DNA from: Cyanidioschyzon merolae | Taxonomy: Eukaryota | Direction: 5' to 3' (one strand) | NCBI GenBank assembly: GCA_000091205.1 | Contig: AP006491.2 | DNA: 64,000 nt | Shown here: in pieces, positions 1-64,000 of the stretch | Position numbering within the stretch: position 1 is the first letter of the stretch | How the letters are laid out: every line of letters starts with the position of its first letter | Notes under the pieces: model-generated | Seen by the model: only the letters and a program-made list of their open reading frames with translations | Told to the model about the DNA's origin: nothing | The model's database searches: none | Program-made: the position numbers and the translations under genes

Positions 1-2072
1 ACTGCGTAGACCGGTGGACGATTCGGCGAATGCTGGGCCGCGTTGTCCTCCGGGGTGCCTTCTTCATCGTCGGCATCTGAGGCTTGGGTTGCGTCGTGGG
101 CAAGCGACTCGGTACGGCACGCACTCGCGTGTTCTTCTTGACTGTCGCTCGTATGAGGGGCGATCTCTTCTAGCCGAACGATTTCGACCGGCGCGAAACT
201 CTTCTCGTCGGGCAGAATCGCTCGGGCTGGTGAGGCCGTGTACAGTAGCGCTTCCATTTCGCGCAGGCGATCTTCACTGGCCAAATGCTGGCAAAAAATA
301 TTCCGATCGGAGCATTTCATATTCGTCTCGAGCACCTCAGCATACACCATGAAAGGCACCCGATCCTTGCTGGACAAGATGACGCATTCGATCGAAGCGA
401 TCCGCAGCAGCCGCAAAACGGACTCGTTGCTTCGCGAGAGCGGCAAGTGGATAGATCGCAACGCGGCACGCGGGCAGCGTGGTGCAACCATTGCAGCGCT
501 AACCTCGATATCTTGCGCTCCGAGCCGGCTTGGTCGTCCCTCAAAGCCGGCTATTCTGCGGTAAATTAGCTCGGAGAGGTCTTCCAATCGAGATCTAAGA
601 ATTCTCTCCCGTTTGCTCGGAGATATGGCTCGCAAATCCAGCGAGATGCGCACAAGCGAGCGGAAGAAGTAGAGCATATCGTTGAAGTAATCGAAGCGTT
701 CCTGTTTTGCTGCAAGCAGCCTTGTATGTTCGAGAGCCGAGGGAGGCCACTGCGAGCTGGGCGAGCCTTGCGGCAACGAGCGCGGCGATGTTTCTCGTGA
801 CGCGGGCATGGCCGTCGGCGAATGTGGCGCTGAACGGCAGAGGCGATCTGCCGCCATACCTATCGCGCTTTCCGCCAGAGCACGTACGTCTGTCCACGGC
901 CAGCCAGCGGCTTCATCGTGCGATTCGTTGAAGGCGTCCGCTGAAGCGGCTGTGCCCTCGCTTTGGGCATCGTCGCTCTCGTGCTGTAATCGTTCTGTTT
1001 CCGCCAGCCACGATGTCTCTGTACGCGTATCCAGTGAACTTCTCCGCGATGTTCTCTGCTTCGCCCTCAAGTCGAGAGAATGGACGCGGCGGTGCCTACT
1101 CGATCGCCTAGACCCACCGCTGTGAAGGTGCATTGCATTCTGGTTCATGCCGTCCTGCATCGCGAACAACGATGCACTGGTGTTCGCGCCATCGTTGGCT
1201 TGACATCGGGTCGCACGTCGGGTACATGACGCATCCTCAAGACGCACAGGGGTGAAGTCGTAGCCGAGCAGCTCCACGGTGGCCGGCGGTGAGCCCACTA
1301 GCATAGTGCTCGCATAGCCGTTGACGGCAGCTGTTTCGCAGCGCGTGCGCAGCAACTGGCAGCGCTTCAGCATCGAGCGATGCCGCGTATCCTCACTGGC
1401 GGCTTGTAGAAACCAGTACACCTGAAGCGCGAAATGCATACTTTCTGCACATTTGTCCATGATGAATTTCTCCAAAGCAGATGTTTCTCTAGCATGGAAA
1501 ACAAGCAGGTTACACAACTGCGGCAGGTACAGCTCCACATCCTCCATGTCCAGACTATACAGCTCATTACAGATGTAGTCGAAGACGCCACGCACAAGGC
1601 GGTATCGATACAGATAGGTGACGGCCATCCATGCATCGAAAAAGTCCGAACGGAACAGTCGTAGCAGCCAACTTGTCGACAAATCCGTGCTCCTGTTCGG
1701 GGTCGGAATTGAAGTAGAGGGTTCACGGTAAGCGAATCCCTCTTCCGAATCCCTGGTCTCCTTAGACCGTGTCCTTGATGGCGATTCCAGGCCGTCGCTT
1801 GCTGCTTGCGAGTGTAGGCCATTCGTACTCACCAGCGGCTCTGGAGCGTGCGGCTCGTGCGTTCTCGCTGTTGACAACTCCAGGCGAGCAGTGGCTTGTT
1901 CCAGCACTTGCTGCAAGAGTGTTTCCACCAGAGTTGCTATCTCGCTCGCACGCATTTCCTGCCCTTCTGCTCGCCCAGAGGCGAGAGGGCACGCCGCGCC
2001 CCCCGTCTGAGGTTCCGCAGCCCGAACCTGGTGAGCGCTGCTTCGCGCAGGCCCCTTCTCGAGACTGGCCAT
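1..2072 (-). CDS. Phosphatidylinositol 4-kinase beta (Pik1/PI4KIIIbeta-like), 5' part only; the ORF runs off the left edge of the window. Start codon probably at 2072-2070, alternatively 1955-1953.
   Basis: Translating the minus-strand frame whose codons end at coordinates congruent to 2 mod 3 gives an open frame of about 690 codons from the ATG at 2072 down to position 1. It is absent from the ORF track because no stop falls inside the window. It contains a PI3K/PI4K accessory (helical) domain signature, 'EDVELYLPQLCNLLVFHA...FALQVYWFLQAASED'. Further on it reads 'IHLPLSRSNESVLRLLRIASIECVILSSKDRVPFMVYAEVLE', which matches the PI4KB N-lobe segment '[26 protein letters not shown]'. Confidence 0.6.
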   Translation of the reverse strand, partial: MASLEKGPARSSAHQVRAAEPQTGGAACPLASGRAEGQEMRASEIATLVETLLQQVLEQATARLELSTARTHEPHAPEPLVSTNGLHSQAASDGLESPSRTRSKETRDSEEGFAYREPSTSIPTPNRSTDLSTSWLLRLFRSDFFDAWMAVTYLYRYRLVRGVFDYICNELYSLDMEDVELYLPQLCNLLVFHARETSALEKFIMDKCAESMHFALQVYWFLQAASEDTRHRSMLKRCQLLRTRCETAAVNGYASTMLVGSPPATVELLGYDFTPVRLEDASCTRRATRCQANDGANTSASLFAMQDGMNQNAMHLHSGGSRRSSRHRRVHSLDLRAKQRTSRRSSLDTRTETSWLAETERLQHESDDAQSEGTAASADAFNESHDEAAGWPWTDVRALAESAIGMAADRLCRSAPHSPTAMPASRETSPRSLPQGSPSSQWPPSALEHTRLLAAKQERFDYFNDMLYFFRSLVRISLDLRAISPSKRERILRSRLEDLSELIYRRIAGFEGRPSRLGAQDIEVSAAMVAPRCPRAALRSIHLPLSRSNESVLRLLRIASIECVILSSKDRVPFMVYAEVLETNMKCSDRNIFCQHLASEDRLREMEALLYTASPARAILPDEKSFAPVEIVRLEEIAPHTSDSQEEHASACRTESLAHDATQASDADDEEGTPEDNAAQHSPNRPPVYA

Positions 2073-2910
2073 GCCAGTGCTGCGTCGCACAGCCGGTGCA
2101 GTCAAATTTTCAGCTATTCCCCGCACAATCAGGAAACGGCGTCCTTCAGGCCCTGTGACGCAGAAGGTTTCTGGTAAAAGCTTGCGGTATACCTGGCTAC
2201 GCCACTGAGACTCCGAACCCCAGAAACCTGCACCCGTGAAGATCCCGCTCCAGGTACAAGTATTCCAAGCAGTTGCGTCCCGAGAGACCGTGCAATCTTC
2301 TTTGGTTGCTAGCGACAGCAGCTATCGCCGTCCACAAGCTCTCAAGACCCGCTCACCGTTCGCCTGCGTTGCCTGGGGAATCCGCTCGACTCGCCACGTG
2401 CCCGTACAAGGCGATCGATCTGAAACGGTCGCGTAGAACACCGGTGCCTGGAGCACTGGGAGCGCCTAGAAGGGGTGCAACCGAGGTTCCTAGACCGTGC
2501 TTGCCACAGGACATTAGCGAATACTGGAGCGGCAGCAGCGTTCGTGACAGGCGTATTCAAGGTTCCTAGTTCGTAGTTTCGGCGCTACACCAGCAGAAAC
2601 TGGAGCAGAACATATTCTCTTAGCAAGCGACACGGGAGGTTTCCGAGGTTGCGAGGTGGTGGTGGTGCTGCTGCTGCTGCTGCTGACGCTACAGCAGCGG
2701 ATTTTGGAGCAGTAAACGGGACAGGCAGCGATCGAAATAAGTAGCGGCATTGTATGGGGGATCGTTGCAACCTCTCATCTAATTGCTGGCCGCTTACTCA
2801 TTCGAGGAAAGCTATTCTGAAGCACCGCTCCACCACTGTACAAGAGTCACCGGCCTGCAGTCTATATTATTGGACTGCGGGTTCACGGATAAGTATCACA
2901 GACTCTTAGC

Positions 2911-3750
2911 GTGCTGACAAGAAGACGGACACCGACGATTCCTCTTCAAGACGTGCATATGAAGGTTGCACGGCGCGTGTGTGCTGCCGAGGCCGAGGTC
3001 CTGGCCCAGAGCGATGCAGTATCCTGGGTTGACGCTGGCTCTGGCGAACGCCGGGTGCGTTTAGCGGGCTACGGCTCCCTTCTGAGCGTCGCATCGGCAC
3101 GGAGGACGTGCCCACAGCTGCGGCACCACCGGCTTGCCTGGGTCCAGGGCTATCGTCGGATTTTTTGCCTCGTATCTCTGACTTGTGTGCGTCGAGGTCC
3201 GCCGTACGCGGACTGGCGCACGCGTGAAGTGGCGGCCTGTGCAGCGTTTCCAGGCGATTCCGAGGATCGCCTCGCGGTTGCGCTCTTCGATATACCCGCG
3301 TCGGAACTGCAGGCGTATCTAGAACGCGAGTCGCGTTACGAGTTTACCGTCGTGAATTGCCTCGAGGCCGACTCCAGTGGCATCCGCAAAGCAATCATGT
3401 GTGTTGCACCATTTGACCGGTGGGCGGTGGCGTGCCCCATACGGGAACAGGGTCCGCTGCATGATGCCGGCTGTTGGCATTGGTACAGCGGACCTCTGTG
3501 GCGAAAGGATGTGCTGCCCAGTGCTCCCTACCTGCACCTTTGTTTGCGAGCAGCTGCTGCCTTTGACGTGTTGGACGAATTTCTCGATGCATCTTATCTC
3601 GCCGATGGGTGTACGACTTTGCGTTCCTACCTTCGTTCCTTAGATCAATGGGGTCCTGCGGCGGACCCAATATCTCTCGAAAAGACGCGTAAGCTGCAAG
3701 GAAGCGCAGATGGATCCTTCTTGATCTTTGCAGCTGGGAATTGGAACTAA
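2911..3750 (+). CDS. ChaC/GGCT-like gamma-glutamylcyclotransferase family protein (tentative)
   Basis: 279-aa ORF containing 'VRLAGYGSLLSV', which resembles the 'fGYGSLiW' motif of ChaC/AIG2-fold proteins. A later stretch, 'LQAYLERESRYEFTVV', resembles the ChaC '(Y)LxxRExxxYxTxxVxF' block around the catalytic Glu. There is no other long ORF at this locus. Confidence 0.4.
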   Translation: MLTRRRTPTIPLQDVHMKVARRVCAAEAEVLAQSDAVSWVDAGSGERRVRLAGYGSLLSVASARRTCPQLRHHRLAWVQGYRRIFCLVSLTCVRRGPPYADWRTREVAACAAFPGDSEDRLAVALFDIPASELQAYLERESRYEFTVVNCLEADSSGIRKAIMCVAPFDRWAVACPIREQGPLHDAGCWHWYSGPLWRKDVLPSAPYLHLCLRAAAAFDVLDEFLDASYLADGCTTLRSYLRSLDQWGPAADPISLEKTRKLQGSADGSFLIFAAGNWN

Positions 3751-4115
3751 TCCCAAAAGCGTCTCTGTCGTTTTTTTTCTCTGGAGGGAAGACTGTCGCA
3801 CGAGACAGCAGCCGGGCGCTAGCGCACGCTTTCGGTGGTTCGCAGGCTCGCTATCGAAACGCCACCTCCATGCCACGAAGTCTGGAGCTGCATCCACATC
3901 GTGCAAAACAGGTTCGTCTGCGATGCGCCACGAGCATTGGCAGTCTTGCTGCGAACGGCCCGAAACGGCTGTCCCGAGAACGTCACATGCAAGCCCCAGA
4001 ACGAACGGCGGCCGCCGCACATACGCTGTACCGATCCATCGTGAATGCTGGTACCAGTTTCGTGTTGGAAAATGTTCAGTACTTTGCAGGCACTCAAATT
4101 AAATGCATATGTGAT

Positions 4116-5030
4116 CTATTTCAAGGGTGCGTCAATGAAGATCGGCTGCTGCTCGTGGAGATCGATCCAGTTGTCTGCTGCGAGTCGAAGTCGTGCCTGA
4201 AAGAGCGCGATATCCGCGGACTCCTCCGGATATACCGTGCCATCTGTCTCATATATGTTATCGAACCGCACGTCCTTGGAGCACTCTACAATAGGACAGG
4301 TAATGCAGCGGACCTGAATCTGCATGTTCACACAGTTCGCCAACCTGACCTGCTGCGCTGCCGCAATGCGCACGGTGCAGTTGGCGCACTGCTCCAGGCA
4401 GATCGGTCCCAGAACAACTCCGATACAGAGACTGGAGCCTTGCGTATTCCGGATGAAGACCTGAGCAAAGGGCGCGCATGCCTTCACAACGCTGTTGCCG
4501 AGCGAGCATAGGTCCAGTGTCGTTGCTGCGAAACCCTCAGCAGCCCGAGGCACTCGGTAAACTTCTCCAACGCCATTTCCACACACACGAACAACAGCAT
4601 CGTTTGGCGTCATATTCTGGCCTTCGAGCACCACGCTGGTATCAGCAGCAGCAGCAGCAGTGCTCCTCGCTCTAGTGTCGCCATCCGGACAGGGTAGGCA
4701 CGCACTTTCGTGAACCGGTTTCAAAACAAGCCGCGGAAAATTTTGAGGTTTCTTCTCACTTACAGCAGATATTATCTCGCTTTTTCGTTGAATGCAAACT
4801 CCAGGAAAATACTGGTTGCAGTTTGAGCGGGCCACGGCAGTGTCCGCGTCCTTGGGGACTGTGGCCTCTGGCTGCCCCCGGCGGCTGCCAGACAACTCGT
4901 GCTGGTCACTTGCATCACCCGCGCACGGTTGGTAGCTACCGTCCAAATCCCTTTCCGATATAACTGACCCATCTCTATTCGTTTTGCTCCGAATCAGCGA
5001 CATCTTGTCGACACCCGTACCTGCGAACAA
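4116..5030 (-). CDS. Hypothetical cysteine-rich protein (CxxC clusters 'CLEQCANC', 'CITCPIVEC')
   Basis: 304-aa ORF that lies between neighbouring genes without overlap. I cannot assign a family from the sequence. Confidence 0.3.
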   Translation of the reverse strand: MFAGTGVDKMSLIRSKTNRDGSVISERDLDGSYQPCAGDASDQHELSGSRRGQPEATVPKDADTAVARSNCNQYFPGVCIQRKSEIISAVSEKKPQNFPRLVLKPVHESACLPCPDGDTRARSTAAAAADTSVVLEGQNMTPNDAVVRVCGNGVGEVYRVPRAAEGFAATTLDLCSLGNSVVKACAPFAQVFIRNTQGSSLCIGVVLGPICLEQCANCTVRIAAAQQVRLANCVNMQIQVRCITCPIVECSKDVRFDNIYETDGTVYPEESADIALFQARLRLAADNWIDLHEQQPIFIDAPLK

Positions 5031-5559
5031 CGCAACACGAGTGCGTTGCCCGTTGTACCCGCGCTCCCTGGTGCGACAAGTCGCCGAGGAAGCGCGCGCG
5101 CCATTCTACGCTCAGCGCCGATTGCGTTCCTGATCGCAGAGGGCGCTTCGAGCCGACCTCTGTATCCAGGTATCGCAGTATTGCACTGCTTTGATGTCGC
5201 GATGGCGGACTGCTGCACATGCTAAGGTGTAAGGAGCGTCCACAGCAGGCCTGGTACTCGGAAAATCGCTGGATCAAGACTGCGCCCCTCGGGCGGAGCA
5301 CGAACATGAAACTACTGAGACCTGATTGCATCGCGCACGTGCTGGGGCCTCTTCGTCGGTCACTGACAGCACACGGGCAGCAGGGGGTGGGATTTGACTG
5401 GAGAATTCGACGCTGCAGCATCAAAAACTTTTCAAACTCGTATTTGCGCCAGATCATGTCTTGCGTAGAGCTGAGGCTCTTATCTGTGTATCTGGAAGCG
5501 CTCGCGTATCCCCCAGGTTTATCACAGATCTCGAGTTTGCACGACACTTTTGTGAGTCT

Positions 5560-7440
5560 ACAATGGAGCGCTGACCAGCTCGCTCTGGTCCTTCATCTCG
5601 ATATTTCTCCGAACTCGTTTTAGATGTGTCGCAGCGGGATTCAATGTGCAGCAGGAAAAGAGAATGCGTCGATGCGCGGTTTTAGGATTCCCGGTCGGTT
5701 CCTCGGGGTATGATCCCTCGACGCTTTGCCGCTGGGATTTGTGATCGCCATTCGAATCAAGACCATCCAAGACCGCGCTGAACAGCGGTCCGTAAAACAA
5801 CCGATGCCATCATCCAACTCATGTGTACAAGCCTCTGCTCTTCTCCTTTTCTGACGCGTAGCAGGCTCAAATCACCCATTCTACAAATTATCGATCTTTC
5901 TACATGAGCGCAGCAACACTCACAAGAAGAAAAGCTCAACATCGACCCGTGACGACTTGCTCTCAAGCACACTCCGAAACTTCAACGAAGTCGTCAGGTC
6001 AAACTAGAACCCACTCCGTTCGTACGATCCACCCCTCCCTCTTTGTGGCTATCGACGCGTCGACACTCGACAGCAGCAGCACGGAATCGCTCACGGGATG
6101 CGCTTCCGGGCGCTCCCGTCTCTTCAGTTTGTAAGGAAGGGGGCCCTTGGACTCGGAATTCAGTCCTCGCATCGATCGCCTCCGATGGAGGGTGCGTCAC
6201 CATTTCGCACAAAGAGACCGTTCGCTTGTCAAAGTGTCTCGGCTTGCTCTCCCGCCTGGATCTTCCGTTCAGTGCTTGTTCCATCACGGACCAGATCGCA
6301 ATCAGCATATCCGCTTCTGTTCGGAACACAGCAGAGAGTTTAAACAGGTCGTCGTATACACCCAACTTGTTTCGTATGCTGCAACTCGATTGAGAATGTC
6401 TCCGCAGCAGTGAGGAACGGGTTCAGGGAAGCAAATGCTCGTTTCGATCTCTCGACTTGTCCTCGACACGCACTGGTGCCCGACGCTCTTGGTGCCGAGA
6501 CTGCGGCCACCGGCTCGGCGGCGGTCCACAGAAATCTCCAGCTCAGGTGCCGGAAAGTTTCCAACCGCCCTCATAAACCAAGGCCACCTACATAGCGCCG
6601 TCGAGCGCTTCATGAGGCGCGTCCTGCGAGCTTCATGCCTGTTGTTCCCTCCGTTCACCGGCCCCAAACAGTAGGGACTGGTGTGTAAGAGGCCTGCGGA
6701 CGTCGATGGAGGCCAGCGCCGACCTGGCAGCCGCGGAGGACATCGAACTGGTAGCGAGTGTGGAAGAGGTGCCGCAACGAGTACGAGAGGCGCCTCGGAT
6801 CGTCGGAGCTCGTGGCGTTGGTCTCGACCTCGCAGCGACGGACGACGTATCTAAAAGATGGTCGGAACGTGGTGTCTGTCCTTGTTGCGCCTTGTGCGAT
6901 CTATCTACTAGAGCATACACCGAGAGCAGGCATGGATGCCCCGAGATGCCCATCGATGAGCCGAGCACGTTGTCCGCGCATCAGGGCCACGGATGCACGC
7001 TGAAACCGAGAGAGAAGAAGAGCGTGAACCAGAGCCGCATGCACGAGATGGTGAACGGTACGTTCATCGAATGTCAGATGAGGAGGCAATCGAAAGCGAG
7101 GTGCTATCTACGGAGTGCTTTTGAAAGCAGTCACGCGCGCAAGCACTTTCTGCGGCGACCCTTGAACGCCTTGATCGACATCCGGAACGGTCTCGTGCTT
7201 CGGGGGCGCGTAGCGGGTCTGTTTCGAGTGAAGCTTCCATGGAAACGTTTAGCACTTTTTTGGACATTGTGCTGAATGTCTGAGGCGTTTCGATTGAGAA
7301 AATCAGTGTCCAGGAGTGAGGACATTGGACTCTCGACGGAAGCAGGGCACTGGTATCATCCAGGCAGCATTCTCGAATGGCTGGTGCGGCGTCTATATTT
7401 AGATACAACGAGAACTGTATTCCTTTGTACATGATATTTA
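5560..7440 (+). repeat. Family-A interspersed repeat, copy A1 (about 1.9 kb, near full length, forward orientation)
   Basis: About 97-99% identical to 18800-20700, and in inverted orientation to 27330-29180. The short ORFs on both strands are shared between copies, for example 'MFYGPLFSAVLDGLDSNGDHK...', 'MDSEFSPRIDRLRW...' and 'MEASADLAAAEDIELVAS...'. The left terminus begins 'aatggagcgctgaccagctcgctctggtcc'. Confidence 0.85.
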
Positions 7441-7616
7441 CAGAGTCTAAACGTGCTGCAATAAGGCTAATACTTGCTTTCCGCACAGAAAAGTCGTGAG
7501 TTGGCGCATCGAAAGGGCCTCCTGCACCTGCTCCTTGTCCCCTTCGCGCGTGAACAAGCCTTTCCCTGTCCTTTCGGAAAAAGTCTCGCACCAGTGCATT
7601 CACGATCTTGCCCAGT

Positions 7617-8240
7617 TTACAATTCATTTCGTCGTTCGACGATGAAAACAACGCATTCCACCATATCCTGCACTATGTAGGAGACGAGGGCCCTCGTATC
7701 CAGGGGCTTTTGCGGACGCCCGTTACAGTTCTGCGAATCGATGATCCACCAATACGCTGAACTGTTGGTCTCTGTAGCACGACGAACCGCTGCCAGCCAG
7801 TGCCTCTGCGAGCGCCATAGCTGCCACCACCGTCGGTCCGATTCCACTTCATTGAGGAGCAAACCAACCACATTGGGGCCACTCAGGCGCCGCAACGCTA
7901 CATCGGTGTTTTTACAGTTGAGGGTATCGACGCAGAGACCCTGGCGCGCAACCGCAGCGCAAACAACTTCGGCACCATAGCACCCGAGCCCGAGACACGC
8001 CTTATGTCGTATACCCGGCACTATCGCCGAAACTCCTCTCGCGATCGCTTCGAAGTCTTCCACAGCATATACCGGCCTTTGAAGCAAGTTGTTTACGGCG
8101 TGTAGACCACACTGGTACCATCGCTGTTTCTCCAGAAACGCCGGCGGCTGCACCTGAACCTCCGACGCTGTCATCGCAGAGGATGACTGGTACGAATCTT
8201 TCACTCCATTCGAGGTCACACTTTTACGGCTGCTTTGCAT
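7617..8240 (-). CDS. Josephin-domain (ataxin-3/JOSD-like) cysteine protease / deubiquitinase
   Basis: 'EKQRWYQCGLHAVNNLLQRPVYAVEDF' matches the Josephin N-terminus 'EKQEGSLCAQHCLNNLLQGEYFSPVEL', with a catalytic Cys in the 'QC..H..NN' context. A downstream 'H-W' region ('RHWLAAVRR...AYWWIID') matches 'EHWFTVRK...QWFNLNS'. Confidence 0.6.
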   Translation of the reverse strand: MQSSRKSVTSNGVKDSYQSSSAMTASEVQVQPPAFLEKQRWYQCGLHAVNNLLQRPVYAVEDFEAIARGVSAIVPGIRHKACLGLGCYGAEVVCAAVARQGLCVDTLNCKNTDVALRRLSGPNVVGLLLNEVESDRRWWQLWRSQRHWLAAVRRATETNSSAYWWIIDSQNCNGRPQKPLDTRALVSYIVQDMVECVVFIVERRNEL

Positions 8241-10060
8241 TGCAAATATCGCCCTTCAAGAAAGCATCCAAGCAGTGCCCAAGCTCGAACGTACCTCGAG
8301 CGCAGGGGTCCCAGTCACTTGACTTACACCCTACGCGGTAAAAGCGGGCTTTTCCAAAGAAGCAGCCACTAGAGCACTGAGCACCGTCGTCAACACGAGC
8401 AGGCACCAGTTCGTTGCTTTCGACAAGCCAAGAGCCTTTAGCGCTTGATCTCACATACTCCCGCAGGCTGCTCACAAGCTGCTGTATAACACAGCGTGGA
8501 CAGCGACCTATCTATTTCAGTGCCGCTGCAGCCCTGGTAAGCATTGTTCTGCAAGATCGCATCACTGCAGCAGCGATCGCTTTTCGAGCACGCCATAGCG
8601 ATGGCCTCTGTCCATCGAAAACATTCGGGAACCGGCTGAACGTACGAGACGGCCATTACATCCTGGGCAAGCATTGCTGGTGGCCGGTGGAAAGCCTGGA
8701 AGGATGGTGCGGAACCATGGACGCTCTCACAGGTGTCGATATCAGTCGTTCCATTTGTGATCCCTGGTCGATGGATACGTTCTGGGGATCACAGAAACGG
8801 TGAGGGCCGTCATGCGATGCACCGTCTTAGGGCGGGTATTGCATCCACAAGCACAGTAAATGTAGGTGGAGCACCCGTGCCGCCACGTGTTTTTGTTCGG
8901 ATGGAGCGTGAGGAAAGCGTACTTGTGAAAGACGTCTTGTGATTAAACGGAAAGATCCAGCTGGCGATCTTTCTTCGATGTCGTGGCGCTGCAGCAAGCT
9001 TGCCCATTGAAATGCAAGCTCCAAAACATTTGCGAAAGAAGATGTGCTTGGCCGTCATGATGCAGCTGCCGACATGCTCCCGCCAGTTTTCGAGGTTGCT
9101 GGACGACGCGCGAGGACCCTCTATGATGCCTGCCGCACCCTTATCGCTTCTGCCCGGGGACCGCGTGACGCCGGACTCGCCTGCCCCATTACCAAATCGA
9201 ATCTCGAATGGAACTTTCATCAAACGAGTTTGCGTCACTCCGGTAGACTATGCGAAGCAATATCCGCGTGCTTGCTCGCTGCGTGCTCATTAGCCAGCAA
9301 CGTCGCACTGAACGGACGAACAGGTCGTGGACGATACCACCTGACATCTACATTCCATATGTAACACCACGCAGGTTGCATGTCGTTTCGGAGGACACAA
9401 TCGGAACTGCTTCGCGCCGTACGCCAAACGCAGCTGCGAGCACCAAGAGTGCAGTCGCGGCAGCACGACTTTATCAGTTGGGATGCTGGGATCCATTGTC
9501 CCCGGCAAGCGTGTGCGAACGGATTAGACGCTGACATGCGACGCGTTCGCCTTTGTGTCTCTCGCTCAAGCATTATGAGTGCGATGCAGTTTGAAGGGAT
9601 TTACGTTCAGTGAAGGAGATGAGTGCGGCAACACCGTTGCGGAAATGGACAGGCCCGCTGATGTACCTCTCGGCGAAAGCGACAGATTCCTGCTCCAACA
9701 GAGACATTTGCTTGCACCTGTTTCGCATAAGGTGCTCAAAGTGGTTACGCGTGTGCGCATGGTGCGTTTCTTATCTCGCAGCTTGCGCGTCAGGAACGCG
9801 TTGACGCAACAACAGTGCGTGATCGCACGTGAGAAGCAGAGGCTGGACGGCCTGGAGTCCAATGCGGCCGAAGCCGAACTTATTCCCTTCGGTGCTCGTC
9901 CGCGAGTAAGTAAGATATTAATTGGAAACGATTGATGGAAATAGACTCGAAAAAAAGACACAGAATGAGGACACATAGATAGTATCGGCTTCAATAACCA
10001 GTGAAAACGACTGAGATCCCCGTCCAGTAAGAGTCAGAAGTTGCAGATGCTGCTCATTCA

Positions 10061-11218
10061 TTATCTTGAATCATAGAGAATCTTGCATTGTAAATTAAAA
10101 CAGACGGCTGCCGAGGGTCTCAGCGGTCGAAACTGCCCACAGACCGCACAGTGGCCCCTTCTCAGGAGCATGCGATCCGCACACTCCTCGATGACGGACT
10201 CGGGGATCTCACCTGCTCGCCGGGAAACGGTGCAGGGACGTTCCTCACCAAGCCGGAAGCGGTTGCTTTCGGCAAGTTCTGGCGGTACGTTTGTTCGTTT
10301 GCGGCTGCTACGTCGCAGTGGTGCCCCAGGCGGTGTGCGTTCAGCCGCCGCCAGTGCCGCAACCGGTGTGCAAGGTCGCTCGACAGCATCCGCGTCGGAA
10401 GTTATGGCTGCCGACTGCGCGATTCTACTAGTCCTGTTTTCAGATTCTTTCATAGGATCCGTATTCTTCATATGAGTGTCTGATGCGTTTCCAGCAGTAT
10501 TCTTTCGGCGACGACTCCTGCTCTGTTCAGAGGCCGAGGTGCCCGATCCGGTGCACGACGAGGCGTCGGAGCAGGAGCGGCGATGCGTGCAGCTCCTCTT
10601 CGACCGATCTTGCTCGAGGTCCTCACAAATCGTCGGATTGTCTAGTTTTCGTGCACTGCAACTCCGGTACGGCCGACCAGATTCTGAGCAACCTGAACTT
10701 GGCGTAGCGCTCCTTCGATCCTCGGCAACTAGCCGTCGGGGGCTTTGGGAAATGGTTTCCGTATTCATCTCATCCGTTGCGACCCGTCCAATTCCAGCCA
10801 CGGGGTTAATATGCATATTCTCGGGCGGTTGATCGGATTCTCTTTCCTTTCTAGACCGGGTGCGAGTCGCTGGACCTAGCGCCTTGGCCGCTGGCTTGGG
10901 CTGGGCTTTCGTCGTTGGTGCCCGCCGCCCGCCCTTGGTTTTCAAACCCTCGCGCGGTAAGTGCGAGATCTGCCTCAGGTTTGAACAAGGCCTGGGTGTG
11001 TTCTGCACGTACAACGCCTCGTCTTCAATGGGCGCGGCAACAGTCTCTTTCGTAAGCGTCTCACCGTGGCACTCTCGAGAAAAGTCGTCACCCTGCGTAG
11101 GTGTCGACTCTCGCAAGCAGTGCCAGCCTCTGCCAGCAAAAAGCTTCCCACTTCTCCGTCTTCTAGAGGAGCTTGCGGCCGACATGTACGCCACAAGCTG
11201 GTTCACGGGAAAATGCAA
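10061..11218 (-). CDS. Hypothetical Ser/Arg-rich low-complexity protein with a C-terminal CxxC...CxxxxC element
   Basis: 385-aa ORF, the longest at this locus. Strongly biased composition (S, R, T, P). No family signature recognised. Confidence 0.3.
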   Translation of the reverse strand: MHFPVNQLVAYMSAASSSRRRRSGKLFAGRGWHCLRESTPTQGDDFSRECHGETLTKETVAAPIEDEALYVQNTPRPCSNLRQISHLPREGLKTKGGRRAPTTKAQPKPAAKALGPATRTRSRKERESDQPPENMHINPVAGIGRVATDEMNTETISQSPRRLVAEDRRSATPSSGCSESGRPYRSCSARKLDNPTICEDLEQDRSKRSCTHRRSCSDASSCTGSGTSASEQSRSRRRKNTAGNASDTHMKNTDPMKESENRTSRIAQSAAITSDADAVERPCTPVAALAAAERTPPGAPLRRSSRKRTNVPPELAESNRFRLGEERPCTVSRRAGEIPESVIEECADRMLLRRGHCAVCGQFRPLRPSAAVCFNLQCKILYDSR

Positions 11219-12848
11219 AGAGCAGGGTGCGGAAACACAAACGCAGACCCAAGCAGTGAGACTCAGTTTGAAACCAACAACAACGTTTGTGTACTAAGCT
11301 CTCCAGAGCAGACTTGCCACTGGCTAGCTCCTTACGCTCTTGCGTTCCACTCAAAAACTGTCACAGGTTCCGTCAAGCTCGGTCGCGCGCGCTCCTGTCC
11401 TTAGTCTTGTAGAAGAAGAATCGTTACACACAACAAGAATGCTGGTGGCGGAATGTTCATCTCGACGCGTTTGGACGTAGGAATGAGATATTTTGATTCG
11501 CGGCCGCAAGGGAGGCGAGCGGCCGTGCTCAAGCCACAAAAAACTAGAATAATATGGACTTTTGGGACTGCGAAGCGCCACCCGACGGCGGCGGAAGACC
11601 CGCTGGGTATGTTTTATCCTGGACAATCTTCCCCTACATCTGGACATTCACCGGGTCGATTCGCGAGACGCAGGCCACGCCAGTGCCACGCGAGCGCCCA
11701 GACGCCTCGCAAGTGTTGGACACTGCGCCAGTCGGCCAGCAGTGCGGCCTGACACGACGATGCGCTGGCGCGAGTCGAAACGCCTGATCGGGCGGCCACG
11801 GTGCGTCCGTCCTTCGCTTGACCGGGATGTCTCCGGCAGAGACACGCTTGCCATCGTCGCTGTCCGAGTGGTAAGACAGACGACGCAGCTACGTGTCCGC
11901 TATGGCCCATGCCTCCACAGTCCATTTTTGCGTGCCTGCCCATGCATAGGTCAGAGGCCTCGCAGCGCACGGACGGAGCCGTCGGGTGCGTTGCAGCTTC
12001 GGGGACTCCTCGAGGTTCCGTCCGTGCGAGAGTCACGTGAGCCATGTTCTCTTTCTGATCGGTAAAGAGCATACAATAATTTACAGGAACGCTCTTCGGT
12101 GATGGAATCCAATGAACGGAAGCCGCCTGCGACGTAGAGATGAGCCTCCACAGTACGTACACGTGAACGCAGCTCTGCCCGGTAGAGCGTCCTGAAATGC
12201 CTCAGATAGATGTCCGATTCGTTTGCGTGAGAGAATCCCGGAAGCGTTGCCTCGCGCTCGACAGACACACATCATTAGTGATACAGCTATGCCGAGTGAG
12301 CACCGGAGCGCATCATTCGCTTCTGTAAAAGCGTATTTCAGCTGCAATGTGCGTATGTATGCAGTGCCGGTGGCGGCCTGGTGCGTTCCCGTTTTACAAC
12401 AGCGCACTGGGCACAAGCGTCGCCATGAAATGAAAATTGATGCTGCAAGAGAACACTCAGGTGCAAATCGTGCAGTAGAGCACAGCGCATCTCCCGCACA
12501 TCGTAAAAGATCGAGGTCGCTAGCACCCTTTTGATTCATGTTTACGAGTCGAGAACATTTCTTTTTCTCGACGTGAGCGCAGACAAAGAGCCTCATGCAG
12601 TCCTAAACATGATACTCGACAAGAGTATCGCATCCAGGCAGTGCATGGATTTACGTAGCACAGCGTCGGCGATATTGCACATCAGAGTGGAATTTCCTTC
12701 GAGAGGACGATCTCATCCCGGGGTATGGCGGCATCATAGGTGCCGTTCCTATCTCTTGCAGTTTCACTGCGACCGCGAACTCGCTTAGCCAGACTGTGCG
12801 AGCCGTCTGCATCACAACTAGGCGACGTGAGAAATTTAGCCCACGGAG

Positions 12849-14498
12849 ATGGGCATACTCCCGTTTTGCAACGCAACAGCTGCCGAAAGATTCTGTCAGT
12901 CGCCGAAGCGGACGCAGACCAAGCGAAGAACCCGCTACCAAGGCTCCCGCGAGCGCCGTCGGCGTGGTTACGTGTTCGCAAGCGGCAGTGTCTGCAGTCG
13001 CCGACGCTTTCTCAGTTACGTTTTCTCTTCTGCCGGTGTGCTACTAGGTCAGAAAGCTGCGAATGCTGGTGCAACAACGACTACGAAGGTGCCCAGTCTG
13101 AAGGATTTTCTGACCGAGCAAATGCGCGGTTTGCACCAGTTTCAGTTGCCAAATGGAGCGCGGTTCGTGGTGCTGGAGCGCTCCAACACACCGACTGTGA
13201 GCTTCATCAGCTTCGTGGACGCCGGAGCTGTAGACGAAACCGACGGTAAAACCGGGATGGCGCACTTTCTGGAACATCTCGCGTTCAAGGGCTCTCGTCA
13301 GATAGGCACGAATAATTGGGCGGCAGAGTCCCGTCTGCTCTGCGACTTGGATCGACTGTATGATAAATGGCATGCCGATCCTGAAGCAGTTCATGAGCAG
13401 ATCATGACACTTTCACGAGAGGCGGAAGCATTCGTGGATGAAAATGCTTTCGGTCGACTCGTACAGCGGAATGGCGGAATCGGCCTAAATGCAGCAACAG
13501 AAGCAGACACAACCCAATACTTTTACAACCTTCCTGCGAATAGAACGGAGTTGTGGTTTGCTCTAGAGTCTGAAAGATTCAGAGATCCAGTCTTTCGAGA
13601 ATTTGAGCGAGAACGTCGCGTTATCCTCGAAGAACGCCTCCTTCGAGTAGATAACGATGACGTGGGCAAGTTCCTCGAGGAGTTTCTCGAGGTCGCCTTT
13701 GAAAAGCATCCCTACAGACGCCCCGTGATCGGATACAAAGAGGATATACAACGGCTGGTTCCAGCTGATGTGCGTTCGTTCTTTCGCGAGTTCTATGTCC
13801 CTACTCGGCTTACATTTGTCATCGTCGGTGATGTGAAGCACCAGGTGATTCACGACCTGGCTGTTCGATATTTTGCAGATCTTCCTGGGACGGGCGCTTC
13901 TCGACGGCAGATACCCAGATATCCGCGGGAATATTCACCCCAGTCACCAAAGCACTTCCAGATAGACCTCGCCTCGAATCCCATGTGTCTGGTCGCTTAT
14001 CACGTCCCACCATTTCAGGACCCGGATACAGCGGCACTACGCGTGCTTTCAGATATGTTGGATGGCGGACGCCTCAGCCGCCTCTACAAGTTGTTCATCG
14101 AAACAGGCAAGGCATCTTCTGCAAACTTCAGTCTCGGGTTTCCCGGTGACAAGTACGTGAACCTGGGAATTTTTTCCGCATTGCCCATACCGGGACAGGA
14201 TATGCAACGGATCGTTGATGAATGGCACACGGCCGCAGCGCACCTGCAGAATCCAGCGAACATCACAGACAAGGAACTAGAGCGAGTTCGAAAGCGAGTC
14301 CGCGTCTCCCTGCTGAACGCCATTATGAACAACAACGAGATGGCTGGACTTTTGGGCAAATTTGCATTGATGAAAGGCGATGCTCGCGAACTATTTCGTT
14401 TTCTCGATCGGCTTGAGGCCGTAAGGCGCGAGGACGTTTCCAGAGTGGCAGCTTTGTATTTGAAACCAGAACACAGCATTACGGGTTTCATGGTTTGA
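12849..14498 (+). CDS. M16 (pitrilysin/insulinase-type) zinc metallopeptidase with an N-terminal targeting extension
   Basis: Inverted zinc-binding motif HxxEH present as 'GMAHFLEHLAFKGS', followed by an M16-type downstream Glu region. 549 aa, a typical size for one active plus one inactive M16 half. The roughly 90-aa N-terminal extension contains 'SRRRFLSYVFSSAGVLLGQKAANA', which has the shape of a twin-arginine signal (RR-x-F-L, a hydrophobic stretch, then AxA). Confidence 0.85.
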   Translation: MGILPFCNATAAERFCQSPKRTQTKRRTRYQGSRERRRRGYVFASGSVCSRRRFLSYVFSSAGVLLGQKAANAGATTTTKVPSLKDFLTEQMRGLHQFQLPNGARFVVLERSNTPTVSFISFVDAGAVDETDGKTGMAHFLEHLAFKGSRQIGTNNWAAESRLLCDLDRLYDKWHADPEAVHEQIMTLSREAEAFVDENAFGRLVQRNGGIGLNAATEADTTQYFYNLPANRTELWFALESERFRDPVFREFERERRVILEERLLRVDNDDVGKFLEEFLEVAFEKHPYRRPVIGYKEDIQRLVPADVRSFFREFYVPTRLTFVIVGDVKHQVIHDLAVRYFADLPGTGASRRQIPRYPREYSPQSPKHFQIDLASNPMCLVAYHVPPFQDPDTAALRVLSDMLDGGRLSRLYKLFIETGKASSANFSLGFPGDKYVNLGIFSALPIPGQDMQRIVDEWHTAAAHLQNPANITDKELERVRKRVRVSLLNAIMNNNEMAGLLGKFALMKGDARELFRFLDRLEAVRREDVSRVAALYLKPEHSITGFMV

Positions 14499-14645
14499 GT
14501 GCTTTGCAAGTCAGGGTCCCGCGTCGAGGTCCACGGTGTGTTTGACGCAGCTCCTGAACGAAGATTTGTATGCGCGTGCCTGATGAACTGCACCGATGAT
14601 AGGGTAAAATGGAATTGGTTTACATAGCTAACTCGGGAGTACACA

Positions 14646-15740
14646 CTACAGTTTGGGTCTCTTCCCATTGCTATCATCAATACCAGTTTTTCGGGCTATT
14701 TCCGCGACTGATTGCTTCTCCTCTCGAAATCTAAGGTTTTCAGTATGCTTTTCTGCCCTGTCCCTTCGGCTCCGTCGTCGGCAGTCGAACGATATGGATG
14801 GATGCGTGAAAGCACCGATTGGGCGCTTCGCAGCTGTTGTCAGTGAAGTCGTGGTCAGATTGTAGTTGCGATCTATGCTCAACATGCGATTTCCATCATC
14901 TTACCACATAGCATCGGTGCGCGTCTCGCAGATGTGGTCCTTCACTGCGCTCAGGCGCTCGCATATGTCCAGGACACCTCCCGCTCGGTACGCTTCTCTG
15001 TTGAGCGTGAACGTTTTCATCAGCGCACTGTACATGTCCGTGACCGGTACAGAAGGCTCTGCTGGATGCGCTCATATATTCCCGCGCCAGGTGTCTCGCC
15101 GCACGATCACAGTCTCCTTCAGGGCTATCTCGTCCGCGAGGACTATGTGTTGTGCAGGCGCAAGCGCACACTGTTCCATTCGATGGCGGCTTTCTGGAAC
15201 GCGGTGATGTCGGCCTTGATATGAGAACCAGAATGAAAATCCAGTGTCGAGTAAAGGCTGAGAAATTCGGACAAGTGAACGGCCTCTTTGTGCGAAATGG
15301 TGACACACCCTCCATCGGAGGCGATCGATGCGAGGACTGAATTCCGAGTCCAAGGACCCCCTTCCTTACAAACTGAAGAGACGGGAGCGCCCTCTTGAAT
15401 ATTCTATAACAGGTATCCTGCTGTGGTCGCATGCTGTTTCTTCGAAAGCCGTAAAGAGAGGATAATTTTTCTTGCGAACGGGATTGATTATTACGTAGCC
15501 GAATAAGTTCAATGAGTATTCGGCATGCGCTTCTATACTATCTGTCACGGGACGAGGTCGGGGTTTATCTCCGTCACTCCAGCGTTGCGAGTTGCTGAAC
15601 ACACGAGTTGCCCTCGTATAGAAAGAACGAAGACTCGGAGAAAGTGTGATTTAAAAATTCTGCACGGAAGCAAAGGGGAAGAGTGGAGGCCTCTTCAAGT
15701 TAGATTGGATAATGATTTTTGTTTATCACAAACTCTTATC
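14646..15740 (-). repeat. Family-A related mosaic repeat, copy A6 (M1 module plus a shared 130-nt block)
   Basis: 14660-15392 is nearly identical to 35580-36300. Its last about 130 nt, 15270-15392, are the reverse complement of the 6110-6240 block of copy A1. An 80-nt motif at 15640-15730 recurs at 36560-36640. Confidence 0.8.
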
Positions 15741-16596
15741 TAAGGGCGTCGCGAATCATCTTGAAGCAGCTGAAGCTACGTATTTCATCAGCAAAGCGTC
15801 GAAGGAGCGATTCCCGAAAAAACGACAGCAAAATCCTGAAACCATGTAGAAACCTGTAAGTCATTATGCTTGGACGTCGGATTTCGAGATTTACGTCTAA
15901 AACAGTTCGGAAAAAACTAAATTCCAGAAATATCGCGACCAGTTCAGTTTTCCATTTTCTTCTGTTTCAGCTGCAGGGCGTACTACCTTGGAGTCTGGCG
16001 ATGATGGTCGCTGTACCATGCAAACAACGCACTCCCGTATGGGATTACCTGTACGGATATCCCGTGCGCTCGACACCATACAATTGCGTGAAAGCGGCAC
16101 GTTGACCGTATACCATTTTCGTGTGTATCCTGCGGCGGCCCGCCTATCTTATGGTGTACGGGTAATGGACCTATCCAGAAAGCCACAGATGCGCCAAAGT
16201 TGCCCCTGTAACTGCCGAACTGTTTTCTGGTGTGCGGTCGATAAGCTGCTCTCGGATCCCCGGATGGATACAAGCTGCAGTTTTTCAGGTTAAAAGCGAC
16301 GACTTGCTTGAAAGAGGCATGTTTGCTTGGCTCAGTGGCTGTTCTGCAAAAGTGCCGGAAACACTGCTCCGAAGACACGCTGCACGCGTTGAACCTACCA
16401 AAGGGCGGCACAAACTCACCTGCGCTCGTGACCCTGACACAAAGCCCGTCTTTTTAGTTGCTTGCAGGTTTTGACAAGCATGCTAGTGTCGCTCTGTATC
16501 ACGTGTTGGTGGCCGCAAGGATCGTATCCCTCTCAAAGTAAAATCCATAGCCAAAGGTTAAAATCAGGAGAAACACGGGACGTTTATTCGTTCACG

Positions 16597-16800
16597 CTCG
16601 TCCATAGCGTGCTGCAGTGTTGCACCCAGAGACGCTTCCGCGACAACACCTCTTATCGTGAAACGGTATTCACACGTGCTGCAGTGTTGCACCCAGAGCT
16701 GCTTCCGCAAAAACACCTCGTATCGTGAAACGGCACTCACACGTGCTGCACTGTTGCACCCAGAGACGTTTCCGCAAAAGTACTGTCCGCTATCCGTCAG
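16597..16800. repeat. Tandem repeat, about 3 units of about 66-70 bp ('acgtgctgcagtgttgcacccagagacgcttccgc...cgtgaaacgg...')
   Basis: Three consecutive near-identical units are visible directly in 16590-16800, immediately upstream of the Sof1 start at 16947. Confidence 0.8.
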
Positions 16801-16946
16801 AGCGCAGGCGGCCGCACGAACGGCACGCCACCGAGTACAATGCAGGTCTCAACTGCAGCGAGTTTGGCCTGAGGAGTCAACGCAAGCGTTGAGTCTTCGT
16901 TTCACAACCTCGACGGGGCCCTCGTTTCCGAAAGTCCTCCACTGCT

Positions 16947-18275
16947 ATGCGTGTTTACTGTCTGACACGTTCCGAGCGTGAACTCAAAGAGACGGCGGTG
17001 GCTCGCACGATCCGGAACTTGGATCCTCAACTGCATCCCTTTGAGCGCGCAAGGGAGTACAAGCGAGCACTCAACTCAGCGAAGATTGAGCGTGCACTGG
17101 CGAGGCCGTTGGTTGCCGCTTACGAAGGCCATGCCGACGGTATTTATGCTATGAGTGTGCACCCCATCCGAATGGCCGAGGTCGCAACTGCGAGCGGCGA
17201 CGGTGAGGTACGTATATGGCGCTTATCGCAACGCAGCGCAGGTTCGGGAGAGAGTCTCGTGCAGAGCCGCCTCGGACACGCTGCCCCTGTATGTGGTCTT
17301 ACAGCAACGTGTGACGGACGTTTCCTGCTCTCAGCGAGCCAGGGAGACGCGGTGCAGTCCGTTGTCCAGCTGTGGCGCTGGCCTGTTGCAGACGGAGCGA
17401 GTACCTGGACTCCGCTATGTTCCTATAGACGCCTCCGGGGGGGTTTCGGCGACGTCAGCGCCTCGCCCAGTCAAGGCGCAGTTTTTACGACAGGTTCTGA
17501 GGACGGTTTGATTGAAGTTTGGGACTTCCATCGCTCAGAGCCTCTGACACGGTTTGTAAGTCATGCGGAACTCCCTGTCGCTGTGCGACGACTGCATTAC
17601 CATCCCTCAGAGCCGGCTTTGTTGGGTGCATGCCTTGCGAGTCGCGAGCTAGCAGTCTATGATACTCGTGAGAAAACCATGCTGACGCGCTACCGGCTGC
17701 CGATGCAGTGCAACGATTTATCTTGGAATCCGATGCGGCCTTTCCAGCTTGCCGTAGCCTGCGACAATCACGATGCGTACCTCTTCGATATTCGACGCAT
17801 GGATCGGCCGCAGCAGCTATATCATGGACACGTTGGTCCAGTGCTCAGCATCTGCTTCGCGCCAACTGGGCATGAATTGTGCACCGGCAGCTATGATAAT
17901 ACAGTGCGAATCTTTGACTGTAGAGAGAGCAAATCCCGCGATGTATACTTTACCAAACGAATGCAGCATGTGTTCCGAGTGCGATATACCAGCGACGCGC
18001 GCTTCATTCTCAGTGCTAGTGACGATGGCGATCTCCGAGTTTGGAAGACGAACGCCGCCGAACCGTTGCGGCAACTGCTGGTGCGCGAGAAACGGAGCTT
18101 GCAGTATGCGCAGAAACTGCGCGAACGCCACCGGTACCTGCCTCCAGTCCGTCGCATTTTGCACAGCCGATTCCTCCCTCGATACCTCCATAACGCAACG
18201 TTGCAGAAAAGAGAAGAGTTGAAAAGTCGTCAACGAAAAGAAACTCGGCGTCGATTGCACACTCGCCGCCGATAG
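16947..18275 (+). CDS. SOF1: U3 snoRNP / SSU processome WD40 protein Sof1 (DCAF13)
   Basis: The N-terminus 'RNLDPQLHPFERAREYKRALNSAKIERALARP...GHADGIYAMSVHP' matches the conserved Sof1 N-terminus 'RNLNPELHPFERAREYTKALNATKLERMFAKPF...GHRDGVY'. WD repeats throughout and a basic C-terminal Sof1 tail. 442 aa as a single exon. Confidence 0.9.
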   Translation: MRVYCLTRSERELKETAVARTIRNLDPQLHPFERAREYKRALNSAKIERALARPLVAAYEGHADGIYAMSVHPIRMAEVATASGDGEVRIWRLSQRSAGSGESLVQSRLGHAAPVCGLTATCDGRFLLSASQGDAVQSVVQLWRWPVADGASTWTPLCSYRRLRGGFGDVSASPSQGAVFTTGSEDGLIEVWDFHRSEPLTRFVSHAELPVAVRRLHYHPSEPALLGACLASRELAVYDTREKTMLTRYRLPMQCNDLSWNPMRPFQLAVACDNHDAYLFDIRRMDRPQQLYHGHVGPVLSICFAPTGHELCTGSYDNTVRIFDCRESKSRDVYFTKRMQHVFRVRYTSDARFILSASDDGDLRVWKTNAAEPLRQLLVREKRSLQYAQKLRERHRYLPPVRRILHSRFLPRYLHNATLQKREELKSRQRKETRRRLHTRRR

Positions 18276-18799
18276 CCCGGGTTTTTCTGGATCGTGCCTC
18301 GATAAGAGTACTCATACTATGCAGCTCGCGCTATCCGTGGAGGGCGCGGTAGCGATCTCTGGCTCGAGGCATCGACATAGCAGTCGATTCGTCACAGTTT
18401 CCCTACGAACGCTAACGATCGAAAGCGAAACCCACCCGACCCTGGGGATAGCGAGTGTTCCAGGAGGTCTACGGAAAGTCTTGATGGTCATCCGGCACAC
18501 TGTGTGCGAAAATGACGCGACTCTAATAGGATCTGTAGTTCAAAAGTGTGCTGCAAGGTCACGGATGAGCATGGATTTGTGCACAAGGGCAGCGCACACG
18601 TGCATCGGGTGTCAACCACGTATGCACAGTGGAGGTGGATGGCTGCTATTTTCGATGATTTAGGGTCGATGCACGGAGCCAGATCATTCTGGGTACGTTG
18701 ACGCTGTCGTTATCGGAAGCGTAAACCTCGACTGCCCGGTAGGTCCCTTCCCGTACCTCCATTCCCTGCTCAGTGTTGATCGACGCTCGCGTCAGGTTA

Positions 18800-20700
18800 A
18801 AATGGAGCGCTGACCAGCTCGCTCTGGTCCTTCATCTCGATATTTCTCCGAACTTTTTTTAGATGTGTCGCAGCGGGATTCAATGTGCAGCAGGAAAAGA
18901 GAATGCGTCGATGCGCGGTTTTAGGATTCCCGGTCGGTTCTTCGGGGTATGATCCCTCGACGCTTTGCCGCTGGGATTTGTGATCGCCATTCGAATCAAG
19001 ACCATCCAAGACCGCGCTGAACAGCGGTCCGTAAAACAACCGATGCCATCATCCAACTCATGTGTACAAGCCTCTGCTCTTCTCCTTTTCTGACGCGTAG
19101 CAGGCTCAAATCACCCATTCTACAAATTATCGATCTTTCTACATGAGCGCAGCTCGTGTGCGCTGCACCTCGCGCAGCAACACTCACAAGAAGAAAAGCT
19201 CGACATCGACCCGTGACGACTTGCTCTCAAGCACACTCCGAAACTTCAACGAAGTCCTCAGGTCAAATTGGAACCCACTCCGTTCGTACGACCCACCCTT
19301 CCCTCTTTGTGGCTAGCGACGCGTCGACACTCGACAGCAGCAGCACGACATCGCTCACGGGATGCGCTTCCGGGCGCTCCCGTCTCTTCAGTTTGTAAGG
19401 AAGGGGGCCCTTGGACTCGGAATTCAGTCCTCGCATCGATCGCCTCCGATGGAGGGTGCGTCACCATTTCGCACAAAGAGACCGTTCGCTTGTCAAAGTG
19501 TCTCGGCTTGCTCTCCCGCCTGGATCTTCCGTTCAGTGCTTGTTCCATCACGGACCAGATCGCAATCAGCATATCCGCTTCTGTTCGGAACACAGCAGAG
19601 AGTTTAAACAGGTCGTCGTATACACCCAACTTGTTTCGTATGCTGCAACTCGATTGAGAATGTCTCCGCAGCAGTGAGGAACGGGTTCAGGGAAGCAAAT
19701 GCTCGTTTCGATCTCTCGACTTGTCCTCGACACGCACTGGTGCCCGACGCTCTTGGTGCCGAGACTGCGGCCACCGGGCTCGGCGGCGGTCCACAGAAAT
19801 CTCCAGCTCAGGTGCCGGAAAGTTTCCAACCGCCCTCATAAACCAAGGCCACCTACATAGCGCCGTCGAGCGCTTCATGAGGCGCGTCCTGCGAGCTTCA
19901 TGCCTGTTGTTCCCTCCGTTCACCGGCCCCAAACAATAGGGACTGGTGTGTAGGAGGCCTGCGGACGTCGATGGAGGCCAGCGCCGACCTGGCAGCCGCG
20001 GAGGACATCGAACTGGTAGCGAGTGTGGAAGAGGTGCCGCAACGAGTACGAGAGGCGCCTCGGATCGTCGGAGCTCGTGGCGTTGGTCTCGACCTCGCAG
20101 CGACGGACGACGTATCTAAAAGATGGTCGGAACGTGGTGTCTGTCCTTGTTGCGCCTTGTGCGATCTATCTACTAGAGCATACACCGAGAGCAGGCATGG
20201 ATGCCCCGAGATGCCCATCGATGAGCCGAGCACGTTGTCCACGCACCAGGGGCACGGATGCACGCTGAAACCGAGAGAGAAGAAGAGCGTGAACCAGAGC
20301 CGCATGCACGAGATGGTGAACGGTACGTTCATCGAATGTCAGATGAGGAGGCAATCGAAAGCGAGGTGCTTTCTACGGAGTGCTTCTGAAAGCAGTCACG
20401 GGCGCAAGCACTTTCTGCGGCGACCCTTGAACGCCTCGATCGACATCCGGAACTGTCTCGTGCTTCGGGGGCGCGTAGCGGGTCTGTTTCGAGTGAAGCT
20501 TCCGTGGAAACGGTTAGCACTTGTTTGAACATTGTGCTGAATGTCTGAGGCGTTTCGATTGAGAAAATCAGTGTCCAGGAGTGAGGACATTGGACTCTCG
20601 ACGGAAGCAAGGCACTGGTATCATCCAGGCAGCATTCTCGAATGGCTGGTGCGGCGTCTATATTTAGATACAACGAGAACGTTTCCCCTGTGCAATTGGT
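18800..20700 (+). repeat. Family-A interspersed repeat, copy A2 (forward)
   Basis: Collinear with copy A1 and about 97-99% identical to it. The same embedded ORF set is present. The right end shares 'gaacgtttcccctgtgcaattgg' with the other copies. Confidence 0.85.
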
Positions 20701-21004
20701 GTGCTATAAAGGTGCTCCACCCTCCGATACTACTAAGCATCCGATTGAGGAAGGTACCTTGCATGATAAACAATCTGATGCGATACGAGGCCGCCCGGTT
20801 GCACAGCGTATGCTCAGCGATCCGAGGGGAAGACCATTCCGCGCAGCTGGGACTTGTGCATATCTGGGATGCAGAAATGCTTATTTTCCTAATTTCCCGG
20901 GGAACATGTGAATCTGGAGTACCAGGTAGGCTCAGGGATACGATCCGCCATTTACGGCTCCCGTACGAAACGCTCACAGCTCGCCCGCTCATAGCAAGTA
21001 CGAC

Positions 21005-22864
21005 ATGGACCACGGCGGTAGCGACACATGCGTGCACCCGTTCAGCGAAGTCGGTACATATATTGACAATAATGGATATTTGGGGAGCACCTTGATGACA
21101 ATGGCAGGCTTGGGCAACGCAGGTGCCTGCGCGCGTATACTGTTGGTCGAGTGGTGTGGTAACGAGTACGTTGTTCGGACGGCAACAGATAATAAGTGGG
21201 CGTCTCCCCCACGGGGCTTGTGCTTTGGTTTGAGTATGGAAGCGTCTGATGAGCGTACTCAGATCAAGAGGCGGCTTCAGGGGCGGACGACCTCTTTGTC
21301 ACGGGCGAAAGAACGAGCAACGTTTGAGCGAAAGCGCTCCGGTCCGGGGAACGTTCAGCGCGATTCTGCAGTGAGGGGAGAAAGATATTCGAACTATTCC
21401 GACTTTATACGAGGGCTGCACAAAATGCTTAACCTCGAAGAGTCTGATAACCACATAGAAGAACGCACGCTGCGTTTGTTTTGGAGACGCACGGAAGGCG
21501 TGTTCGCCAGTGTCAGGGATATTGTGGTAAAGGTGCTTCAAAATCGCTCTCAGCCGCCGATCAACGAGACCGTTCTGCGGTTTGTGCTTTTTCCTGATCT
21601 TCCGCGAGACGTTGTCTGCAAGATTCCTTTAGAGATAATAGAATACGTTGCCGCACTCGTGGAAACGAGTGGCTTTCGGTTTCTTCAGAACATTCGAGTA
21701 GGTCACCTGACGGACGAACGCGTACAGTTAAGTAAACGCTTGGAGCACATCCAAAAGATTGCCTCACGCGAAAGCGTTACAAGCCACGGTGACCTGCAGA
21801 GCGATGGGGTCCGCACAACGAGCGCGTCGTCTCCCCTGCAACCCGAAGAGAAGCCGCGTCTGTTTTTGCCCCTCGTCTCGGAGGACGTACGCGACAAGTT
21901 ACCTGTGTTTGTGAAAGATTTCATCGTGAAGAATTTGCCTCGCCGTATGAGTATCGCATTCGATGATACGATTGCACTCTGGCTACTGAACATCGAAGCC
22001 CCAGAACAAATGTGTTTGCTGTTGCAGCGGGTTCTTGATTACCTCGAGCGGAACGAGGACAAGATCCCGAAGCGTTGCGGCATGACCGAGAGGATTTTAT
22101 ACGCGCTCGAGGCCACATCTGAGGAGACCATTGAAAACATACTATCACAGCCTGGAGACGCATTTTACCCTACCGCGCGTCTCCAGTGGTTTCGGCCACG
22201 GCCTGTCACCGATGAGGAGTGGATCCAGTGGTGCGAAATCCTTGACCGCGACTGCGACACTTGGCTTCGAGCGTTATGTCAAGAATTAGATCCAGCGAAT
22301 GAAGTGACCGAGGATGAGCTTCGGGAGTATTTCGAGAGTTTGCAGCCACCGTTTCTAGCAGAAGCCCTGCGGAATGAATCGGATCGAACCATCGCACTGC
22401 AAGCTGGTAACAGCGTACCGGCCACTGCGGCATTAGCTGGAGAATCTTGGTCATGCGTCTTGCACGATGATGAAAACCGCCCCATAGAGGTCCTTGTACG
22501 GGCCCCATTCTTGGATGCCGGGCGGCTTGATGAGGAGCGAGCCCGGTTTCCGCAAATGTTGTTCGCTCAAGGTCGGGAACACGTCGACAGGGACTGGCTC
22601 ATTCGTATTTTCGGCGCTGCATCAGTGGTCTTTGTACTGATGCCCACACGGGATGCGGTGAAAGAGTCCAGATCAAGGTTCGCTGATCTGTTCGACGAGC
22701 TAACCTCAACAGATTCAGCGCTGAAGGTGCCGATTCCGCAACGAGCTCGTATGCTTCTAATTGTGCCCGCCAATGAACGCGTACTGACTCTGCATCCGGA
22801 CCTACGCCGTTACGCCCCGGGGCCCCAAGTCCTTCTTGCTTCTCGGGTACGCATTGAGACATAG
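21005..22864 (+). CDS. Hypothetical protein (619-aa ORF; the true start may lie downstream of 21005)
   Basis: Long uninterrupted ORF with coding-like composition. No family motif recognised. The first about 80 codons lie close to the end of the upstream repeat, so an internal Met such as 'MEASDERTQ' may be the real start. Confidence 0.5.
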   Translation: MDHGGSDTCVHPFSEVGTYIDNNGYLGSTLMTMAGLGNAGACARILLVEWCGNEYVVRTATDNKWASPPRGLCFGLSMEASDERTQIKRRLQGRTTSLSRAKERATFERKRSGPGNVQRDSAVRGERYSNYSDFIRGLHKMLNLEESDNHIEERTLRLFWRRTEGVFASVRDIVVKVLQNRSQPPINETVLRFVLFPDLPRDVVCKIPLEIIEYVAALVETSGFRFLQNIRVGHLTDERVQLSKRLEHIQKIASRESVTSHGDLQSDGVRTTSASSPLQPEEKPRLFLPLVSEDVRDKLPVFVKDFIVKNLPRRMSIAFDDTIALWLLNIEAPEQMCLLLQRVLDYLERNEDKIPKRCGMTERILYALEATSEETIENILSQPGDAFYPTARLQWFRPRPVTDEEWIQWCEILDRDCDTWLRALCQELDPANEVTEDELREYFESLQPPFLAEALRNESDRTIALQAGNSVPATAALAGESWSCVLHDDENRPIEVLVRAPFLDAGRLDEERARFPQMLFAQGREHVDRDWLIRIFGAASVVFVLMPTRDAVKESRSRFADLFDELTSTDSALKVPIPQRARMLLIVPANERVLTLHPDLRRYAPGPQVLLASRVRIET

Positions 22865-23031
22865 CCGGGCCATCGTGCTTGACTGTTTGCGGCTCGCTTA
22901 GGCGCTCCTTCCCTCTTGAAAATTTTGTATGAGGGCAAATGCCGAGAGTGTCTGGAAGATTGCCGCGCTCTAGAGGCTGCTATATTGATCGTTTCGCTGC
23001 CACACCAACGCTTCTCAAAGGCGGCGATCTT

Positions 23032-23748
23032 TCAATGTGTGTTGTCCTCAGGTTCGGGAAGCAGGTCCTTGCTGATGCCGTCCGGCTTCCTGCGAAAGGA
23101 AGACGAGATCGGTGCTCCATGGTCTCCGCTACCTTGACCCTGGTGGTTTGCACGCGCTCCCTGATTGTGACCCTCACTGGCGCCCGACATGGGGACTGGT
23201 TTATTCAGAATCAGCACGGAACCCTTGAAGGGACTCACAGCAACTTCAAAGTGCGTGCGAACGACGCCTTTCGCGTCCGTCCACTGACGACTCTGAAGTC
23301 TGCCTTCAACGTAAACTTGATAACCCTTGCGACAGGCGTTTTGTATGATCTCTCCCAACTTTGAATCATAGATTGCAATATTATGCCACTGGGTCAACAC
23401 CTGGGAACTTGCGTTTTGACTCGAGGTAAACTCTTTCGTGGCCAGCGGAAACAACGTCACCGTACTTCCGTCTGCTGTGAGTTGTCTCGTGACGGGGTCC
23501 CGACCGACGTGCCCAACGAGCAAAACACGATTAACGCTCGCTACTGAAGCCCGAGCTTGAGCCACACCAGAGTTCATTTGCGTCGCCGACGTTTTGAAGC
23601 GCTCCCGAGCGACTGTCGTGTTGGCGCCTTCATCACCCTCAGCAAAAGGATTTATATACTCCGGACCTGACGTTACAGAGCGCAAGGGTATGCCCCGCAA
23701 CGAAAGTGCAGTTCGCGCCTTCCATAGCGCACGAATCGAGGCCTGCAT
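23032..23748 (-). CDS. Bacterial-type single-stranded DNA-binding protein (organellar SSB) with an N-terminal extension
   Basis: OB-fold SSB signature: 'RVLLVGHVGRDPVTRQLTADGSTVTLFPLATKE...WHNIAIYDSKLGEIIQNACRKGYQVYVEGRLQSRQWTDAKGVVRTHFEV'. This is the RecG-wedge/SSB pattern with W and Y residues at the usual positions. Confidence 0.8.
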   Translation of the reverse strand: MQASIRALWKARTALSLRGIPLRSVTSGPEYINPFAEGDEGANTTVARERFKTSATQMNSGVAQARASVASVNRVLLVGHVGRDPVTRQLTADGSTVTLFPLATKEFTSSQNASSQVLTQWHNIAIYDSKLGEIIQNACRKGYQVYVEGRLQSRQWTDAKGVVRTHFEVAVSPFKGSVLILNKPVPMSGASEGHNQGARANHQGQGSGDHGAPISSSFRRKPDGISKDLLPEPEDNTH

Positions 23749-24523
23749 AAAATAAACCTTAGGTATGCCGCTCGAAACGCAAAGGCGCTGCGGAACAGCA
23801 CATATTGAACGGGAACGATGGCAGCGTTCGCAAGTTCTGTCGCGATATGTATCTAACTACATAGTTCTGATCTGAAATGGCTGCTTTGAAAGACGGCCAA
23901 TCGCGAAACGCCTCAGCTGAGACATCGACCGAATGCTACCGTACAAGTCTGTTTTCTTAGTGATCGCTCCGAAGGGCAGCACTTCCCGAAACAACTCTGC
24001 AGAGACATCGAGCCGAGATCTGCAGATGTTCTCGCAACAAGGTTTTGCCTTGAGGTCATGCACGCAAGGTCGCCGGTTTCAGCGCTCGGCAGTGCACGAG
24101 AGGCTTTGCTCCAGCAATAGAATAGATCAGTCCGAACCCAATGTTTTGGCAAGGATGTGAGCCATGCAACAACGCGCGCGTATCCGGAAAGAGTCTAGCG
24201 GGGGAAGGGGGTTCATAATCGTTCCCCCATTCGACCGAGCGCTCTATACTCGTCCATGGGGAAGGCTCAACTATGCTACACGTCTTGCTATACAGCAGGG
24301 CGCTCGGATAAGCCGTTAGATTCCTCGAAGCTGCATTTAAAAGTTAAGCTTGCTGATTGCGGCGCTTGGGCTCGACATGCGTCGCCTTTGCACGCTCCGG
24401 GCCACCTCAATGAAACAGTTATACTAGACTGGGTGCCTATTTGCGAGGCGTTTGACGCATGGCTCGCGAGATGAACCTACCTGACCACAAATTTATCATC
24501 TATTCAGTACAACGAAAAACGTT

Positions 24524-25110
24524 TCACGACCATGGAGGATAAGCTAACACCCACTCGGTGACGCATCCCAGCTTTTTTTGACCGGCCGCCTGCGATCGAT
24601 TTCCGTTTCTCTTTGTATACTTCGAGCTTGAAAGGCTGCCCACGAAGTTACATCGCGTATGCTTCTTGTGTCTCGTTGTAAGTTTAACACATCGTCTGAT
24701 ATTGATAGCAGCGTTAAAGTCTCCATTCACGAGATCCATGAGTTTACTGCCGCTGGTTGAACTCACCAATGAGAGGATTCCTTCAACTCGTGCCCTCTGT
24801 GCCACTTCTATCTCGTCATCGCTCCTTTGGACAAACAACTTTGCTCGCCTATCTCCGCTCTTCTTCTTCTCCTTCATCATTTGCTCTTCTTCGTTCCATG
24901 GCAGGCAAGAAGAGGATTTTTGCATCGTTTGCCTGCAGCCGGCGTTAACGGCGCTCCAGGATCCTCGGCTTCGGTATCCATAATTTTTCCTTGAATTTTT
25001 TATTTTTGAAAACAACCGCACTTCGAATGCATCTGCTATGAACCGCAAAAAGGCATTTGATGACACGTCCCTTGGGATGGAACCCAACTGGGGTGCAAGA
25101 CCGCACACAC
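24524..25110 (-). repeat. Family-B repeat, truncated diverged copy B0 (3' part of the element ORF only)
   Basis: The minus-strand ORF carries '...DDEIEVAQRARVEGILSLVSS...DFNAAINIRRCVKL...'. The core 'gtctcgttgtaagtttaacacatcgtctgatattgatagcagcgttaaagtctcc...actcgtgccctctgtgccac' is homologous to the cores at 30480-30640, 44090-44230 and 63660-63800. Confidence 0.7.
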
Positions 25111-25342
25111 ACGATCATGGGCTCTCGCACAGCAGCCGCTTTCGTTACGCGAACTGAATAGAGCAGAGAGGTCTTCACAGGTGATGACGCGCAGACGCGC
25201 ATCTGTACACATATGGACAATACGGTCTACGCCAGTGTTACTGCTAATACCGATTCGGTTAGCGCCTTGACTGAAACATTCTCAACGAGATAGATCTGCA
25301 GGGTGGTGCTGCGGCGGCCTCAAGGCGCTGCCTTACCTCTAC

Positions 25343-27325
25343 TTGATGCTGGTCCCTTTGACTAAGTCGGTATGTTTCGTCAGCAGCTGCAATAAAGCTG
25401 GTTCCCTGCTGGTCAGTGAATCCCGCAAAGGCACTTGTGTGAGAAAGCGGCAGCACGCAGCAAACTCGGGTTTTACGCAGCGAAGGAACTGCCTTCAGCT
25501 CTGTCTCAGTTGGCAGGATGAGTTGCTTCGGAGTTGTCTGAACGCACTTTCTTGGCTGCGAGGGCAAAAGGATGCCGAGCGGAACGCTGCAACTTGGGCA
25601 CGCCCGGCGTTCGCTGAAGGCTGGTTCGCCACCAACGTGTTCCAGGTGCGCCAGAGCCAGACGGATCCTGAAGTTGCCTCTTTCCTCTGGTCGAGCAAGG
25701 GGCTTGCTGATGAATATGCGAGTGTTGTCGGCACTGCGCCCGTTTCCAAGGACGGGCGATACTTTATCGTCAGACTAGACGTTAGTGGTGAGTGCTTCCG
25801 AAGCCACGTCCTTCCAGGCCAGTTTATTCAGATAGAGAGCCCTGTGGATACCGGCCGGCGGTTTCTAGCGACGATAGCATCACCTCCACGAAACGCTGCT
25901 GGTCAGTTTGAGATTCTGCTCGACAGAGATAAGCTCGCTGGGCGCTGGTTCCGAACCCGTATGGAGGCACCACGAACGGGCGACAAAGTTCGGATCTCGA
26001 AAGCACTTGGGCGCGGCATTGCGCTGCCTCACGGCCCGATACCTGCGGAGCTTTTCCTTTTCGCTGACCATTTTCATGGCTTTGCAGCAGCAAACTCGCT
26101 TTTCGAATGGGATGACTGGCGTCGTTGCAGCGGTGAAGGGACAGTCCGCAAGTGTCAAGTTCGAGCCGTGTTCTTCGTAGATCGTTTGGAGAATGTGCCA
26201 TTCAGTTTCCGTTTTCCATTATGGATCGCATACGGCATTCAGATGTGCTTGCAGCAGCGGGACGCGGACTTAGAGGATTTAGTTCAAAAGCGGATACTAG
26301 ATGTCGGTAAGCCGGAGAGCACAGCAGCTCTGATTTGTGTCGGAAATAGTGCATTTGAGCGACAAATTCATACGCTTCTTCGTGGGCGAGGGCTCAGAGA
26401 GTCTGCCATTGCCGAAATCACCCAACGCACGATGATGGCGGATATGTCTCTGCTGAACCAGACGCAGATCAGGAACGTTGGCGCATCGAATATCGCTACC
26501 GCTAACGAGAGTGCTGATCGGTACGATGCGAGGTTCTCGAGCCGCCCCCACGCTCCAGGAGAGTATGCGGCGACCCCGCATGCGTGGCAAGTCCGGGTAT
26601 GGGGCGCAGCTACACAACCCCAGAGTCAGTCGCAAACATTTCGTATATGGTCTCGCCCCGAAGATCTCAACCCCGCTTCTGGTGGTGACGATGATCACAA
26701 CGCGGTAGCGTCGACGTCATCAAACTCTGCGAGGCACTTTGACGGAGTCGAGCATAACGGAGCGGCTGTTGAAGATGAAGTAACTGATGGTTATTACGAA
26801 GAAGAAGAGAATGATGATGATGATGATGAATGGGAGCGATGGTTCGCTGCGAATACCGAGTCCTGGTCTGTCCGTTTCGACGACGATATCTGGAATAGCT
26901 ATTGGAAAAGTTGGGAGCAGGAGCAAGCTCGTTGGACTGCTGCCGGCGGTGACTGGACAGAGTATGCTCAGGACAGCTGGCGTGGCAACGCTAATAGTTA
27001 TCAATCTAATACGAATCGAAGGGATGATTGGGGCCGCGGTGCATATGGCGGGAACGATGGAAACACCAGGGGTCATCAAGGCGGGAGCGATCGCGGGTTT
27101 GCAGCGACCTTTGGCAGCATGGATCTGTATGCTGTTCTGGGGGTCTCCAGAACAGCCTCACATGCGGAAATCAAGAAGGCTTATCGCAAACTAGCCAGAG
27201 AATGGCATCCGGATATGCACAGGAACGAGAACGAGGAGGCCAAGCGACGAATGCAGCGCATTGTATTCGCCTACTCAGTCTTGCGTGATGAGTCGAGCCG
27301 TCGTCGCTATGATCTCGGCATATAG
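25343..27325 (+). CDS. Fusion protein: FNR-like FAD/NAD(P)-binding oxidoreductase domain, an acidic Trp-rich linker, and a C-terminal DnaJ (J) domain
   Basis: Ferredoxin-NADP reductase-family motifs 'PGQFIQIESP', 'RRFLATIASPP' (RxYS-type FAD-binding) and 'GQFEILL'. The linker is acidic and Trp-rich: 'EEEENDDDDDEWERWFAANTESWSVRFDDDIWNSYWKSWEQEQARWTAAGGDWTEY'. The C-terminus is a canonical J-domain, 'DLYAVLGVSRTASHAEIKKAYRKLAREWHPDMHRNENEEAKRRMQRIVFAYSVLRDESSRRRYD', including the HPD tripeptide. Confidence 0.75.
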   Translation: MMLVPLTKSVCFVSSCNKAGSLLVSESRKGTCVRKRQHAANSGFTQRRNCLQLCLSWQDELLRSCLNALSWLRGQKDAERNAATWARPAFAEGWFATNVFQVRQSQTDPEVASFLWSSKGLADEYASVVGTAPVSKDGRYFIVRLDVSGECFRSHVLPGQFIQIESPVDTGRRFLATIASPPRNAAGQFEILLDRDKLAGRWFRTRMEAPRTGDKVRISKALGRGIALPHGPIPAELFLFADHFHGFAAANSLFEWDDWRRCSGEGTVRKCQVRAVFFVDRLENVPFSFRFPLWIAYGIQMCLQQRDADLEDLVQKRILDVGKPESTAALICVGNSAFERQIHTLLRGRGLRESAIAEITQRTMMADMSLLNQTQIRNVGASNIATANESADRYDARFSSRPHAPGEYAATPHAWQVRVWGAATQPQSQSQTFRIWSRPEDLNPASGGDDDHNAVASTSSNSARHFDGVEHNGAAVEDEVTDGYYEEEENDDDDDEWERWFAANTESWSVRFDDDIWNSYWKSWEQEQARWTAAGGDWTEYAQDSWRGNANSYQSNTNRRDDWGRGAYGGNDGNTRGHQGGSDRGFAATFGSMDLYAVLGVSRTASHAEIKKAYRKLAREWHPDMHRNENEEAKRRMQRIVFAYSVLRDESSRRRYDLGI

Positions 27326-27329
27326 TCGG

Positions 27330-29320
27330 TAATTTTCGGTAGAGTTTTAAAGGGTTCCGGGAGTATGGTATATTTATACTCAGTGATATCAAATAATATA
27401 CCACCATTCTCGTTCCCCAGTTGCACAGGGGAAACGTTCTCATTGTATCTAAATATAGACGCCGCACCAGCCATTCGAGAATGCTGCCTGGATGATACCA
27501 GTGCCTTGCTTCCGTCGAGAGTCCAATGTCCTCACTCCTGGACACTGATTTTCTCAATCGAAACGCCTCAGACATTCAGCACAATGTTCAAACAAGTGCT
27601 AACCGTTTCCACGGAAGCTTCACTCGAAACAGACCCGCTACGCGCCCCCGAAGCACGAGACAGTTCCGGATGTCGATCGAGGCGTTCAAGGGTCGCCGCA
27701 GAAAGTGCTTGCGCCCGTGACTGCTTTCAGAAGCACTCCGTAGAAAGCACCTCGCTTTCGATTGCCTCCTCATCTGACATTCGATGAACGTACCGTTCAC
27801 CATCTCGTGCATGCGGCTCTGGTTCACGCTCTTCTTCTCTCTCGGTTTCAGCGTGCATCCGTGCCCCTGGTGCGTGGACAACGTGCTCGGCTCATCGATG
27901 GGCATCTCGGGGCATCCATGCCTGCTCTCGGTGTATGCTCTAGTAGATAGATCGCACAAGGCGCAACAAGGACAGACACCACGTTCCGACCATCTTTTAG
28001 ATACGTCGTCCGTCGCTGCGAGGTCGAGACCAACGCCACGAGCTCCGACGATCCGAGGCGCCTCTCGTACTCGTTGCGGCACCTCTTCCACACTCGCTAC
28101 CAGTTCGATGTCCTCCGCGGCTGCCAGGTCGGCGCTGGCCTCCATCGACGTCCGCAGGCCTCCTACACACCAGTCCCTATTGTTTGGGGCCGGTGAACGG
28201 AGGGAACAACAGGCATGAAGCTCGCAGGACGCGCCTCATGAAGCGCTCGACGGCGCTATGTAGGTGGCCTTGGTTTATGAGGGCGGTTGGAAACTTTCCG
28301 GCACCTGAGCTGGAGATTTCTGTGGACCGCCGCCGAGCCGGTGGCCGCAGTCTCGGCACCAAGAGCGTCGGGCACCAGTGCGTGTCGAGGACAAGTCGAG
28401 AGATCGAAACGAGCATTTGCTTCCCTGAACCCGTTCCTCACTGCTGCGGAGACATTCTCAATCGAGTTGCAGCATACGAAACAAGTTGGGTGTATACGAC
28501 GACCTGTTTAAACTCTCTGCTGTGTTCCGAACAGAAGCGGATATGCTGATTGCGATCTGGTCCGTGATGGAACAAGCACTGAACGGAAGATCCAGGCGGG
28601 AGAGCAAGCCGAGACACTTTGACAAGCGAACGGTCTCTTTGTGCGAAATGGTGACGCACCCTCCATCGGAGGCGATCGATGCGAGGACTGAATTCCGAGT
28701 CCAAGGGCCCCCTTCCTTACAAACTGAAGAGACGGGAGCGCCCGGAAGCGCATCCCGTGAGCGATGTCGTGCTGCTGCTGTCGAGTGTCGACGCGTCGAT
28801 AGCCACCAAGAGGGAGGGGTGGATCGTACGAACGGAGTGGGTTCTAGTTTGACCTGACGACTTCGTTGAAGTTTCGGAGGGTGCTTGAGAGCAAGTCGTC
28901 ACGGGTCGATGTCGAGCTTTTCTTCTTGTGAGTGTTGCTGCGCGAGGTGCAGCGCACACGAGCTGCGCTCATGTAGAAAGATCGATAATTTGTAGAATGG
29001 GTGATTTGAGCCTGCTACGCGTCAGAAAAGGAGAAGAGCAGAGGCTTGTACACATGAGTTGGATGATGGCATCGGTTGTTTTACGGACCGCTGTTCAGCG
29101 CGGTCTTGGATGGTCTTGATTCGAATGGCGATCACAAATCCCAGCGGCAAAGCGTCGAGGGATCATACCCCGAAGAGTTGCAAAAGATTCTTAAATTACT
29201 CATGAATCCGCAAACCCATATTCCTGCGCTTCGAATTTCGAGGTTACACATCTAGACAAAAGCGCGGCAAAAGGATGGAAGAGCAGGAACACAGCGAGCA
29301 CCTCCGTCCTCCAAATTGAA
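27330..29320 (-). repeat. Family-A interspersed repeat, copy A3 (inverted relative to A1 and A2)
   Basis: Reverse complement of copies A1 and A2, with the same ORF set on the opposite strands. Its terminus 'tatactcagtgatatcaaataatataccaccattctcgttcc' is shared with the copy at 37960. Beyond 29176 it continues with a diverged block homologous to 36720-36870. Confidence 0.85.
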
Positions 29321-29467
29321 CTGGCACGAGTTCAGCGCTCAGGCGTACACCCACATCTCGACCGCGGCATTTAGAGATTACCATCCATAAGCGCCCTGCT
29401 CTGCCGTACATGATTTGTATTCTGGCTGGGTTCGCATATCAACGGCTCGACCTTAGTATCATCAAGC

Positions 29468-30259
29468 TCAGCTAGAGACCCCCTCGGCTTCCGAGCCCGC
29501 CCATAAGTTTTCCAGTTGATAACGCTCCCGCCCATCAGGTGTCATTATGTGGATCACAAAGCGACCAAGGTCGAGCAGCATCCAGTCATCCGAATCACGG
29601 CCTTCGATGAAGGGTTCCGCACCCTCTACAAAAACCCCTCGTTCGCGCAGACGCTTTTGCATCGTGTCCGCCAAGTGTCGAACATGATTCAACGTCATTC
29701 CAGTCGCAACGATGAAATTATCCACGAATGTCGCTTTGTCAGATATGTCGAGAACAACTACATTGGAAGCGCTCTCCTTTTCGAGCCACATGGCAACCTC
29801 CGCGACAGACGGGACGTCTCCGCAGACTTCCAGAGGCCGCAACTCTGTTGTTTGTGATTCAGCCTGCTTCTCTGGCTCATTTGGTGCAGACGCAGACACT
29901 TTAGAGGTCGTAGAAAAGGCTATTGAGCAATGCGACGCAAACCAAGATGCACAGAGACACTGTCTGGCAGTAGACTCGGCAAGACTATTTACCCGTTGTC
30001 GCTCGACGCCTCGGGTTCTGTAAACATTTCTGTGATAGCCTCTGTCCGGTCGAATGCTGTCCTGCCCTTTGTGGTGGTTACCGTGCGGCAGAATAGAACT
30101 TACAGCTACTCGGACGCGGAGAGGCACTCGATGGGGTAACCCAACGGGCAACCAAACGAGTCCAAGGTTATTTCGACTTTGCGAAATAAAGCAGCGACTC
30201 ACTCTGCTTAAGAGCATACTGAGACATGAAGGCAGCGAGATCCTCGATCTATGTGTCAA
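29468..30259 (-). CDS. Ribosomal silencing factor RsfS / Iojap-like protein (organellar) with a long N-terminal extension
   Basis: C-terminal 'VVVLDISDKATFVDNFIVATGMTLNHVRHLADTMQKRLRERGVFVEGAEPFIEGRDSDDWMLLDLGRFVIHIMTPDGRERYQLENLWAG' matches the RsfS/DUF143 consensus 'D.FVIa.G.S.rq..Ai.d.v......g....EG.....W.L.D.G..VVH.f....R..Y.LE.LW'. Confidence 0.8.
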   Translation of the reverse strand: MTHRSRISLPSCLSMLLSRVSRCFISQSRNNLGLVWLPVGLPHRVPLRVRVAVSSILPHGNHHKGQDSIRPDRGYHRNVYRTRGVERQRVNSLAESTARQCLCASWFASHCSIAFSTTSKVSASAPNEPEKQAESQTTELRPLEVCGDVPSVAEVAMWLEKESASNVVVLDISDKATFVDNFIVATGMTLNHVRHLADTMQKRLRERGVFVEGAEPFIEGRDSDDWMLLDLGRFVIHIMTPDGRERYQLENLWAGSEAEGVSS

Positions 30260-30294
30260 GAAGACTGCTCACGTACGATAAGCCAACGACGCTG

Positions 30295-31850
30295 CTAATA
30301 TTTCTTGCGCAAGGTTGTGCAGGAACAAGACGTAAAAGATTGATCAACGATTCGCTGCCATGGAGCGTAAATATACGCCCACATGCAGACGCCTCCCAGC
30401 CTTTTCGACCGGCCCGCTGGTATCGGTTTCAGCTTCTCCCTGTATACTTCGACCCCGGGAGTTTGCCCCACGAAGTTAGATCGCGTCAGCTGCTTGGGTC
30501 TCGTTTTCAGCACAACATATCGTGTAATATTGGCAGCAGCGTTGAAGTTTCCGGCCACGAACTGCATGCGTTTTTTTGTCGCTTGTTGAACGCATCATTC
30601 CAAGGATTCCTAGCACTCGTGCCCTCTGTGCCACTAAAGTCTCGTTCTCGCGTCGTTGGCCAAACACCATTTCTCACCAGTTGCCCCTCTTCTTCTTCAC
30701 TCTCTCTTCTTTGCTCCATGGTTAGCGATAAGAGGATTTTTCAGTTTTTTCCCGGCACCTTACGATGGCGGCCATCCAGGATCCCCGACTTTCGTATCCA
30801 TGACTTTCCCTTAGATTTTTTATGTTTGGAAATGAACGCACTTTTTCACCCTTAGATGAGGACCTTCCCCGGGAGAGAAGGACCTGTTGTAGGACGACGA
30901 AATATGCCCGGGAGTGTCACCGTGTGCTGAACGCTTCAGCGAGCCACCCAATGGAGCCGTCATTACGTTTCAGGATAGAAACACGCTTTAGATAAGGTTG
31001 AAATGCGTAGAGCACGGAGGAAGGAAAAGCAGCTCTATCATGGTAAAATCCGCAAAAGGTCGCACGCAGGGGGGACTGGTGAAGTGCCATGTTGTCCAGT
31101 AGAAGGACTTTGCTAGGCTTCAGGGGAACGTCTTCAATGGTTGGAAAAACTGGGTTCCATTTTATGAGCCTTTTTGATGAGCGACACTGAGGCCGCCAAA
31201 TATATCCGCTGCAGCAAATACGGATGATGTCCTCATTCTCTTCGAGTCCTATCGTACATTCAACGGGCGCCCTGCTCAGCAAATACCCAAGTGCGCTCCG
31301 GCCGTTTCGTCCAGCGGAAATCTCATCGACTCAAAACAAATCCGGCTTGCCTGTGCTTTTTGTGGATAGCGAAGTTCCAGAAATTCCGTAGTTCCGATTT
31401 CGGTGGAAGGTGACCGTGCGTGAAACGGGACTCTTTTTTCGCGACTGTAACCCAGTGTATTCAGGATCAAACGAAAAAGCAGTTGAGAAACAGAGATCCA
31501 CGTAGGGACTACCATTGTCGATTTTGCTCTCTATATGATGATAAACGGGTGGTTTTCCATCATTGATCGCAAGGATTCTTTGACGGTACCAGTTTTCTGA
31601 TGCGGAGCGCCGGTACTTGTGTTCCTTTAATCTTCCTCAAACATCTGCGTACTGTGGCATGACTGACCCGAATAAGGAATGCAGTCCTCCTTGCACTGTG
31701 CAGTTAAAAACACATATCCTACTAGCAACCCGTCTACGATCTATACGGTACATTGCGAAGTGATTTCGATCTTTTACTTTAGACCGAGGCGGGGAGTTGG
31801 AATAGAATTGAGTTGAAAGTCTACAGCAAGTTAATGCGCGGCGATCATAC
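30295..31850 (-). repeat. Family-B repeat, full-length diverged copy B1 (about 1.55 kb)
   Basis: Homologous along its whole length to 43925-45465, at roughly 65-75% identity. The minus-strand ORF fragments carry 'VAQRARVLGILGMM', 'NFNAAANITRYVVLKTRPKQLTRSNF' and '...ATFCGFYHDRAAFPSSVLYAFQPYLKRV', matching B2 'AAFHSSVLYLIQPHQKNV'. Confidence 0.75.
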
Positions 31851-32407
31851 GTACGGAGAGCTTCGCACTCACTGCTTCGGTGGCTTGGAGTGGTCTGCAT
31901 TGCTCTTCGGGAGTTTGTCTTGACGACCTATTTTTGCTGCTTTTGTGTCGTTGCGAGATACCCAGAGGATCCAGTCTGATAGGTCGCTGTGATTTTTGTA
32001 CTTCTCCATCGTTACAGGGTTCTTGAAGGCTCGCTCAACTTGGAGCTAGGTCCTTTTGCCCTGGTTTCAGAGCTTTCGCACACAAAGAGGTTATCAACAA
32101 AAGGGTGCACTGGGTTTCTAAGGTTCTTTAAGGGAGATCTTGTTAAGGTTGCCTGCACTCCTTTAGTACGCTGAACGCGCTGGCTTCAAGCTGCAGAGTT
32201 TTGGGTGTGGATTCTACGTCAGTCATCGGCACGCCGTCTAGGCTCTGCGGTCGAGAGCTCCCAACCACTCCTCGACAGAGGCCGCTCGCGCTCACAAGTT
32301 GCTACGAAGCGTCGTCCGCGCAGCACGGTAGAGCATACCTGTGAGCGCGATTTTTCAGTTTCAGAGCCCGACATACTCGGAAAGCTTCGTTCCGTGGCAG
32401 CATATAT

Positions 32408-34096
32408 TTGGGTACTGAAAACAAGGATCGGCTGCCTTCCCAGATGAATGCGCTGTCTGCCCAAGCCTCTGTGCTCGTAACAAGAGCAGCACTTGTGCAC
32501 AAGAACACGGTCGCTCAAGCTGAAATTTTCGGGAGAGCATACCTCTCACTGCCTCGGATCTTTTCCCGGGCGGTGGCGAAAGCCGTTGAACTCCATATCG
32601 CCTCCGAGCAAGAAATGCGTTTTCTTTTACTGCTTCTTCTCGCATATGTTTTCGCATTTGTGTATCGGTGTCTGCCATCGGCTAGATGGCGCCACCTGCT
32701 ATCGGTCTACGGTGGAGCGCTTCTGGGTCAGAATTTTTGCGGTGCAACGGGTTGGCTCTATCCACTGACGGCAGCGCTCGTCAGTTTTCAGCTAATGCAC
32801 TTGATGGGACCATCCCGAGCAGCCCCGATCGTCTTCGCGTTCAATCTCATATTCCTATTCTCTCTCCATCTTCATCGACAACTGACGGATCCTTTTGGAT
32901 GGCACCTCGATGCAACATTCATGCAAATGATCGTGACCCAAAAGCTGTCCTCCCTGGCCTGGAGTGTTTCGGACGGTTCACCCAAGTCACTCTCGACGGG
33001 CTTGTCCCGTGCCAGGGCAGAATTTGCGGTGCGGGAGATTCCGCTCTTGTTAGAAACGCTAGCTTACGCCTTCTTTCCGCCCTGTTTTCTAATGGGACCA
33101 GCCTTCGAGTACATGGACTGGTATCGCAATGCGCACGATTTGGCGCCAGCACTTCAGCTCAACAATGCAGGCAGCAATGAATCTGGTGCCCAAGTGCCAG
33201 AGATGCGGCGCCCGAATATACTTGAGCTGTCTGTTGCTTCTCTCGCCCGTTTCCTTCAGGCGGCGCTGTTACTGCTTTGTTTCCAACTCGCGAATATGAA
33301 ATTACCGAGTGATCTTCTTGCTGACCAGAACTGGCTTCTCCGAAACCGTGCCGAAGGATTATGGCGGTTGTACCTGCGAATCTGGCTCTCTCTGCTGGGA
33401 CTCCGTTGCAAGTACTACTTTGGATTCAAAATATCCGAGGGTGCTGCAATCTTGTCTGGAATTGGTTTCAGTGGTTACGTGGACTCGGTGGAGCCGAACT
33501 CTGGTGATCCTGGGACTCGTCCACCGGCTATAGTAAGAACCCGAAAACCGCGACCCCGCTTCGATCGAGTCCGCACCATTGATATCCTGGCATTCGAGCT
33601 GGCTGGTAGTCTGAAAGACGCAGCGGCAGCGTGGAACAAGCCCACAAACACCTGGCTGAGACGTTGTGTTTATGAGCGCTTACCTCGCAAATATCAGCTC
33701 GATCTTTACGGGACTTACGTTGTATCGGCGATCTGGCATGGCATAGCTCCAGGTTATTATATGTTTTTTGTTACAAGTGCATTCTTGACAAGCCTTGAGC
33801 GGGAATGGCGGCGATTGTTCCGAAGCCTCGGCTTGGCTCAAAAGCTTCAGAGAAATCGCCTTTCTGCCGCAGTGGTACGAGTCATCACCTTGGTATGGAC
33901 GAGCGCAACGCTGAACTATTTCATTATATCATTCGTGATGCTTACTCGAGATCGCACCTTGCGCGTTTGGTCAGCGCTCTCATACTGGGGCCACAAAATG
34001 CTTCTGCTGGATCTGCTTGTTTTATTGGTGGCGCGGATCCTTGTCTCTTGCCTGGGCGCAAGCGCTCGAAAAGAAAGATCACAGTTGCGTGCATGA
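32408..34096 (+). CDS. MBOAT-family membrane-bound O-acyltransferase (lysophospholipid acyltransferase, LPLAT/ALE1-like)
   Basis: Multi-pass hydrophobic 562-aa protein. It carries the MBOAT catalytic His motif 'VVSAIWHGIAPGYYMFFVTSAF', in which the invariant His lies in 'WHG..PGYY', and a conserved Asn/Asp region upstream. Confidence 0.85.
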   Translation: MGTENKDRLPSQMNALSAQASVLVTRAALVHKNTVAQAEIFGRAYLSLPRIFSRAVAKAVELHIASEQEMRFLLLLLLAYVFAFVYRCLPSARWRHLLSVYGGALLGQNFCGATGWLYPLTAALVSFQLMHLMGPSRAAPIVFAFNLIFLFSLHLHRQLTDPFGWHLDATFMQMIVTQKLSSLAWSVSDGSPKSLSTGLSRARAEFAVREIPLLLETLAYAFFPPCFLMGPAFEYMDWYRNAHDLAPALQLNNAGSNESGAQVPEMRRPNILELSVASLARFLQAALLLLCFQLANMKLPSDLLADQNWLLRNRAEGLWRLYLRIWLSLLGLRCKYYFGFKISEGAAILSGIGFSGYVDSVEPNSGDPGTRPPAIVRTRKPRPRFDRVRTIDILAFELAGSLKDAAAAWNKPTNTWLRRCVYERLPRKYQLDLYGTYVVSAIWHGIAPGYYMFFVTSAFLTSLEREWRRLFRSLGLAQKLQRNRLSAAVVRVITLVWTSATLNYFIISFVMLTRDRTLRVWSALSYWGHKMLLLDLLVLLVARILVSCLGASARKERSQLRA

Positions 34097-35556
34097 TGGG
34101 GGTGCTTGCTCGTTTGAAAAATCGCACGCAGTGCGCAAAATGGACACAGTTAGTTGCAGCGTTGCCCGGCAGCTGCCGCGCACTGCGGTGTTTCCCATGA
34201 GTACACTGCAGAGCTGTCGTGTACGCGAGTTGACCGCTTATCCTTTTTTTGAGTCCAGCCCGCATTTATTGCTTTGTAAGGGCTTTGACCAGGGCGGCTT
34301 GACAAGGATCGCGCTCTAGGATTGCATCCGTCCAAGAAGCTTTGTGATTCCGCCTAGTAAGGCGATAGGCTATTAGCTAGCGGTGTTCTGTTTCCGTGGT
34401 GACCATGCAGCGCAAACGCAGAATTCGGGCAGTAAGAGACTCTGACGGACGGTATGGAGAGCAGAACAAGTTGCTACATCACAGGGGCACTTGGTCTGAT
34501 GATGTGTAAAAAGTTATCGGGTGATATGGGCAATTAAAAGTTTTCGGACCCAGTGAAACCCTATGTTTTGATGCCTCTTCACCATGCGTGCATCGCATAA
34601 TCTTGGTTGCGATAAAGCCGTTCGGCATCGACTGGTGTCGGGCCTGAATTTTGAAGGTTCTCAAGTGAAACGAGCACGCCTGTGGGAATGTTGGAGGCCC
34701 ATTCGGCACGGAGCTCCCGGTCGAGGAGGATACGCTGCGAGGTGAAGGGCAACATGTAAGCCTGCTGTTCAGCACTCTGGATGCACGCATCGGGACTCCG
34801 CCATTGTCATGAATCGGAGTGAAGGCACAGGATGAAAAGGAGGCAGTTTTATGGACGAAATGCCCCGATGGCCTCTCCAGCAGTTCCTCGTACCTGCTGT
34901 GTCGAAGCTAACGTGGTCTATGCGTTCCACGAGACGCTCTGCAGATTAAGTTGGATCTCGTTCCTGGGTCGACATTTTCGATGACGCGCATTCCGAAGCT
35001 TCACTGGATACTTGCTGCTCACGCGACCGCGCCTCTGTGAAGTCTCGTGCTTATAGTTTGGGATGCACACTCCAATCAAATCCGGGTTCGGCAAGCAGTA
35101 CTTGTGTCATGCGAATCACGGTTGAGAATGTATGGAAACCGCTTCATGTGTTGATAAAAAGGTAAACAATGTCGAATGCACAAGCACTACCGAAAGCGCC
35201 GGACTTGAATACTATTCGGAAAGGTCTCTGACGTCTGGGCTTTTGTGGAGAATCGGTTTTCGAAGCGTGTCGATGGATTCTAGTCGGAAACGCAAGCAGC
35301 GCGCGTCGCTTCAATGCGCTCTACATATGTTTTTTCAATTTTGTGCAGCACAGCGTTTGACTCGTCATGACCCGCGTAATAACAGGACATGTCATAGAAA
35401 CGCAATCAAGTTGAAGACGCGCGGTCAGTGCTTTTGCTGGGATGTACCTCTATGATCATGTGTGTTACGAAGCGCATGCATGTGCTGGCTTCTGCAAAAC
35501 TCGGCTGCGCCCATGTCAGAATAGAATAGATTCGATACTTGATAATTGCGTACACA

Positions 35557-36730
35557 TTAAAGATTGGCGTCCTGCCCACAGTTATTAATACCAGTTTTTC
35601 GGGCTATTTCCGCGACTGATTGCTTCTCCTCTCGAAATCTAAGGTTTTCAGTATGCTTTTCTGCCCTGTCCCTTCGGCTCCGTCGTCGGCAGTCGAACGA
35701 TATGGATGGATGCGTGAAAGCACCGATTGGGCGCTTCGCAGCTGTTGTCAGTGAAGTCGTGGTCAGATTGTAGTTGCGATCTATGCTCAACATGCGATTT
35801 CCATCATCTTACCACATAGCATCGGTGCGCGTCTCGCAGATGTGGTCCTTCACTGCGCTCAGGCGCTCGCATATGTCCAGGACACCTCCCGCTCGGTACG
35901 CTTCTCTGTTGAGCGTGAACGTTTTCATCAGCGCACTGTACATGTCCGTGACCGGTACAGAAGGCTCTGCTGGATGCGCTCATATATTCCCGCGCCAGGT
36001 GTCTCGCCGCACGATCACAGTCTCCTTCAGGGCTATCTCGTCCGCGAGGACTATGTGTTGTGCAGGCGCAAGCGCACACTGTTCCATTCGATGGCGGCTT
36101 TCTGGAACGCGGTGATGTCGGCCTTGATATGAGAACCAGAATGAAAATCCAGTGTCGAGTAAAGGCTGAGAAATTCGGACAAGTGAACGGCCTCTTTGTG
36201 CGAAATGGTGACACACCCTCCATCGGAGGCGATCGATGCGAGGACTGAATTCCGAGTCCAAGGACCCCCTTCCTTACAAACTGAAGAGACGGGAGCGCCC
36301 GGAAGCGCGTCCCGTGAGCCATTCCGTGCTGCTGCTGTCGAGTGTCGACGCGTCGATAGCCACCAAGAGGGAGGGGTGGATCGTACGAACGGAGTGGGTT
36401 CTAGTTTGACCTGACGACTTCGTTGAAGTTTCGGAGTGTGCTTGAGAGCAAGTCGTCACGGGTCGATGTCGAGCTTTTCTTCTTGTGAGTGTTGCTGCGC
36501 GAGGTGCAGCGCACACGAGCTGCGCTCATGTAGAAAGATCGATAATTTGTAGAATGGGCGATTTGAGCATTCTCCACGGAAGGAAAGGGGAAAGTGGAGG
36601 CTTCCTGACATAGATTGGGTAATTATTTTTGTTCACCACAGACCCTATTTCAACACAGCCTTGGATCAGTTTGATTCCGATGGCGATCACGATCTCCAGC
36701 GGAAAAGCATCGAGGGATCATACCCGAAGA
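35557..36730 (-). repeat. Family-A related mosaic repeat, copy A4 (M1 module plus the left part of A, inverted)
   Basis: 35580-36300 is nearly identical to 14660-15392. 36300-36730 is the reverse complement of the A1 left part (about 5560-6110) and ends with a diverged A left terminus. Its terminus points toward the RPLP1 gene. Confidence 0.8.
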
Positions 36731-37016
36731 GATGCAAAACATTCTTAAACTATTCATGAATCCGCAAACCCGTATTGCTGCACTTGGCATTTCGTGGCTA
36801 TACATCTAGAAAAAGAGCGGCGAAAGAATGGTTGAGCAGGATCACAGCGAGCACCTCCGTCCTCCAAATTGAACAGACATTGGTGGCGGAGTGTCACGTG
36901 ACATCTCTCGTGCGGATCGCCGATCGCGCCGCGCTGATGCCGCGGCGTTTTCGTTGCGATGTTGGCGTCCAGCACTCTGTGCGCCTTGGAGCAGAGTTTG
37001 AGCAGGAACTACACAG

Positions 37017-37370
37017 ATGGACTCACTGGAGACGACACAGCTTGCTCTTGCATATGCAGCCTTGTTATTGCACGACGCTGAAGCGGAAGTCAGCGCGGAT
37101 AATCTGAAGGCTGTCATCACAGCTGCCGGAATGGATTTGGAAAACTTTTGGTATGGAATGTTTGCACGAGCAATGAAAGGCGCAGATTTGGAAGGAATAA
37201 TCGGTTCCTTAGGTAGCGCCCCAACTGTCGTTGCGGTGCCGGCAGGTGCCGTCCCTCAGGGCAGTGCGGCGGGAGCGTCAACGGGAGCGGCAGCGGCCGC
37301 CGCCGAGGAAAAGAAGGAGGAGGCGAAAGAGGAAAGTGACGAAGATCTCGGATTCGGCCTTTTTGACTAG
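37017..37370 (+). CDS. RPLP1: 60S acidic ribosomal stalk protein P1
   Basis: 'MDSLETTQLALAYAALLLHDAEAEVSADNLKAVITAAGMDLENFWYGMFARAMKGADLEGIIGSLGS...AAAAAAEEKKEEAKEESDEDLGFGLFD'. The canonical P-protein C-terminus 'EESD(E/D)D(L/M)GFGLFD' is present. 117 aa with no intron. Confidence 0.9.
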   Translation: MDSLETTQLALAYAALLLHDAEAEVSADNLKAVITAAGMDLENFWYGMFARAMKGADLEGIIGSLGSAPTVVAVPAGAVPQGSAAGASTGAAAAAAEEKKEEAKEESDEDLGFGLFD

Positions 37371-37801
37371 AGCAAGGCTCAAGTGATGTATTCTTAGAAA
37401 TTAATGACTCGTGGCGATCTCGCTGTTGATTTAGGGTGCTTGTATGAAACCTCCTGAGGGAGTACGCGGCAGAGCGTTCAGCGCTGTGAATCGACAGTGC
37501 TCGTGGATCCATGTGCCGCATTTCTGAGCAGAGTCCTGAAGTGCCGCGTCCACGTCGACAGCTAGAAATGTCGGCGCATCCACTGGCGGCTTTTGAATGT
37601 GGTCGTATGGGAAACATTCGTTGCCGGGGGTCATCATCGGCGCAGAGGATCGCATCCTCGTGATGGGATGAAGATGAGAGAGACGTATTTCTGGTCCACC
37701 TCTCCACATCAAACCTACCCAATTCACATGGTGGGCTGGAAGCGCATTCATCGCGCTCCGCACGAACTACCATTCTCTCACGCGCCTAAACCTTGCCAAA
37801 G

Positions 37802-38980
37802 TCAATCAATTCCGAAAAATTCGCGAGAAAGCCACCCCGATATCCGACACGCAGTCTGCTGAACTGCGCATTCTGCAGGAGCTGCCCAGTCGCAAACGTA
37901 TGCAGCGCAATTTAAACACATCCAGACTGCTATGCAGAGCTTTGGAATTTCCCAGTCCGTCACGGTTATACTCAGTGATATCAAATAACATAGCACCATT
38001 CTCGTTCCCCAGTTGCACAGGGGAAACGTTCTCATTGTATCTAAATATAGACGCCGCACCAGCCATTCTAGAATGCTGCCTGGATGATACCAGTGCCCTG
38101 CTTCCGTCGAGAGTCCAATGTCCTCACTCCTGGAAACTGATTTTCTCAATCGAAACGCCTCAGACATTCAGCGCAATGTCCAAAAAAGTGCTAACCGTTT
38201 CCACGGAAGCTTCACTCGAAACAGACCCGCTACGCGCCCCCGAAGCACGAGACAGTTCCGGATGTCGATCAAGGCGTTCAAGGGTCGCCGCAGAAAGTGC
38301 TTGCGCGCGTGACTGCTTTCAAAAGCACTCCGTAGATAGCACCTCGCTTTCGATTGCCTCCTCATCTGACATTCGATGAACGTACCGTTCACCATCTCGT
38401 GCATGCGGCTCTGGTTCACGCTCTTCTTCTCTCTCGGTTTCAGCGTGCATCCGTGGCCCTGATGCGTGGACAACGTGCTCGGCTCATCGATGGGCATCTC
38501 GGGGCATCCATGCCTGCTCTCGGTGTATGCTCTAGTAGATAGATCGCACAAGGCGCAACAAGGACAGACACCACGTTCCGACCATCTTTTAGATACGTCG
38601 TCCGTCGCTGCGAGGTCGAGACCAACGCCACGAGCTCCGACGATCCGAGGCGCCTCTCGTACTCGTTGCGGCGCCTCTTCCACACTCGCTACCAGTTCGA
38701 TGTCCTCCGCCGCTGCCAGGTCGGCGCTGGCCTCCATCGACGTCCGCAGGCCTCCTACACACCAGTCCCTACTGTTTGGGGCCGGTGAACGGAGGGAACA
38801 ACAGGCATGAAGCTCGCAGGACGCGCCTCATGAAGCGCTCGACGGCGCTATGTAGGTGGCCTTGGTTTATGAGGGCGGTTGGAAACTTTCCGGCACCTGA
38901 GCTGAAGATGTTTCAAGATCGCCGACGAGCTTTGGAGACACGTCAAGTTGCTCCGAGAAGTATGTGTGCAAATCTCTGAT
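37802..38980 (-). repeat. Family-A interspersed repeat, partial copy A5 (right half only, inverted)
   Basis: Starts with the shared right terminus at about 37960, 'tatactcagtgatatcaaataacatagcaccattctcgttcc'. It contains the 'MEASADLAAAE...' ORF on the minus strand. Homology with A3 stops at about 38910. Confidence 0.85.
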
Positions 38981-40951
38981 CTGAAGTTCAGGCCATTCTG
39001 TATCTTCTGTCCAGAGCACTAGCTGTGTTCCTGCAAGAGGGTCTGATCGACAAATTCCAGAGGGATGTGGACAGCTCCCAGCCCTGCGTCCGGGACGCCT
39101 ACAAATGATCGGATGAAGAGATGCGCCATTGCATGGGAGTATTTGGGCGGGACTTTCTCGGGTAGAAAGCCGCGCAATCTCTGATCGCGTCCCGCACGTA
39201 ACTACTTCGAAAATTCTACCCATTGATGTGTCTTAGTGACGGAGCCTCGACGATAGTCTCAGACTGATCCTGTCGCTCGCAAGGGATTCCTTCGTGTCCC
39301 TTCTCGTCTTCTTTTCGGGGGGATCTTTCTCGTCCCCCTCCGATGGCTTCTTCCATTTCTCGTTTTTTTGCCTTCTCCTTTACTTGCCAGGCTACTGCAG
39401 ATGTGGTCACTGTTCGCTATATCCGGTGTTCGGCGCGAGACTGCGATGCGCTGAGTGAGGGTTAGCACTGGAAATCGCTTTTTCTATACATTTCCCTATT
39501 ATTCCTGAAGTACCTTTTCTTTAACCTTTTCGTCGAGAGCGCGCTGACAGAACGTAGCCCGCCTTTCCGCTCCCTCCCACGCACGAGAAGACGAATACCA
39601 GTGCAGCCCGGTATGGTGAATTTAGAGACCGACCTGTGGAAGGACGGTGTCACACATGCGAATGATTCGTCTATTGATCCGTGAGCACTGAAAATGTCGT
39701 TGAACAACAGAGCAGACATCCTCGAAGGGACTGAACCTGTTCGAAAAAACTAATACGAAGAGCAATTCGAGGCAAACCTCAGCTGCGTGCTACTTGACCG
39801 CTTTTGAGAGATAAGAATCGACATTGTCGAAGGGCAGGACAGACGACTGTGAAAAGCAGAATCCAAGAGGTGCTTCGAAGAAATATTGTGTTTTCAATAG
39901 TCCTGCCTGTTTTTGGATTTAGAAGCGAATATTCGACTGCATCGCCGTTCGGCCTGAGATCCCCACCATGCTCGCTTATCTTTTGTTTACGAAGAAAAGT
40001 CGCCGTTCTTTGAATACCCCTTTGCAGGTTTATTACTTCCGCGGCATGAAGCCTCACTGAATGAGACGAAAACGTGTCGCTCCTCTATGTAGCTTCCATG
40101 TTTCAGTGCGAGATAAATAAAGTTTGTTAGATATCTTACGACAGTCTCCCATGGAGACGTGCATATTTCTTCGCCCATCCGTGTCTCTTCATCGATGCTC
40201 GTTTCTGCGGAATGGAAACTGCATATCATGCGGCTTCTCTGTTGGTATTCTACAGAGACCACACGGAATGGAATGGATTGACGAACAAGCATTCGAGTAG
40301 ATAGTGTTTGATAACTTCTGTTTTGAGTGCAAGAACTTCAAGATGAACACTTTGAGAAGGATGGTCCGCCCACCTACTGACCGCAATATGACTAAGTTGA
40401 ACAAGCCAGGTCGCTGTTTGTGCGCTATCAGTCACAGCTTAAAGACTTTTCCCGACCTTTCCCCATTCTACAGTACAAAATCTACGTATTGCATACCTGC
40501 GAGAAAAATAAACAAAGACGAAAGTACGCGATTGCATAGAATTTAAAGGATTCACAGCTCAAAGTTGAACGCCAGTGCAACAGCTCCTAGCTCCCGCTGC
40601 CACACGGCTTCTTTGCCACGTAAAAAGTTGCAGCTCACCAGACGGGGTTCACTGCAGTCGCCAACCATTGCTCAACTATACGTTCAACCACGGGCGCTCT
40701 GACGTATGGCGGATCTCAGCAAACAGCACCTTCCAGCCACTGGAAACTACAGTTTTTCAGGCAGCACTGAAAGCTACTGCTGGTGCATCATTGACGTATG
40801 CAGCCTGCCCATTGGGACGACCGTGTCTCGCCTCTGCGACGCTCGCAGATGCCACTGCGCTTCCACGCATTCATCGACGCAGGCAATTCTGGAAGGACCT
40901 GCTTGCAACGAGGACTTGCTTCATCGATAGCTTAGGAGGGAACTCATCACC

Positions 40952-42868
40952 ATGTCTAACCATACGCTTCAGTTTTTGACTACAACGGAGACGAGTTTTG
41001 TAAAGGGTTCGTTTCCTAGAGACGGTCGCGGGCTTCGGCTGCAGCGCCGAGGGCATCGCGCACTCTTGCGCCACCCACTGCAACCAGTCAAGGGCGCCTT
41101 ATTCTTAAAAGCAGAGGGGCTAAGTGAGACGCCCGCGTCCGGGGTGACGAACCATAGAGTCCGTTCCGCTGCGCTGGTCGGCAGTCAACCCGGTGCACCG
41201 GACTGGATCAAGCGTACGGCGGCGAGAGCGATGTTGCGTGCAGTCCGCTTCAAAGACGAGGACTTCTTCAAGCCACTTATTACAGTATCGTGCACATACA
41301 CCAACGCGACGCCATGTAATGACCACATGATAGAGTTGGCGCGCATCATTGCGGACCGTATTGAGAGCCGCGGAGGCAAACCGTTGCTGCACGGCACCCC
41401 GGTGGTCTCCGATGGAGAGACGATGGGCACCCCGGGCATGCGCTACTCTCTCGTTAGCCGCGATCTCATTGCGGACTGTATCGAGTGTCAGCACGAGGCC
41501 TACATGGCAGATGGTTTGATCACACTCGGTGGATGTGACAAGACGATCCCTGGAGCATTAATGCCACTGCTGCGAAATGATTCGATTGGTGTTTTCCTTT
41601 ATGGAGGATCCATTCTACCAGGTGGGCCTGAAAAAAACCTGGACGTCATTTCTGCCTTCGAGGCCATTGGTGCGCGCTCTGCAAACCGTATAACTGATGA
41701 GCAGCTCTTGGAAGTGGAAAAGCATGCCTGCCCCGGAGCTGGGGCGTGTGCCGGCGCATTCACAGCGAACACCATGGCCACGATTGCGGTTGCTCTTGGA
41801 CTAGCCGTGCCATACTCTGCTGGTCATGTGGCAGCGACCTATGAAGGAAGCGTTTCCGATAACAAAAAACAAGATTGCGTCGATACGGTGGATGCGCTCT
41901 TCACGTGTCTGGAGCGAGGTATCACTGCGCGGCAGATTGCAACACGACAAGCGTTTGAGAACGCGATTGTTGTCGCAATGGCCTTGGGTGGCAGCACGAA
42001 TGCCGTGCTTCACGTGCTGGCTCTCGCACATGAAGCGCAAATCCCGCTCACAATTGACGACTTCCATGAGATTGGTTCCAGAGTTCCTCTCCTGGGGCAG
42101 TTTCGACCATTCAGCAAGTATGTTATGGCAGACCTTGATCGAATTGGCGGGGTACCCGTGCTCATGAAACATCTGCTCGCACACGGCTATTTGCATGGCG
42201 AATGCCTGACCTGCACGGGGAAAACACTAGCAGAGAACCTAGCACATGTTCCAAATGATTTGCCGCCAAATCAAGATGTCATACTTCCGGTTACTAGACC
42301 GTACGCTCCTCCTGGACGCCACATCCTCGTTCTGAAAGGCAATTTAGCGCCGGAAGGAGCCGTCATTAAACTTAGCGGGAAGGAAATTCGGCGACACCAA
42401 GGTCCCGCCAGGGTATTCGATTCGGAATCTTCGGCCCTCGACGCTATCCTGGCAGGCCAGATTCGCAAAGGCGATGTTTTGGTTATTCGCTATGAAGGCC
42501 CGGCAGGTGGCCCCGGCTGTCCGGAGATGCTGTCACCGAGCTCAGCGCTCGTCGGCCAGGGCCTGGGCTCAGATGTGGCGCTGGTCACCGACGGCCGCTT
42601 CAGCGGAGGGAGTCACGGGATCATGATCGGACACGTCTGTCCAGAGGCATACGTTGGCGGACCCATCGCCTTGCTCCAGGAGGGCGACCAAGTCGTCATC
42701 GATATTGATGCCCGCTCGATTGATGTAGTCGGCCTCACGTCTACAGAATGGGATCGGCGCCGAGCCAGCTGGAAACGGATTCAGAAGCCGGCCACTGGCC
42801 TGCTCGCTAAGTACCGCTCCCTAGTACAACCAGCCAGCCGTGGAGCAATTACGATCTGTCAGACTTAA
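40952..42868 (+). CDS. ILVD: Dihydroxy-acid dehydratase (IlvD/EDD family) with an N-terminal organellar targeting extension of about 100 aa
   Basis: '[32 protein letters not shown]', '[25 protein letters not shown]', '[26 protein letters not shown]', '[13 protein letters not shown]', '[51 protein letters not shown]'. All conserved IlvD blocks are present in the expected order. Confidence 0.9.
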
Positions 42869-43924
42869 AGCATCGGTCAACGGAGGCTTTTCGAAGAAGG
42901 GGCGCAGCAAACGACGGTGACAGCCTGGTAGGAATGCTACGCCGTGTATCCCCAGCTTCCATGTACCCACTCGTCAATCCAAGGCAGGGACCTGCATTTA
43001 GATGCCTGAAGGCTGTCTAATAGCCCGTTCTCAGCTGACGGCAGCAGGATCAGTCCCCCTCGAGGCACAGGAGTCGCTGCCATGGCGATCGGAAACGCCT
43101 GGATGCTCCATTTTTGATACCCTCGTCGGTTTGGGCAGCATTCCCCATGAAAGAGCACTCAATGGTGGTCATACCGTGAGGTCTCCGGTTACTGGAAACG
43201 TCCTATCGATCAAGAAAATTCAATATTGATCATGAAAAGGTGCGCAAAAAACGCATTTCACGCGTGTGCCTCAAAAGCTCTGAAAACGCGGATCGAGTTC
43301 TCGATATAAAACCGTCAACAACATCTGGGTGTTATCCATACGCCGGGTATATCTGGGTTTATAAACCTGCGCTACGATGGTAGGCAGCGTCGTCGAATGA
43401 CTTAGCAACTCCATGCATCCCATTTTCCGGACCTGGCGATGTATGCACAGACTTGGTCATCCGATGACTCACTAGCCAAGTCAGTGCGACACCGTCACTT
43501 CCAAAGAATGCTTCCAGCGCATTCATAAGATGTCCTACAAGATGTTTAGAGATTACTCGTCTCTTTCCGCTTCAGTTGCTTCTTGCTAATGATATCGAAT
43601 TGACACATGAGTTCGCCGGAAAGTATTTGTATGTGCAGTCCCGTGCTGTCTTCCATGCAATCGTATCTGGTGATTGCAGCTGAAGTGGCCTCTGTCCGAG
43701 CCAAAAGACACCGGGCGACTTCACTTTGCACGCAGTCGTGTTAGCGTTCGGAACCTGTTTACCAACAGGCGGGGGAACCCACGTGCGACGCCGTCCGCAT
43801 TCATGAAAACGCTGCCTTGGAATTCTTCCTCTACTAAGAATTTTCCAAGAAACACCTCTTTCCATTCCAGCTTTCAATTTCCAAAGCATTGCGCCCTGGT
43901 TACAATTGTGTTTGTGCTCGCGGG

Positions 43925-45465
43925 GCGAAAAAGATTCGCAATTGTGTGCGGTAAAAGAATATCCACTCGCAGAAGCTTATTATCCTTTTTTGACCCGCCG
44001 CCTGCAATCGGTTCCAGTTGATTCACGCACACTTCGAGTCTCAGCAGTTGCCGCATAGCGTTGGATCGTGTCAGCTGCTCGGGTCTCGTCTTCAGCACAA
44101 CGCATCGTCTGATATTGGTAGCAGCGTTCAAGTCTCGGCTTACGAGCTCCATGCGTTTACTGCCGATCCCTGATCTCATCACACCGAGGGTTCTTAGTAC
44201 TCGTGCCCTCTGTTCCGCTACAGTCTCGTCATCGTTCCACTCGACAAACACCGTCCCTCGCCTATCTCCTTCTTCTCCTTCTTCGCCACTTGCTCTTCTT
44301 CGCTCGATGGTCGGCGAGAGGAGGCATTTTTCGTTCTGGCTGCGACGAATCCAGCAATGACGGAACTCAGGATCCCCGACTTCCACATCCATACCATTCC
44401 CTTGGATTCTCTGTTTCTTCAAAATCATAGCGATTGTTCATTCGTTTAGGTGAGGACCTTCCCGCAAAAGCTAGGACTCGCGAAAGTAAGACACCATGCG
44501 CCCGTGTGTCAACGTGTGCCGGAAGCTTCAGCGATGACCCCACTGGAGCGACATCATACGTTTCACAATGGAAAACATTCTTTTGATGAGGTTGAATCAA
44601 GTAGAGCACAGAGGAATGAAAAGCAGCACTATACCTCGACAGGATCGGCAAAAGCCCGAACGCAAGGGGAATGGTGAAATGCCACGGTGTCCAGCAGAAG
44701 GACGTCGCCCGACGTCGGGGCGAAATCTTCCATGATTCGATCAAGTGGCTGGTGTTGGTCGATGAGCCTTCTCCACTAGTGAATCTGAGGCCGCAAATAA
44801 AGTCCACTCCGTCTGAAGCAGATGATGACATCCTCGCTCTCTTCGAGCTCGATCGTACATCCAGCGGGTGCACTGTCCGCGAATACCCATTTACGCTCCG
44901 GCCGCCTCGTCCGAAGCAAGTTTCATCGACTGAACAAGCAAACCGACGTCCGTGTCCCGGTCCCTGTGCTCCATACGGATAGTGGCGTTCCACGAACGCT
45001 GAAGTAGCTGTGACCTCGGTGGGAAATGGCCGTGCACGAACTGAGACTTTCTTTTTGCGACTGTACCCCGTGTATTCAGGACCACTCGAACACGCTTTTA
45101 AGGAACAGGGACGCGCGTAGCGACTACTATTTTCGCATTTGTCTTTCGTAAAAGGTGTCAACGGGCCGTTTTCTACCGTTGATCGCGCGCATTCTCTGAG
45201 AATATCGATGTTTGACGCAGAGTGCATCTACTTCTTTCGGTCAGTGTTCGTCAACCATCTGAGTACTGTTGTACGACCGACCTGGAGGAGGAACGCAGTC
45301 CTCCATGCACTGTTCTGTAAAGAATATGTATGGTACAGGCGATTCGCCTACGATCTATCGGGTACATGGCATCGTGATTTCGATATCCTGCTATGCACCG
45401 CTGTGTATATGGGGGAGCGGAGTAGGCGAAGTGGAATTGAGTTGAAAGACTTAAAGCGCGCGTAA
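43925..45465 (-). repeat. Family-B repeat, full-length copy B2 (about 1.5 kb); decayed ORF of about 470 codons split by one frameshift
   Basis: About 99% identical to 57850-59400. Minus-strand ORFs of 286 aa (44367..45227) and 184 aa (43874..44428) overlap out of frame. The C-terminal part reads '...VFVEWNDDETVAEQRARVLRTLGVM...SRDLNAATNIRRCVVLKTRPEQLTRSNA...LEPIAGGGSKK'. Confidence 0.8.
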
Positions 45466-45495
45466 CCTCCGCTCGTTCCGATAAATTGTTGAATC

Positions 45496-46155
45496 TTGTG
45501 GTTGGAGGTCTTCCCGATGGACTCAGGCTTGCTTTCTCTAGCAGATAGGACGCTGTTGCAGACCCTTTTCACGAGAGGTTTTCTACAGAGCGAGGAGGCC
45601 CTGACGTATTATCGGAACTTTCTCGAGGTAACGCAAGGCGAGGAGGTGCAGCCCGCGACACCCAACCTCGCGCAGTTCGAGGCACTTGAACCTGATGTGC
45701 TGGTTTCTCGTCTCAACGGACGTCTCAACGGTGCGGACTTTTCTGTACGTTTGGTCTCAGACGATAAAAGTAAGGCATACCTAACCCTTTGCAACACGAG
45801 AGAGGATGCGTCCTGTAGAGAAGCCTGCCTGTACAGTGCACACGCGAGAGCAGTGTTTGAAGGTATTTTAAAAAAAGGTTTCTTGAACCCGCTTTCCCCT
45901 AGTCACCAGGAAGGCAGCATAACATTCTCGGAATGTGTCAGAATAGCAGAACAGTTACCTGAACACGTGCGCATATCAGGGTTTGAGGCGGAACTCCTTC
46001 AGATTCTCGTGGAGGATGGATGGCTGGAGCGGCTACCGGGTGCTCCAGCGAGCAGAAGTAACAACAAGACGGAGGATTCTTTCCGACCTGGCGTGCGAAC
46101 CTATGCAGAGCTGAGAGAAATGGAGCAATGGAGACTCCGAAGGCTTCAAGGATGA
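45496..46155 (+). CDS. Hypothetical protein, possibly Nse1-like (SMC5/6 complex) N-terminal winged-helix region without a RING domain. Tentative.
   Basis: 'DRTLLQTLFTRGFLQSEEALTYYRNFLEV' resembles human NSMCE1 'HRRFLQLLMTHGVLEEWDVKRLQTHCYKV'. 'AELLQILVEDGWLERLPG...YAELREMEQW' resembles 'QVLQKFVQNKWLIEKEGE...AILEMEQY'. The ORF stops at 46155 and no Cys-rich RING follows. Confidence 0.35.
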   Translation: MWLEVFPMDSGLLSLADRTLLQTLFTRGFLQSEEALTYYRNFLEVTQGEEVQPATPNLAQFEALEPDVLVSRLNGRLNGADFSVRLVSDDKSKAYLTLCNTREDASCREACLYSAHARAVFEGILKKGFLNPLSPSHQEGSITFSECVRIAEQLPEHVRISGFEAELLQILVEDGWLERLPGAPASRSNNKTEDSFRPGVRTYAELREMEQWRLRRLQG

Positions 46156-47174
46156 CCAGATACACGTAACCTGCGTCGAAGCCGGGTTTCCGCAAAATAA
46201 CGCCTCGGGGCTCTCAGCCGGCACTGAATGGCGCCAGATACCAACCACGCGCTTGTTGCTGCAGATTGGTTGTTGTCGCTCGTGCGGTGGTGTTTTCATG
46301 AACTGGGGCGTCTTCGCGCGGTAGCGTATCCCAAATGTTTGTACAATGTGTCTGCAAGCCAGGAAAACGCGTTTTTTGCAACTTATACTGCGTTTTCCAT
46401 ATTTGGTAAAAACGATCATGTGTAGGGCTCAGTGTTCTTCACAGAATATTGGCAATTCACGATGATGATTCTGCCGCCACAAATCCAACAAATATTCTCG
46501 CAAACGACGTGGATCTGTTGATACCAAGCACTACATCCGCGTTGGGCGTAACGGCTCACCGAGCGAATCTCGATCCTACTGACGAAGCTTGTCGCCAAAA
46601 GACCAGCTGCCAAAAGCACGATGCATGAACCTCTGAATTGCCTCCTGAAAAATTCGATGCTTTCTAGACACTGTGCGCATCCAATGGGGGATGCCACATC
46701 AAGAGATTCTTCTGCTGCCAACACAGACTATAGGACGCACTGCGCTCTCCTCTCCACTCAACTTCTCATAGGCTATTGTTTTGACCAATCGCACCTCGCC
46801 CCGCACACTTGCACCATCCAAGAAGCATCCGTCGGTTAATTAGATAGACAAGTCGATCAAAATGACCATGCATGAATCTCTGCTTGTTGGAAAATGTCTT
46901 TCATACTAAAAGAAAACTTCGCGAATTCTGCTAAGACTGCGCTTATTCTGTGAAACAACCCGACTCATCGGTCTGTCATATCTTGGAGTGATCGGCGCTT
47001 TGCTCCTCAAAAGAAAACGCTGCTCGGCGTGAGTCTCGTCGCTTGTCTTCAGACTCGTGCCAGAAATCGCTGAAATACATATCATTCGGTACCGAGCTCA
47101 CAGATAAAAATTATCCAAGTGCCACTTTTTGAATCATTGAAGCTGCTGCTGCTGCTGCACGTCAATCGCTCACT

Positions 47175-48032
47175 CTACGCGAAAAAGAAACCCGATCCGA
47201 GTGATCCCAGTAAGGGATACTGCTGAGCGTTTCGAGGTCTTGGAACAGGTCTATTCTCCTGCGCAGTGCTTCGCGCTGTTCCAGAGATGCTCGAATCCGA
47301 AGGCGGCTGCGTCCTGGCACTGCCGGGGGCGGCTGTTGTGCCGGTGTCCGCATCTTGTGCTGTTCCAGTACTGGAGCCGCTACCTCCCTGGGTCTGTCGC
47401 AGATCCTGGACTACCTCTTCAAGCCGTACGATTTCGTGCTGACACAACGGGCAACGATTCGCCCTCTGAACCCACTTGCTTATGCAATGGGAATGGAACA
47501 AATGACCGCATGAGAGCTTGCGACTCATGTCACCTTTCATAAAAGGATCAAGACAGATTGAACAGCACTGGCAGTAGACGCCGTCGGCTCCACAGAGCCC
47601 TTTGCCCTCACGCTGGCTTTCGTTCGGCACAGTTGCGAGCGCTGCAGCTGCCGCTGGGCTCTCTGCTCCACAGCTTGGACAGCTTGTAAGCGGAGCAGGA
47701 GGAGATGTTTTATCGAGTCTTGCAAGAACGAGCGACGCAGGTATCCGAGTCGGCCCCCAAACGCCGGCTCCTGCTACCCCGCCCGGCGGAGCTCTCTGTT
47801 CTCCACCCGCATTTCCCGGAATGCTGTACAGATACACGCCGTCAACGAAGACAGCTCTCTGGTTCCCCATGCGTGTGGGGTCTTCTGCGTCGCCGACCGC
47901 TCGGTTCGCGGCGCTCTCACGAGTCATAGCCCGGCGCAACGCCCGCCGCTCTCGCACGCAGGCATAGAGCCATGCGGCGAGAAGCAAACAAACACAAACC
48001 GCCGCCACGATTCCGAACACGATTATTGCCAT
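47175..48032 (-). CDS. RING-H2 zinc-finger E3 ubiquitin-ligase-like membrane protein (N-terminal TM helix, C-terminal Ser/Thr-rich tail)
   Basis: N-terminal 'MAIIVFGIVAAVCVCLLLAAWLYACV' is a hydrophobic helix. The RING-H2 reads 'CCSICLDPFMKGDMSRKLSCGHLFHSHCISKWVQRANRCPLCQHEI', a C3H2C3 pattern that includes the conserved Trp. Confidence 0.7.
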   Translation of the reverse strand: MAIIVFGIVAAVCVCLLLAAWLYACVRERRALRRAMTRESAANRAVGDAEDPTRMGNQRAVFVDGVYLYSIPGNAGGEQRAPPGGVAGAGVWGPTRIPASLVLARLDKTSPPAPLTSCPSCGAESPAAAAALATVPNESQREGKGLCGADGVYCQCCSICLDPFMKGDMSRKLSCGHLFHSHCISKWVQRANRCPLCQHEIVRLEEVVQDLRQTQGGSGSSTGTAQDADTGTTAAPGSARTQPPSDSSISGTARSTAQENRPVPRPRNAQQYPLLGSLGSGFFFA

Positions 48033-49244
48033 CCCTCTAGGGGACGTGCCGAAAAAAGCTACCTGGCGGTTGAAGTTCCAAAGTTAAGATAAAAGCGAAA
48101 TTGTGGAAGTAGGGTATCCCAAATTCCATGCGCGTTTTGATTCAACCACACGACGCAGATCGGATGACCAACGGCGCGCTTCACCCGGCGACGCGCGCCG
48201 TGACTCTGGATGAGGGCGGGCTGCGGCCGCAGGACGCAGGACGCATACCCTGTTCACGCGGTCTACGTGCAGGTGCGCGGCATGGTCTGGATCAAATTTG
48301 TTCAGTTATATAAACTTATATACAGTCTACAATTGATTCGCACTCTGGAAGTGCACTGATCTTCGGAAAAGTGGGTCATGCCGAGTGCTCCATTCTTCAG
48401 TTTCTTCGAACACGCTCGGAAGCGCAGGGTCAGCGAGGGTGCGGCAGCAATGCGGCTTCTCGACAGCTTATTGGTGAATGAAGCCACGCACATGGAATAT
48501 GGCATGTTCAAGACTATGGGTGCTGCCTCGGGAAAGGCGAGTTGGGAAAGGATACCACACGCATTGCAGTAGATAACGAATAACGCTGCCGTCGCATGAT
48601 TGAGCAGTGCAGGGCCTTGTGGACGCTCTGCGGTCGATCCAAGGCTAAAGCTTTAGCCGCTGTCGTTTGCTGTTGTTGAATTCTCTCTCCTACGCATCGG
48701 CCTCTGGCTCCGCAGTTGCTGGCCGATCGGGGATATTTCACATGGCTTATTGACTGTAAAATTGTACCAATTCAAAGCGTGCGTCCGTGACGATCTTCAG
48801 TTCACGGCATGCCTCAGAGCGGGGCTCCAGAAAAGCGGTGATTTGATGGGATGCATCGGAACTGTTTTCTTCAGCGCTCGCGTAGGCGATCGAACTATCC
48901 TGAGTGCATCGAGTGAGACGCTGCTTTTTGTAAACGCACAGTGAGCTCTGGAGAGCGTACGTCTCGTGTACAGCCGTTCCCGGTCGTGGAAACCTCCATC
49001 TTCATCTGCTTGCTGCGGGGAGAATTCTCCAAATCCCACGTTCCCGGAAGGTGTCTCGCTTATGCGGGGAATGGATTATAGAGATAATACTTCCTCTGTG
49101 AGGAATATTTCTTCGACTAGGTTAGATCAGGCACAAGGACAAAACTTGTCTCCTGCATAAGATAAGTGCAACGTCTATTTCAATGACTATTATTGTCTCG
49201 CGGATGAGTCATGATGCATTGTCTCCTGCAAAAGTTCGAGAAGC

Positions 49245-50462
49245 GTGCTTCCAAGTGGCGCAGATTTGCATAGCACCGTTAGGTTCGGAAAAGAGCTCAT
49301 CTTTGTTGCTACGGTGAACTGCCGGCATTACCGCCTTGTAGGACTTCAGGGGAAGAGCTTGCGCTGGCCGCACTTACTGCAGAGGTCTTTGGTAAGCAGA
49401 ACATGTTTGACGCTTCGTTGCGGGAACGTTCACAGCTTGGCAGCACTCGCGAGCGACCGGCTCTCGGGGGCCAGTACGCTCCAGGAAATTAGGAAGAGTT
49501 TGTACGTCGCAGGTTCTGGCTTAGAGAAAATGAAACTTATACGCTTACTTCACTTTACGGATATTCATTTTCACTCTGTATCTCTCGCTGGACACCTCCC
49601 CACCTGGAAGGAGCTTCTCGGTTATGCAAACCTGTACATTGCGGGGAGGAGGAAAGCCTTCGCTGCCCTCGAAGCTGCGAAAGCACTCTGTGAACTCGTA
49701 CAAAGTCTAAACCCGGATGTCGTTATTTTTTCGAGTGATCTTACGTCAACGGGTACCTGTGAAGAGTTCGCTACGGCATACGAGCACTTAAGGCCGCTAA
49801 TTGAAAGTAGCAATACTTTTGAGGCAGCGCAAGGTAAAAACAGAAGCACGGCGAGTGGTCCGTTTCTCATCATGGTGGCCGGAAACCATGACGGTTATAC
49901 CCAGTGAAACCGACATTGTATGGAACTGTCCTTTTGAGCTCAGATGCTGGGCGGCGGGGCGGTCTCTCCGCGCTATGTAACGCTCGGAACCGCGAACTCG
50001 AACTTATCCGAATTAAATGATGCTCCCTGCTCGGCATCGCTGGTCGCTATAACGCTGGAGCATTGCAGGCCGTCGTGGCGGAGTAGCGGTAGCCATTACG
50101 TCGAGGGTACGCGTGAACGTCTAGAATCAATTTTAAGCAAACACCATACGCATGCTGTCGTTGTGGGACACTATCCTGTGTTGGAGCAGGACGGAGCAGC
50201 GCTTTACGAAAGGTTCGGGCGCAGTCTATTGGATGTGAGGACGCTTTCGCGAATTCTGTGCAAATATCCTCCGATCGCTTATTTATGTGGCCATCATCAC
50301 GAAGGATACATTGTGAAAGATACTGAGAGCGGCTTTCTACACATTAACTGCGGGTCAAGCGGCAAGATCGGCTCCGGACGCGCGCTGGAGATAATGATCG
50401 GGTCCCATGCTGCAGCTAACAACCTCCAGGTACCTGAGATTGGTTCCTATCCCCATTTGTGA
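49245..50462 (+). CDS. Calcineurin-like metallophosphoesterase, one gene interrupted at 49905-49943 by in-frame stop codons (possible short intron or pseudogene)
   Basis: ORF 49245..49907 carries metallophosphoesterase motifs 'IRLLHFTDIHFHSV' (D-x-H), 'VVIFSSDLTSTG' (GD-type) and 'MVAGNHDGYTQ' (GNH[DE]). ORF 49944..50462 is in the same frame and carries the downstream 'LCGHHHEGYIV' (GH-x-H) motif. The two halves are separated by 36 nt that contain two TGA codons. Confidence 0.6.
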
Positions 50463-50590
50463 ATATTCACGTGCGCTTTTGGTTGCAGTATACAGTGTGC
50501 AAGTTCGAAACAAAAAGAAAGGGAGCAAATTTCATGTACAAGAGTCCAGGCGGTGAATGACAGCCCTCGGTGCGGATCTGTCATATCTCG

Positions 50591-51805
50591 TCAGAGCCTA
50601 TCAAGAAGTTGCGAAATCTGCTCATAACACATGAATGTAATCGCCGATGAAGGTGCCACACGAAGAAGATTCGCGACAATGCCTCTGTAAAGCCCCCGGA
50701 AGCTATTTCGCATGTAGATTGTACGCAACGCACGAATCATACTCCCGTACGCGACCGGATCTGCGCCGCGCTGCTGCATGCGTGTGCGAGCAACCTGCAA
50801 TGGGTACGTGACAAGCGAGGCTATAACTTTGGAAGCGGTAGCTGCAATCAGACTTTCAATGACGCTCAGCCGTTCTGCTTGTCCTGCTGAGTTCCGAAGT
50901 GAAATAGAATCCAAAGATCGTTCCAGCTCGTTCTCAAGTTCTTCCGAACGGCTCAGCTTTGCCATGAAGCGCCTTCGAAGCAGAGACAATCGGATTTTCT
51001 CGTACACAGCGAACTGGATTGCACCGTGCGTCACAAGAAACATCGAGGGCCCAATGCCGCGATAGAAGCCCCTGAGTCCTTCATCTCTCCAGACAGATTG
51101 CATCGTCGAGAATACACCCCCCTGGTTTTGAGATAACTGAGCACCTTTGAAGTTGTCTTTCGAGCCCCTCTCCAGCTGCATACGTGTTTTCAAGAGCCAT
51201 ATGGGATTCGTCAAGAGTACGGTTATGATGCCGGCAATTGTGCCGGATATAAGATGGTTGATGCTGCCTCTTTGGGACAAGTACTCACTTTTAACACGTT
51301 GTCCCAGAAGAGCTACTAGCATTTTCGCTCGTTGGTAGCTTTCAAAATAGATTCCCCAGGAAAGCGAGGAACCTACAACGGCGGGAAGGGCACCTCTGTA
51401 GAGGCCATTTCGGAGACCTTCCTCCCGCACTATTGTTGCTACCGCGTTCGTAATAGTTCGATACGAAAAAGCACCTTGCTTTCCGTGCAAATCGGTCGCC
51501 TGATAGCGCGTCTTTATCAGGTCAAAAGGATGCAAGGCAAGAGTGCTCAAGCAACCAGCGCTCAGCCCCGCGATAGCGCGAGTCACACCAGCTCGGGGCT
51601 GCGCACCTGCACCCGTGCCCTTGTCCTCTGAGGAACCGCTCGGTGCGCCAGTGATGCGTGCGCTTGGTTCTCTTTGAGCCACATACCCCTGAAGAGCCTC
51701 AACGCTGCCCCTCACGCGTGCTGGCGGTGCAAGGCGTTCAGCCTCAGCCTGGTAATCGAGCAGAGGATCAGGTGGACCCCGAAGACCGTCCGTCATACGG
51801 CGCAC
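50591..51805 (-). CDS. Mitochondrial carrier family protein of the folate/FAD/NAD+ transporter subgroup (Flx1/MFT/Ndt-like)
   Basis: Three carrier repeats with signature helices 'LHPFDLIKTRYQ', 'TNPIWLLKTRMQL' and 'TYPLQVARTRMQQR'. In the second signature a Trp replaces the usual acidic residue (P-I-W), which is characteristic of the folate/FAD/NAD+ carrier clade. Confidence 0.85.
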   Translation of the reverse strand: MRRMTDGLRGPPDPLLDYQAEAERLAPPARVRGSVEALQGYVAQREPSARITGAPSGSSEDKGTGAGAQPRAGVTRAIAGLSAGCLSTLALHPFDLIKTRYQATDLHGKQGAFSYRTITNAVATIVREEGLRNGLYRGALPAVVGSSLSWGIYFESYQRAKMLVALLGQRVKSEYLSQRGSINHLISGTIAGIITVLLTNPIWLLKTRMQLERGSKDNFKGAQLSQNQGGVFSTMQSVWRDEGLRGFYRGIGPSMFLVTHGAIQFAVYEKIRLSLLRRRFMAKLSRSEELENELERSLDSISLRNSAGQAERLSVIESLIAATASKVIASLVTYPLQVARTRMQQRGADPVAYGSMIRALRTIYMRNSFRGLYRGIVANLLRVAPSSAITFMCYEQISQLLDRL

Positions 51806-52381
51806 ATGAAACCCTACCTTGTGTCAAACTTTTAACCAAGTCTCAAACTGAGCTTCTCGAAACCACCGGAAACTTTGCCGTTCTCATCACTGACTGGAGG
51901 TCCTTTTCAAGCCGTGGAACCTCCGCTGCGGAACTCAAATTTTTCTCATCGCACACCGCCTGTTTCAACGAGTTTTGCACATTTTCCAGAAGCCTGTAGC
52001 AGCGCGAGCGCAAATGTACTTCACATGCGCTTTTGTTTGATGCATAGCGATACAAGCGCGGTACCGGTGACTATCGAATACAAACGGGTTTCTCTCCTAT
52101 GCGACAGATACCACGTTACATGCCACGGAAACATCACGAGCGCTCGTAAGAGTGGTTGCGATGCGTCTGCATGGCCGAGCACGAAAATGATTATTCGCAT
52201 AGGGAAGTACCCCTAGGTAAAAATTTCGATCAAATGTGATAAATGCATCAAGGATGAGCAGTTTCAGCCACAAGGGTACGTTTCAGTCATGCACACTTTA
52301 CCTTTCAAGTTGAAAATACGTTCCATATAGATCTGTCCATGCCAAGATAACTCTTCCACTTTTAGAGCTATTCCCCGTCGC

Positions 52382-52918
52382 TCAACTAGTTCCGTATAAT
52401 ACCGCACCGTGTAAACTCGGAGGAATCAGAACTCCGTTAATGATGTGTATGACACCGAGGTCGAAGAAAACGTCCGGCACTATAACCTTCCGTGTTCCTT
52501 CGACGTAAATCGTTGTCCTTGTAGCGTTCAACATGAGGGTTTCGTTGTCGAACAGCGTTTTCACTAAAATAACCCCTTCGCCGAGTAAAAAGTGCGCCGA
52601 GAGGTTCCCAGGCACGATGTGGTAGAGCAAGACGTCCCTCAAAAGGGTCTCGTTCGTATGAAGCCTCGCGGTGACATTCGCCGGCAAGCTTTCGAAAGCT
52701 GTATTATCTGGAGCGAAAACGGTTATTGTTCTGTTCGCAGCAGCTAGAGCGCTTAGCTGAGTCGAGAGCGTGCTGTTCACGAGGGTTATGAGCGTGCTGA
52801 TATCGGGATGCTCACGTTCGACCTCACTTAACGTCTGTGCCTCAATTCTAACTGCATGTATGAGCGAGAGAATACAAAATAGTCCGAATAAAACCCTTAC
52901 GACCTTCATCTCTTTCAC
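52382..52918 (-). CDS. Secreted fasciclin (FAS1) domain protein with an N-terminal signal peptide
   Basis: Hydrophobic N-terminus 'MKEMKVVRVLFGLFCILSLIHA'. FAS1 motifs 'TVFAPDNTAFESLP', 'LLYHIVPG' and 'VIHIINGVLIPP'. Several N-glycosylation sequons (N-x-T/S). Confidence 0.75.
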   Translation of the reverse strand: MKEMKVVRVLFGLFCILSLIHAVRIEAQTLSEVEREHPDISTLITLVNSTLSTQLSALAAANRTITVFAPDNTAFESLPANVTARLHTNETLLRDVLLYHIVPGNLSAHFLLGEGVILVKTLFDNETLMLNATRTTIYVEGTRKVIVPDVFFDLGVIHIINGVLIPPSLHGAVLYGTS

Positions 52919-53115
52919 GCAACACTCTCCCTCGGAGTCACACAGTGGTTACAGAAACAAAATTTTGTGTGGAGGAGAAAATACCCGATCGCATCCGCGT
53001 GTCCTTCACCTGCTCGTCGGGTATTCTGTCACGTGACATTCCGAACAGCCGCGAATCGAGCGAGCGCCGGTGTCGCCCGGTCTACGACGACGACGGGTTT
53101 CTTTGAGTACCGTTC

Positions 53116-54738
53116 ATGAGGCGAGCTACCCCCCTTTTCATCGTAGGTGGGTGTCACCTGCATTTCCCCTCGTGCAACAGCACCGCGTTTCGTCCACTTT
53201 TTCTAAGCAAGCGTTATGGCCAGGAACGTTCGTGGACGAAGACAGGCCTCTGGCGCCTTGCACCGACGCACCAAAGAGGTCAGCGCAGCTCCGTCGCTTC
53301 CATTCACCGGAGAAGTCACGGGAAACTAGTGGCCGCGAACCTGGCTATGGCCGTAGAATCAGAACGACTCGGATCGGAGGGATCGAGGGTGTCACTAAGA
53401 ATCAAGGTCGACGGTGAGAGTACGCGGGCTGCAGTAGACTCGGTGTTGCAGGAGCTCGAGAAAACCGCGACTGTCCCGGGGTTTCGGAAAGGCAAGGTTC
53501 CGAAAAACGTTCTCGTGAGCTACTTTGGAGAGAAGAATATTAATGCCTCAGCGCTGGAAGAGGTGGTCAACGAGAACGTGAAGGTCGCTCTACAAGATGC
53601 AGGCATTCCGTATTTAGGAAACGCCACGTTAATTGAGAAACCAGAGGACGTAGTTGCGCGTTTTGTTCCTGGAGAGCCGCTCTCCTTTGATATCAGCGTT
53701 GAGGTATGGCCCGAGGCGAAGTTGAAAGAGTCTTACAAGAGCACGGAAATCGTCGTTGCGCGACTGCCAGATGATGATCTAGAGGAACTCGTCGAGCGAA
53801 CGCTCGAGGATCTCCGAAAGCGAACCGCACAGCTCCGGGATGTACCGGGTGGTACTATTGATTACGGATACACTGCCATCGCATCCATTCGATGCTATCG
53901 AATGCTTCCGAATGGTAAGCGAGGGGAGCGTATTCGTGGGGTGGCAGCCGAAGATGATGTCCAGGTCCCGATCGAGAAAGGACGCTTCCTGGAGGGCTTC
54001 GTTGAGGGCCTCATTGGCGCTAAAGTCGGCGAAGTGCTACAGATCCCCATACGGTTTCCGGAGAATCACAAAGTGAAGAAGTTAGCGGGGAAATCTGTAG
54101 TATTTGAAGTGAAAATCCACGCTGTCAAGGAGCGGGTGCTTCCAGAGGTGACGGATGAGTGGGTGCGGCAGGTCACAGAGCAGGAAAATGTCGAGAAATT
54201 GAAGGACGTTTTGCGCGCAAAACTAGTGGAAGAGAAAGAGGTAATGCGCGAGCGGAACATGGATCGAGCGATTGAAGACTTTATTTTAAGCATTACTGAA
54301 GTGGATTTACCTGAATCTTTAATTGAAGAGCAGATCAAACGGCAGTTCGCGGAGCTGATGACTGAGCTGAAAAATCAAGGAGTGCCAGATCACAAAATCA
54401 AGGCTATGATTACGAAGGAGAACTACGAACGCTACCGAACTGGACCTGCGAGAGGAACTGCGGAGAGGAGCCTCCGCATCGGTTTCGGTGTTTCCAAAAT
54501 CGTGGAGTCTGAGGGTCTCAAGCTCGACGACTCCGAACTCGAGAGGCGTCTGCAAGAGGAGCGAAAATTGGCTGGTGCTGAAGACTTTGACGAGAAACCT
54601 GTTCGTGACCGCCTCGTTGCTATTATGGAGCGTGAACTGGTCTTTGACTTTATCAGGAAGAATTGCAACTTCAAATTTATCAGCTCCTCTGTGGAAGACG
54701 AGAGCAGACGATCCGTGCCGGCGCAGCTCGCCGCCTGA
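53116..54738 (+). CDS. TIG: Trigger factor (Tig-type ribosome-associated chaperone / PPIase), plastid-type, with an N-terminal transit-peptide-like extension of about 100 aa
   Basis: The hallmark trigger-factor ribosome-binding signature 'PGFRKGKVP' (GFRxGxxP) is in the N-domain. A central FKBP-like block ('GEVLQIPIRFPENH...GKSVVFEVKIHAVK') and a helical C-domain follow. The size, about 430 aa after the extension, fits Tig. Confidence 0.85.
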   Translation: MRRATPLFIVGGCHLHFPSCNSTAFRPLFLSKRYGQERSWTKTGLWRLAPTHQRGQRSSVASIHRRSHGKLVAANLAMAVESERLGSEGSRVSLRIKVDGESTRAAVDSVLQELEKTATVPGFRKGKVPKNVLVSYFGEKNINASALEEVVNENVKVALQDAGIPYLGNATLIEKPEDVVARFVPGEPLSFDISVEVWPEAKLKESYKSTEIVVARLPDDDLEELVERTLEDLRKRTAQLRDVPGGTIDYGYTAIASIRCYRMLPNGKRGERIRGVAAEDDVQVPIEKGRFLEGFVEGLIGAKVGEVLQIPIRFPENHKVKKLAGKSVVFEVKIHAVKERVLPEVTDEWVRQVTEQENVEKLKDVLRAKLVEEKEVMRERNMDRAIEDFILSITEVDLPESLIEEQIKRQFAELMTELKNQGVPDHKIKAMITKENYERYRTGPARGTAERSLRIGFGVSKIVESEGLKLDDSELERRLQEERKLAGAEDFDEKPVRDRLVAIMERELVFDFIRKNCNFKFISSSVEDESRRSVPAQLAA

Positions 54739-54889
54739 ACCAATAGGCCCTTGTCCATGGGACCCAGATAAATGACTTTATGAGAAAGTTAGCACTATCT
54801 ACAAGCAACGAAGCCGCGTTCAAATGATAGCCACCAGTCTCGATCGACATCTCTGTCCAGTACCATGCCCTTTCCACCTACCAGATGAA

Positions 54890-54965
54890 GACTGAATCCT
54901 GAACAGCTCGCTCTCGTCCTGCATTTCGATTTTTTCCAAACATGTTTTAGTTTTAAAGCCTCTAC
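54890..54965. repeat. Degenerate fragment resembling the family-A left terminus
   Basis: 'cagctcgctctcgtcctgcatttcgattttttccaaacatgttttagttttaaagcctctacattcagaatgcagg' aligns with the A terminus 'cagctcgctctggtccttcatctcgatatttctccgaac...ttttagatgtgtcgcagcgggattcaatgtgcagcagg'. Confidence 0.4.
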
Positions 54966-57292
54966 ATTCAGAATGCAGGACCAAGCGCTGACCAATTCAT
55001 ACTTTGCTTCAGGCTTTACGCTCTTATTTTAGGAGCGACTCTTTCAACTCCCTGCCGCTAGAATTCGATAGGTCTCAAAAATCAAAAAGATTCGGCACGC
55101 GCTGGAGAAAGAAGTTATGAAAATGTCGATGCAATTATCCAATGCATCCACACCTGCCTCCTTTGGTGTCCGTTCCTAAAATGCAGCATGCCAGAATCAA
55201 GCATTTTTCAAGTTTTCGATTTTTCAGTCTCAGCGCATCTCGTAGTGGCAGCGAGTAGCGCAGCTAGGTTCACGAGGAACAATATGAAATCGAAGTTGGC
55301 CATTGATGTTTACTCCACTAGTGCATGCTAGAAGTGCTCTGAACTTCTCACGTCATATAACCGGTTCTTTTCGTAGTACAACTTACCTCTACTTGTGGAT
55401 ATCGACGAAAGGCGCTTACTTGCAGCATGATACCTTTTAGGGAATTTGCTTTCAAAAGATCCCGCTGCGTTTCTTTGATAGGAAATCGTCATGGACTTGG
55501 ACATAAATCGCTGCAGGCATCAATTCCAGCTACGAAAGCTTCGCAGAATCACACGAAGTTATCGTAGACGCCTCGAAATTCTTGATGGTACCTCCAGCAC
55601 GGATTTTTCTTCCGGTAATCGTTTCATCATGAACAACCTCGCTTTCCTCGGATCCAATCCTGTTCGGAAAAGAGAAGAGAAGGCAACAGAGTATGGCTCG
55701 TATCATATGCTCTACCTTATTCTCAATCGTTCAGCCGGGTCTAAAAACCTCATCAGTGCTGTGAAAGAAAGCAAATGTTCAGCAAACGTGTGGAACAGCG
55801 TGCGCTTCCGCGTGCAACGCACGGGGTACTCGTCGACGGAATTGGCGAGAAGATACCCGTGATCGCACGTTACGGCCCTGGGTGAGCAAACAAAGCAGGG
55901 CATCGGTGCCCGCATACGGTAACCTTCAAGAACATGTGCCGAGCAATGAAGCAAACGTTCACGTGCCAAAGAGCGGCTCCCGAATGACCAGGAGATATGT
56001 TGGAAATCTGGGCACACTTGATCACGTCCGTGTCGCAACTGCAAAGCGCGCCGATACTGTATACAAAAAAGATGAATGTGGGGAGCCATCCGTAGATCGC
56101 AAATTCCGTCTGTGCGTGAAATGCGTAGGCAAAGACCGGAAGAAACGAAATCGGCGCTGAAACGATGCCATCAACATCACTCGACTGCTGACAACGGAGC
56201 TGGAGGGACCGAAATGACTGACTTATCGAGAGTCAGAGACAAGGCAATGGAAAAGAAACCAGTCGCAGAAAAAGATCGCAAAAGCTAATCCTCGTGAAAA
56301 GGGGAAGAGATCCAAACCTTTAAATTCCACACCCGGGCTAGATGACGCGTTCGATTTTATTGTGACATGGGTTTATAGAGCGCTCTGGAGCATCGCCACC
56401 GACTTCAAAATGATCTCAGCCTCGCCATCTGTTGTTCGTATCCAAAAATGCACAGCATCGTGAGCAATGCAGTTGTACGAGCTGCGTGATTCAATTGCCA
56501 TCGCGATACAAAATGATAGAAACCTCGTTTCACGTGCAGCCTTGAAATTAGTAGAGAGGCATAGCCGACAAACCGCTCACGGAGAAAATACTTCCAGCCA
56601 AGTCGCCATGAACGCGGGCGCCACGACACGATGCTGCCAGGAGATGTTGTCTTCACGAATTCAGAAACCAGGCCAATGCTTTCAGCAGTTGACTCACAGG
56701 AAAGAACAGTTGGCCACGGGCCAATAAACGGTGAAACCTGTAGCGATGCGCGCGACTCTGTGAGCAGTCGCCGTAAAGGTTTCGGTCGCCCAACCTCGGG
56801 GTTCGCTCTCTGCGACTTTGCCTATTTGTTCGAATGCCGCCAAGCAGATGATCATACGCACTCAGGTCGACCTGATACAGTGCGACGCACTGTACACGCC
56901 AACCTAATGGTCTCAAACTCGGGATAGGAACACCAATGTTCTCTGAGGTAAACTTCCACCGGGTAATTGCCATCTGAGGAGCCAAAGGTTATGATATTTT
57001 GTATTTGCTTTTTCGAATGATCCGTAAAGACAATTCGGTTGGCAGCTGTGCCACTGAACAAGACGTCAGCTACATGGCAAAGCGTGATGTGTGGCGCAAA
57101 TGACGGCTAACTTGAGGTGATCGGTACTGACACCTCCACAGGTATTCTCTGCGCTCGTTAATGCGCCCTGTCAGAAGCAAAATGCCAGACTAAAGGACCA
57201 TAATTCATGAAAAGTTCTAACAATTACGAAAAGTTTTCTATGATACACTCTTATGCGTCGATCCGCAGCTTGAACAGCTGCCGCGGTGCGGG

Positions 57293-57736
57293 TCACGGGT
57301 GGTCATCGTCCTTGGATGCAATAGAAGCTTTTCTCAAGCTTTCCTCATACGCTGCGAGCTTCTCAGCATACGCAACCCATACACAGGTCTCACAGCCGTT
57401 ACCGCAACAATCGTAAGGTCCTGGCTCTTCTGGAGGTTGCAAGACTGAAGCGGCTTGCACGCCAGGAGAGGCTTCTTTCATAGATTCCGCCTTACCGGAC
57501 TTCTCGCCGTCGCGTGCTTCTGTCACACTACCCAGTGTGCTGAGGCCTTGGTTTACACGAGCGGGGATTGACGGCCGAGAAACGAGAGCTTCTGCGACAG
57601 TGCCTTCTGTTCCACGGCCTTCTTGCTCAGCTCGCGGTTCAACGCTCGTAGCACTTGACAATTCACGGACGTGCGAAGTAAGCAACGCTCGTTGAGCACA
57701 ATTTCGGTGACTTGGAGCGAAGTTTCCAGTACGCAT
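57293..57736 (-). CDS. Oxidoreductase-like-domain protein (OXLD1-like; Pfam Oxidored-like N-terminal motif)
   Basis: 'PPEEPGPYDCCGNGCETCVWVAYAEKLAAYEE' matches the 'PPxxP...CCxSGCxxCVWxxY' signature of the Oxidored-like domain. Confidence 0.5.
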   Translation of the reverse strand: MRTGNFAPSHRNCAQRALLTSHVRELSSATSVEPRAEQEGRGTEGTVAEALVSRPSIPARVNQGLSTLGSVTEARDGEKSGKAESMKEASPGVQAASVLQPPEEPGPYDCCGNGCETCVWVAYAEKLAAYEESLRKASIASKDDDHP

Positions 57737-57849
57737 ATTCTGAAGCGCTAAGCTTACGAAGGGTGCGCAGCCTTCGAGTCACTGCCGGAATGAGATCCCT
57801 CGAGCCGTCAGTGTTTTCGTCGTCTGAGGTCTTTATTAGAATCTATATA

Positions 57850-59400
57850 TATTCAGTAAAACAAAAAACGTTCTATGACCATTGAGGGTCAATACATATA
57901 CCCACATGCGGACGCCTCCCAGCCTTTTTTGACCCGCCGCCTGCAATCGGTTCCAGTTGATTCACGCACACTTCGAGCCTCAGCAGTTGCCACATAGCGT
58001 TGGATCGTGTCAGCTGCTCGGGTCTCGTCTTCAGCACAACGCATCGTCTGATATTGGTAGCAGCGTTCAAGTCTCGGCTTACGAGCTCCATGCGTTTACT
58101 GCCGATCCCTGATCTCATCACACCGAGGGTTCTTAGTACTCGTGCCCTCTGTTCCGCTACAGTCTCGTCATCGTTCCACTCGACAAACACCGTCCCTCGC
58201 CTATCTCCTTCTTCTCCTTCTTCGCCACTTGCTCTTCTTCGCTCGATGGTCGGCGAGAGGAGGCATTTTTCGTTCTGGCTGCGTCGAATCCAGCAATGAC
58301 GGAACTCAGGATCCCCGACTTCCACATCCATACCATTCCCTTGGATTCTCTGTTTCTTCAAAATCATAGCGATTGTTCATTCGTTTAGGTGAGGACCTTC
58401 CCGCAAAAGCTAGGACTCGCGAAAGTAAGACACCATGCGCCCGTGTGTCAACGTGTGCCGGAAGCTTCAGCGATGACCCCACTGGAGCGACATCATACGT
58501 TTCACAATGGAAAACATTCTTTTGATGAGGTTGAATCAAGTAGAGCACAGAGGAATGAAAAGCAGCACTATACCTCGACAGGATCGGCAAAAGCCCGAAC
58601 GCAAGGGGAATGGTGAAATGCCACGGTGTCCAGCAGAAGGACGTCGCCCGACGTCGGGGCGAAATCTTCCATGATTCGATCAAGTGGCTGCTGTTGGTCG
58701 ATGAGCCTTCTCCACTAGTGAATCTGAGGCCGCAAATAAAGTCCACTCCGTCTGGAGCAGATGATGACATCCTCGCTCTCTTCGAGCTCGATCGTACATC
58801 CAGCGGGTGCACTGTCCGCGAATACCCATTTACGCTCCGGCCGCCTCGTCCGAAGCAAGTTTCATCGACTGAACAAGCAAACCGACGTCCGTGTCCCGGT
58901 CCCTGTGCTCCATACGGATAGTGGCGTTCCACGAACGCTGAAGTAGCTGTGACCTCGGTGGGAAATGGCCGTGCACGAACTGAGACTTTCTTTTTGCGAC
59001 TGTACCCCGTGTATTCAGGACCACTCGAACACGCTTTTAAGGAACAGGGACGCGCGTAGCGACTACTATTTTCGCATTTGTCTTTCGTAAAAGGTGGTCA
59101 GCGGGCCGTTTTCTACCGTTGATCGCGCGCATTCTCTGAGAATATCGATGTTTGACGCAGAGTGCATCTACTTCTTTCGGTCAGTGTTCGTCAACCATCT
59201 GAGTACTGTTGTACGACCGACCTGGAGGAGGAACGCAGTCCTCCATGCACTGTTCAGGAAAGAATATGTATCGCACAGGCGATTCGCCTACGATCTATCG
59301 GGTACATGGCATCGTGATTTCTAGCTGCTATGATTGCCCGCAGCGGGCGTGCAAAACATTGATTTGAAAGACTAAAAAATCGAAATCGCCGGTCTGGTTT
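57850..59400 (-). repeat. Family-B repeat, full-length copy B3 (near-identical to B2)
   Basis: About 99% identical to 43925-45465. The minus-strand ORFs 57873..58367 and 58306..58932 correspond to those of B2, with additional disabling changes. Confidence 0.8.
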
Positions 59401-60839
59401 TTGCGCGCGCCCCCAGGAATAAATTCTATCGCGTTTGAAATTTATACATTTCCCACGTTCAGTACTCATCGCAATGGCTCTAGCGAAGCACGTGATACAC
59501 GCAGGGGCCAATAACTGGCTGGCATCATGAGTAAGACTGCTCCAATTTCTTTTTTTGGCAAATGAAGAATTCCGACGGACTGCCCTGTACGGAACGATAA
59601 TTGATTCGCTTTCCTACCACGGTGTCAGATTCATAAAGAGAACACTTAACTGCTTTCTCTGTGGCCGTCGTTCGATTTGCTTCTGAACTTTTGTTCAGAC
59701 GTACAGCTTCGGCATTCGAAGCGCATCAGTAATGTTCTACGAACTCATAGGTATGTTGGAGATTCCGGGTCCTCGTTTCTGAGCACTCCTTCGACTCTTT
59801 GGTGCTGAACGTCGTGGACATCACGGTCAGCGAGACGTCGACGACGACCCCGGACGCTGCTTCTGGGAGCAACCGGTATCAGCAGCCAGTTTCTAAACCT
59901 TGGTCGAATATTCCTCAAATACGAGGGCGCCGAGGCGAAGATAGGCCTGCCGCCTGCGAGCGAGCCCGGCGTGAGTCTCAGACGTCTTGGCCGCATCGTC
60001 GCTAATAAACAGTACATGCGGGCTCGACACCCACGAGTTGGCAAGGTGTCTCGATTCGCGTCAAGCTCATCGGCACTTTTTGTGCGAAGAATTGGCAGAA
60101 AAACGAAGAGCGGGCAAGGAGGCGGGGTCCGAGTACTCGAATCCGACAGCGCGCACACAAATGTGCAGCGAACAGAGTACTCGCTGAGGAAATCACCCGG
60201 GAGAGGCCTGTGATCATTGGGCATGGCGCAGCGCGCGGAAACGGAGGACGGCATCGGGCGGAGCCTTCTGGAACGGTAAAGCGCATGTACCGAGGGATGG
60301 TTCAAGCGTTTACGCGCCACACAGTGGCGCTCAGAGGCGGTGGAGGACTGGTGGATGCACATGGGAACACCTGACCAGGTCCAAGTGTAACGGGTGGGGA
60401 GTGCACCCCGAGGCCGTACAGAAAGAGGATGCAAATGGTAAACGAAGCTCAGATCGTGACTCGCGCCAGTGCATAAAACGGGTCTACAACAGCGAGAAGC
60501 CGCGAAACAGAGACTTCAACGCTACGATCAGTATCCTTCGGCTGGTGACCATGGGGCTGGAGAGACATGAGCAACCGGCGTATTCAAAGCCAGAGGCGAG
60601 AGGGGAAATGGAAGCGATAGCGGTAAAAGCCCGCCAAGGCCGTCGTTTGCGGTAACGGTGAGTGGCACGAACTTTCGAGTATATGCCTGAGATACGTAAT
60701 TAGACCTGTTGCATTTAAGTCTGACGTAGGTCCAGGCGGATCTCCACCGGCTGCCCCAACTTGAATTACTCTACAGATCTTGCGCTATCTGCAACAGCGA
60801 ATAAATGGAGACCCCAGCGCCGCACCCATACAATGTGCT

Positions 60840-63080
60840 CTACAGAGGCTGCGCCATCTGTAACAAGAAATGACCTGCGTGATTGACCGCTGTACCGATA
60901 TCCAAACCGATGTAAGCATCGTCAAGAAACTGAGCGATCCACCGCGGAAGTTTTTGTAGAAGAGCCGGTCTTGCGTATCGCCTGTCGGCAAAAATCATAA
61001 TGCCATAGTCCTGCTTGTTGCGTATAACACGGCCTACGCACTGGGCCGCCTGCCTCATTGCGTCGAAAACAAGAAACTCATCTTCCCGTATCTGATAACG
61101 TTGCTGCAGATATGAGAGACGTGCCTTCAGCAGACGAGATTCACTGTATTGAAAAGGAACACCGAAAAGTAATGCGCACCGCCCATAGTGATTATCAAAA
61201 TCTATGCCCTCTGCTGCGCGGCCGCGAGCGACCGATAGCAGCACAGCGCCCCTGCCCGCGTCACAGGCCATGCGATAATGTTTAATCGCAAGACCAGCCT
61301 CGACAGCGTCCTGAGTTTCAACAAATGTGAGCTTCAGTTTCTGTAGACGCTGGAGGATATCGCTCTCTACCCATTGGGAGACAATGTCATGCATGAATTC
61401 ATAGCTGGGGAAAAAGCAAACAACGCCATCCGGGACAATATCGGCCATATTGAGGAGCAATTCTCCATAGTTCCGAGCAATCGATATTTCCTTCCTCGTG
61501 CTGTACTGCGAGCTGATGGGGGACTGATCGACCCCCCGCGTCACAATCAAGGGACACAGACACGCCCGCTCTAAGGACATTGGAAATGATTCTGCGATCG
61601 CTGCCCTGAAAGTCAGCAACCGCGGATAGAACCACAGAGGGCTCAACGTTCCAGATGTGATCACCACGCTTTTGAATCGAGTCAAGACCGGTCGCATGGC
61701 AAGTGATGCATCCAGGCACGCAAGGTGAAAAATTCTCTCCTCCGGGTCATTGATCACCACAAAGCCTGCAGAATAGGTTCCTAGGAGCGTGCAGAAATCA
61801 CTCAGCTTTTGCAAGGGAGAGAAGGCTGCAACATCAGATATTTCCAGTGCCCATAGCAATGAAACGAGTCTGTCTGAGGCGAGCTGGAGCGCTCTTCGCT
61901 CTGTGCTGAGTCTATGGCATACAGCAAGCGCCATGCGCTGCGCTGTCTCTTCCATGATAAGATTGGAATCGACCAGTTCCTGCACGTAACTCAAGATCTG
62001 GCGCAAAAACTGTAGGAATCCAACAGTCGATTGGATTTCTGGACACAGGGATATTCGCATTTGATCAGGTATCATAGCACTGGCATCCGGCGCTGACTCC
62101 ACAACCAGCGATGGCAGTGCGCTTGGATCGAGGCCAGCTATCTGCATATCCCGAAGCTGCGATTCTCGGTCCGCGGTGCTGATTCCCCATGCAAGACGCT
62201 CATATTCTTGGTGGAGTCGTTCCACACCGCGTCGTTTCATCTCATGGACTCTAGAAGAGAGTGTATTCAGATTCCGAGCCGCGCACTGGAGTAGCTGGTC
62301 ATTCAGCTGTACGCTGAAGGCCTCGGTACAAACATTGTCAATATTATGAGCTTCATCGAAAACTATGATCGTATCGGGACCGAAGTCGCTGCTCACAACA
62401 CGGCTTACTCGAGGATCCAGAATGTACTGATAACTATAAACCACAATATGAGCAAAGGGAACCATCTGACGCGCCAGAAAGTAGGGACACCATCCTACGC
62501 GAGCGCCAAACTCTCGCAAGTCCGAAATAGAATACGCTGCACCGGCTGGTAGAATAAAGTTTTGTGAAGCCGCCGAAGAAAATCGCTCGTAAAAAGGACA
62601 GAGACCTGGTGGAATATCGACCTGGTGTCCATGATCAGTCGACTGGTATGCCCTCTCTCGAACCCACGAAGCAGTAAGCGCACGGCAGGCACTTTCCACA
62701 CCGCGTGGATTGTGTAAAGCCTCCTCGAGCACACACAGGTGGCTCCGGGCAGCGAGGCCAACACATAGAAGCTCGGAGGGATCTCCGCGGTTCGCTTGCA
62801 TTGTTGCAAAGAGGCGCTTCGCCTCAGCCAGCACCTTTTCCATCTCTTCAACCGTTCGGGTGCAGTAAACAAGTTTCCTGTAAACTAGCGGCCAACGGCT
62901 GATGTATGAACTCGCTAGGCTCAGGATGCTAACGGTCTTACCGGTACCGGAGGGCATTTCGATAACGGCATGACCTCCAGCATCAAGGGCACGTTTCAAT
63001 GACCGCATGTACTGTAGCTGCTCGGGGTACGGTTCTCTGTAGGGAAAATTCACGGCAAGGTCCTCGATATCGACTATCAT
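60840..63080 (-). CDS. XPD: TFIIH / NER 5'-3' DNA helicase XPD (Rad3/ERCC2)
   Basis: The N-terminus '[51 protein letters not shown]' matches human XPD '[51 protein letters not shown]'. A DEAH box '[12 protein letters not shown]' and Fe-S cluster cysteines are present, and the C-terminal helicase domain 2 is conserved. 746 aa. Confidence 0.9.
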   Translation of the reverse strand: [746 protein letters not shown]

Positions 63081-63504
63081 CGGTGAAACTTCTGCAGCGT
63101 ATGCGTTTCAGAAGCTTGTGCCGTCAAGGAGCAGCCGCAGCAGCGTGCTGGAAAGTAGTGCAAAATAGTGCAGCACCCTCGTTCAGTGCACTATAGGTGT
63201 CAAGCGAGCGAAACGCGAAGCCTTGAAACTGTGTCACTGTGTTTCTGAGCACCATTGAAACCGTGCCCTGTGGAAGCTTTTCAGCCTTGAGAGGCCTCGT
63301 TTTCGCCTTCGAAAGTTTGTATCTCCGCGAAAGGTTCGTTCCAGTCACCGAAACGCATAGACAAGCATATGATTATCGAGGAAAAAGTGGCCCGCTATCT
63401 CAAAAACTCACGAAGATGAGTTCAAGAGTGTAGGCAACTTGGACGCAGTCGACCGCCCAGTCAAAAGTTGACCGAACCGCAATCCAACCGCATAAGCGTG
63501 AAAT

Positions 63505-64000
63505 TGCTCAGTAAAACAAAATATGGTGTACGACCATACAGTAACTGCGTATACCCACTCGCAGAAGCCAGACAGCAAAACTACCGGCCTCTTGTTATCG
63601 TTTCAGTTAATCCAGGCAAACTTCGAGCCTGAGACATCTCCACGAATTTGGATCGCGCCAGCTCCTCGGGTCTCGTCTGCAGAATCGCTTATCGTCCGAT
63701 ACTGATGGCGGCGTTGAAGTCTCGGTTCAAAAGCTTCTTGCACGTATTGACGCTGTTGAACTCACCAATGCAAAGATTCCTCGAACTCGTGCCCTCCGTG
63801 CCACCATAGTCTCGTCATCGTCCTGTCGGGCAAACACCATTTCTCGCATACCTCCCCATTGTTGTTCTCCTTCGTCATACGCTCTTCTTCGATCGATGAT
63901 ACACAATGAGGGGATTTTTCGTTTTGGTTTTGTCGAACCCGGCGATGACGGCTTTTCGAGATCCTCGACGTCCATGTCCGTACCCTTCCCTTGGATCTTT
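63505..64000 (-). repeat. Family-B repeat, diverged copy B4 (3' part; runs off the right edge of the window)
   Basis: The minus-strand ORF reads '...MVFARQDDDETMVARRARVRGIFALVSS...'. It has the conserved core 'ctcgggtctcgtctgcagaatcgcttatcgtccgatactgatggcggcgttgaagtctcgg...actcgtgccctccgtgccacc' and the shared terminus 'cagtaaaacaaaata...cgtatacccactcgcagaagcc'. Confidence 0.7.

Follow-up and report, generated by a model that had tools for sequence, protein, structure and literature searches.

The window, i.e., the whole 64,000-nucleotide stretch of Cyanidioschyzon merolae DNA analysed here, contains on its plus strand a complete coding sequence at 25346..27325 (659 amino acids and a stop codon). 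Its product is identical to the C. merolae 10D protein BAM80021.1 / XP_005536307.1 (UniProt M1UR21). The biological start is the ATG at 25346. A preliminary description of this DNA gave the product 660 residues; the open reading frame at 25343–27325 is present, and the difference is the adjoining TTG at 25343, which is the start set by the ORF lister. All motif strings quoted in that description were found in the frame. All features reported below lie on the same strand and are given in the numbering of the 659-residue protein. Antisense overlapping reading frames of 80–135 aa were set aside, as a long coding region rich in GC produces such frames mechanically. Neighboring genes encode SSB, RsfS, an MBOAT protein and an M16 peptidase; we judged this neighborhood, in a eukaryotic nucleus, uninformative on function.

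A single gene found throughout red algae

The protein joins a ferredoxin-NADP reductase (FNR)-like domain, a Trp-rich segment and a C-terminal J-domain. This architecture is that of a real single gene and no assembly artefact, since about 30 sequence clusters share it, several of them from transcriptomes. The frame is unbroken across 659 codons, the architecture recurs in independent genomes and metagenomes, and both ends are present on three complete transcriptome-derived reading frames (Bangiopsis MMETSP, Timspurckia MMETSP and an Agarophyton TSA entry). Moreover, four independent metagenome or read-assembly contigs carry near-identical copies. That an error of assembly or a frameshift merged two adjoining genes is hence extremely improbable. 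We found nothing in favor of it; the poorly conserved residues 376–489 could, superficially, be taken for an intergenic spacer.

A profile of the N-terminal domain gave 40 matches among 1.84 billion representatives. When 13 of the long matches (475–742 aa) were scanned, all but P0019 had a C-terminal DnaJ domain. Named members come from Cyanidioschyzon, Cyanidiococcus, Cyanidium, Galdieria, Pyropia, Hildenbrandia, Agarophyton, Bangiopsis, Timspurckia and Porphyridium, all of them rhodophytes. The search for orthologs with the same fusion, proposed in the preliminary description, thus yielded a family that, to judge by its named members, is limited to red algae. The same description did not recognize the architecture as a known one, and this agrees with our literature search by accession, annotation phrase and architecture terms, which found no paper on the C. 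merolae protein, none describing an FNR-like domain fused to a C-terminal J-domain, and none in which an FNRL-derived (see below) or Trp-rich domain serves as J-protein specificity module. A published catalogue of chloroplast J-proteins covers the green lineage, without red algae (PMC3720927).

J-domain and Trp-rich segment

The J-domain (27122..27313, residues 593–656) matched Pfam PF00226 with an E-value of 1.9e-22 and 79.5 bits against a gathering cutoff of 27.8, and it matched J-domains in the PDB with E-values down to 1e-15. Its HPD tripeptide (27206..27214, residues 621–623) is invariant in the red-algal family (25/25 homologs), so that a C-terminal J-domain with intact HPD motif, as first described, is present. 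Pfam searches of the C. merolae protein found no match to PF00684 or PF01556, and the NCBIfam full-length DnaJ models scored far below their cutoffs. Because the Gly/Phe region of classes A and B and the DnaJ zinc-finger and C-terminal domains are lacking, we assign the protein, by its domain content, to the class C (type III) J-proteins.

Within this class the C-terminal placement of the J-domain, initially considered unusual, is normal. DNAJC3/p58IPK (2y4t), DjlA and the chloroplast proteins DJC31 and DJC62, which combine TPR repeats with a C-terminal J-domain (PMC3720927), likewise carry one C-terminal J-domain behind an unrelated specificity module. It is the modules that differ, being FNRL-derived and Trp-rich domains in the red-algal protein. 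Nor is the fusion of a J-domain with a redox-family module new in itself. Precedents are ERdj5/DNAJC10 (3apo), with thioredoxin domains, and the clade of DnaJ-Fer, Chlamydomonas CDJ3-5 and Arabidopsis DJC76, with a 4Fe-4S ferredoxin domain; DnaJ-Fer and CDJ3-5 have 4Fe-4S clusters, and CDJ3-5 act with plastid HSP70B (PMC3564930; bioRxiv 10.1101/2025.08.22.671721). In these precedents, however, the J-domain is N-terminal and the redox modules are cofactor- or Cys-active, whereas in the C. merolae protein the J-domain is C-terminal and the module looks catalytically degenerate. Homology to them is confined to the J-domain.

The region between the FNR-like domain and the J-domain had been described as an acidic linker with periodic tryptophans. 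It is acidic (net charge −22 for residues 430–590) and rich in Trp (9 in 52 residues, P about 2e-8 at 1.3% background), but the conserved part is not a linker. This part (26813..27046, residues 490–567) has seven Trp/Asn positions that are invariant over 25 red-algal homologs with about 25% identity, among them W496, W499, N503, W507, W516 and W523. Between C. merolae and Cyanidiococcus it is 73% identical, compared with 62% for the FNR-like domain. As it is conserved at least as well as the FNR-like domain, the segment is, by this measure, a domain in its own right. A variable acidic linker does precede it (26471..26812, residues 376–489), with 24–26% identity within Cyanidiales; the linker string 'FRIWSRPEDL' is weakly conserved, and its counterpart in the alignment of other red algae is their first Trp helix. 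Between the Trp-rich segment and the J-domain, alignment and composition mark a short flexible stretch rich in Gly, Asn and Ser (27047..27121), which is far longer and rich in Ser, Gly, Tyr and Trp in other red algae. A full-length AF2 model from a three-sequence alignment (pLDDT 35) served for rough secondary structure alone, and the Trp-rich segment is predicted with low confidence to be helical. Its profile matched nothing among PDB sequences at E ≤ 5, i.e., no solved relative.

Fold and altered cofactor motifs of the FNR-like domain

The FNR-like domain (25685..26470, residues 114–375) has the two-lobed FNR fold, in which a six-stranded antiparallel barrel is followed by a Rossmann-like α/β lobe. 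Secondary structure and column statistics place the barrel, of the FAD-binding type, at 25712..25996 (residues 123–217), where PGQF (157–160), TIASPP (176–181) and GD.V.IS.ALG.G are kept. The second lobe, of the NAD(P)-binding type, lies at 26048..26416 (residues 235–357) and has degenerate nucleotide motifs. Pfam gave no match for the module. Nevertheless, its N-terminal FNR-type fold as originally read from the sequence was confirmed: hhalign aligned the red-algal domain with the FNRL family over 221 columns in both lobes (probability 99.9%, E 5e-35), and profile searches reached genuine NAD_binding_1 proteins and, among PDB sequences, 9nez_C at 5e-16 and 1a8p at 1e-9. A profile built from red-algal sequences only matched FNRs in the PDB solely in the FAD-barrel lobe and detected no similarity of the second lobe to solved FNRs. 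A BLASTP alignment with a stand-alone FNRL also covered the first lobe only.

Among the matches listed, the closest stand-alone relatives are Viridiplantae proteins named 'fruit protein pKIWI502' or FAD-binding FR-type domain proteins, which we take to be At1g15140/FNRL. No named red-algal stand-alone FNRL was among the 120 matches listed; the search gave 41 more. Three candidates for such a protein (P0185, P0187 and P0188) retain FATGSGISP unaltered, with a Phe in the N-terminus, and lie on a gene-dense contig of 60% GC; going only by its GC content and gene density, our guess is that it comes from a green picoalga.

The red-algal domain and FNRL are homologous across both lobes but only 20–30% identical. 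They have in common PGQF(V/I)Q, (A/T)IASPP, GD.V.S.VMG.G, W..GV.VVP and the loop before β-2. FNRL stands alone, has about 290 aa and terminates in NF, whereas the C. merolae protein has 659 aa and two further conserved modules; the red-algal domain also has an extra Asp and a 6–7-residue insertion and is fused to the Trp-rich domain and the J-domain. FNRL is a stromal plastid protein by experiment (PMC11500984; PMC10190055), and the red-algal protein is predicted to be plastid-localized. Loss of FNRL leads to isoxaben tolerance and constitutive mitochondrial retrograde signaling (PMC11500984). The alignments suggest that the N-terminal domain descends from a plastid FNRL-type flavoenzyme.

We compared the cofactor motifs by column counts in 42 FNRL and 23 red-algal sequences. 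The family-invariant motifs of FNRL, i.e., FATGSGISP, YYGxR, LCG..M and the terminal NF, are all missing from the red-algal domain. T-G-S-G-I-S-P (40–42/42 per position) is replaced by D-[C/H/A]-[P/A/V]-Q-G-F-A-A, in C. merolae D-H-F-H-G-F-A-A, so that the first Gly and the Pro of GxGxxP, kept in 42/42 FNRL, are exchanged in 23/23 red-algal sequences. YYG (Gly in 42/42) and the Arg behind it have become YY[S/A]xP. LCGxKxM (Gly and Met in 42/42) has become C-V-[A/S]..T, in which the Cys is present in 18/23 and Ala or Ser replaces the Gly after an inserted Val. The GxxS/T loop for the FAD pyrophosphate, G(S/T)(T/I)A in FNRL, is two residues shorter and reads 'xDP', or 'AGRW' in C. merolae. In place of the C-terminal NF the chain runs on as a helix. 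These replacements are lineage-specific, yet themselves conserved. The remodeled former NADP(H) site (26060..26155, residues 239–270), FADHFHGFAAANSLFEWDDWRRCSGEGTVRKC, stands in place of FA-TGSGISP of FNRL, contains the red-specific 6–7-residue insertion and has D241, A247, G263, G265 and R268 invariant in red algae.

Bacterial-type ferredoxin/flavodoxin-NADP+ reductases (FPR; R. capsulatus 2bgi, A. vinelandii 1a8p, N. gonorrhoeae 5tr9) differ from the C. merolae protein at the same sites. Their RxYS motif (RAYSIAS in 1a8p) corresponds to FLATIAS, GPLTS to the shortened loop, and S-TGTGLAP to ADHFHGFAA. The flavin-binding motif RxYS(I/L)AS is thus missing here, with Arg and Tyr gone and Ser replaced by Thr. 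This absence alone is not decisive, because stand-alone FNRL also has neither the Arg nor the Tyr. As FNRL reportedly binds FAD nonetheless (work of Koskela and colleagues), loss of the motif predicts only imperfectly, and a flavin might still be bound in the red-algal domain.

The description as flavoprotein oxidoreductase could not be upheld in its original form, given that the NADP(H) motifs and GxxS/T are replaced and that the red-only profile matches the barrel half alone. Most likely, judging from these motifs, the red-algal domain is not a working redox enzyme and belongs to a specialized plastid co-chaperone instead. A rival reading, in line with the preliminary description, is that the N-terminal domain works as a flavin-dependent oxidoreductase, which may use a donor different from NADPH, and that the J-domain couples its redox chemistry or redox state to Hsp70, e.g., when a redox partner, Fe-S clusters or flavin are handled. 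This seems to us unlikely, though far from negligible. The fold is whole in both lobes, the barrel motifs PGQF, IASPP and GD.V.S.VMG.G are kept, and J-proteins with redox cofactors exist (CDJ3-5/DnaJ-Fer). The relatives of the domain are true enzymes, FNRL being called an NADPH-dependent chloroplast oxidoreductase in the title of Koskela et al. 2018 (cited in PMC10190055). The five invariant residues also show that the pocket is under strong constraint. However, all NADP(H) determinants without variation in the 42 FNRL sequences are replaced, the FAD-phosphate loop has been lost or exchanged, the terminal aromatic residue is gone, and the second lobe has no detectable similarity to solved FNRs or, in pairwise comparison, to FNRL. 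The conserved remodeled site would fit a new protein-binding patch and equally a new small-molecule ligand.

Predicted location and proposed role

About the first 113 residues (25346..25684) form a poorly conserved presequence, predicted to be a plastid transit peptide. It has a net charge of +6 in its first 60 residues and a Phe in 'CFV', F11, that is nearly invariant and aligns with the red-algal family consensus M..AFV..P. These features agree with the organelle-type presequence noted earlier. Presequences of rhodophyte plastid proteins carry an F-based motif at the extreme N-terminus (PMC7038456), and the family consensus points to plastid targeting. The call is weaker for C. merolae than for the family, as its Phe is at position 11 and not at 3–5. 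This position, and a presequence that is rich in Arg and Lys with few acidic residues, as in mitochondrial presequences, would also suit the same co-chaperone residing in mitochondria, or in both organelles, and recruiting mitochondrial Hsp70. We consider this rather improbable, in view of the near-invariant Phe of the consensus, which is the rhodophyte plastid signal (PMC7038456), and of the plastid stromal proteins that are the closest relatives of the N-terminal domain.

We propose, with a probability of roughly 0.55, that the gene encodes a plastid-targeted class C (type III) J-domain co-chaperone, nuclear-encoded and present throughout red algae, with an FNRL-derived pseudo-enzyme and a Trp-rich domain as selecting modules. 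Specificity of Hsp70 is supplied by J-domain proteins. The presequence would direct import into the plastid and then be cleaved off. The HPD loop of the C-terminal J-domain would mediate docking on plastid Hsp70 (DnaK) in its ATP-bound state and elicit ATP hydrolysis, upon which Hsp70 would clamp cargo held by the remainder of the protein. Choice of the partner or site would come from the two lineage-specific modules. The FNRL-derived domain, which kept the FNR fold and lost the NADP(H) and FAD-phosphate motifs, probably acts as a pseudo-enzyme binding surface with its newly conserved patch at the former NADP(H) site. The second module would be the acidic, Trp-striped helical segment, followed by the flexible low-complexity tether. 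If so, the family clearly illustrates how an enzyme fold was co-opted to serve, probably, as a pseudo-enzyme module. As it is conserved from Cyanidiales to Florideophyceae, it would mark a red-algal-specific task of Hsp70 in the plastid, its predicted location. C. merolae is genetically tractable and this task is hence open to direct test.

There is a small chance that the conserved remodeled pocket still binds a flavin, another nucleotide or a metabolite and serves as a sensor of redox or metabolic state that controls the time and place of plastid Hsp70 recruitment. This might occur, for instance, at the inner-envelope import machinery or at sites of thylakoid biogenesis. To our knowledge, red algae do not have the green-lineage co-chaperone Tic40 at these plastid sites. 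If such a sensor exists, Rosetta-stone logic would extend from the fusion to plants, where FNRL would work with the chloroplast Hsp70 system. The fusion offers a testable guilt-by-association hint on the role of plant FNRL.

The J-protein gene and its red-algal family

The J-protein is encoded by a single uninterrupted ORF on the plus strand (25343–27325). ORF listing had placed its start at a TTG (25343), the next codon being an ATG (25346), and the 660 residues of the preliminary description hence became the annotated 659, whereas its single ORF stood. The 659-residue product matches BAM80021.1 / XP_005536307.1 / UniProt M1UR21 of C. merolae strain 10D residue for residue, an entry annotated as "similar to protein with DnaJ domain", which marks the window as nuclear DNA from this red alga. 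The cluster representative P0001 (ENA, JGI and Logan contigs, loci L001–L003) differs at two positions, S65N and S406T, natural C. merolae-like populations therefore carry close alleles of the gene.

DnaJ (PF00226; E 1.9e-22, 79.5 bits) was the sole Pfam domain in the protein and lies at its extreme C-terminus, as had been described; NCBIfam and PDB sequence searches also matched it, with E-values down to 1e-15. The HPD tripeptide is intact at 27206–27214 (+) in the coding sequence. Domain searches found neither a zinc finger nor a DnaJ C-terminal domain, we therefore assign the protein to the class-C J-proteins. A C-terminal J-domain, initially regarded as unusual, is common in this class, and DNAJC3 and DjlA were among the NCBIfam and PDB matches.

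In a word-indexed search, the C. merolae cluster was co-linear end to end with two proteins, one from Cyanidiococcus yangmingshanensis at 54% identity and one from a third Cyanidiales genome at 56%. An exhaustive HMM search with the N-domain profile gave 40 matches in 1.84 billion representatives, about 30 of them 475–790 residues long. All organism-named matches were rhodophyte, i.e., Cyanidium, Galdieria, Pyropia, Hildenbrandia, Agarophyton, Bangiopsis, Timspurckia and Porphyridium. The proposed search for orthologues with the same fusion thus found homologues across red algae: a C-terminal DnaJ domain was present in 12 of the 13 long proteins scanned, the exception being P0019. Three family members are complete transcriptome-derived ORFs. 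Together with the recurring architecture these dispel the worry that two adjacent genes had been joined, and make an artefactual fusion extremely improbable. Public databases label the family proteins hypothetical or "J domain-containing", and no publication on an FNR-like, Trp-rich and J-domain architecture was found in the literature searched. We conclude that this is a real gene for a lineage-wide, uncharacterised red-algal J-protein, probably with a pseudo-FNR module.

An FNR fold with replaced cofactor motifs

Pfam gave no match in the N-domain. The tail of the exhaustive search consisted of 240–320-residue proteins with Pfam NAD_binding_1, and a second database search placed these in the Viridiplantae "fruit protein pKIWI502" / FAD-binding FR-type family, which we take to be that of Arabidopsis At1g15140, the plastid FNR-like oxidoreductase FNRL. 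When the profiles of 23 red-algal N-domains and of 31 FNRL sequences were aligned to each other, the probability was 99.9% (E 5e-35, 221 columns). The AF2 model of residues 104–385, built from a 65-sequence alignment (pLDDT 89.3, pTM 0.87), comprises a six-stranded barrel and a five-stranded α/β lobe, and Foldseek matched it to bacterial-type FNRs (probability 1.0, TM 0.62–0.66). The N-domain is therefore an FNR fold and a divergent offshoot of FNRL. In this second search, a profile search with the mixed alignment A4, P0003 was listed but P0001 and P0002 were not, though partly in the query, so that absences from its listing are weakly informative.

We compared motif columns between 42 FNRL and 23 red-algal sequences. 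At the NADP pyrophosphate site, FNRL FA-T-G-S-G-I-S-P (40–42/42 per position) is replaced by FA-D-[C/H/A]-[P/A/V]-Q-G-F-A-A, with an Asp inserted and the first Gly and the Pro lost. FNRL YYG (G 42/42) plus R in the 2'-phosphate region corresponds to YY[S/A]xP, and LCGxKxM (G and M 42/42) in the nicotinamide region to C-V-[A/S]..T. The FAD-phosphate loop, G(S/T)(T/I)A in FNRL, is an 'xDP' two residues shorter ('AGRW' in C. merolae), and where FNRL ends in NF the red-algal domain runs on as a long helix. The barrel-lobe structural motifs PGQF, IASPP and GD.V.S.VMG.G are kept. Consistent with this, the red-only profile matched solved FNRs through the barrel lobe only; BLASTP against one stand-alone FNRL was likewise confined to this lobe. 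The FNR-type fold proposed earlier was thus confirmed, whereas its standing as an oxidoreductase was not. As the N-domain departs from FNRL in invariant motifs and in architecture, we do not class it among the FNRL enzymes.

At the replaced site, D241, A247, G263, G265 and R268 are invariant in the red-algal family, and a red-specific insertion, (F/W)(R/K)AxSG, is conserved, which argues against free decay. From this sequence pattern we read that the site may have acquired a new function. The Arg and Tyr that are canonical in RxYS are missing from FNRL too, yet Koskela et al. 2018 are said to have found that it still holds FAD; by analogy, the red-algal domain may bind flavin. With these features on one side and the lost nucleotide motifs on the other, we consider a still-active or ligand-sensing flavoprotein possible but rather unlikely. 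The protein would gain interest if its pocket turned out to sense redox state or a metabolite, or if plant FNRL could be better understood through the fusion.

A stand-alone FNRL with intact FATGSGISP and a Phe-containing N-terminus was seen on the gene-dense eukaryotic contig L006 (6383–7249, +; about 60% GC). This protein may be relevant to the question of whether a canonical FNRL persists in non-green algae.

The Trp-rich segment and the presequence

Identity between C. merolae and Cyanidiococcus is 27% in the presequence (residues 1–105), 62% in the FNR-like domain (114–375), 24% in a variable acidic linker (376–489), 73% in the Trp-rich segment (490–567) and 83% in the J-domain (591–659). 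Being more conserved than the FNR-like domain, the Trp-rich segment is a conserved module and not the mere linker it was taken for. Trp content of the region is 7–12.6% in 25/25 aligned family members, in which W435, W496, W499, N503, W507, W516 and W523 are invariant. In a low-confidence model, the Trp spacing (i, i+3/4, i+7, i+11) would fall on one face of helices. A Trp-rich profile found no relative among solved structures (PDB sequences).

Residues 1–60 carry a net charge of +6 and almost no acidic residues, and M..AFV..P, its Phe nearly invariant, brings the N-termini of the family into register. These features bear out the suggested targeting peptide, with the plastid as its predicted destination. 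In rhodophyte plastid presequences, the extreme N-terminus bears an F-based motif (PMC7038456). The Phe of the C. merolae protein is at position 11, which somewhat weakens the plastid call for this species. A plastid location would fit that of FNRL, a stromal protein (PMC11500984; PMC10190055). A mitochondrial or dual location appears improbable.

Proposed function and gene neighbourhood

We favour, at a probability of roughly 0.55 for the whole, a plastid class-C co-chaperone with a probably non-catalytic pseudo-FNR module in a binding role. After import, the HPD of the J-domain would engage ATP-bound plastid Hsp70 and trigger hydrolysis; dnaK is encoded by red-algal plastid genomes. The FNRL-derived and Trp-rich domains would supply client or location, and the low-complexity stretch before the J-domain could be a flexible tether. 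The protein would work in the same way as those other class-C J-proteins that have a dedicated specificity module, and the redox-module J-proteins DnaJ-Fer / CDJ3-5 and ERdj5 are alike in concept.

Ordinary nuclear genes without evident link to the J-protein in the window encode a WD40/Sof1 protein (16947–18275, +), an MBOAT acyltransferase (32408–34096, +) and dihydroxy-acid dehydratase (ILVD; 40952–42868, +). Two long ORFs, at 10061–11218 (−, 385 aa) and 21005–22864 (+, 619 aa), had no Pfam match. An RsfS/iojap ribosomal silencing factor homologue (29468–30259, −; PF02410, E 8e-25) has a 150-residue N-terminal extension and is presumably organelle-targeted.

Upstream of the J-protein gene and divergently transcribed lies an organellar-type single-strand DNA-binding protein (SSB) with a long N-terminal extension (23032–23748, −; PF00436, E 4e-25), a pairing kept in Cyanidiococcus (L004) and the third Cyanidiales genome (L005). 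Upstream of SSB, the related loci have a 478–589-aa ORF comparable by position and orientation to an unmatched window ORF. An M16 peptidase directly follows the J-protein gene in L004 (7704–9359, −) and L005 (7349–8776, −); the only one among the window ORFs scanned is about 11 kb upstream and on the other strand (12849–14498, +), which would indicate local rearrangement if these peptidases are orthologous.

Follow-up and report, generated by a model that had tools for sequence, protein, structure and literature searches.

Family-B repeats of Cyanidioschyzon merolae as probable dead copies of a composite transposon with a DDE_3 transposase pseudogene and an internally deleted Fanzor1

The closest described relative of the repeats analysed here is CMe-1A, a Fanzor1 transposon of Cyanidioschyzon merolae with about 150 copies, which was published in 2013 and left unclassified (Bao & Jurka, Mob DNA 4:12, PMC3627910). 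The same work described Fanzor1 genes inside Mariner elements, with the transposase preceding Fanzor and with TA target-site duplications, the examples being PUl-1 and PGv-1. Fanzor1 structures have been solved for SpuFz1 (8gkh), Parasitella Fz1 (9cf0) and Guillardia GtFz1 (9cer) (PMC10432273; PMC11423790). In our profile search all three were homologous to the intact relatives of the fragment found in the repeats, and they have in common with them the 'DPG' RuvC-I, 'DEFRTS' and 'NRD.NAA.N' RuvC-III blocks. The original prediction for this locus, made from the letters of the DNA alone, had raised the possibility of a Fanzor/OMEGA-like nuclease family; since CMe-1A of C. merolae has been in print since 2013, such a family would not be new. 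The Fanzor of the repeats, which we call family B, is already known; what is new, in a modest way, is that both termini of the long repeat are also those of CMe-1A.

Family B was analysed in a stretch of 64,000 nucleotides of C. merolae DNA (the window). Five copies in the same orientation had been predicted and blastn bore this out, with all matches plus/plus and far beyond chance, and with boundaries agreeing within about 30 nt. Using 43800-45600 as the query against the window, the matches were 57923-59332 (98.9% over 1413 nt), 30402-31770 (70%, E=1e-153), 24551-25012 (71%) and 63583-63996 (71%), and both repeat finding and nhmmer agreed with blastn on these copies. The peptides cited in the prediction are present on the minus strand of the family-B copies, which are as follows.

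43915..45451, minus strand: B3, the copy named in the original prediction, long form; boundaries from alignment with other lineages
57852..59373, minus strand: B4, long form; 98.9% identical to B3 across 57923-59332
30331..31821, minus strand: B2, long form, about 70% identical to B3; from blastn, nhmmer and CMe-1A matches
24503..25103, minus strand: B1, short form of about 600 bp, without the DDE_3 part
63507..64000, minus strand: B5, cut by the window end; from blastn, nhmmer and a CMe-1A match

B5, cut by the window end, may be of either the long or the short form. B3 is made up of a 5' terminus, a DDE_3 transposase pseudogene, an internally deleted Fanzor1 of the CMe-1A type and a 3' terminus, and its parts were placed as follows.

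45400..45451, minus strand: 5' terminal region 'AGTCTTTCAACTCAATTCC...', homologous to the CMe-1A 5' terminus (consensus 787-862)
44480..45367, minus strand: DDE_3 transposase pseudogene; from tblastn, Pfam and homologue search
44218..44410, minus strand: Fanzor1 5' part, a short upstream region and about 54 first codons to 'DDETV'; aligned with intact Fanzor 5' ends (L048, L094), and B1 and B2 match CMe-1A 801-969
44199..44230, minus strand: internal-deletion junction, 'GACGAGACTGTAG' joined to 'CGGAACAGAGGGCACGAGT'; from 5'-end alignment and CMe-1A blastn coordinates
43985..44217, minus strand: last approximately 100 Fanzor1 codons, with RuvC-III and the C-terminal tail; from the A2 profile, tblastn and blastn
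44105..44140, minus strand: RuvC-III motif 'SRDLNAATNIRR', read from the sequence; aligns with profile 'nRDlNAAlnir'
43915..43984, minus strand: 3' terminal region, diverged from B4 and beyond the 98.9% tract; from alignments A1, A3 and that of seven lineages

Following these analyses, we consider that family B is very probably what remains of a composite DNA transposon of the cut-and-paste type in C. merolae 10D, its copies now being dead and decaying neutrally. The analyses showed what the copies are composed of and what they are homologous to, where the deletion junction lies, that the frames are broken, that divergence follows a neutral pattern and that the termini are common to the copies and CMe-1A. 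The long form (B2, B3 and B4) reads on the minus strand from a 5' terminus of about 50-75 nt into a DDE_3 transposase pseudogene of about 295 codons, and then through a CMe-1A-family Fanzor1 with an internal deletion of about 1.84 kb to the 3' terminus, and the short form (B1) is the same deleted Fanzor unit minus the transposase gene.

The 3' part of approximately 490 nt in each copy is an internally deleted CMe-1A Fanzor1 transposon, of which the 5' UTR with about 54 codons from the N-terminus and the 3' terminus with about 100 codons from the C-terminus survive. The published CMe-1A consensus matched the window copies by blastn in two blocks, 801-969 and 2811-3088, at 69-75% nucleotide identity, and the approximately 1.84 kb lost from the Fanzor part (CMe-1A about 970-2810) took with it RuvC-I, RuvC-II and the region of the zinc finger. 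In B1 the order is Fanzor-element 5' terminus, 5' UTR, N-terminal codons, deletion, C-terminal codons and 3' terminus (801-959 at 25090-24928 and 2811-3081 at 24825-24560), and nhmmer matched it with model c3 at 24999-24508 and had no match to model c5; the corresponding positions in B3 are 45438-44412 for c5 and 44410-43926 for c3. The two halves of model c3 are separated by 1.75 kb in L048, a lineage with an intact Fanzor unit. The B3 Fanzor1 begins with an ATG at 44392-44390 and the peptide 'MDVEVGDP', equivalent to CMe-1 'MEKEVEDPG', and its junction joins N-terminal '..DETV' to C-terminal '(E)QRARV', which is 'ERRAKV' in intact Fanzor1. A HMMER alignment had offered the B3 stretch 'EFRHCW...' as the 'DEFRTS' zinc-finger block; this was rejected on the 5'-end alignment and the CMe-1A coordinates, the same stretch being the Fanzor N-terminus ('MDVEVGDPG...').

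The proposal of a C-terminal RuvC-III motif was correct, and the motif is genuine Fanzor1. A profile of intact relatives (A2) matched the open reading frames of B3 (3e-13), B4 (3e-13), B1 (2e-12) and B2 (4e-8) as well as the solved Fanzor1 structures 9cf0 (E=5e-17), 8gkh (1.4e-15) and 9cer (0.002), and the CMe-1A DNA aligns there too. For B3 the profile match was E=2.9e-13 at hmm 533-622 of 632, the tblastn match was to residues 441-529 of homologue P0005, and CMe-1A 2882-3068 aligned by blastn with 44172-43985. The motif, 'NRDFNAAINIRR' in intact relatives and of the form 'RD-x-NAA-x-N', reads 'SRDLNAATNI' in B3 and B4, 'NGDFNAAINI' in B1 and 'NRDFNAAISI' in B5, and in B2 it reads 'AGNFNAAANI' (GNFNAAANITR), where the catalytic Asp has become Asn. 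A copy with Asn for Asp had been predicted and does exist, but it had been placed in B1; the Asn copy is the one at 30295-31850, and the copy at 24524 has 'GDFNAA'.

Upstream of this motif very little of the nuclease remains. The A2 matches in window reading frames are confined to profile positions 533-628 of 632, and tblastn with intact proteins found only their last 85-115 residues or so in family B. None of the five window copies has the RuvC-I 'DPG' block ('VVGADPGNTNI' in relatives), with no match before profile position 533 or residue 668 of protein P0001, and its site lies inside the mapped deletion. Likewise, the window copies hold no counterpart of CMe-1A about 970-2810, where the RuvC-II acidic residue and the central domain from RuvC-I to the zinc finger would lie, and no [TS][TS]-x-x-C4 zinc finger (OrfB_Zn_ribbon / TNB) was found before RuvC-III in them. 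The lack of a CxxC zinc finger had been noted in the original prediction, and that region is within the 1.84-kb deletion. The CMe-1 'DEFRTS..' block lies at about residues 600-630 and the retained part begins near residue 634; the finger of intact CMe-1 is already degenerate ('TSYTHHELGC...EKC'), and in two distant relatives, P0085 and P0086, CxxC is present together with weak PF07282 matches. Fanzor sequence occurs in the window only in stop-to-stop frames of 164-194 aa, none of them an intact nuclease reading frame, versus 580-750 aa for intact proteins. Lacking RuvC-I, RuvC-II and the zinc-finger region, and with a transposase frame that is broken, the window copies can make neither enzyme and are inert.

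Intact relatives came from further searches. Scanning metagenome contigs for a single 18-mer yielded about 60 copies, a way of sampling that biases the set of lineages. 'IDEFRTS...NRDFNAA' occurs in relatives that are less decayed, and one lineage (L073) has a near-intact reading frame of 598 aa with 86 homologues, including the intact proteins of 580-750 aa; the PF26935 match on homologues, DUF8286, had a weak score and was uninformative. Direct Pfam and PDB sequence searches with the window reading frames gave no match, and the reconstructed 451-aa frame of the original prediction found nothing in a database of 5.8 billion proteins even at E<=10. This last query proved to be two pseudogenes run together and read in part in the wrong frame. 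An exact-product look-up of a 184-aa reading frame found nothing on record.

The upstream part of about 1 kb in the long copies is a decayed DDE_3 transposase gene of the Tc1/mariner/IS630 type. We built a transposase consensus from seven lineages, 62-68% identical, which matched Pfam DDE_3 (PF13358) at E=1.7e-17 and 64 bits (cutoff 28.6), and tblastn with it located the gene in B3 at 45068-44558 (E=5e-47) and in B2 at 31464-30947 (E=9e-38). The frame-corrected reading of B3 itself reached only 16.4 bits (E=0.0085), because that copy is decayed. The B3 gene has its ancestral ATG at 45367-45365, frameshifts and stops, and the motifs 'VDET' (first D), 'LLLD(N/T)VAFHHS' (second D) and a decayed 'PPxSxxNPIE'; counted in the consensus, there are 35 positions from the second D to the E of 'NPIE', in line with a DD34E-type triad. 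The consensus has 171 homologous transposases of about 295 aa, the best at E=1e-68 with 51% identity over 95% of the query, and the matches span 95-100% of the consensus, many with PF01498 (HTH_Tnp_Tc3_2) together with PF13358. Accordingly, the single Fanzor reading frame of about 470 codons that had been proposed is absent: its upstream two thirds are the DDE_3 pseudogene, partly in the wrong frame, and the proposed conserved protein motif 'AAFxSSVLY' is an out-of-frame reading of transposase 'LLFIPPCSxxNPIE'.

In a local alignment, positions 26-78 of the long-form consensus align with CMe-1A 787-862, and the 5' ends of solo copies, long forms and intact Fanzors were aligned together. The family-B 3' terminus is '..TTYGTTTYACTGAR', B4 ending in '..TTTTACTGAA' followed by 'TA', and a second Fanzor lineage (L048) has the same end, '..TTCGTTTCACTGA'; the extreme 3' part of about 45 nt is unlike that of the intact CMe-1A lineage. 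A search for terminal inverted repeats (TIRs), by repeat search and blastn of the consensus ends, gave none longer than about 4 nt, only a 'CAGT'-like tetranucleotide being common, and its describers likewise found neither TIRs nor target-site duplications for CMe-1A (PMC3627910). 'TA' stands before the 5' end in most lineages, including B3 (45452-45453), and after '..ACTGAR' in several, not in all; divergence between the copies is about 35%.

Because the long form has both termini of CMe-1A, these results suggest that the unclassified CMe-1A may descend from a two-gene mariner–Fanzor1 transposon. The ancestor would have been a PUl-1-like Tc1/mariner-type element with the transposase followed by Fanzor1, moved by the DDE enzyme by cut-and-paste into TA sites and carrying Fanzor1 as an RNA-guided passenger nuclease. 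The Fanzor-only CMe-1A and the Fanzor-deleted family B would then be reciprocal deletion derivatives of one ancestor. Among the copies retrieved, none combined an intact transposase with a full Fanzor1, so this two-gene element is a reconstruction and not an observed one. The near-identity of B3 and B4 is probably due to ectopic gene conversion of the internal 1.41-kb tract and not to recent movement.

Perhaps, instead, the long form is an accidental chimera that arose a single time, when illegitimate recombination or a nested insertion brought a deleted CMe-1A copy together with a Tc1/mariner-like element unrelated to it, and that was afterwards amplified, in which case CMe-1A would have no ancestral link to a DDE transposase. 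The missing two-gene element is in keeping with such a fusion, as are three intact Fanzor units (L093, L094 and L048) with no adjoining DDE_3 gene. However, the DDE gene lies inside a CMe-1A-type 5' terminus, with about 50-75 nt of CMe-1A 787-862 preceding its ATG, and the CMe-1A upstream region restarts directly after it. Moreover, the DDE segment has no termini or TIRs of its own around it, the junctions are identical in seven lineages, and the order of transposase and then Fanzor1 has precedent in Mariner-Fanzor elements. We consider a single fusion to be unlikely.

The window copies resemble CMe-1A in coming from the same genome, in having the same N-terminal 'MEKEVEDPG' and C-terminal 'KKRMEFVNRDFNAAINIRRCAVLEKRP' motifs, and in belonging to an old family, CMe-1A copies being about 80% identical to their consensus or less. 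They differ in lacking consensus positions of about 970-2810, most of the reading frame, as well as the TE-N2_CMe-like 5' 635 bp, and three of them add the DDE_3 pseudogene, which is not in the published 3169-bp consensus. With PUl-1 (Pythium ultimum) and PGv-1 (Phaeocystis globosa virus) they share a transposase first and Fanzor1 second on the same strand, a DDE_3/Tc1-mariner transposase with 'DN..H...PPYSP.LNP(I/V)E', and TA flanks at many family-B ends. Whereas PUl-1 has 24-bp TIRs, TA duplications and both genes intact, family B has no recoverable TIRs, neither gene is alive and the Fanzor is internally deleted. B1 is like internally deleted, non-autonomous DNA transposons of the MITE kind: it occurs in many copies and retains both ends of its parent, about 200 nt at the 5' side and about 300 nt at the 3' side of one clean junction; unlike these it has no recognisable TIRs, and its parent carries Fanzor, with an uncertain mobilising enzyme.

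All copies carry stops and frameshifts, and the family decays neutrally, its divergence being without codon-position bias and even along the element. Variable sites at codon positions 1/2/3 numbered 85/79/76 in the window copies, and pairwise differences by codon position were 0.33/0.35/0.33 and 0.34/0.33/0.36 in seven diverged lineages. What had been taken for protein-level conservation is thus conservation of nucleotides only. Identity is uniform at 55-72% across the whole element, and with more copies sampled the 3' block thought to be specially conserved does not stand out; the one peak, at 82%, reflects ascertainment, because it is the 18-mer used to retrieve the copies. That the 18-nt block is invariant was also considered as evidence for functional constraint; we rejected this, since the block is the retrieval pattern and spans the deletion junction.

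The prediction had also placed an omegaRNA scaffold at the 3' end, and in the window copies we could find no support for one. Rfam and tRNA scans of the window gave no match, RNAalifold found 0 consensus pairs in an alignment of 21 sequences, and 15 family-B-type 3' ends had a structure conservation index (SCI) of 0 and no common structure. A weak hint of 3' structure was found only in intact CMe-1A relatives elsewhere, six 3' ends having a consensus energy of -17.6 versus -8.7±2.0 for column shuffles (z=-4.6), a modest signal. One 11-bp helix was paired in 8/8 sequences, a biased count since the alignment used for scoring the structure was also its source, and the structure overlaps the conserved coding motif. 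Compared with the solved Fanzor1 proteins and their omegaRNAs, the window copies retain the RuvC-III block and tail only, and the CMe-1 omegaRNA is putative.

More than 20 independent lineages have the identical 5'+3' deletion derivative, and intact CMe-1 proteins occur in the same organism. It might be proposed from this, and from the structure signal and helix of the intact relatives, that the right end is retained because it still works in trans, giving intact CMe-1 Fanzor1 proteins encoded elsewhere in the genome an omegaRNA or recognition module; the window copies would then be guide-RNA 'satellites' of a eukaryotic OMEGA system, much as non-autonomous elements live off an autonomous one. 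We regard this as highly improbable, given that the family-B-type 3' ends show no common structure and are conserved no more than the dead DDE part, that in the intact CMe-1A lineage the extreme 3' sequence is a different one, that the helix has the weaknesses noted above, and that amplification from one deleted master copy explains the common junction equally well.

The reading of each 1.5-kb copy as a decayed Fanzor/TnpB-like frame of about 470 codons, read across one frameshift, with a 3' omegaRNA scaffold is scarcely credible, even though its RuvC-III and tail are truly Fanzor1, its size happens to fall within the TnpB range and the omegaRNA of characterised Fanzor1 loci does sit there, at the right terminus or 3' end (PMC10432273): the upstream 1 kb matches DDE_3 and intact transposases, nothing in it matches positions 1-530 of the Fanzor profile, the junction left by the deletion has been mapped, RuvC-I and RuvC-II, looked for upstream, are deleted, intact members are longer than 470 aa, and the 3' ends gave neither consensus pairs nor a non-zero SCI.

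With CMe-1A in the literature, Fanzor a characterised RNA-guided nuclease and the window copies inert relics, family B has little value as a discovery. The long form is a first hint at classifying CMe-1A, through termini in common with a DDE_3-encoding element and a Mariner–Fanzor1 gene order. Since C. merolae, an alga with a genome of 16 Mb that lends itself to genetics, keeps intact CMe-1 Fanzor1 genes, it could be a convenient native host for testing the role of Fanzor1 for its transposon. For annotation, these copies are a warning that a clean RuvC-III motif may outlive the rest of the nuclease in a fragment.

A scan of viral contigs with the 18-mer gave one match, which we took as chance. 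In the window itself, the ILVD and trigger-factor reading frames were exact matches to BAM80026.1 and BAM80031.1 of C. merolae 10D, respectively.

Family B is a decayed composite, in which a mariner-type transposase gene is joined to an internally deleted and previously described Fanzor1 element. The original prediction had read it as one decayed nuclease gene; its C-terminal motif is indeed the RuvC-III motif of Fanzor1, and its open reading frame proved to be a transposase pseudogene fused to the deleted Fanzor1 gene. A blastn search of the window with 43800-45600 gave four further copies in identical orientation, and the copies were recovered also by a repeat search and by two alignment-built nhmmer models. 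The five predicted copies are real, with coordinates near the boundaries that we set by comparing the window copies with many more copies, and the peptides quoted for them were found on the minus strand.

Family B copies in the window, minus strand (boundaries; blastn match to 43800-45600; tblastn match of the transposase consensus; match to the consensus of CMe-1A, the published C. merolae Fanzor1 transposon; E-value of A2, a profile from intact Fanzor relatives)
B1, short form, 24503-25103; blastn 24551-25012, 71%; 25090-24928 = CMe-1A 801-959 and 24825-24560 = CMe-1A 2811-3081; A2 2.1e-12
B2, long form, 30331-31821; blastn 30402-31770, 70%, E=1e-153; transposase 31464-30947; 30844-30737 = CMe-1A 868-969 and 30626-30381 = CMe-1A 2840-3088; A2 3.8e-8
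B3, long form, 43915-45451; transposase 45068-44558; 44172-43985 = CMe-1A 2882-3068; A2 2.9e-13
B4, long form, 57852-59373; blastn 57923-59332, 98.9% over 1413 nt; transposase 59007-58497; 58111-57904 = CMe-1A 2882-3088; A2 3.4e-13
B5, 63507 to window end; blastn 63583-63996, 71%; 63803-63669 = CMe-1A 2833-2971; A2 0.006

The window is gene-dense and intron-poor with plastid-type genes, and two of its ORFs are identical to C. merolae 10D proteins (dihydroxy-acid dehydratase BAM80026.1 and trigger factor BAM80031.1) that are present also in hot-spring metagenomes, from which the extra copies of family B were drawn. Window ORFs and the previously reconstructed 451-aa ORF had no match in Pfam, PDB sequences or a 5.8-billion-protein database. 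Used to scan metagenome contigs, the invariant 18-mer GGMACRGAGGGCACGAGT gave 88 loci, about 60 of which contain the repeat, and among these loci were much less decayed relatives reading '...RFVTFPIDEFRTSCIDHELGC...GGKKRMEFVNRDFNAAVNVRRCAVLEKRP'. Locus L073 has a 598-codon frame with two stops only and the motifs 'FVIGADPGNTNI' (RuvC-I), 'LVVAYGAGRW', 'IDEFRTS' and 'NRDFNAAINIRR'. Alone, this frame had no match in Pfam or PDB; it recruits 86 homologues, among them intact proteins (580-750 aa) of the same communities as well as distant ones carrying CxxC fingers. The A2 profile (15 sequences) matches the Fz1 structures of Parasitella (9cf0, E=5.2e-17), Spizellomyces (8gkh, E=1.4e-15) and Guillardia (9cer, E=0.002). 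Since it also matches the family B frames, always inside positions 533-628 of 632, the predicted motif is a true Fanzor1 RuvC-III.

These relics belong to a Fanzor1 family known from the literature. For C. merolae, Bao & Jurka (2013, PMC3627910) list a single such family, CMe-1A, with a 3169-bp consensus and about 150 copies, each about 80% identical to it and some still intact; TIRs and TSDs were not found and the classification was left unknown. The consensus, taken from the supplement of that paper, is 82-89% identical to the metagenome Fanzor loci and aligns to the window copies as two separate blocks. The 5' 200 nt of our family B 3'-block model match the start of intact Fanzor elements (upstream region and start codon), with 'MDVEVGDP' in B3 corresponding to 'MEKEVEDPG' in CMe-1, the encoded protein, and the 3' 290 nt match their end; in the intact lineage L048 a distance of 1.75 kb separates the two halves. 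The deletion junction, between GACGAGACTGTAG and TGGCACAGAGGGCACGAG, joins N-terminal '...DETV' (CMe-1 residue ~54) to C-terminal '(E)RRAKV...' (residue ~640). The missing 1.84 kb contains RuvC-I, RuvC-II and the 'DEFRTS...C' block, leaving neither RuvC-I nor RuvC-II upstream of the motif, and by tblastn only the last 85-115 residues of intact proteins are represented. The predicted motif '(D/N)(D/E)E(T/I)xVA(Q/R)RARV' is this junction and no zinc-finger remnant.

The rest of the long form belongs to a different known family, contrary to a single decayed Fanzor ORF. In a consensus of seven lineages (mutual identity 62-68%), the 5' 1 kb encodes, once two frameshifts are bridged, a Tc1/mariner/IS630-type transposase with an HTH region, 'FVFSVDETSF', 'VLLLDNVAFHHS' and 'LLFIPPCSTxFNPIE', and it matches Pfam DDE_3 with 64 bits (cutoff 28.6, E=1.7e-17; frame-corrected B3 reading, E=0.0085). 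A 277-aa reconstruction found 171 homologous transposases of ~295 aa (best E=1e-68, 51% identity over 95% of the query), many with HTH_Tnp_Tc3_2; none of the 171 was an intact DDE_3 homologue from C. merolae-type samples. The second predicted motif, 'AAF(P/H)SSVLY(A/L)(F/I)QP', is a +1-frame reading of 'LLFIPPCSTxFNP', and the 286-aa ORF at 44367-45227 coincides with the transposase frame over part of its length only.

The long form starts with ~50-75 nt aligning to CMe-1A 787-862 ('TAGTYTTTCA..TCAATT.TGTTTCA.CCC...GCGGTNTATAGCAGNAG'), continues into the transposase gene, and then resumes the CMe-1A upstream region at '..AAGTGCGTTC..AAAAAATC.AAGG..ATGGA'. The termini and deletion junction of the long form recur, without the transposase, in short forms (B1 as well as many metagenome loci), and L048, a second intact Fanzor lineage, shares the family B terminus '..TTCGTTTCACTGA'. 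Separate termini around the transposase segment were looked for and none were found. From this arrangement we infer that the simplest history would be an ancestral two-gene element, DDE transposase followed by Fanzor1, whose reciprocal internal deletions would have given the Fanzor-only CMe-1A and the Fanzor-deleted family B. The same layout is documented in Mariner–Fanzor1 elements such as PUl-1, which carries both genes (PMC3627910). Among the window and metagenome copies none has both genes complete, the intact Fanzor units are without a DDE_3 neighbour, and the 'TA' flanks and 'CAGT'-like ends are no more than suggestive. What is new here is a hint tying the unclassified CMe-1A to a Tc1/mariner transposase.

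The family B copies are pseudogenes in neutral decay since an old copying burst, and present activity of the composite is not plausible. Every copy has stops or frameshifts. Variable sites among window copies are spread evenly over codon positions 1/2/3 (85/79/76), so the protein-level conservation originally perceived is leftover nucleotide identity. Pairwise differences among the seven long-form lineages are likewise without bias (0.33/0.35/0.33 and 0.35/0.27/0.36 in DDE segments 1 and 2, 0.34/0.33/0.36 in the Fanzor C-terminus). Identity along the element is uniform (55-72%), and its sole peak (82%) is the 18-mer used for retrieval. B3 (43984-45395) and B4 (57923-59332) are 98.9% identical over an internal 1.41-kb tract only, the outermost ~50 nt (5') and ~70 nt (3') having diverged like unrelated lineages. 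This confinement is better explained by ectopic gene conversion, with two old copies 13.9 kb from each other as partners, than by recent transposition.

Where Fanzor1 systems have been characterised, the omegaRNA comes from the stretch between the ORF end and the 3' inverted repeat, with the guide beyond (PMC10432273), and the predicted 3' location is therefore reasonable in principle. A scaffold in the window copies is unsupported: an Rfam search of the window gave nothing, 21 aligned non-redundant 3' blocks had no consensus pair, and 15 family-B-type 3' ends had a structure conservation index of 0. A role for the retained right ends as guide modules used in trans is improbable. In six intact ends of the CMe-1A lineage, the final ~135 nt folded better than column shuffles (-17.6 versus -8.7±2.0 kcal/mol, index 0.45). 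In an 8-sequence RNAalifold model, scored on its own source alignment of close relatives, double changes occur at 9 pairs; one helix of 11 bp is paired in 8/8 sequences and overlaps the conserved RuvC-III codons, which pair with 'GCGGTGCTGGAG'. These ends, with a modest conserved-structure signal and with hairpins that surround or immediately follow the stop codon, are a candidate omegaRNA region of the intact family.

Intact CMe-1A-lineage 3' ends with structure signal (metagenome loci)
L094, 10035-10463
L093, 9279-9704
L018, 6792-7220
L073, 1806-2234, minus strand
L091, 3231-3659, minus strand

The first 640 nt of the CMe-1A consensus (TE-N2_CMe part) are solitary in L090 (6354-6995), joined to the Fanzor unit in L093 (6342 onward), and missing from L094, L048 and every window copy, so the published consensus is itself a composite. 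Directly upstream of the RuvC-I 'GADPG' block, intact CMe-1 genes (L094 9146-9449, L093 8465-8694) repeat an acidic unit of ~25 codons ('..KHEEKKEADPATQEVQDND..') in tandem, and because this array varies, the proteins range from 580 to 750 aa. In L091 (2184-3827, minus strand) and L038 (1-1551, plus strand) a SAM-dependent methyltransferase-like host gene is immediately preceded by a C-terminal fragment of CMe-1A, and the two share an open frame of 548 codons stop-to-stop, probably by chance read-through rather than as a fusion protein.

A second repeat family in the window, family A (~1.85 kb, 97% identity between copies), has its own Fanzor1-like C-terminal remnant, distinct from that of family B, '...IDEPSTLSTHQGHGC...FLRRPLNASIDIRNCLVL'.

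Family A in the window
5559-7415, plus strand, copy
18798-20680, plus strand, copy
29176-27436, minus strand, copy
38930-38028, minus strand, copy
36725-36165, fragment
15392-15257, fragment

The Fanzor1 profile matches family A with E=5e-14 to 5e-10, and the remnant is closest to a distant homologous protein, P0066 (35% identity over residues 524-667). Family A has no nucleotide similarity to CMe-1A or family B and, because one C. merolae Fanzor family only is listed in PMC3627910, may be a second, undescribed lineage of Fanzor relics. A 67-nt unit in three tandem copies (16608-16808; 90% and 61% identical to the first) lies directly upstream of a WD40/Sof1-like ORF (16947-18275). A 300-nt repeat with 100% identity (14676-14975 and 35584-35883), 20.9 kb apart in a repeat-rich region, may belong to a larger tract of recent duplication or conversion.

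Follow-up and report, generated by a model that had tools for sequence, protein, structure and literature searches.

Near-identical Fanzor1-derived repeats flanking a gene block on Cyanidioschyzon merolae chromosome 9 are probably old insertions homogenised by ectopic gene conversion

The window analysed here, a 64,000-nt stretch of chromosome 9 of Cyanidioschyzon merolae 10D, is dense in dead Fanzor1 derivatives belonging to at least two families, and between these relics lie cellular genes. Two copies of one such family, which we call family B, have the same orientation and lie at a distance of 13.9 kb from each other; these copies, B2 and B3, bracket a 12.4-kb block of genes (Table 1). Pfam together with the NCBI names for C. 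merolae 10D identifies in this block an SMC_Nse1 gene, a RING finger protein, a metallophosphoesterase (in two ORFs), an SLC25 mitochondrial carrier of the folate type, a fasciclin-domain protein, a trigger factor and the Oxidored-like protein CMI149C (CYME_CMI149C), which bears out all seven of the ordinary cellular genes that the initial annotation had placed in the interval. Proteins of the window are found as exact matches in the C. merolae 10D chromosome 9 records BAM80021-BAM80032. The gene block looks essential, and in the assemblies retrieved it is neither deleted nor duplicated. Further family-B copies in the window are considerably more diverged, with self-BLAST identities to B2/B3 of 71% for B1 (aligned part 30346-31767), 73-78% for B0 (24490-25023) and 73% for B5 (63597-63996), in keeping with the divergence of about 30% first estimated for them.

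Table 1. Family-B copies, their parts and the gene block between B2 and B3; positions are those of the 64,000-nt window.
Feature	Position	Strand	Remarks
B0, old 5'-truncated family-B copy	24490..25103	-	194-aa ORF with GDFNAAINIRRC
B1, old full-length family-B copy	30346..31822	-	71% identical to B2/B3; ORF broken
B2, family-B element	43926..45451	-	own older-type termini around a probably converted interior
B2 mini-Fanzor ORF, 184 aa	43874-44428		C-terminus unlike that of B3
B2 counterpart of the Fanzor1 C-terminal remnant	43961-44236		
99% identity tract in B2	43984..45395	.	self-BLAST and identity windows
B2 counterpart of the ORF-start remnant	44293-44427		
B2 right terminal motif ATTGAGTTGAAAGACT	45436-45451		
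Block of cellular genes, 12.4 kb	45452..57845	.	Pfam and NCBI names for C. merolae 10D
B3, complete family-B element	57846..59373	- (Fanzor-sense)	ends from copy alignments
B3 3' terminus TATTCAGTAAAAC	57850-57862	read on +	homology begins at 57846
"Mini-Fanzor" remnant ORF of B3, 164 aa, across the deletion junction	57873..58367	-	
Fanzor1 C-terminal remnant (~90-95 codons, RuvC-III ...SRDLNAATNIRRC...), then 3' region	57900..58176 (aligned to CMe-1A over 58176-57894)	-	CMe-1A 2812-3101
99% identity tract in B3 (probable conversion tract)	57923..59332	.	solid up to 59321
Fanzor ORF-start remnant (MDVEVGDPE...)	58232..58367	-	CMe-1A ~876-1003
~1-kb 5' region of B3	58368..59357	-	many stops
Strain-polymorphic segment, B3 right end	59322..59622	.	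10D compared with environmental contigs
B3 5' terminal motif ATTGATTTGAAAGACT	59358-59373		common to B1, B2, B3, Y, L021
B5, old family-B copy, cut by the window end	63508..64000	-	ORF broken

The arrangement of the two repeats around the gene block is reproduced outside the reference genome. The 31.6-kb metagenome contig Ga0080006_1126386, which covers window positions 38664-51192 and 54253-64000, matches the reference at 99.5-99.8% identity and has B2, the block and B3 in unchanged order, and a separate 18-kb contig (L014) runs through B2 and into the flank on either side. A further ten contigs, 12.5-13.0 kb long and each from a different JGI, ENA or Logan sample or run, extend from inside B2 (ends at 45112-45352) to inside B3 (ends at 57909-58113), breaking where the copies become indistinguishable, and at both the right junction of B2 and the left junction of B3 all ten are normal. 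Searching metagenome contigs for a 34-nt pattern taken from the right end of the core gave 11 stretches. Recurrence in independent environmental assemblies means that the arrangement is not a misassembly, and the collapse or misjoin that had been named in advance as capable of undermining the observation is contradicted by these contigs. We consider it very improbable that the repeat pair arose either in this way or by tandem segmental duplication of a B-containing segment. The two direct repeats, 13.9 kb from one another, could mark the edges of such a duplication; however, the stretch at 59.4-64 kb, on the right of B3, shows no similarity to the block, and the element interior alone is repeated. 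A collapse or misjoin is further opposed by the recurrence of all four junctions and of the full B2-block-B3 span in independent assemblies, and by the 11 sites and 3 indels at which the two copies differ within distinct flanks. No allele with the 45.5-57.8 kb interval deleted or duplicated was found among the 31.6-kb contig and the ten contigs of ~12.5-13 kb, the short-read contigs breaking in the repeat, so that rare variants may have gone unseen. As direct repeats, B2 and B3 are a plausible substrate for unequal recombination.

The near-identity of the two copies is confined to a sharply delimited tract. Self-BLAST of the window aligned the direct repeats over 1413 nt with 98.94% identity (11 mismatches and 3 gap openings), so that the identity of about 99% and the direct orientation reported at the outset both stand. 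When identity was followed in 50-nt windows, an unbroken plateau of 92-100%, chiefly 98-100%, was observed, with a fall to ~30-50% within ~50 nt at both edges; the identity is thus continuous with abrupt limits, and not patchy as had been raised as a possible objection. The four fixed, locus-specific differences between B2 and B3 are confined to positions 59256-59274, at the tract edge. The limits originally given for the two copies lie near those of the element at the level of the family (~43926-45451 and 57846/57850-59373) and exceed the 99% tract by ~60-70 nt on each side. The tract therefore ends inside both elements, and beyond both of its edges family-B sequence carries on in register.

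Functional Fanzor nucleases possess a split RuvC domain (RuvC-I D, RuvC-II E and RuvC-III D) within an open frame of ~600-730 aa. By homology, family B is identified as Fanzor1/TnpB-derived sequence, and its organisation is that of a ~1.5-kb, internally deleted and non-autonomous relative of the C. merolae Fanzor1 element CMe-1A. A functional nuclease gene of the kind just described is lacking in family B, the longest ORFs measuring 164-184 aa in B2 and B3, and its elements cannot encode a nuclease. Both blastn and nhmmer align B with CMe-1A in two collinear blocks, and in the nhmmer comparison of B3 with the CMe-1A consensus the C-terminal block reached E = 5.3e-26 and the weaker ORF-start block 1.7e-3. 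Since the ORF-start and C-terminal pieces abut in B, the ORF has lost ~1.8 kb, RuvC-I and RuvC-II with it: the portion of the CMe-1A consensus that holds these two motifs (~1004-2810) is absent, and only RuvC-III (RDLNAATNI) is left. The corresponding minus-strand C-terminal peptide, ...RARV...(R/G)D(L/F)NAA(T/I)NIRRC..., is present in every B copy. The mini-ORFs that cross the deletion junction in B2 and B3 differ at their C-termini because the tract stops at ...GGGSKK. In the 5' region of B3, no protein or CMe-1A homology was detected with HMM, tblastn or nhmmer searches. An alternative description of B as the 5'-truncated C-terminal half of a gene was dropped, the 5' part having given only weak, non-collinear matches by HMM and tblastn; internal deletion is preferred over 5' truncation because nhmmer returned no match upstream of the ORF start.

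The Fanzor homology becomes visible only through profiles and the published CMe-1A consensus, because direct ORF searches were empty: neither the B ORFs nor single metagenome homologues gave a significant match in Pfam or PDB, and an exact-sequence look-up of the B2 and B3 junction ORFs returned no record. At the profile level, the C-terminal ORFs of B match CMe-1-type proteins with E = 2e-22. The hits of a profile of the B ORFs were all short unnamed metagenome proteins, the longer of them bearing VVGADPW, VVAYG, IDEFR(S/T)SY and NRDFNAAIN, and a profile of those proteins in turn retrieved 993 proteins, of which many are 600-700 aa long. A profile built from 30 of the full-length relatives matched Parasitella parasitica Fanzor 1 (PDB 9cf0) with E = 2.2e-17, in an alignment that spans the RuvC motifs DPGR, DEFRT and NRDxNAAxN. 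The Pfam family Cas12f1-like_TNB recurred among sub-threshold matches (best E = 5.6e-5), and the published CMe-1 protein (supplement of PMC3627910) matches the metagenome relatives collected with the B profiles. For the C-terminal remnant, dN/dS was 0.59 between B3 and B0 and 0.31-0.35 in comparison with CMe-1A, ratios that show inherited constraint only and give no clear sign that the mini-ORF is maintained.

Comparison with described elements places family B close to known members of the Fanzor1 group. CMe-1A is a C. merolae Fanzor1 family of ~150 copies with a ~3.2-kb consensus, without terminal inverted repeats and with a target-site duplication that could not be determined, and the same survey described TE-N2_CMe as a short derivative of CMe-1A in C. 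merolae (Bao & Jurka 2013, PMC3627910). Family B shares with CMe-1A its host genome, a remnant ORF that matches the CMe-1 protein group (E = 2e-22, as above) and the absence of terminal inverted repeats, and it shares with TE-N2_CMe its shortness and its non-autonomous character. It differs from CMe-1A by ~33% DNA divergence in the common parts, by the deletion of ~1.8 kb of ORF, and by a ~1-kb 5' region and a 5' terminal motif without detectable similarity to the 5' region of CMe-1A. The lack of terminal inverted repeats was also evident quantitatively, in that end complementarity did not rise above that of shuffled controls in B3, B1, copy Y or CMe-1A (z of at most 1.2). Fanzor1 can also be borne by a Tc1/mariner DNA transposon with terminal inverted repeats, as exemplified by SPu-1, and from such carriers family B is set apart by having no such repeats. 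Fanzor "ghost loci" are ORF-less sequences of ~550 nt that keep the terminal repeats, including 30-nt inverted repeats, and the ωRNA region (Saito et al. 2023, PMC10432273). Family B resembles these loci in being short and non-autonomous and in keeping the Fanzor 3'-terminal region without a functional nuclease gene, but it is larger (~1.5 kb), has no inverted repeats and carries a fusion ORF of N-terminal and C-terminal pieces.

The ends of the elements could be delimited with the help of additional copies from metagenome contigs, namely X (L001-L006), Y (L012, L017, L018), L013 and L021. Copy X, a third near-identical copy, adjoins Methyltransf_16, DER1 and P5CR genes. The left end of B3 was set by alignment with X (L001), B0, B5 and L013, the copies to which a left terminal region of ~80 nt is common. 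At the opposite end, the terminal motif ATTGAKTTGAAAGWCT recurs in B3, in B2 and in B1 (31807-31822 in the latter; Table 1 for the others) as well as in Y and L021, and between this motif and the conserved core lies a spacer of 36-60 nt that differs from copy to copy. The outermost left terminus of B2 has decayed, and because ~25 nt there are unrecognisable, its description as a complete old element is less secure at the left end than at the right. Several copies have flanks that would fit TA at either end, with element boundaries that are ambiguous, and in the sequences compared neither an empty site nor a target-site duplication was found for the B2 and B3 insertions.

These termini are where B2 and B3 part company. 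The two copies are only 54% identical in the left 83 nt and 58% identical in the right terminal segment, compared with 99% in the core, and so lack at their ends the interior-level identity expected of a pair produced by recent duplication or transposition. Instead, the left terminal segment of B2 matches Y (26/32, z = 9.5) and B5 (17/18, z = 6.6) and shows no match to B3 (z = 0.1), and its right segment finds its best match in B1 (z = 8.6). A fresh insertion or duplication would have left the two copies with shared termini, which they do not have, and we therefore do not regard the pair as the product of such an event. Of the "very recent duplication or transposition" that the initial annotation had proposed, the recency survives, as recency of sequence exchange; the type of event finds no support, given a tract that lies inside the elements between termini as dissimilar as these.

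The possibility that a young B subfamily, mobilised in trans, inserted independently at B2, B3 and X with sloppy processing of its ends deserves consideration and is in our judgement unlikely. The core is also found at other loci, X (L001-L006), L013 and L021, where it is 97-99% identical, and at least four loci with such a core are what a transposition burst would look like. Moreover, L013, L021 and the environmental B3 have one identical right terminus, for which reason genuine recent insertion of a single master element may lie behind some copies. The right end of B3 is itself polymorphic among strains: environmental strains have 83 nt with the other terminus type (X-type), identical to that of the L021 copy, at the place where 10D has 301 nt (59322-59622) made up of its own terminus and ~250 nt of flank. 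On the left, the termini of X, L013 and L021 are unlike those of B3 in their outer ~45 nt; on the right, they differ from B3 over the whole terminal region. Independent recent insertion is nonetheless difficult to reconcile with the 10D copies B2 and B3, which agree at neither terminus, and with the sequence outside the tract, which is an older-type family-B terminus in register. An insertion placed exactly at the homologous position within an existing copy would amount to homologous replacement, which is gene conversion, and the presence of strain-specific alleles at both loci requires exchange after insertion.

Such alleles were identified both within the tract and at its edge. The two 10D copies have in common a 1-nt deletion at 58208 and an A at 58303, a state that none of the environmental copies, at four loci, shows and that the outgroups B1 and Y lack too, with the 10D-specific changes being read from one finished genome. 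In the Ga0080006 contig, B2 and B3 vary together at positions 58615 and 58787, possibly as an effect of assembly. At the right edge of the tract, the environmental B2-junction contigs L023, L025 and L026 carry B3 alleles at 59256/59258 and B2 alleles at 59272/59274, and L022, L024, L014 and L019 are B2-like at all four edge sites. These sites fall within 19 nt, and if the k141_ in the record name of L023 denotes an assembly with k = 141, each k-mer would span all four of them. Metagenome contigs may be chimeric or consensus-collapsed inside repeats, and the odd left flank of L013 is possibly an assembly effect. As judged from the distribution of alleles, the comparison shows an exchange between copies that appears to have gone on after the strains diverged.

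We consider it probable that B2 and B3 are old, dead insertions whose interiors have been homogenised by recurrent ectopic gene conversion, and that they are not recent insertions. The limits of the tract, the old and diverged termini, the allele patterns and the recurrence of the core between different ends at other loci are the reasons why conversion between old insertions fits the data better. Concerted evolution of dispersed repeats by ectopic conversion is known for duplicated genes and for transposon copies in yeast and other eukaryotes. The B2/B3 pair has the features of such systems, namely a high-identity tract set in collinear, diverged homologous flanks, derived alleles shared within a lineage (as seen in one reference genome) and tract ends that vary between haplotypes. 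Nothing in the comparison with these systems is unusual, and what is particular to the present case is only the use of Fanzor1 relics as substrates in a very compact haploid genome.

In mechanistic terms, a double-strand break or gap in one copy would be repaired by homologous recombination templated by the other copy, or by a third copy elsewhere, and this would replace ~1.4 kb of interior and leave the diverged 50-85 nt at the ends of each copy as they were; the direction of conversion is one that we infer. Such conversion would be recurrent and still under way, as concerted evolution within a network that includes copies at other loci. Only non-crossover outcomes would be expected to persist, as a crossover would delete Nse1, the folate carrier and the trigger factor in a haploid cell, a loss that is probably selected against. 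Homologous recombination in C. merolae is efficient enough to be used for routine gene targeting (PMC3764038). Selection that keeps the core identical was also considered and rejected, as stops and frameshifts are numerous in the core and the divergence of B1 and Y from it has reached ~29%.

A more specific version of events would have the conversions triggered by an intact CMe-1 Fanzor1 acting with an ωRNA encoded by the element, in the manner of TnpB for IS200/IS605; we regard this as highly doubtful. Several observations are in its favour. The part of the element that usually supplies the guide RNA, the 3' end of the ORF with the 3' terminus (PMC10432273), is retained in B; this 3' region is the best-conserved DNA across the B copies and CMe-1A; and C. 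merolae has intact CMe-1 proteins (PMC3627910). TnpB-driven homing is documented in bacteria, where homing and retention of IS200/IS605 require an active nuclease, a guide RNA and a donor-joint target (PMC10055086; Meers et al.). The outcome of that process would look much like what is seen here, with break-induced recombination placing a copy of element sequence at a homologous site, but the B copies themselves are without RuvC-I and RuvC-II. RNAalifold on seven sequences of the 3' region gave no covariation support for a conserved RNA fold, with a covariation term of +2.08 (unfavourable) and compensatory change in 4 of 47 pairs, and no guide-target relation was identified. Known guides, furthermore, target sequence that flanks the element and not the interiors of other copies, and ordinary ectopic conversion accounts for all of the data. 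Equally slight is the chance that the core represents a "mini-Fanzor" cassette, made up of the ORF start joined to the RuvC-III tail together with the 3' guide-RNA region, which has spread among old B copies through homology-directed replacement under stimulation in trans by an intact CMe-1 Fanzor1. If a nuclease did stimulate these conversions, it would be the first hint of a role for a Fanzor nuclease in its native host, and the cassette, if real, would be a eukaryotic counterpart of TnpB homing on non-autonomous "ghost" elements.

In summary, both the type of element and the process favoured here, ectopic gene conversion between old insertions, are already known, and the significance of the locus lies in how copies of this kind are to be read. 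Near-identical transposon copies in C. merolae are not to be taken as evidence of recent transposition: identity between copies misleads on their age because recombination homogenises the interiors while the ends keep the true age. This affects the dating of Fanzor-element activity in C. merolae by copy divergence. If B2 and B3 are the products of recurrent conversion, as we think probable, ectopic conversion would be at work in natural populations of a nominally asexual, haploid alga.

Family A repeats, like the internally deleted family-B elements, are by sequence homology Fanzor1-derived. The repeats share 97-99% mutual identity and match positions 102-212 of the profile of CMe-1, the protein group of the published C. 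merolae Fanzor1 element CMe-1A, as well as positions 2652-2965 of the CMe-1A consensus. Their catalytic motifs are degenerate, with IDEP where IDEF is expected and RRPLNASIDIRNC. Families A and B together account for approximately ten Fanzor relics within the 64-kb window. The window also holds an isolated CMe-1A-like fragment, whose homology is to the opening ~180 nt of that consensus, a stretch common to the short derivative TE-N2_CMe. A small ORF containing NRDFNATISI just right of B3 may be one more remnant of a Fanzor C-terminus, lying in the opposite orientation, a reading that comes from a weak match of 16 aa (E = 8e-4) in one comparison.

Features of the window discussed here
Feature	Position	Strand	Remarks
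Family A copy	5559-7423	+	repeat, Fanzor1-derived
Family A copy	18798-20699	+	repeat, Fanzor1-derived
Family A copy	27417-29176	-	repeat, Fanzor1-derived
Family A copy	37966-38909	-	repeat, Fanzor1-derived
CMe-1A-like fragment	8600-8784	-	isolated; nhmmer E = 1.7e-11
ORF with NRDFNATISI	60401-60655	+	
Inverted repeat	60492-60535 / 63698-63741		one arm within ORF 60401-60655
Fusion ORF, B0	24524-25108	-	Fanzor N-terminus + RuvC-III tail
Fusion ORF, B2	43874-44428	-	Fanzor N-terminus + RuvC-III tail
Fusion ORF, B3	57873-58367	-	Fanzor N-terminus + RuvC-III tail
Metallophosphoesterase ORF 1	49245-49907	+	220 aa
Metallophosphoesterase ORF 2	49944-50462	+	172 aa
Repeat pair	14639-15392 / 35550-36300		98.4% identity
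Repeat pair	28621-29321 / 36178-36874		89% identity
Short tandem repeat	16608-16779		period ~67 nt; units ~90% identical

Within family B, the fusion ORF spanning the deletion junction is intact in B0, B2, B3, the environmental metagenome copy X and numerous metagenome gene calls, and is disrupted in B1, B5 and the metagenome copy Y. Its dN/dS between B3 and B0 is 0.59, and there is no clear evidence that the ORF has been maintained.

At the right end of B3, strain 10D carries 301 nt (59322-59622) consisting of its own terminal motif and ~250 nt, in place of which two environmental contigs, L011 and L013, carry 83 nt. The terminus within this 83-nt segment is identical to that of another metagenome copy, L021, and the polymorphism suggests a recombination or repair event that extended beyond the element end. 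In contig L013 (JGI24721J26819_10036655, positions 1-491), an unassigned left flank and an X-type left terminus are connected to the young core and the right flank of B3, an order that reflects either a genuine inter-copy rearrangement or an assembly chimera through the repeat.

Among the cellular genes bracketed by B2 and B3, the metallophosphoesterase is encoded as two neighbouring ORFs, and the same split is present in 10D and all environmental contigs. The Pfam Metallophos match covers the first ORF only, not the second; the split could represent a frameshifted pseudogene, a rare C. merolae intron or two genes.

No terminal inverted repeats were found within any single element. Positions 7-30 at the 5' end of the CMe-1A consensus (AAAACGTTTACATTGACCATGGA) correspond in inverted form to the family-B 3' terminus, with matches at 24516-24536 and 57864-57885 (z = 5.8 and 3.8), which hints at a subterminal motif common to both families in opposite orientations. 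As for the near-identity of the family A repeats, gene conversion may be its source as well.
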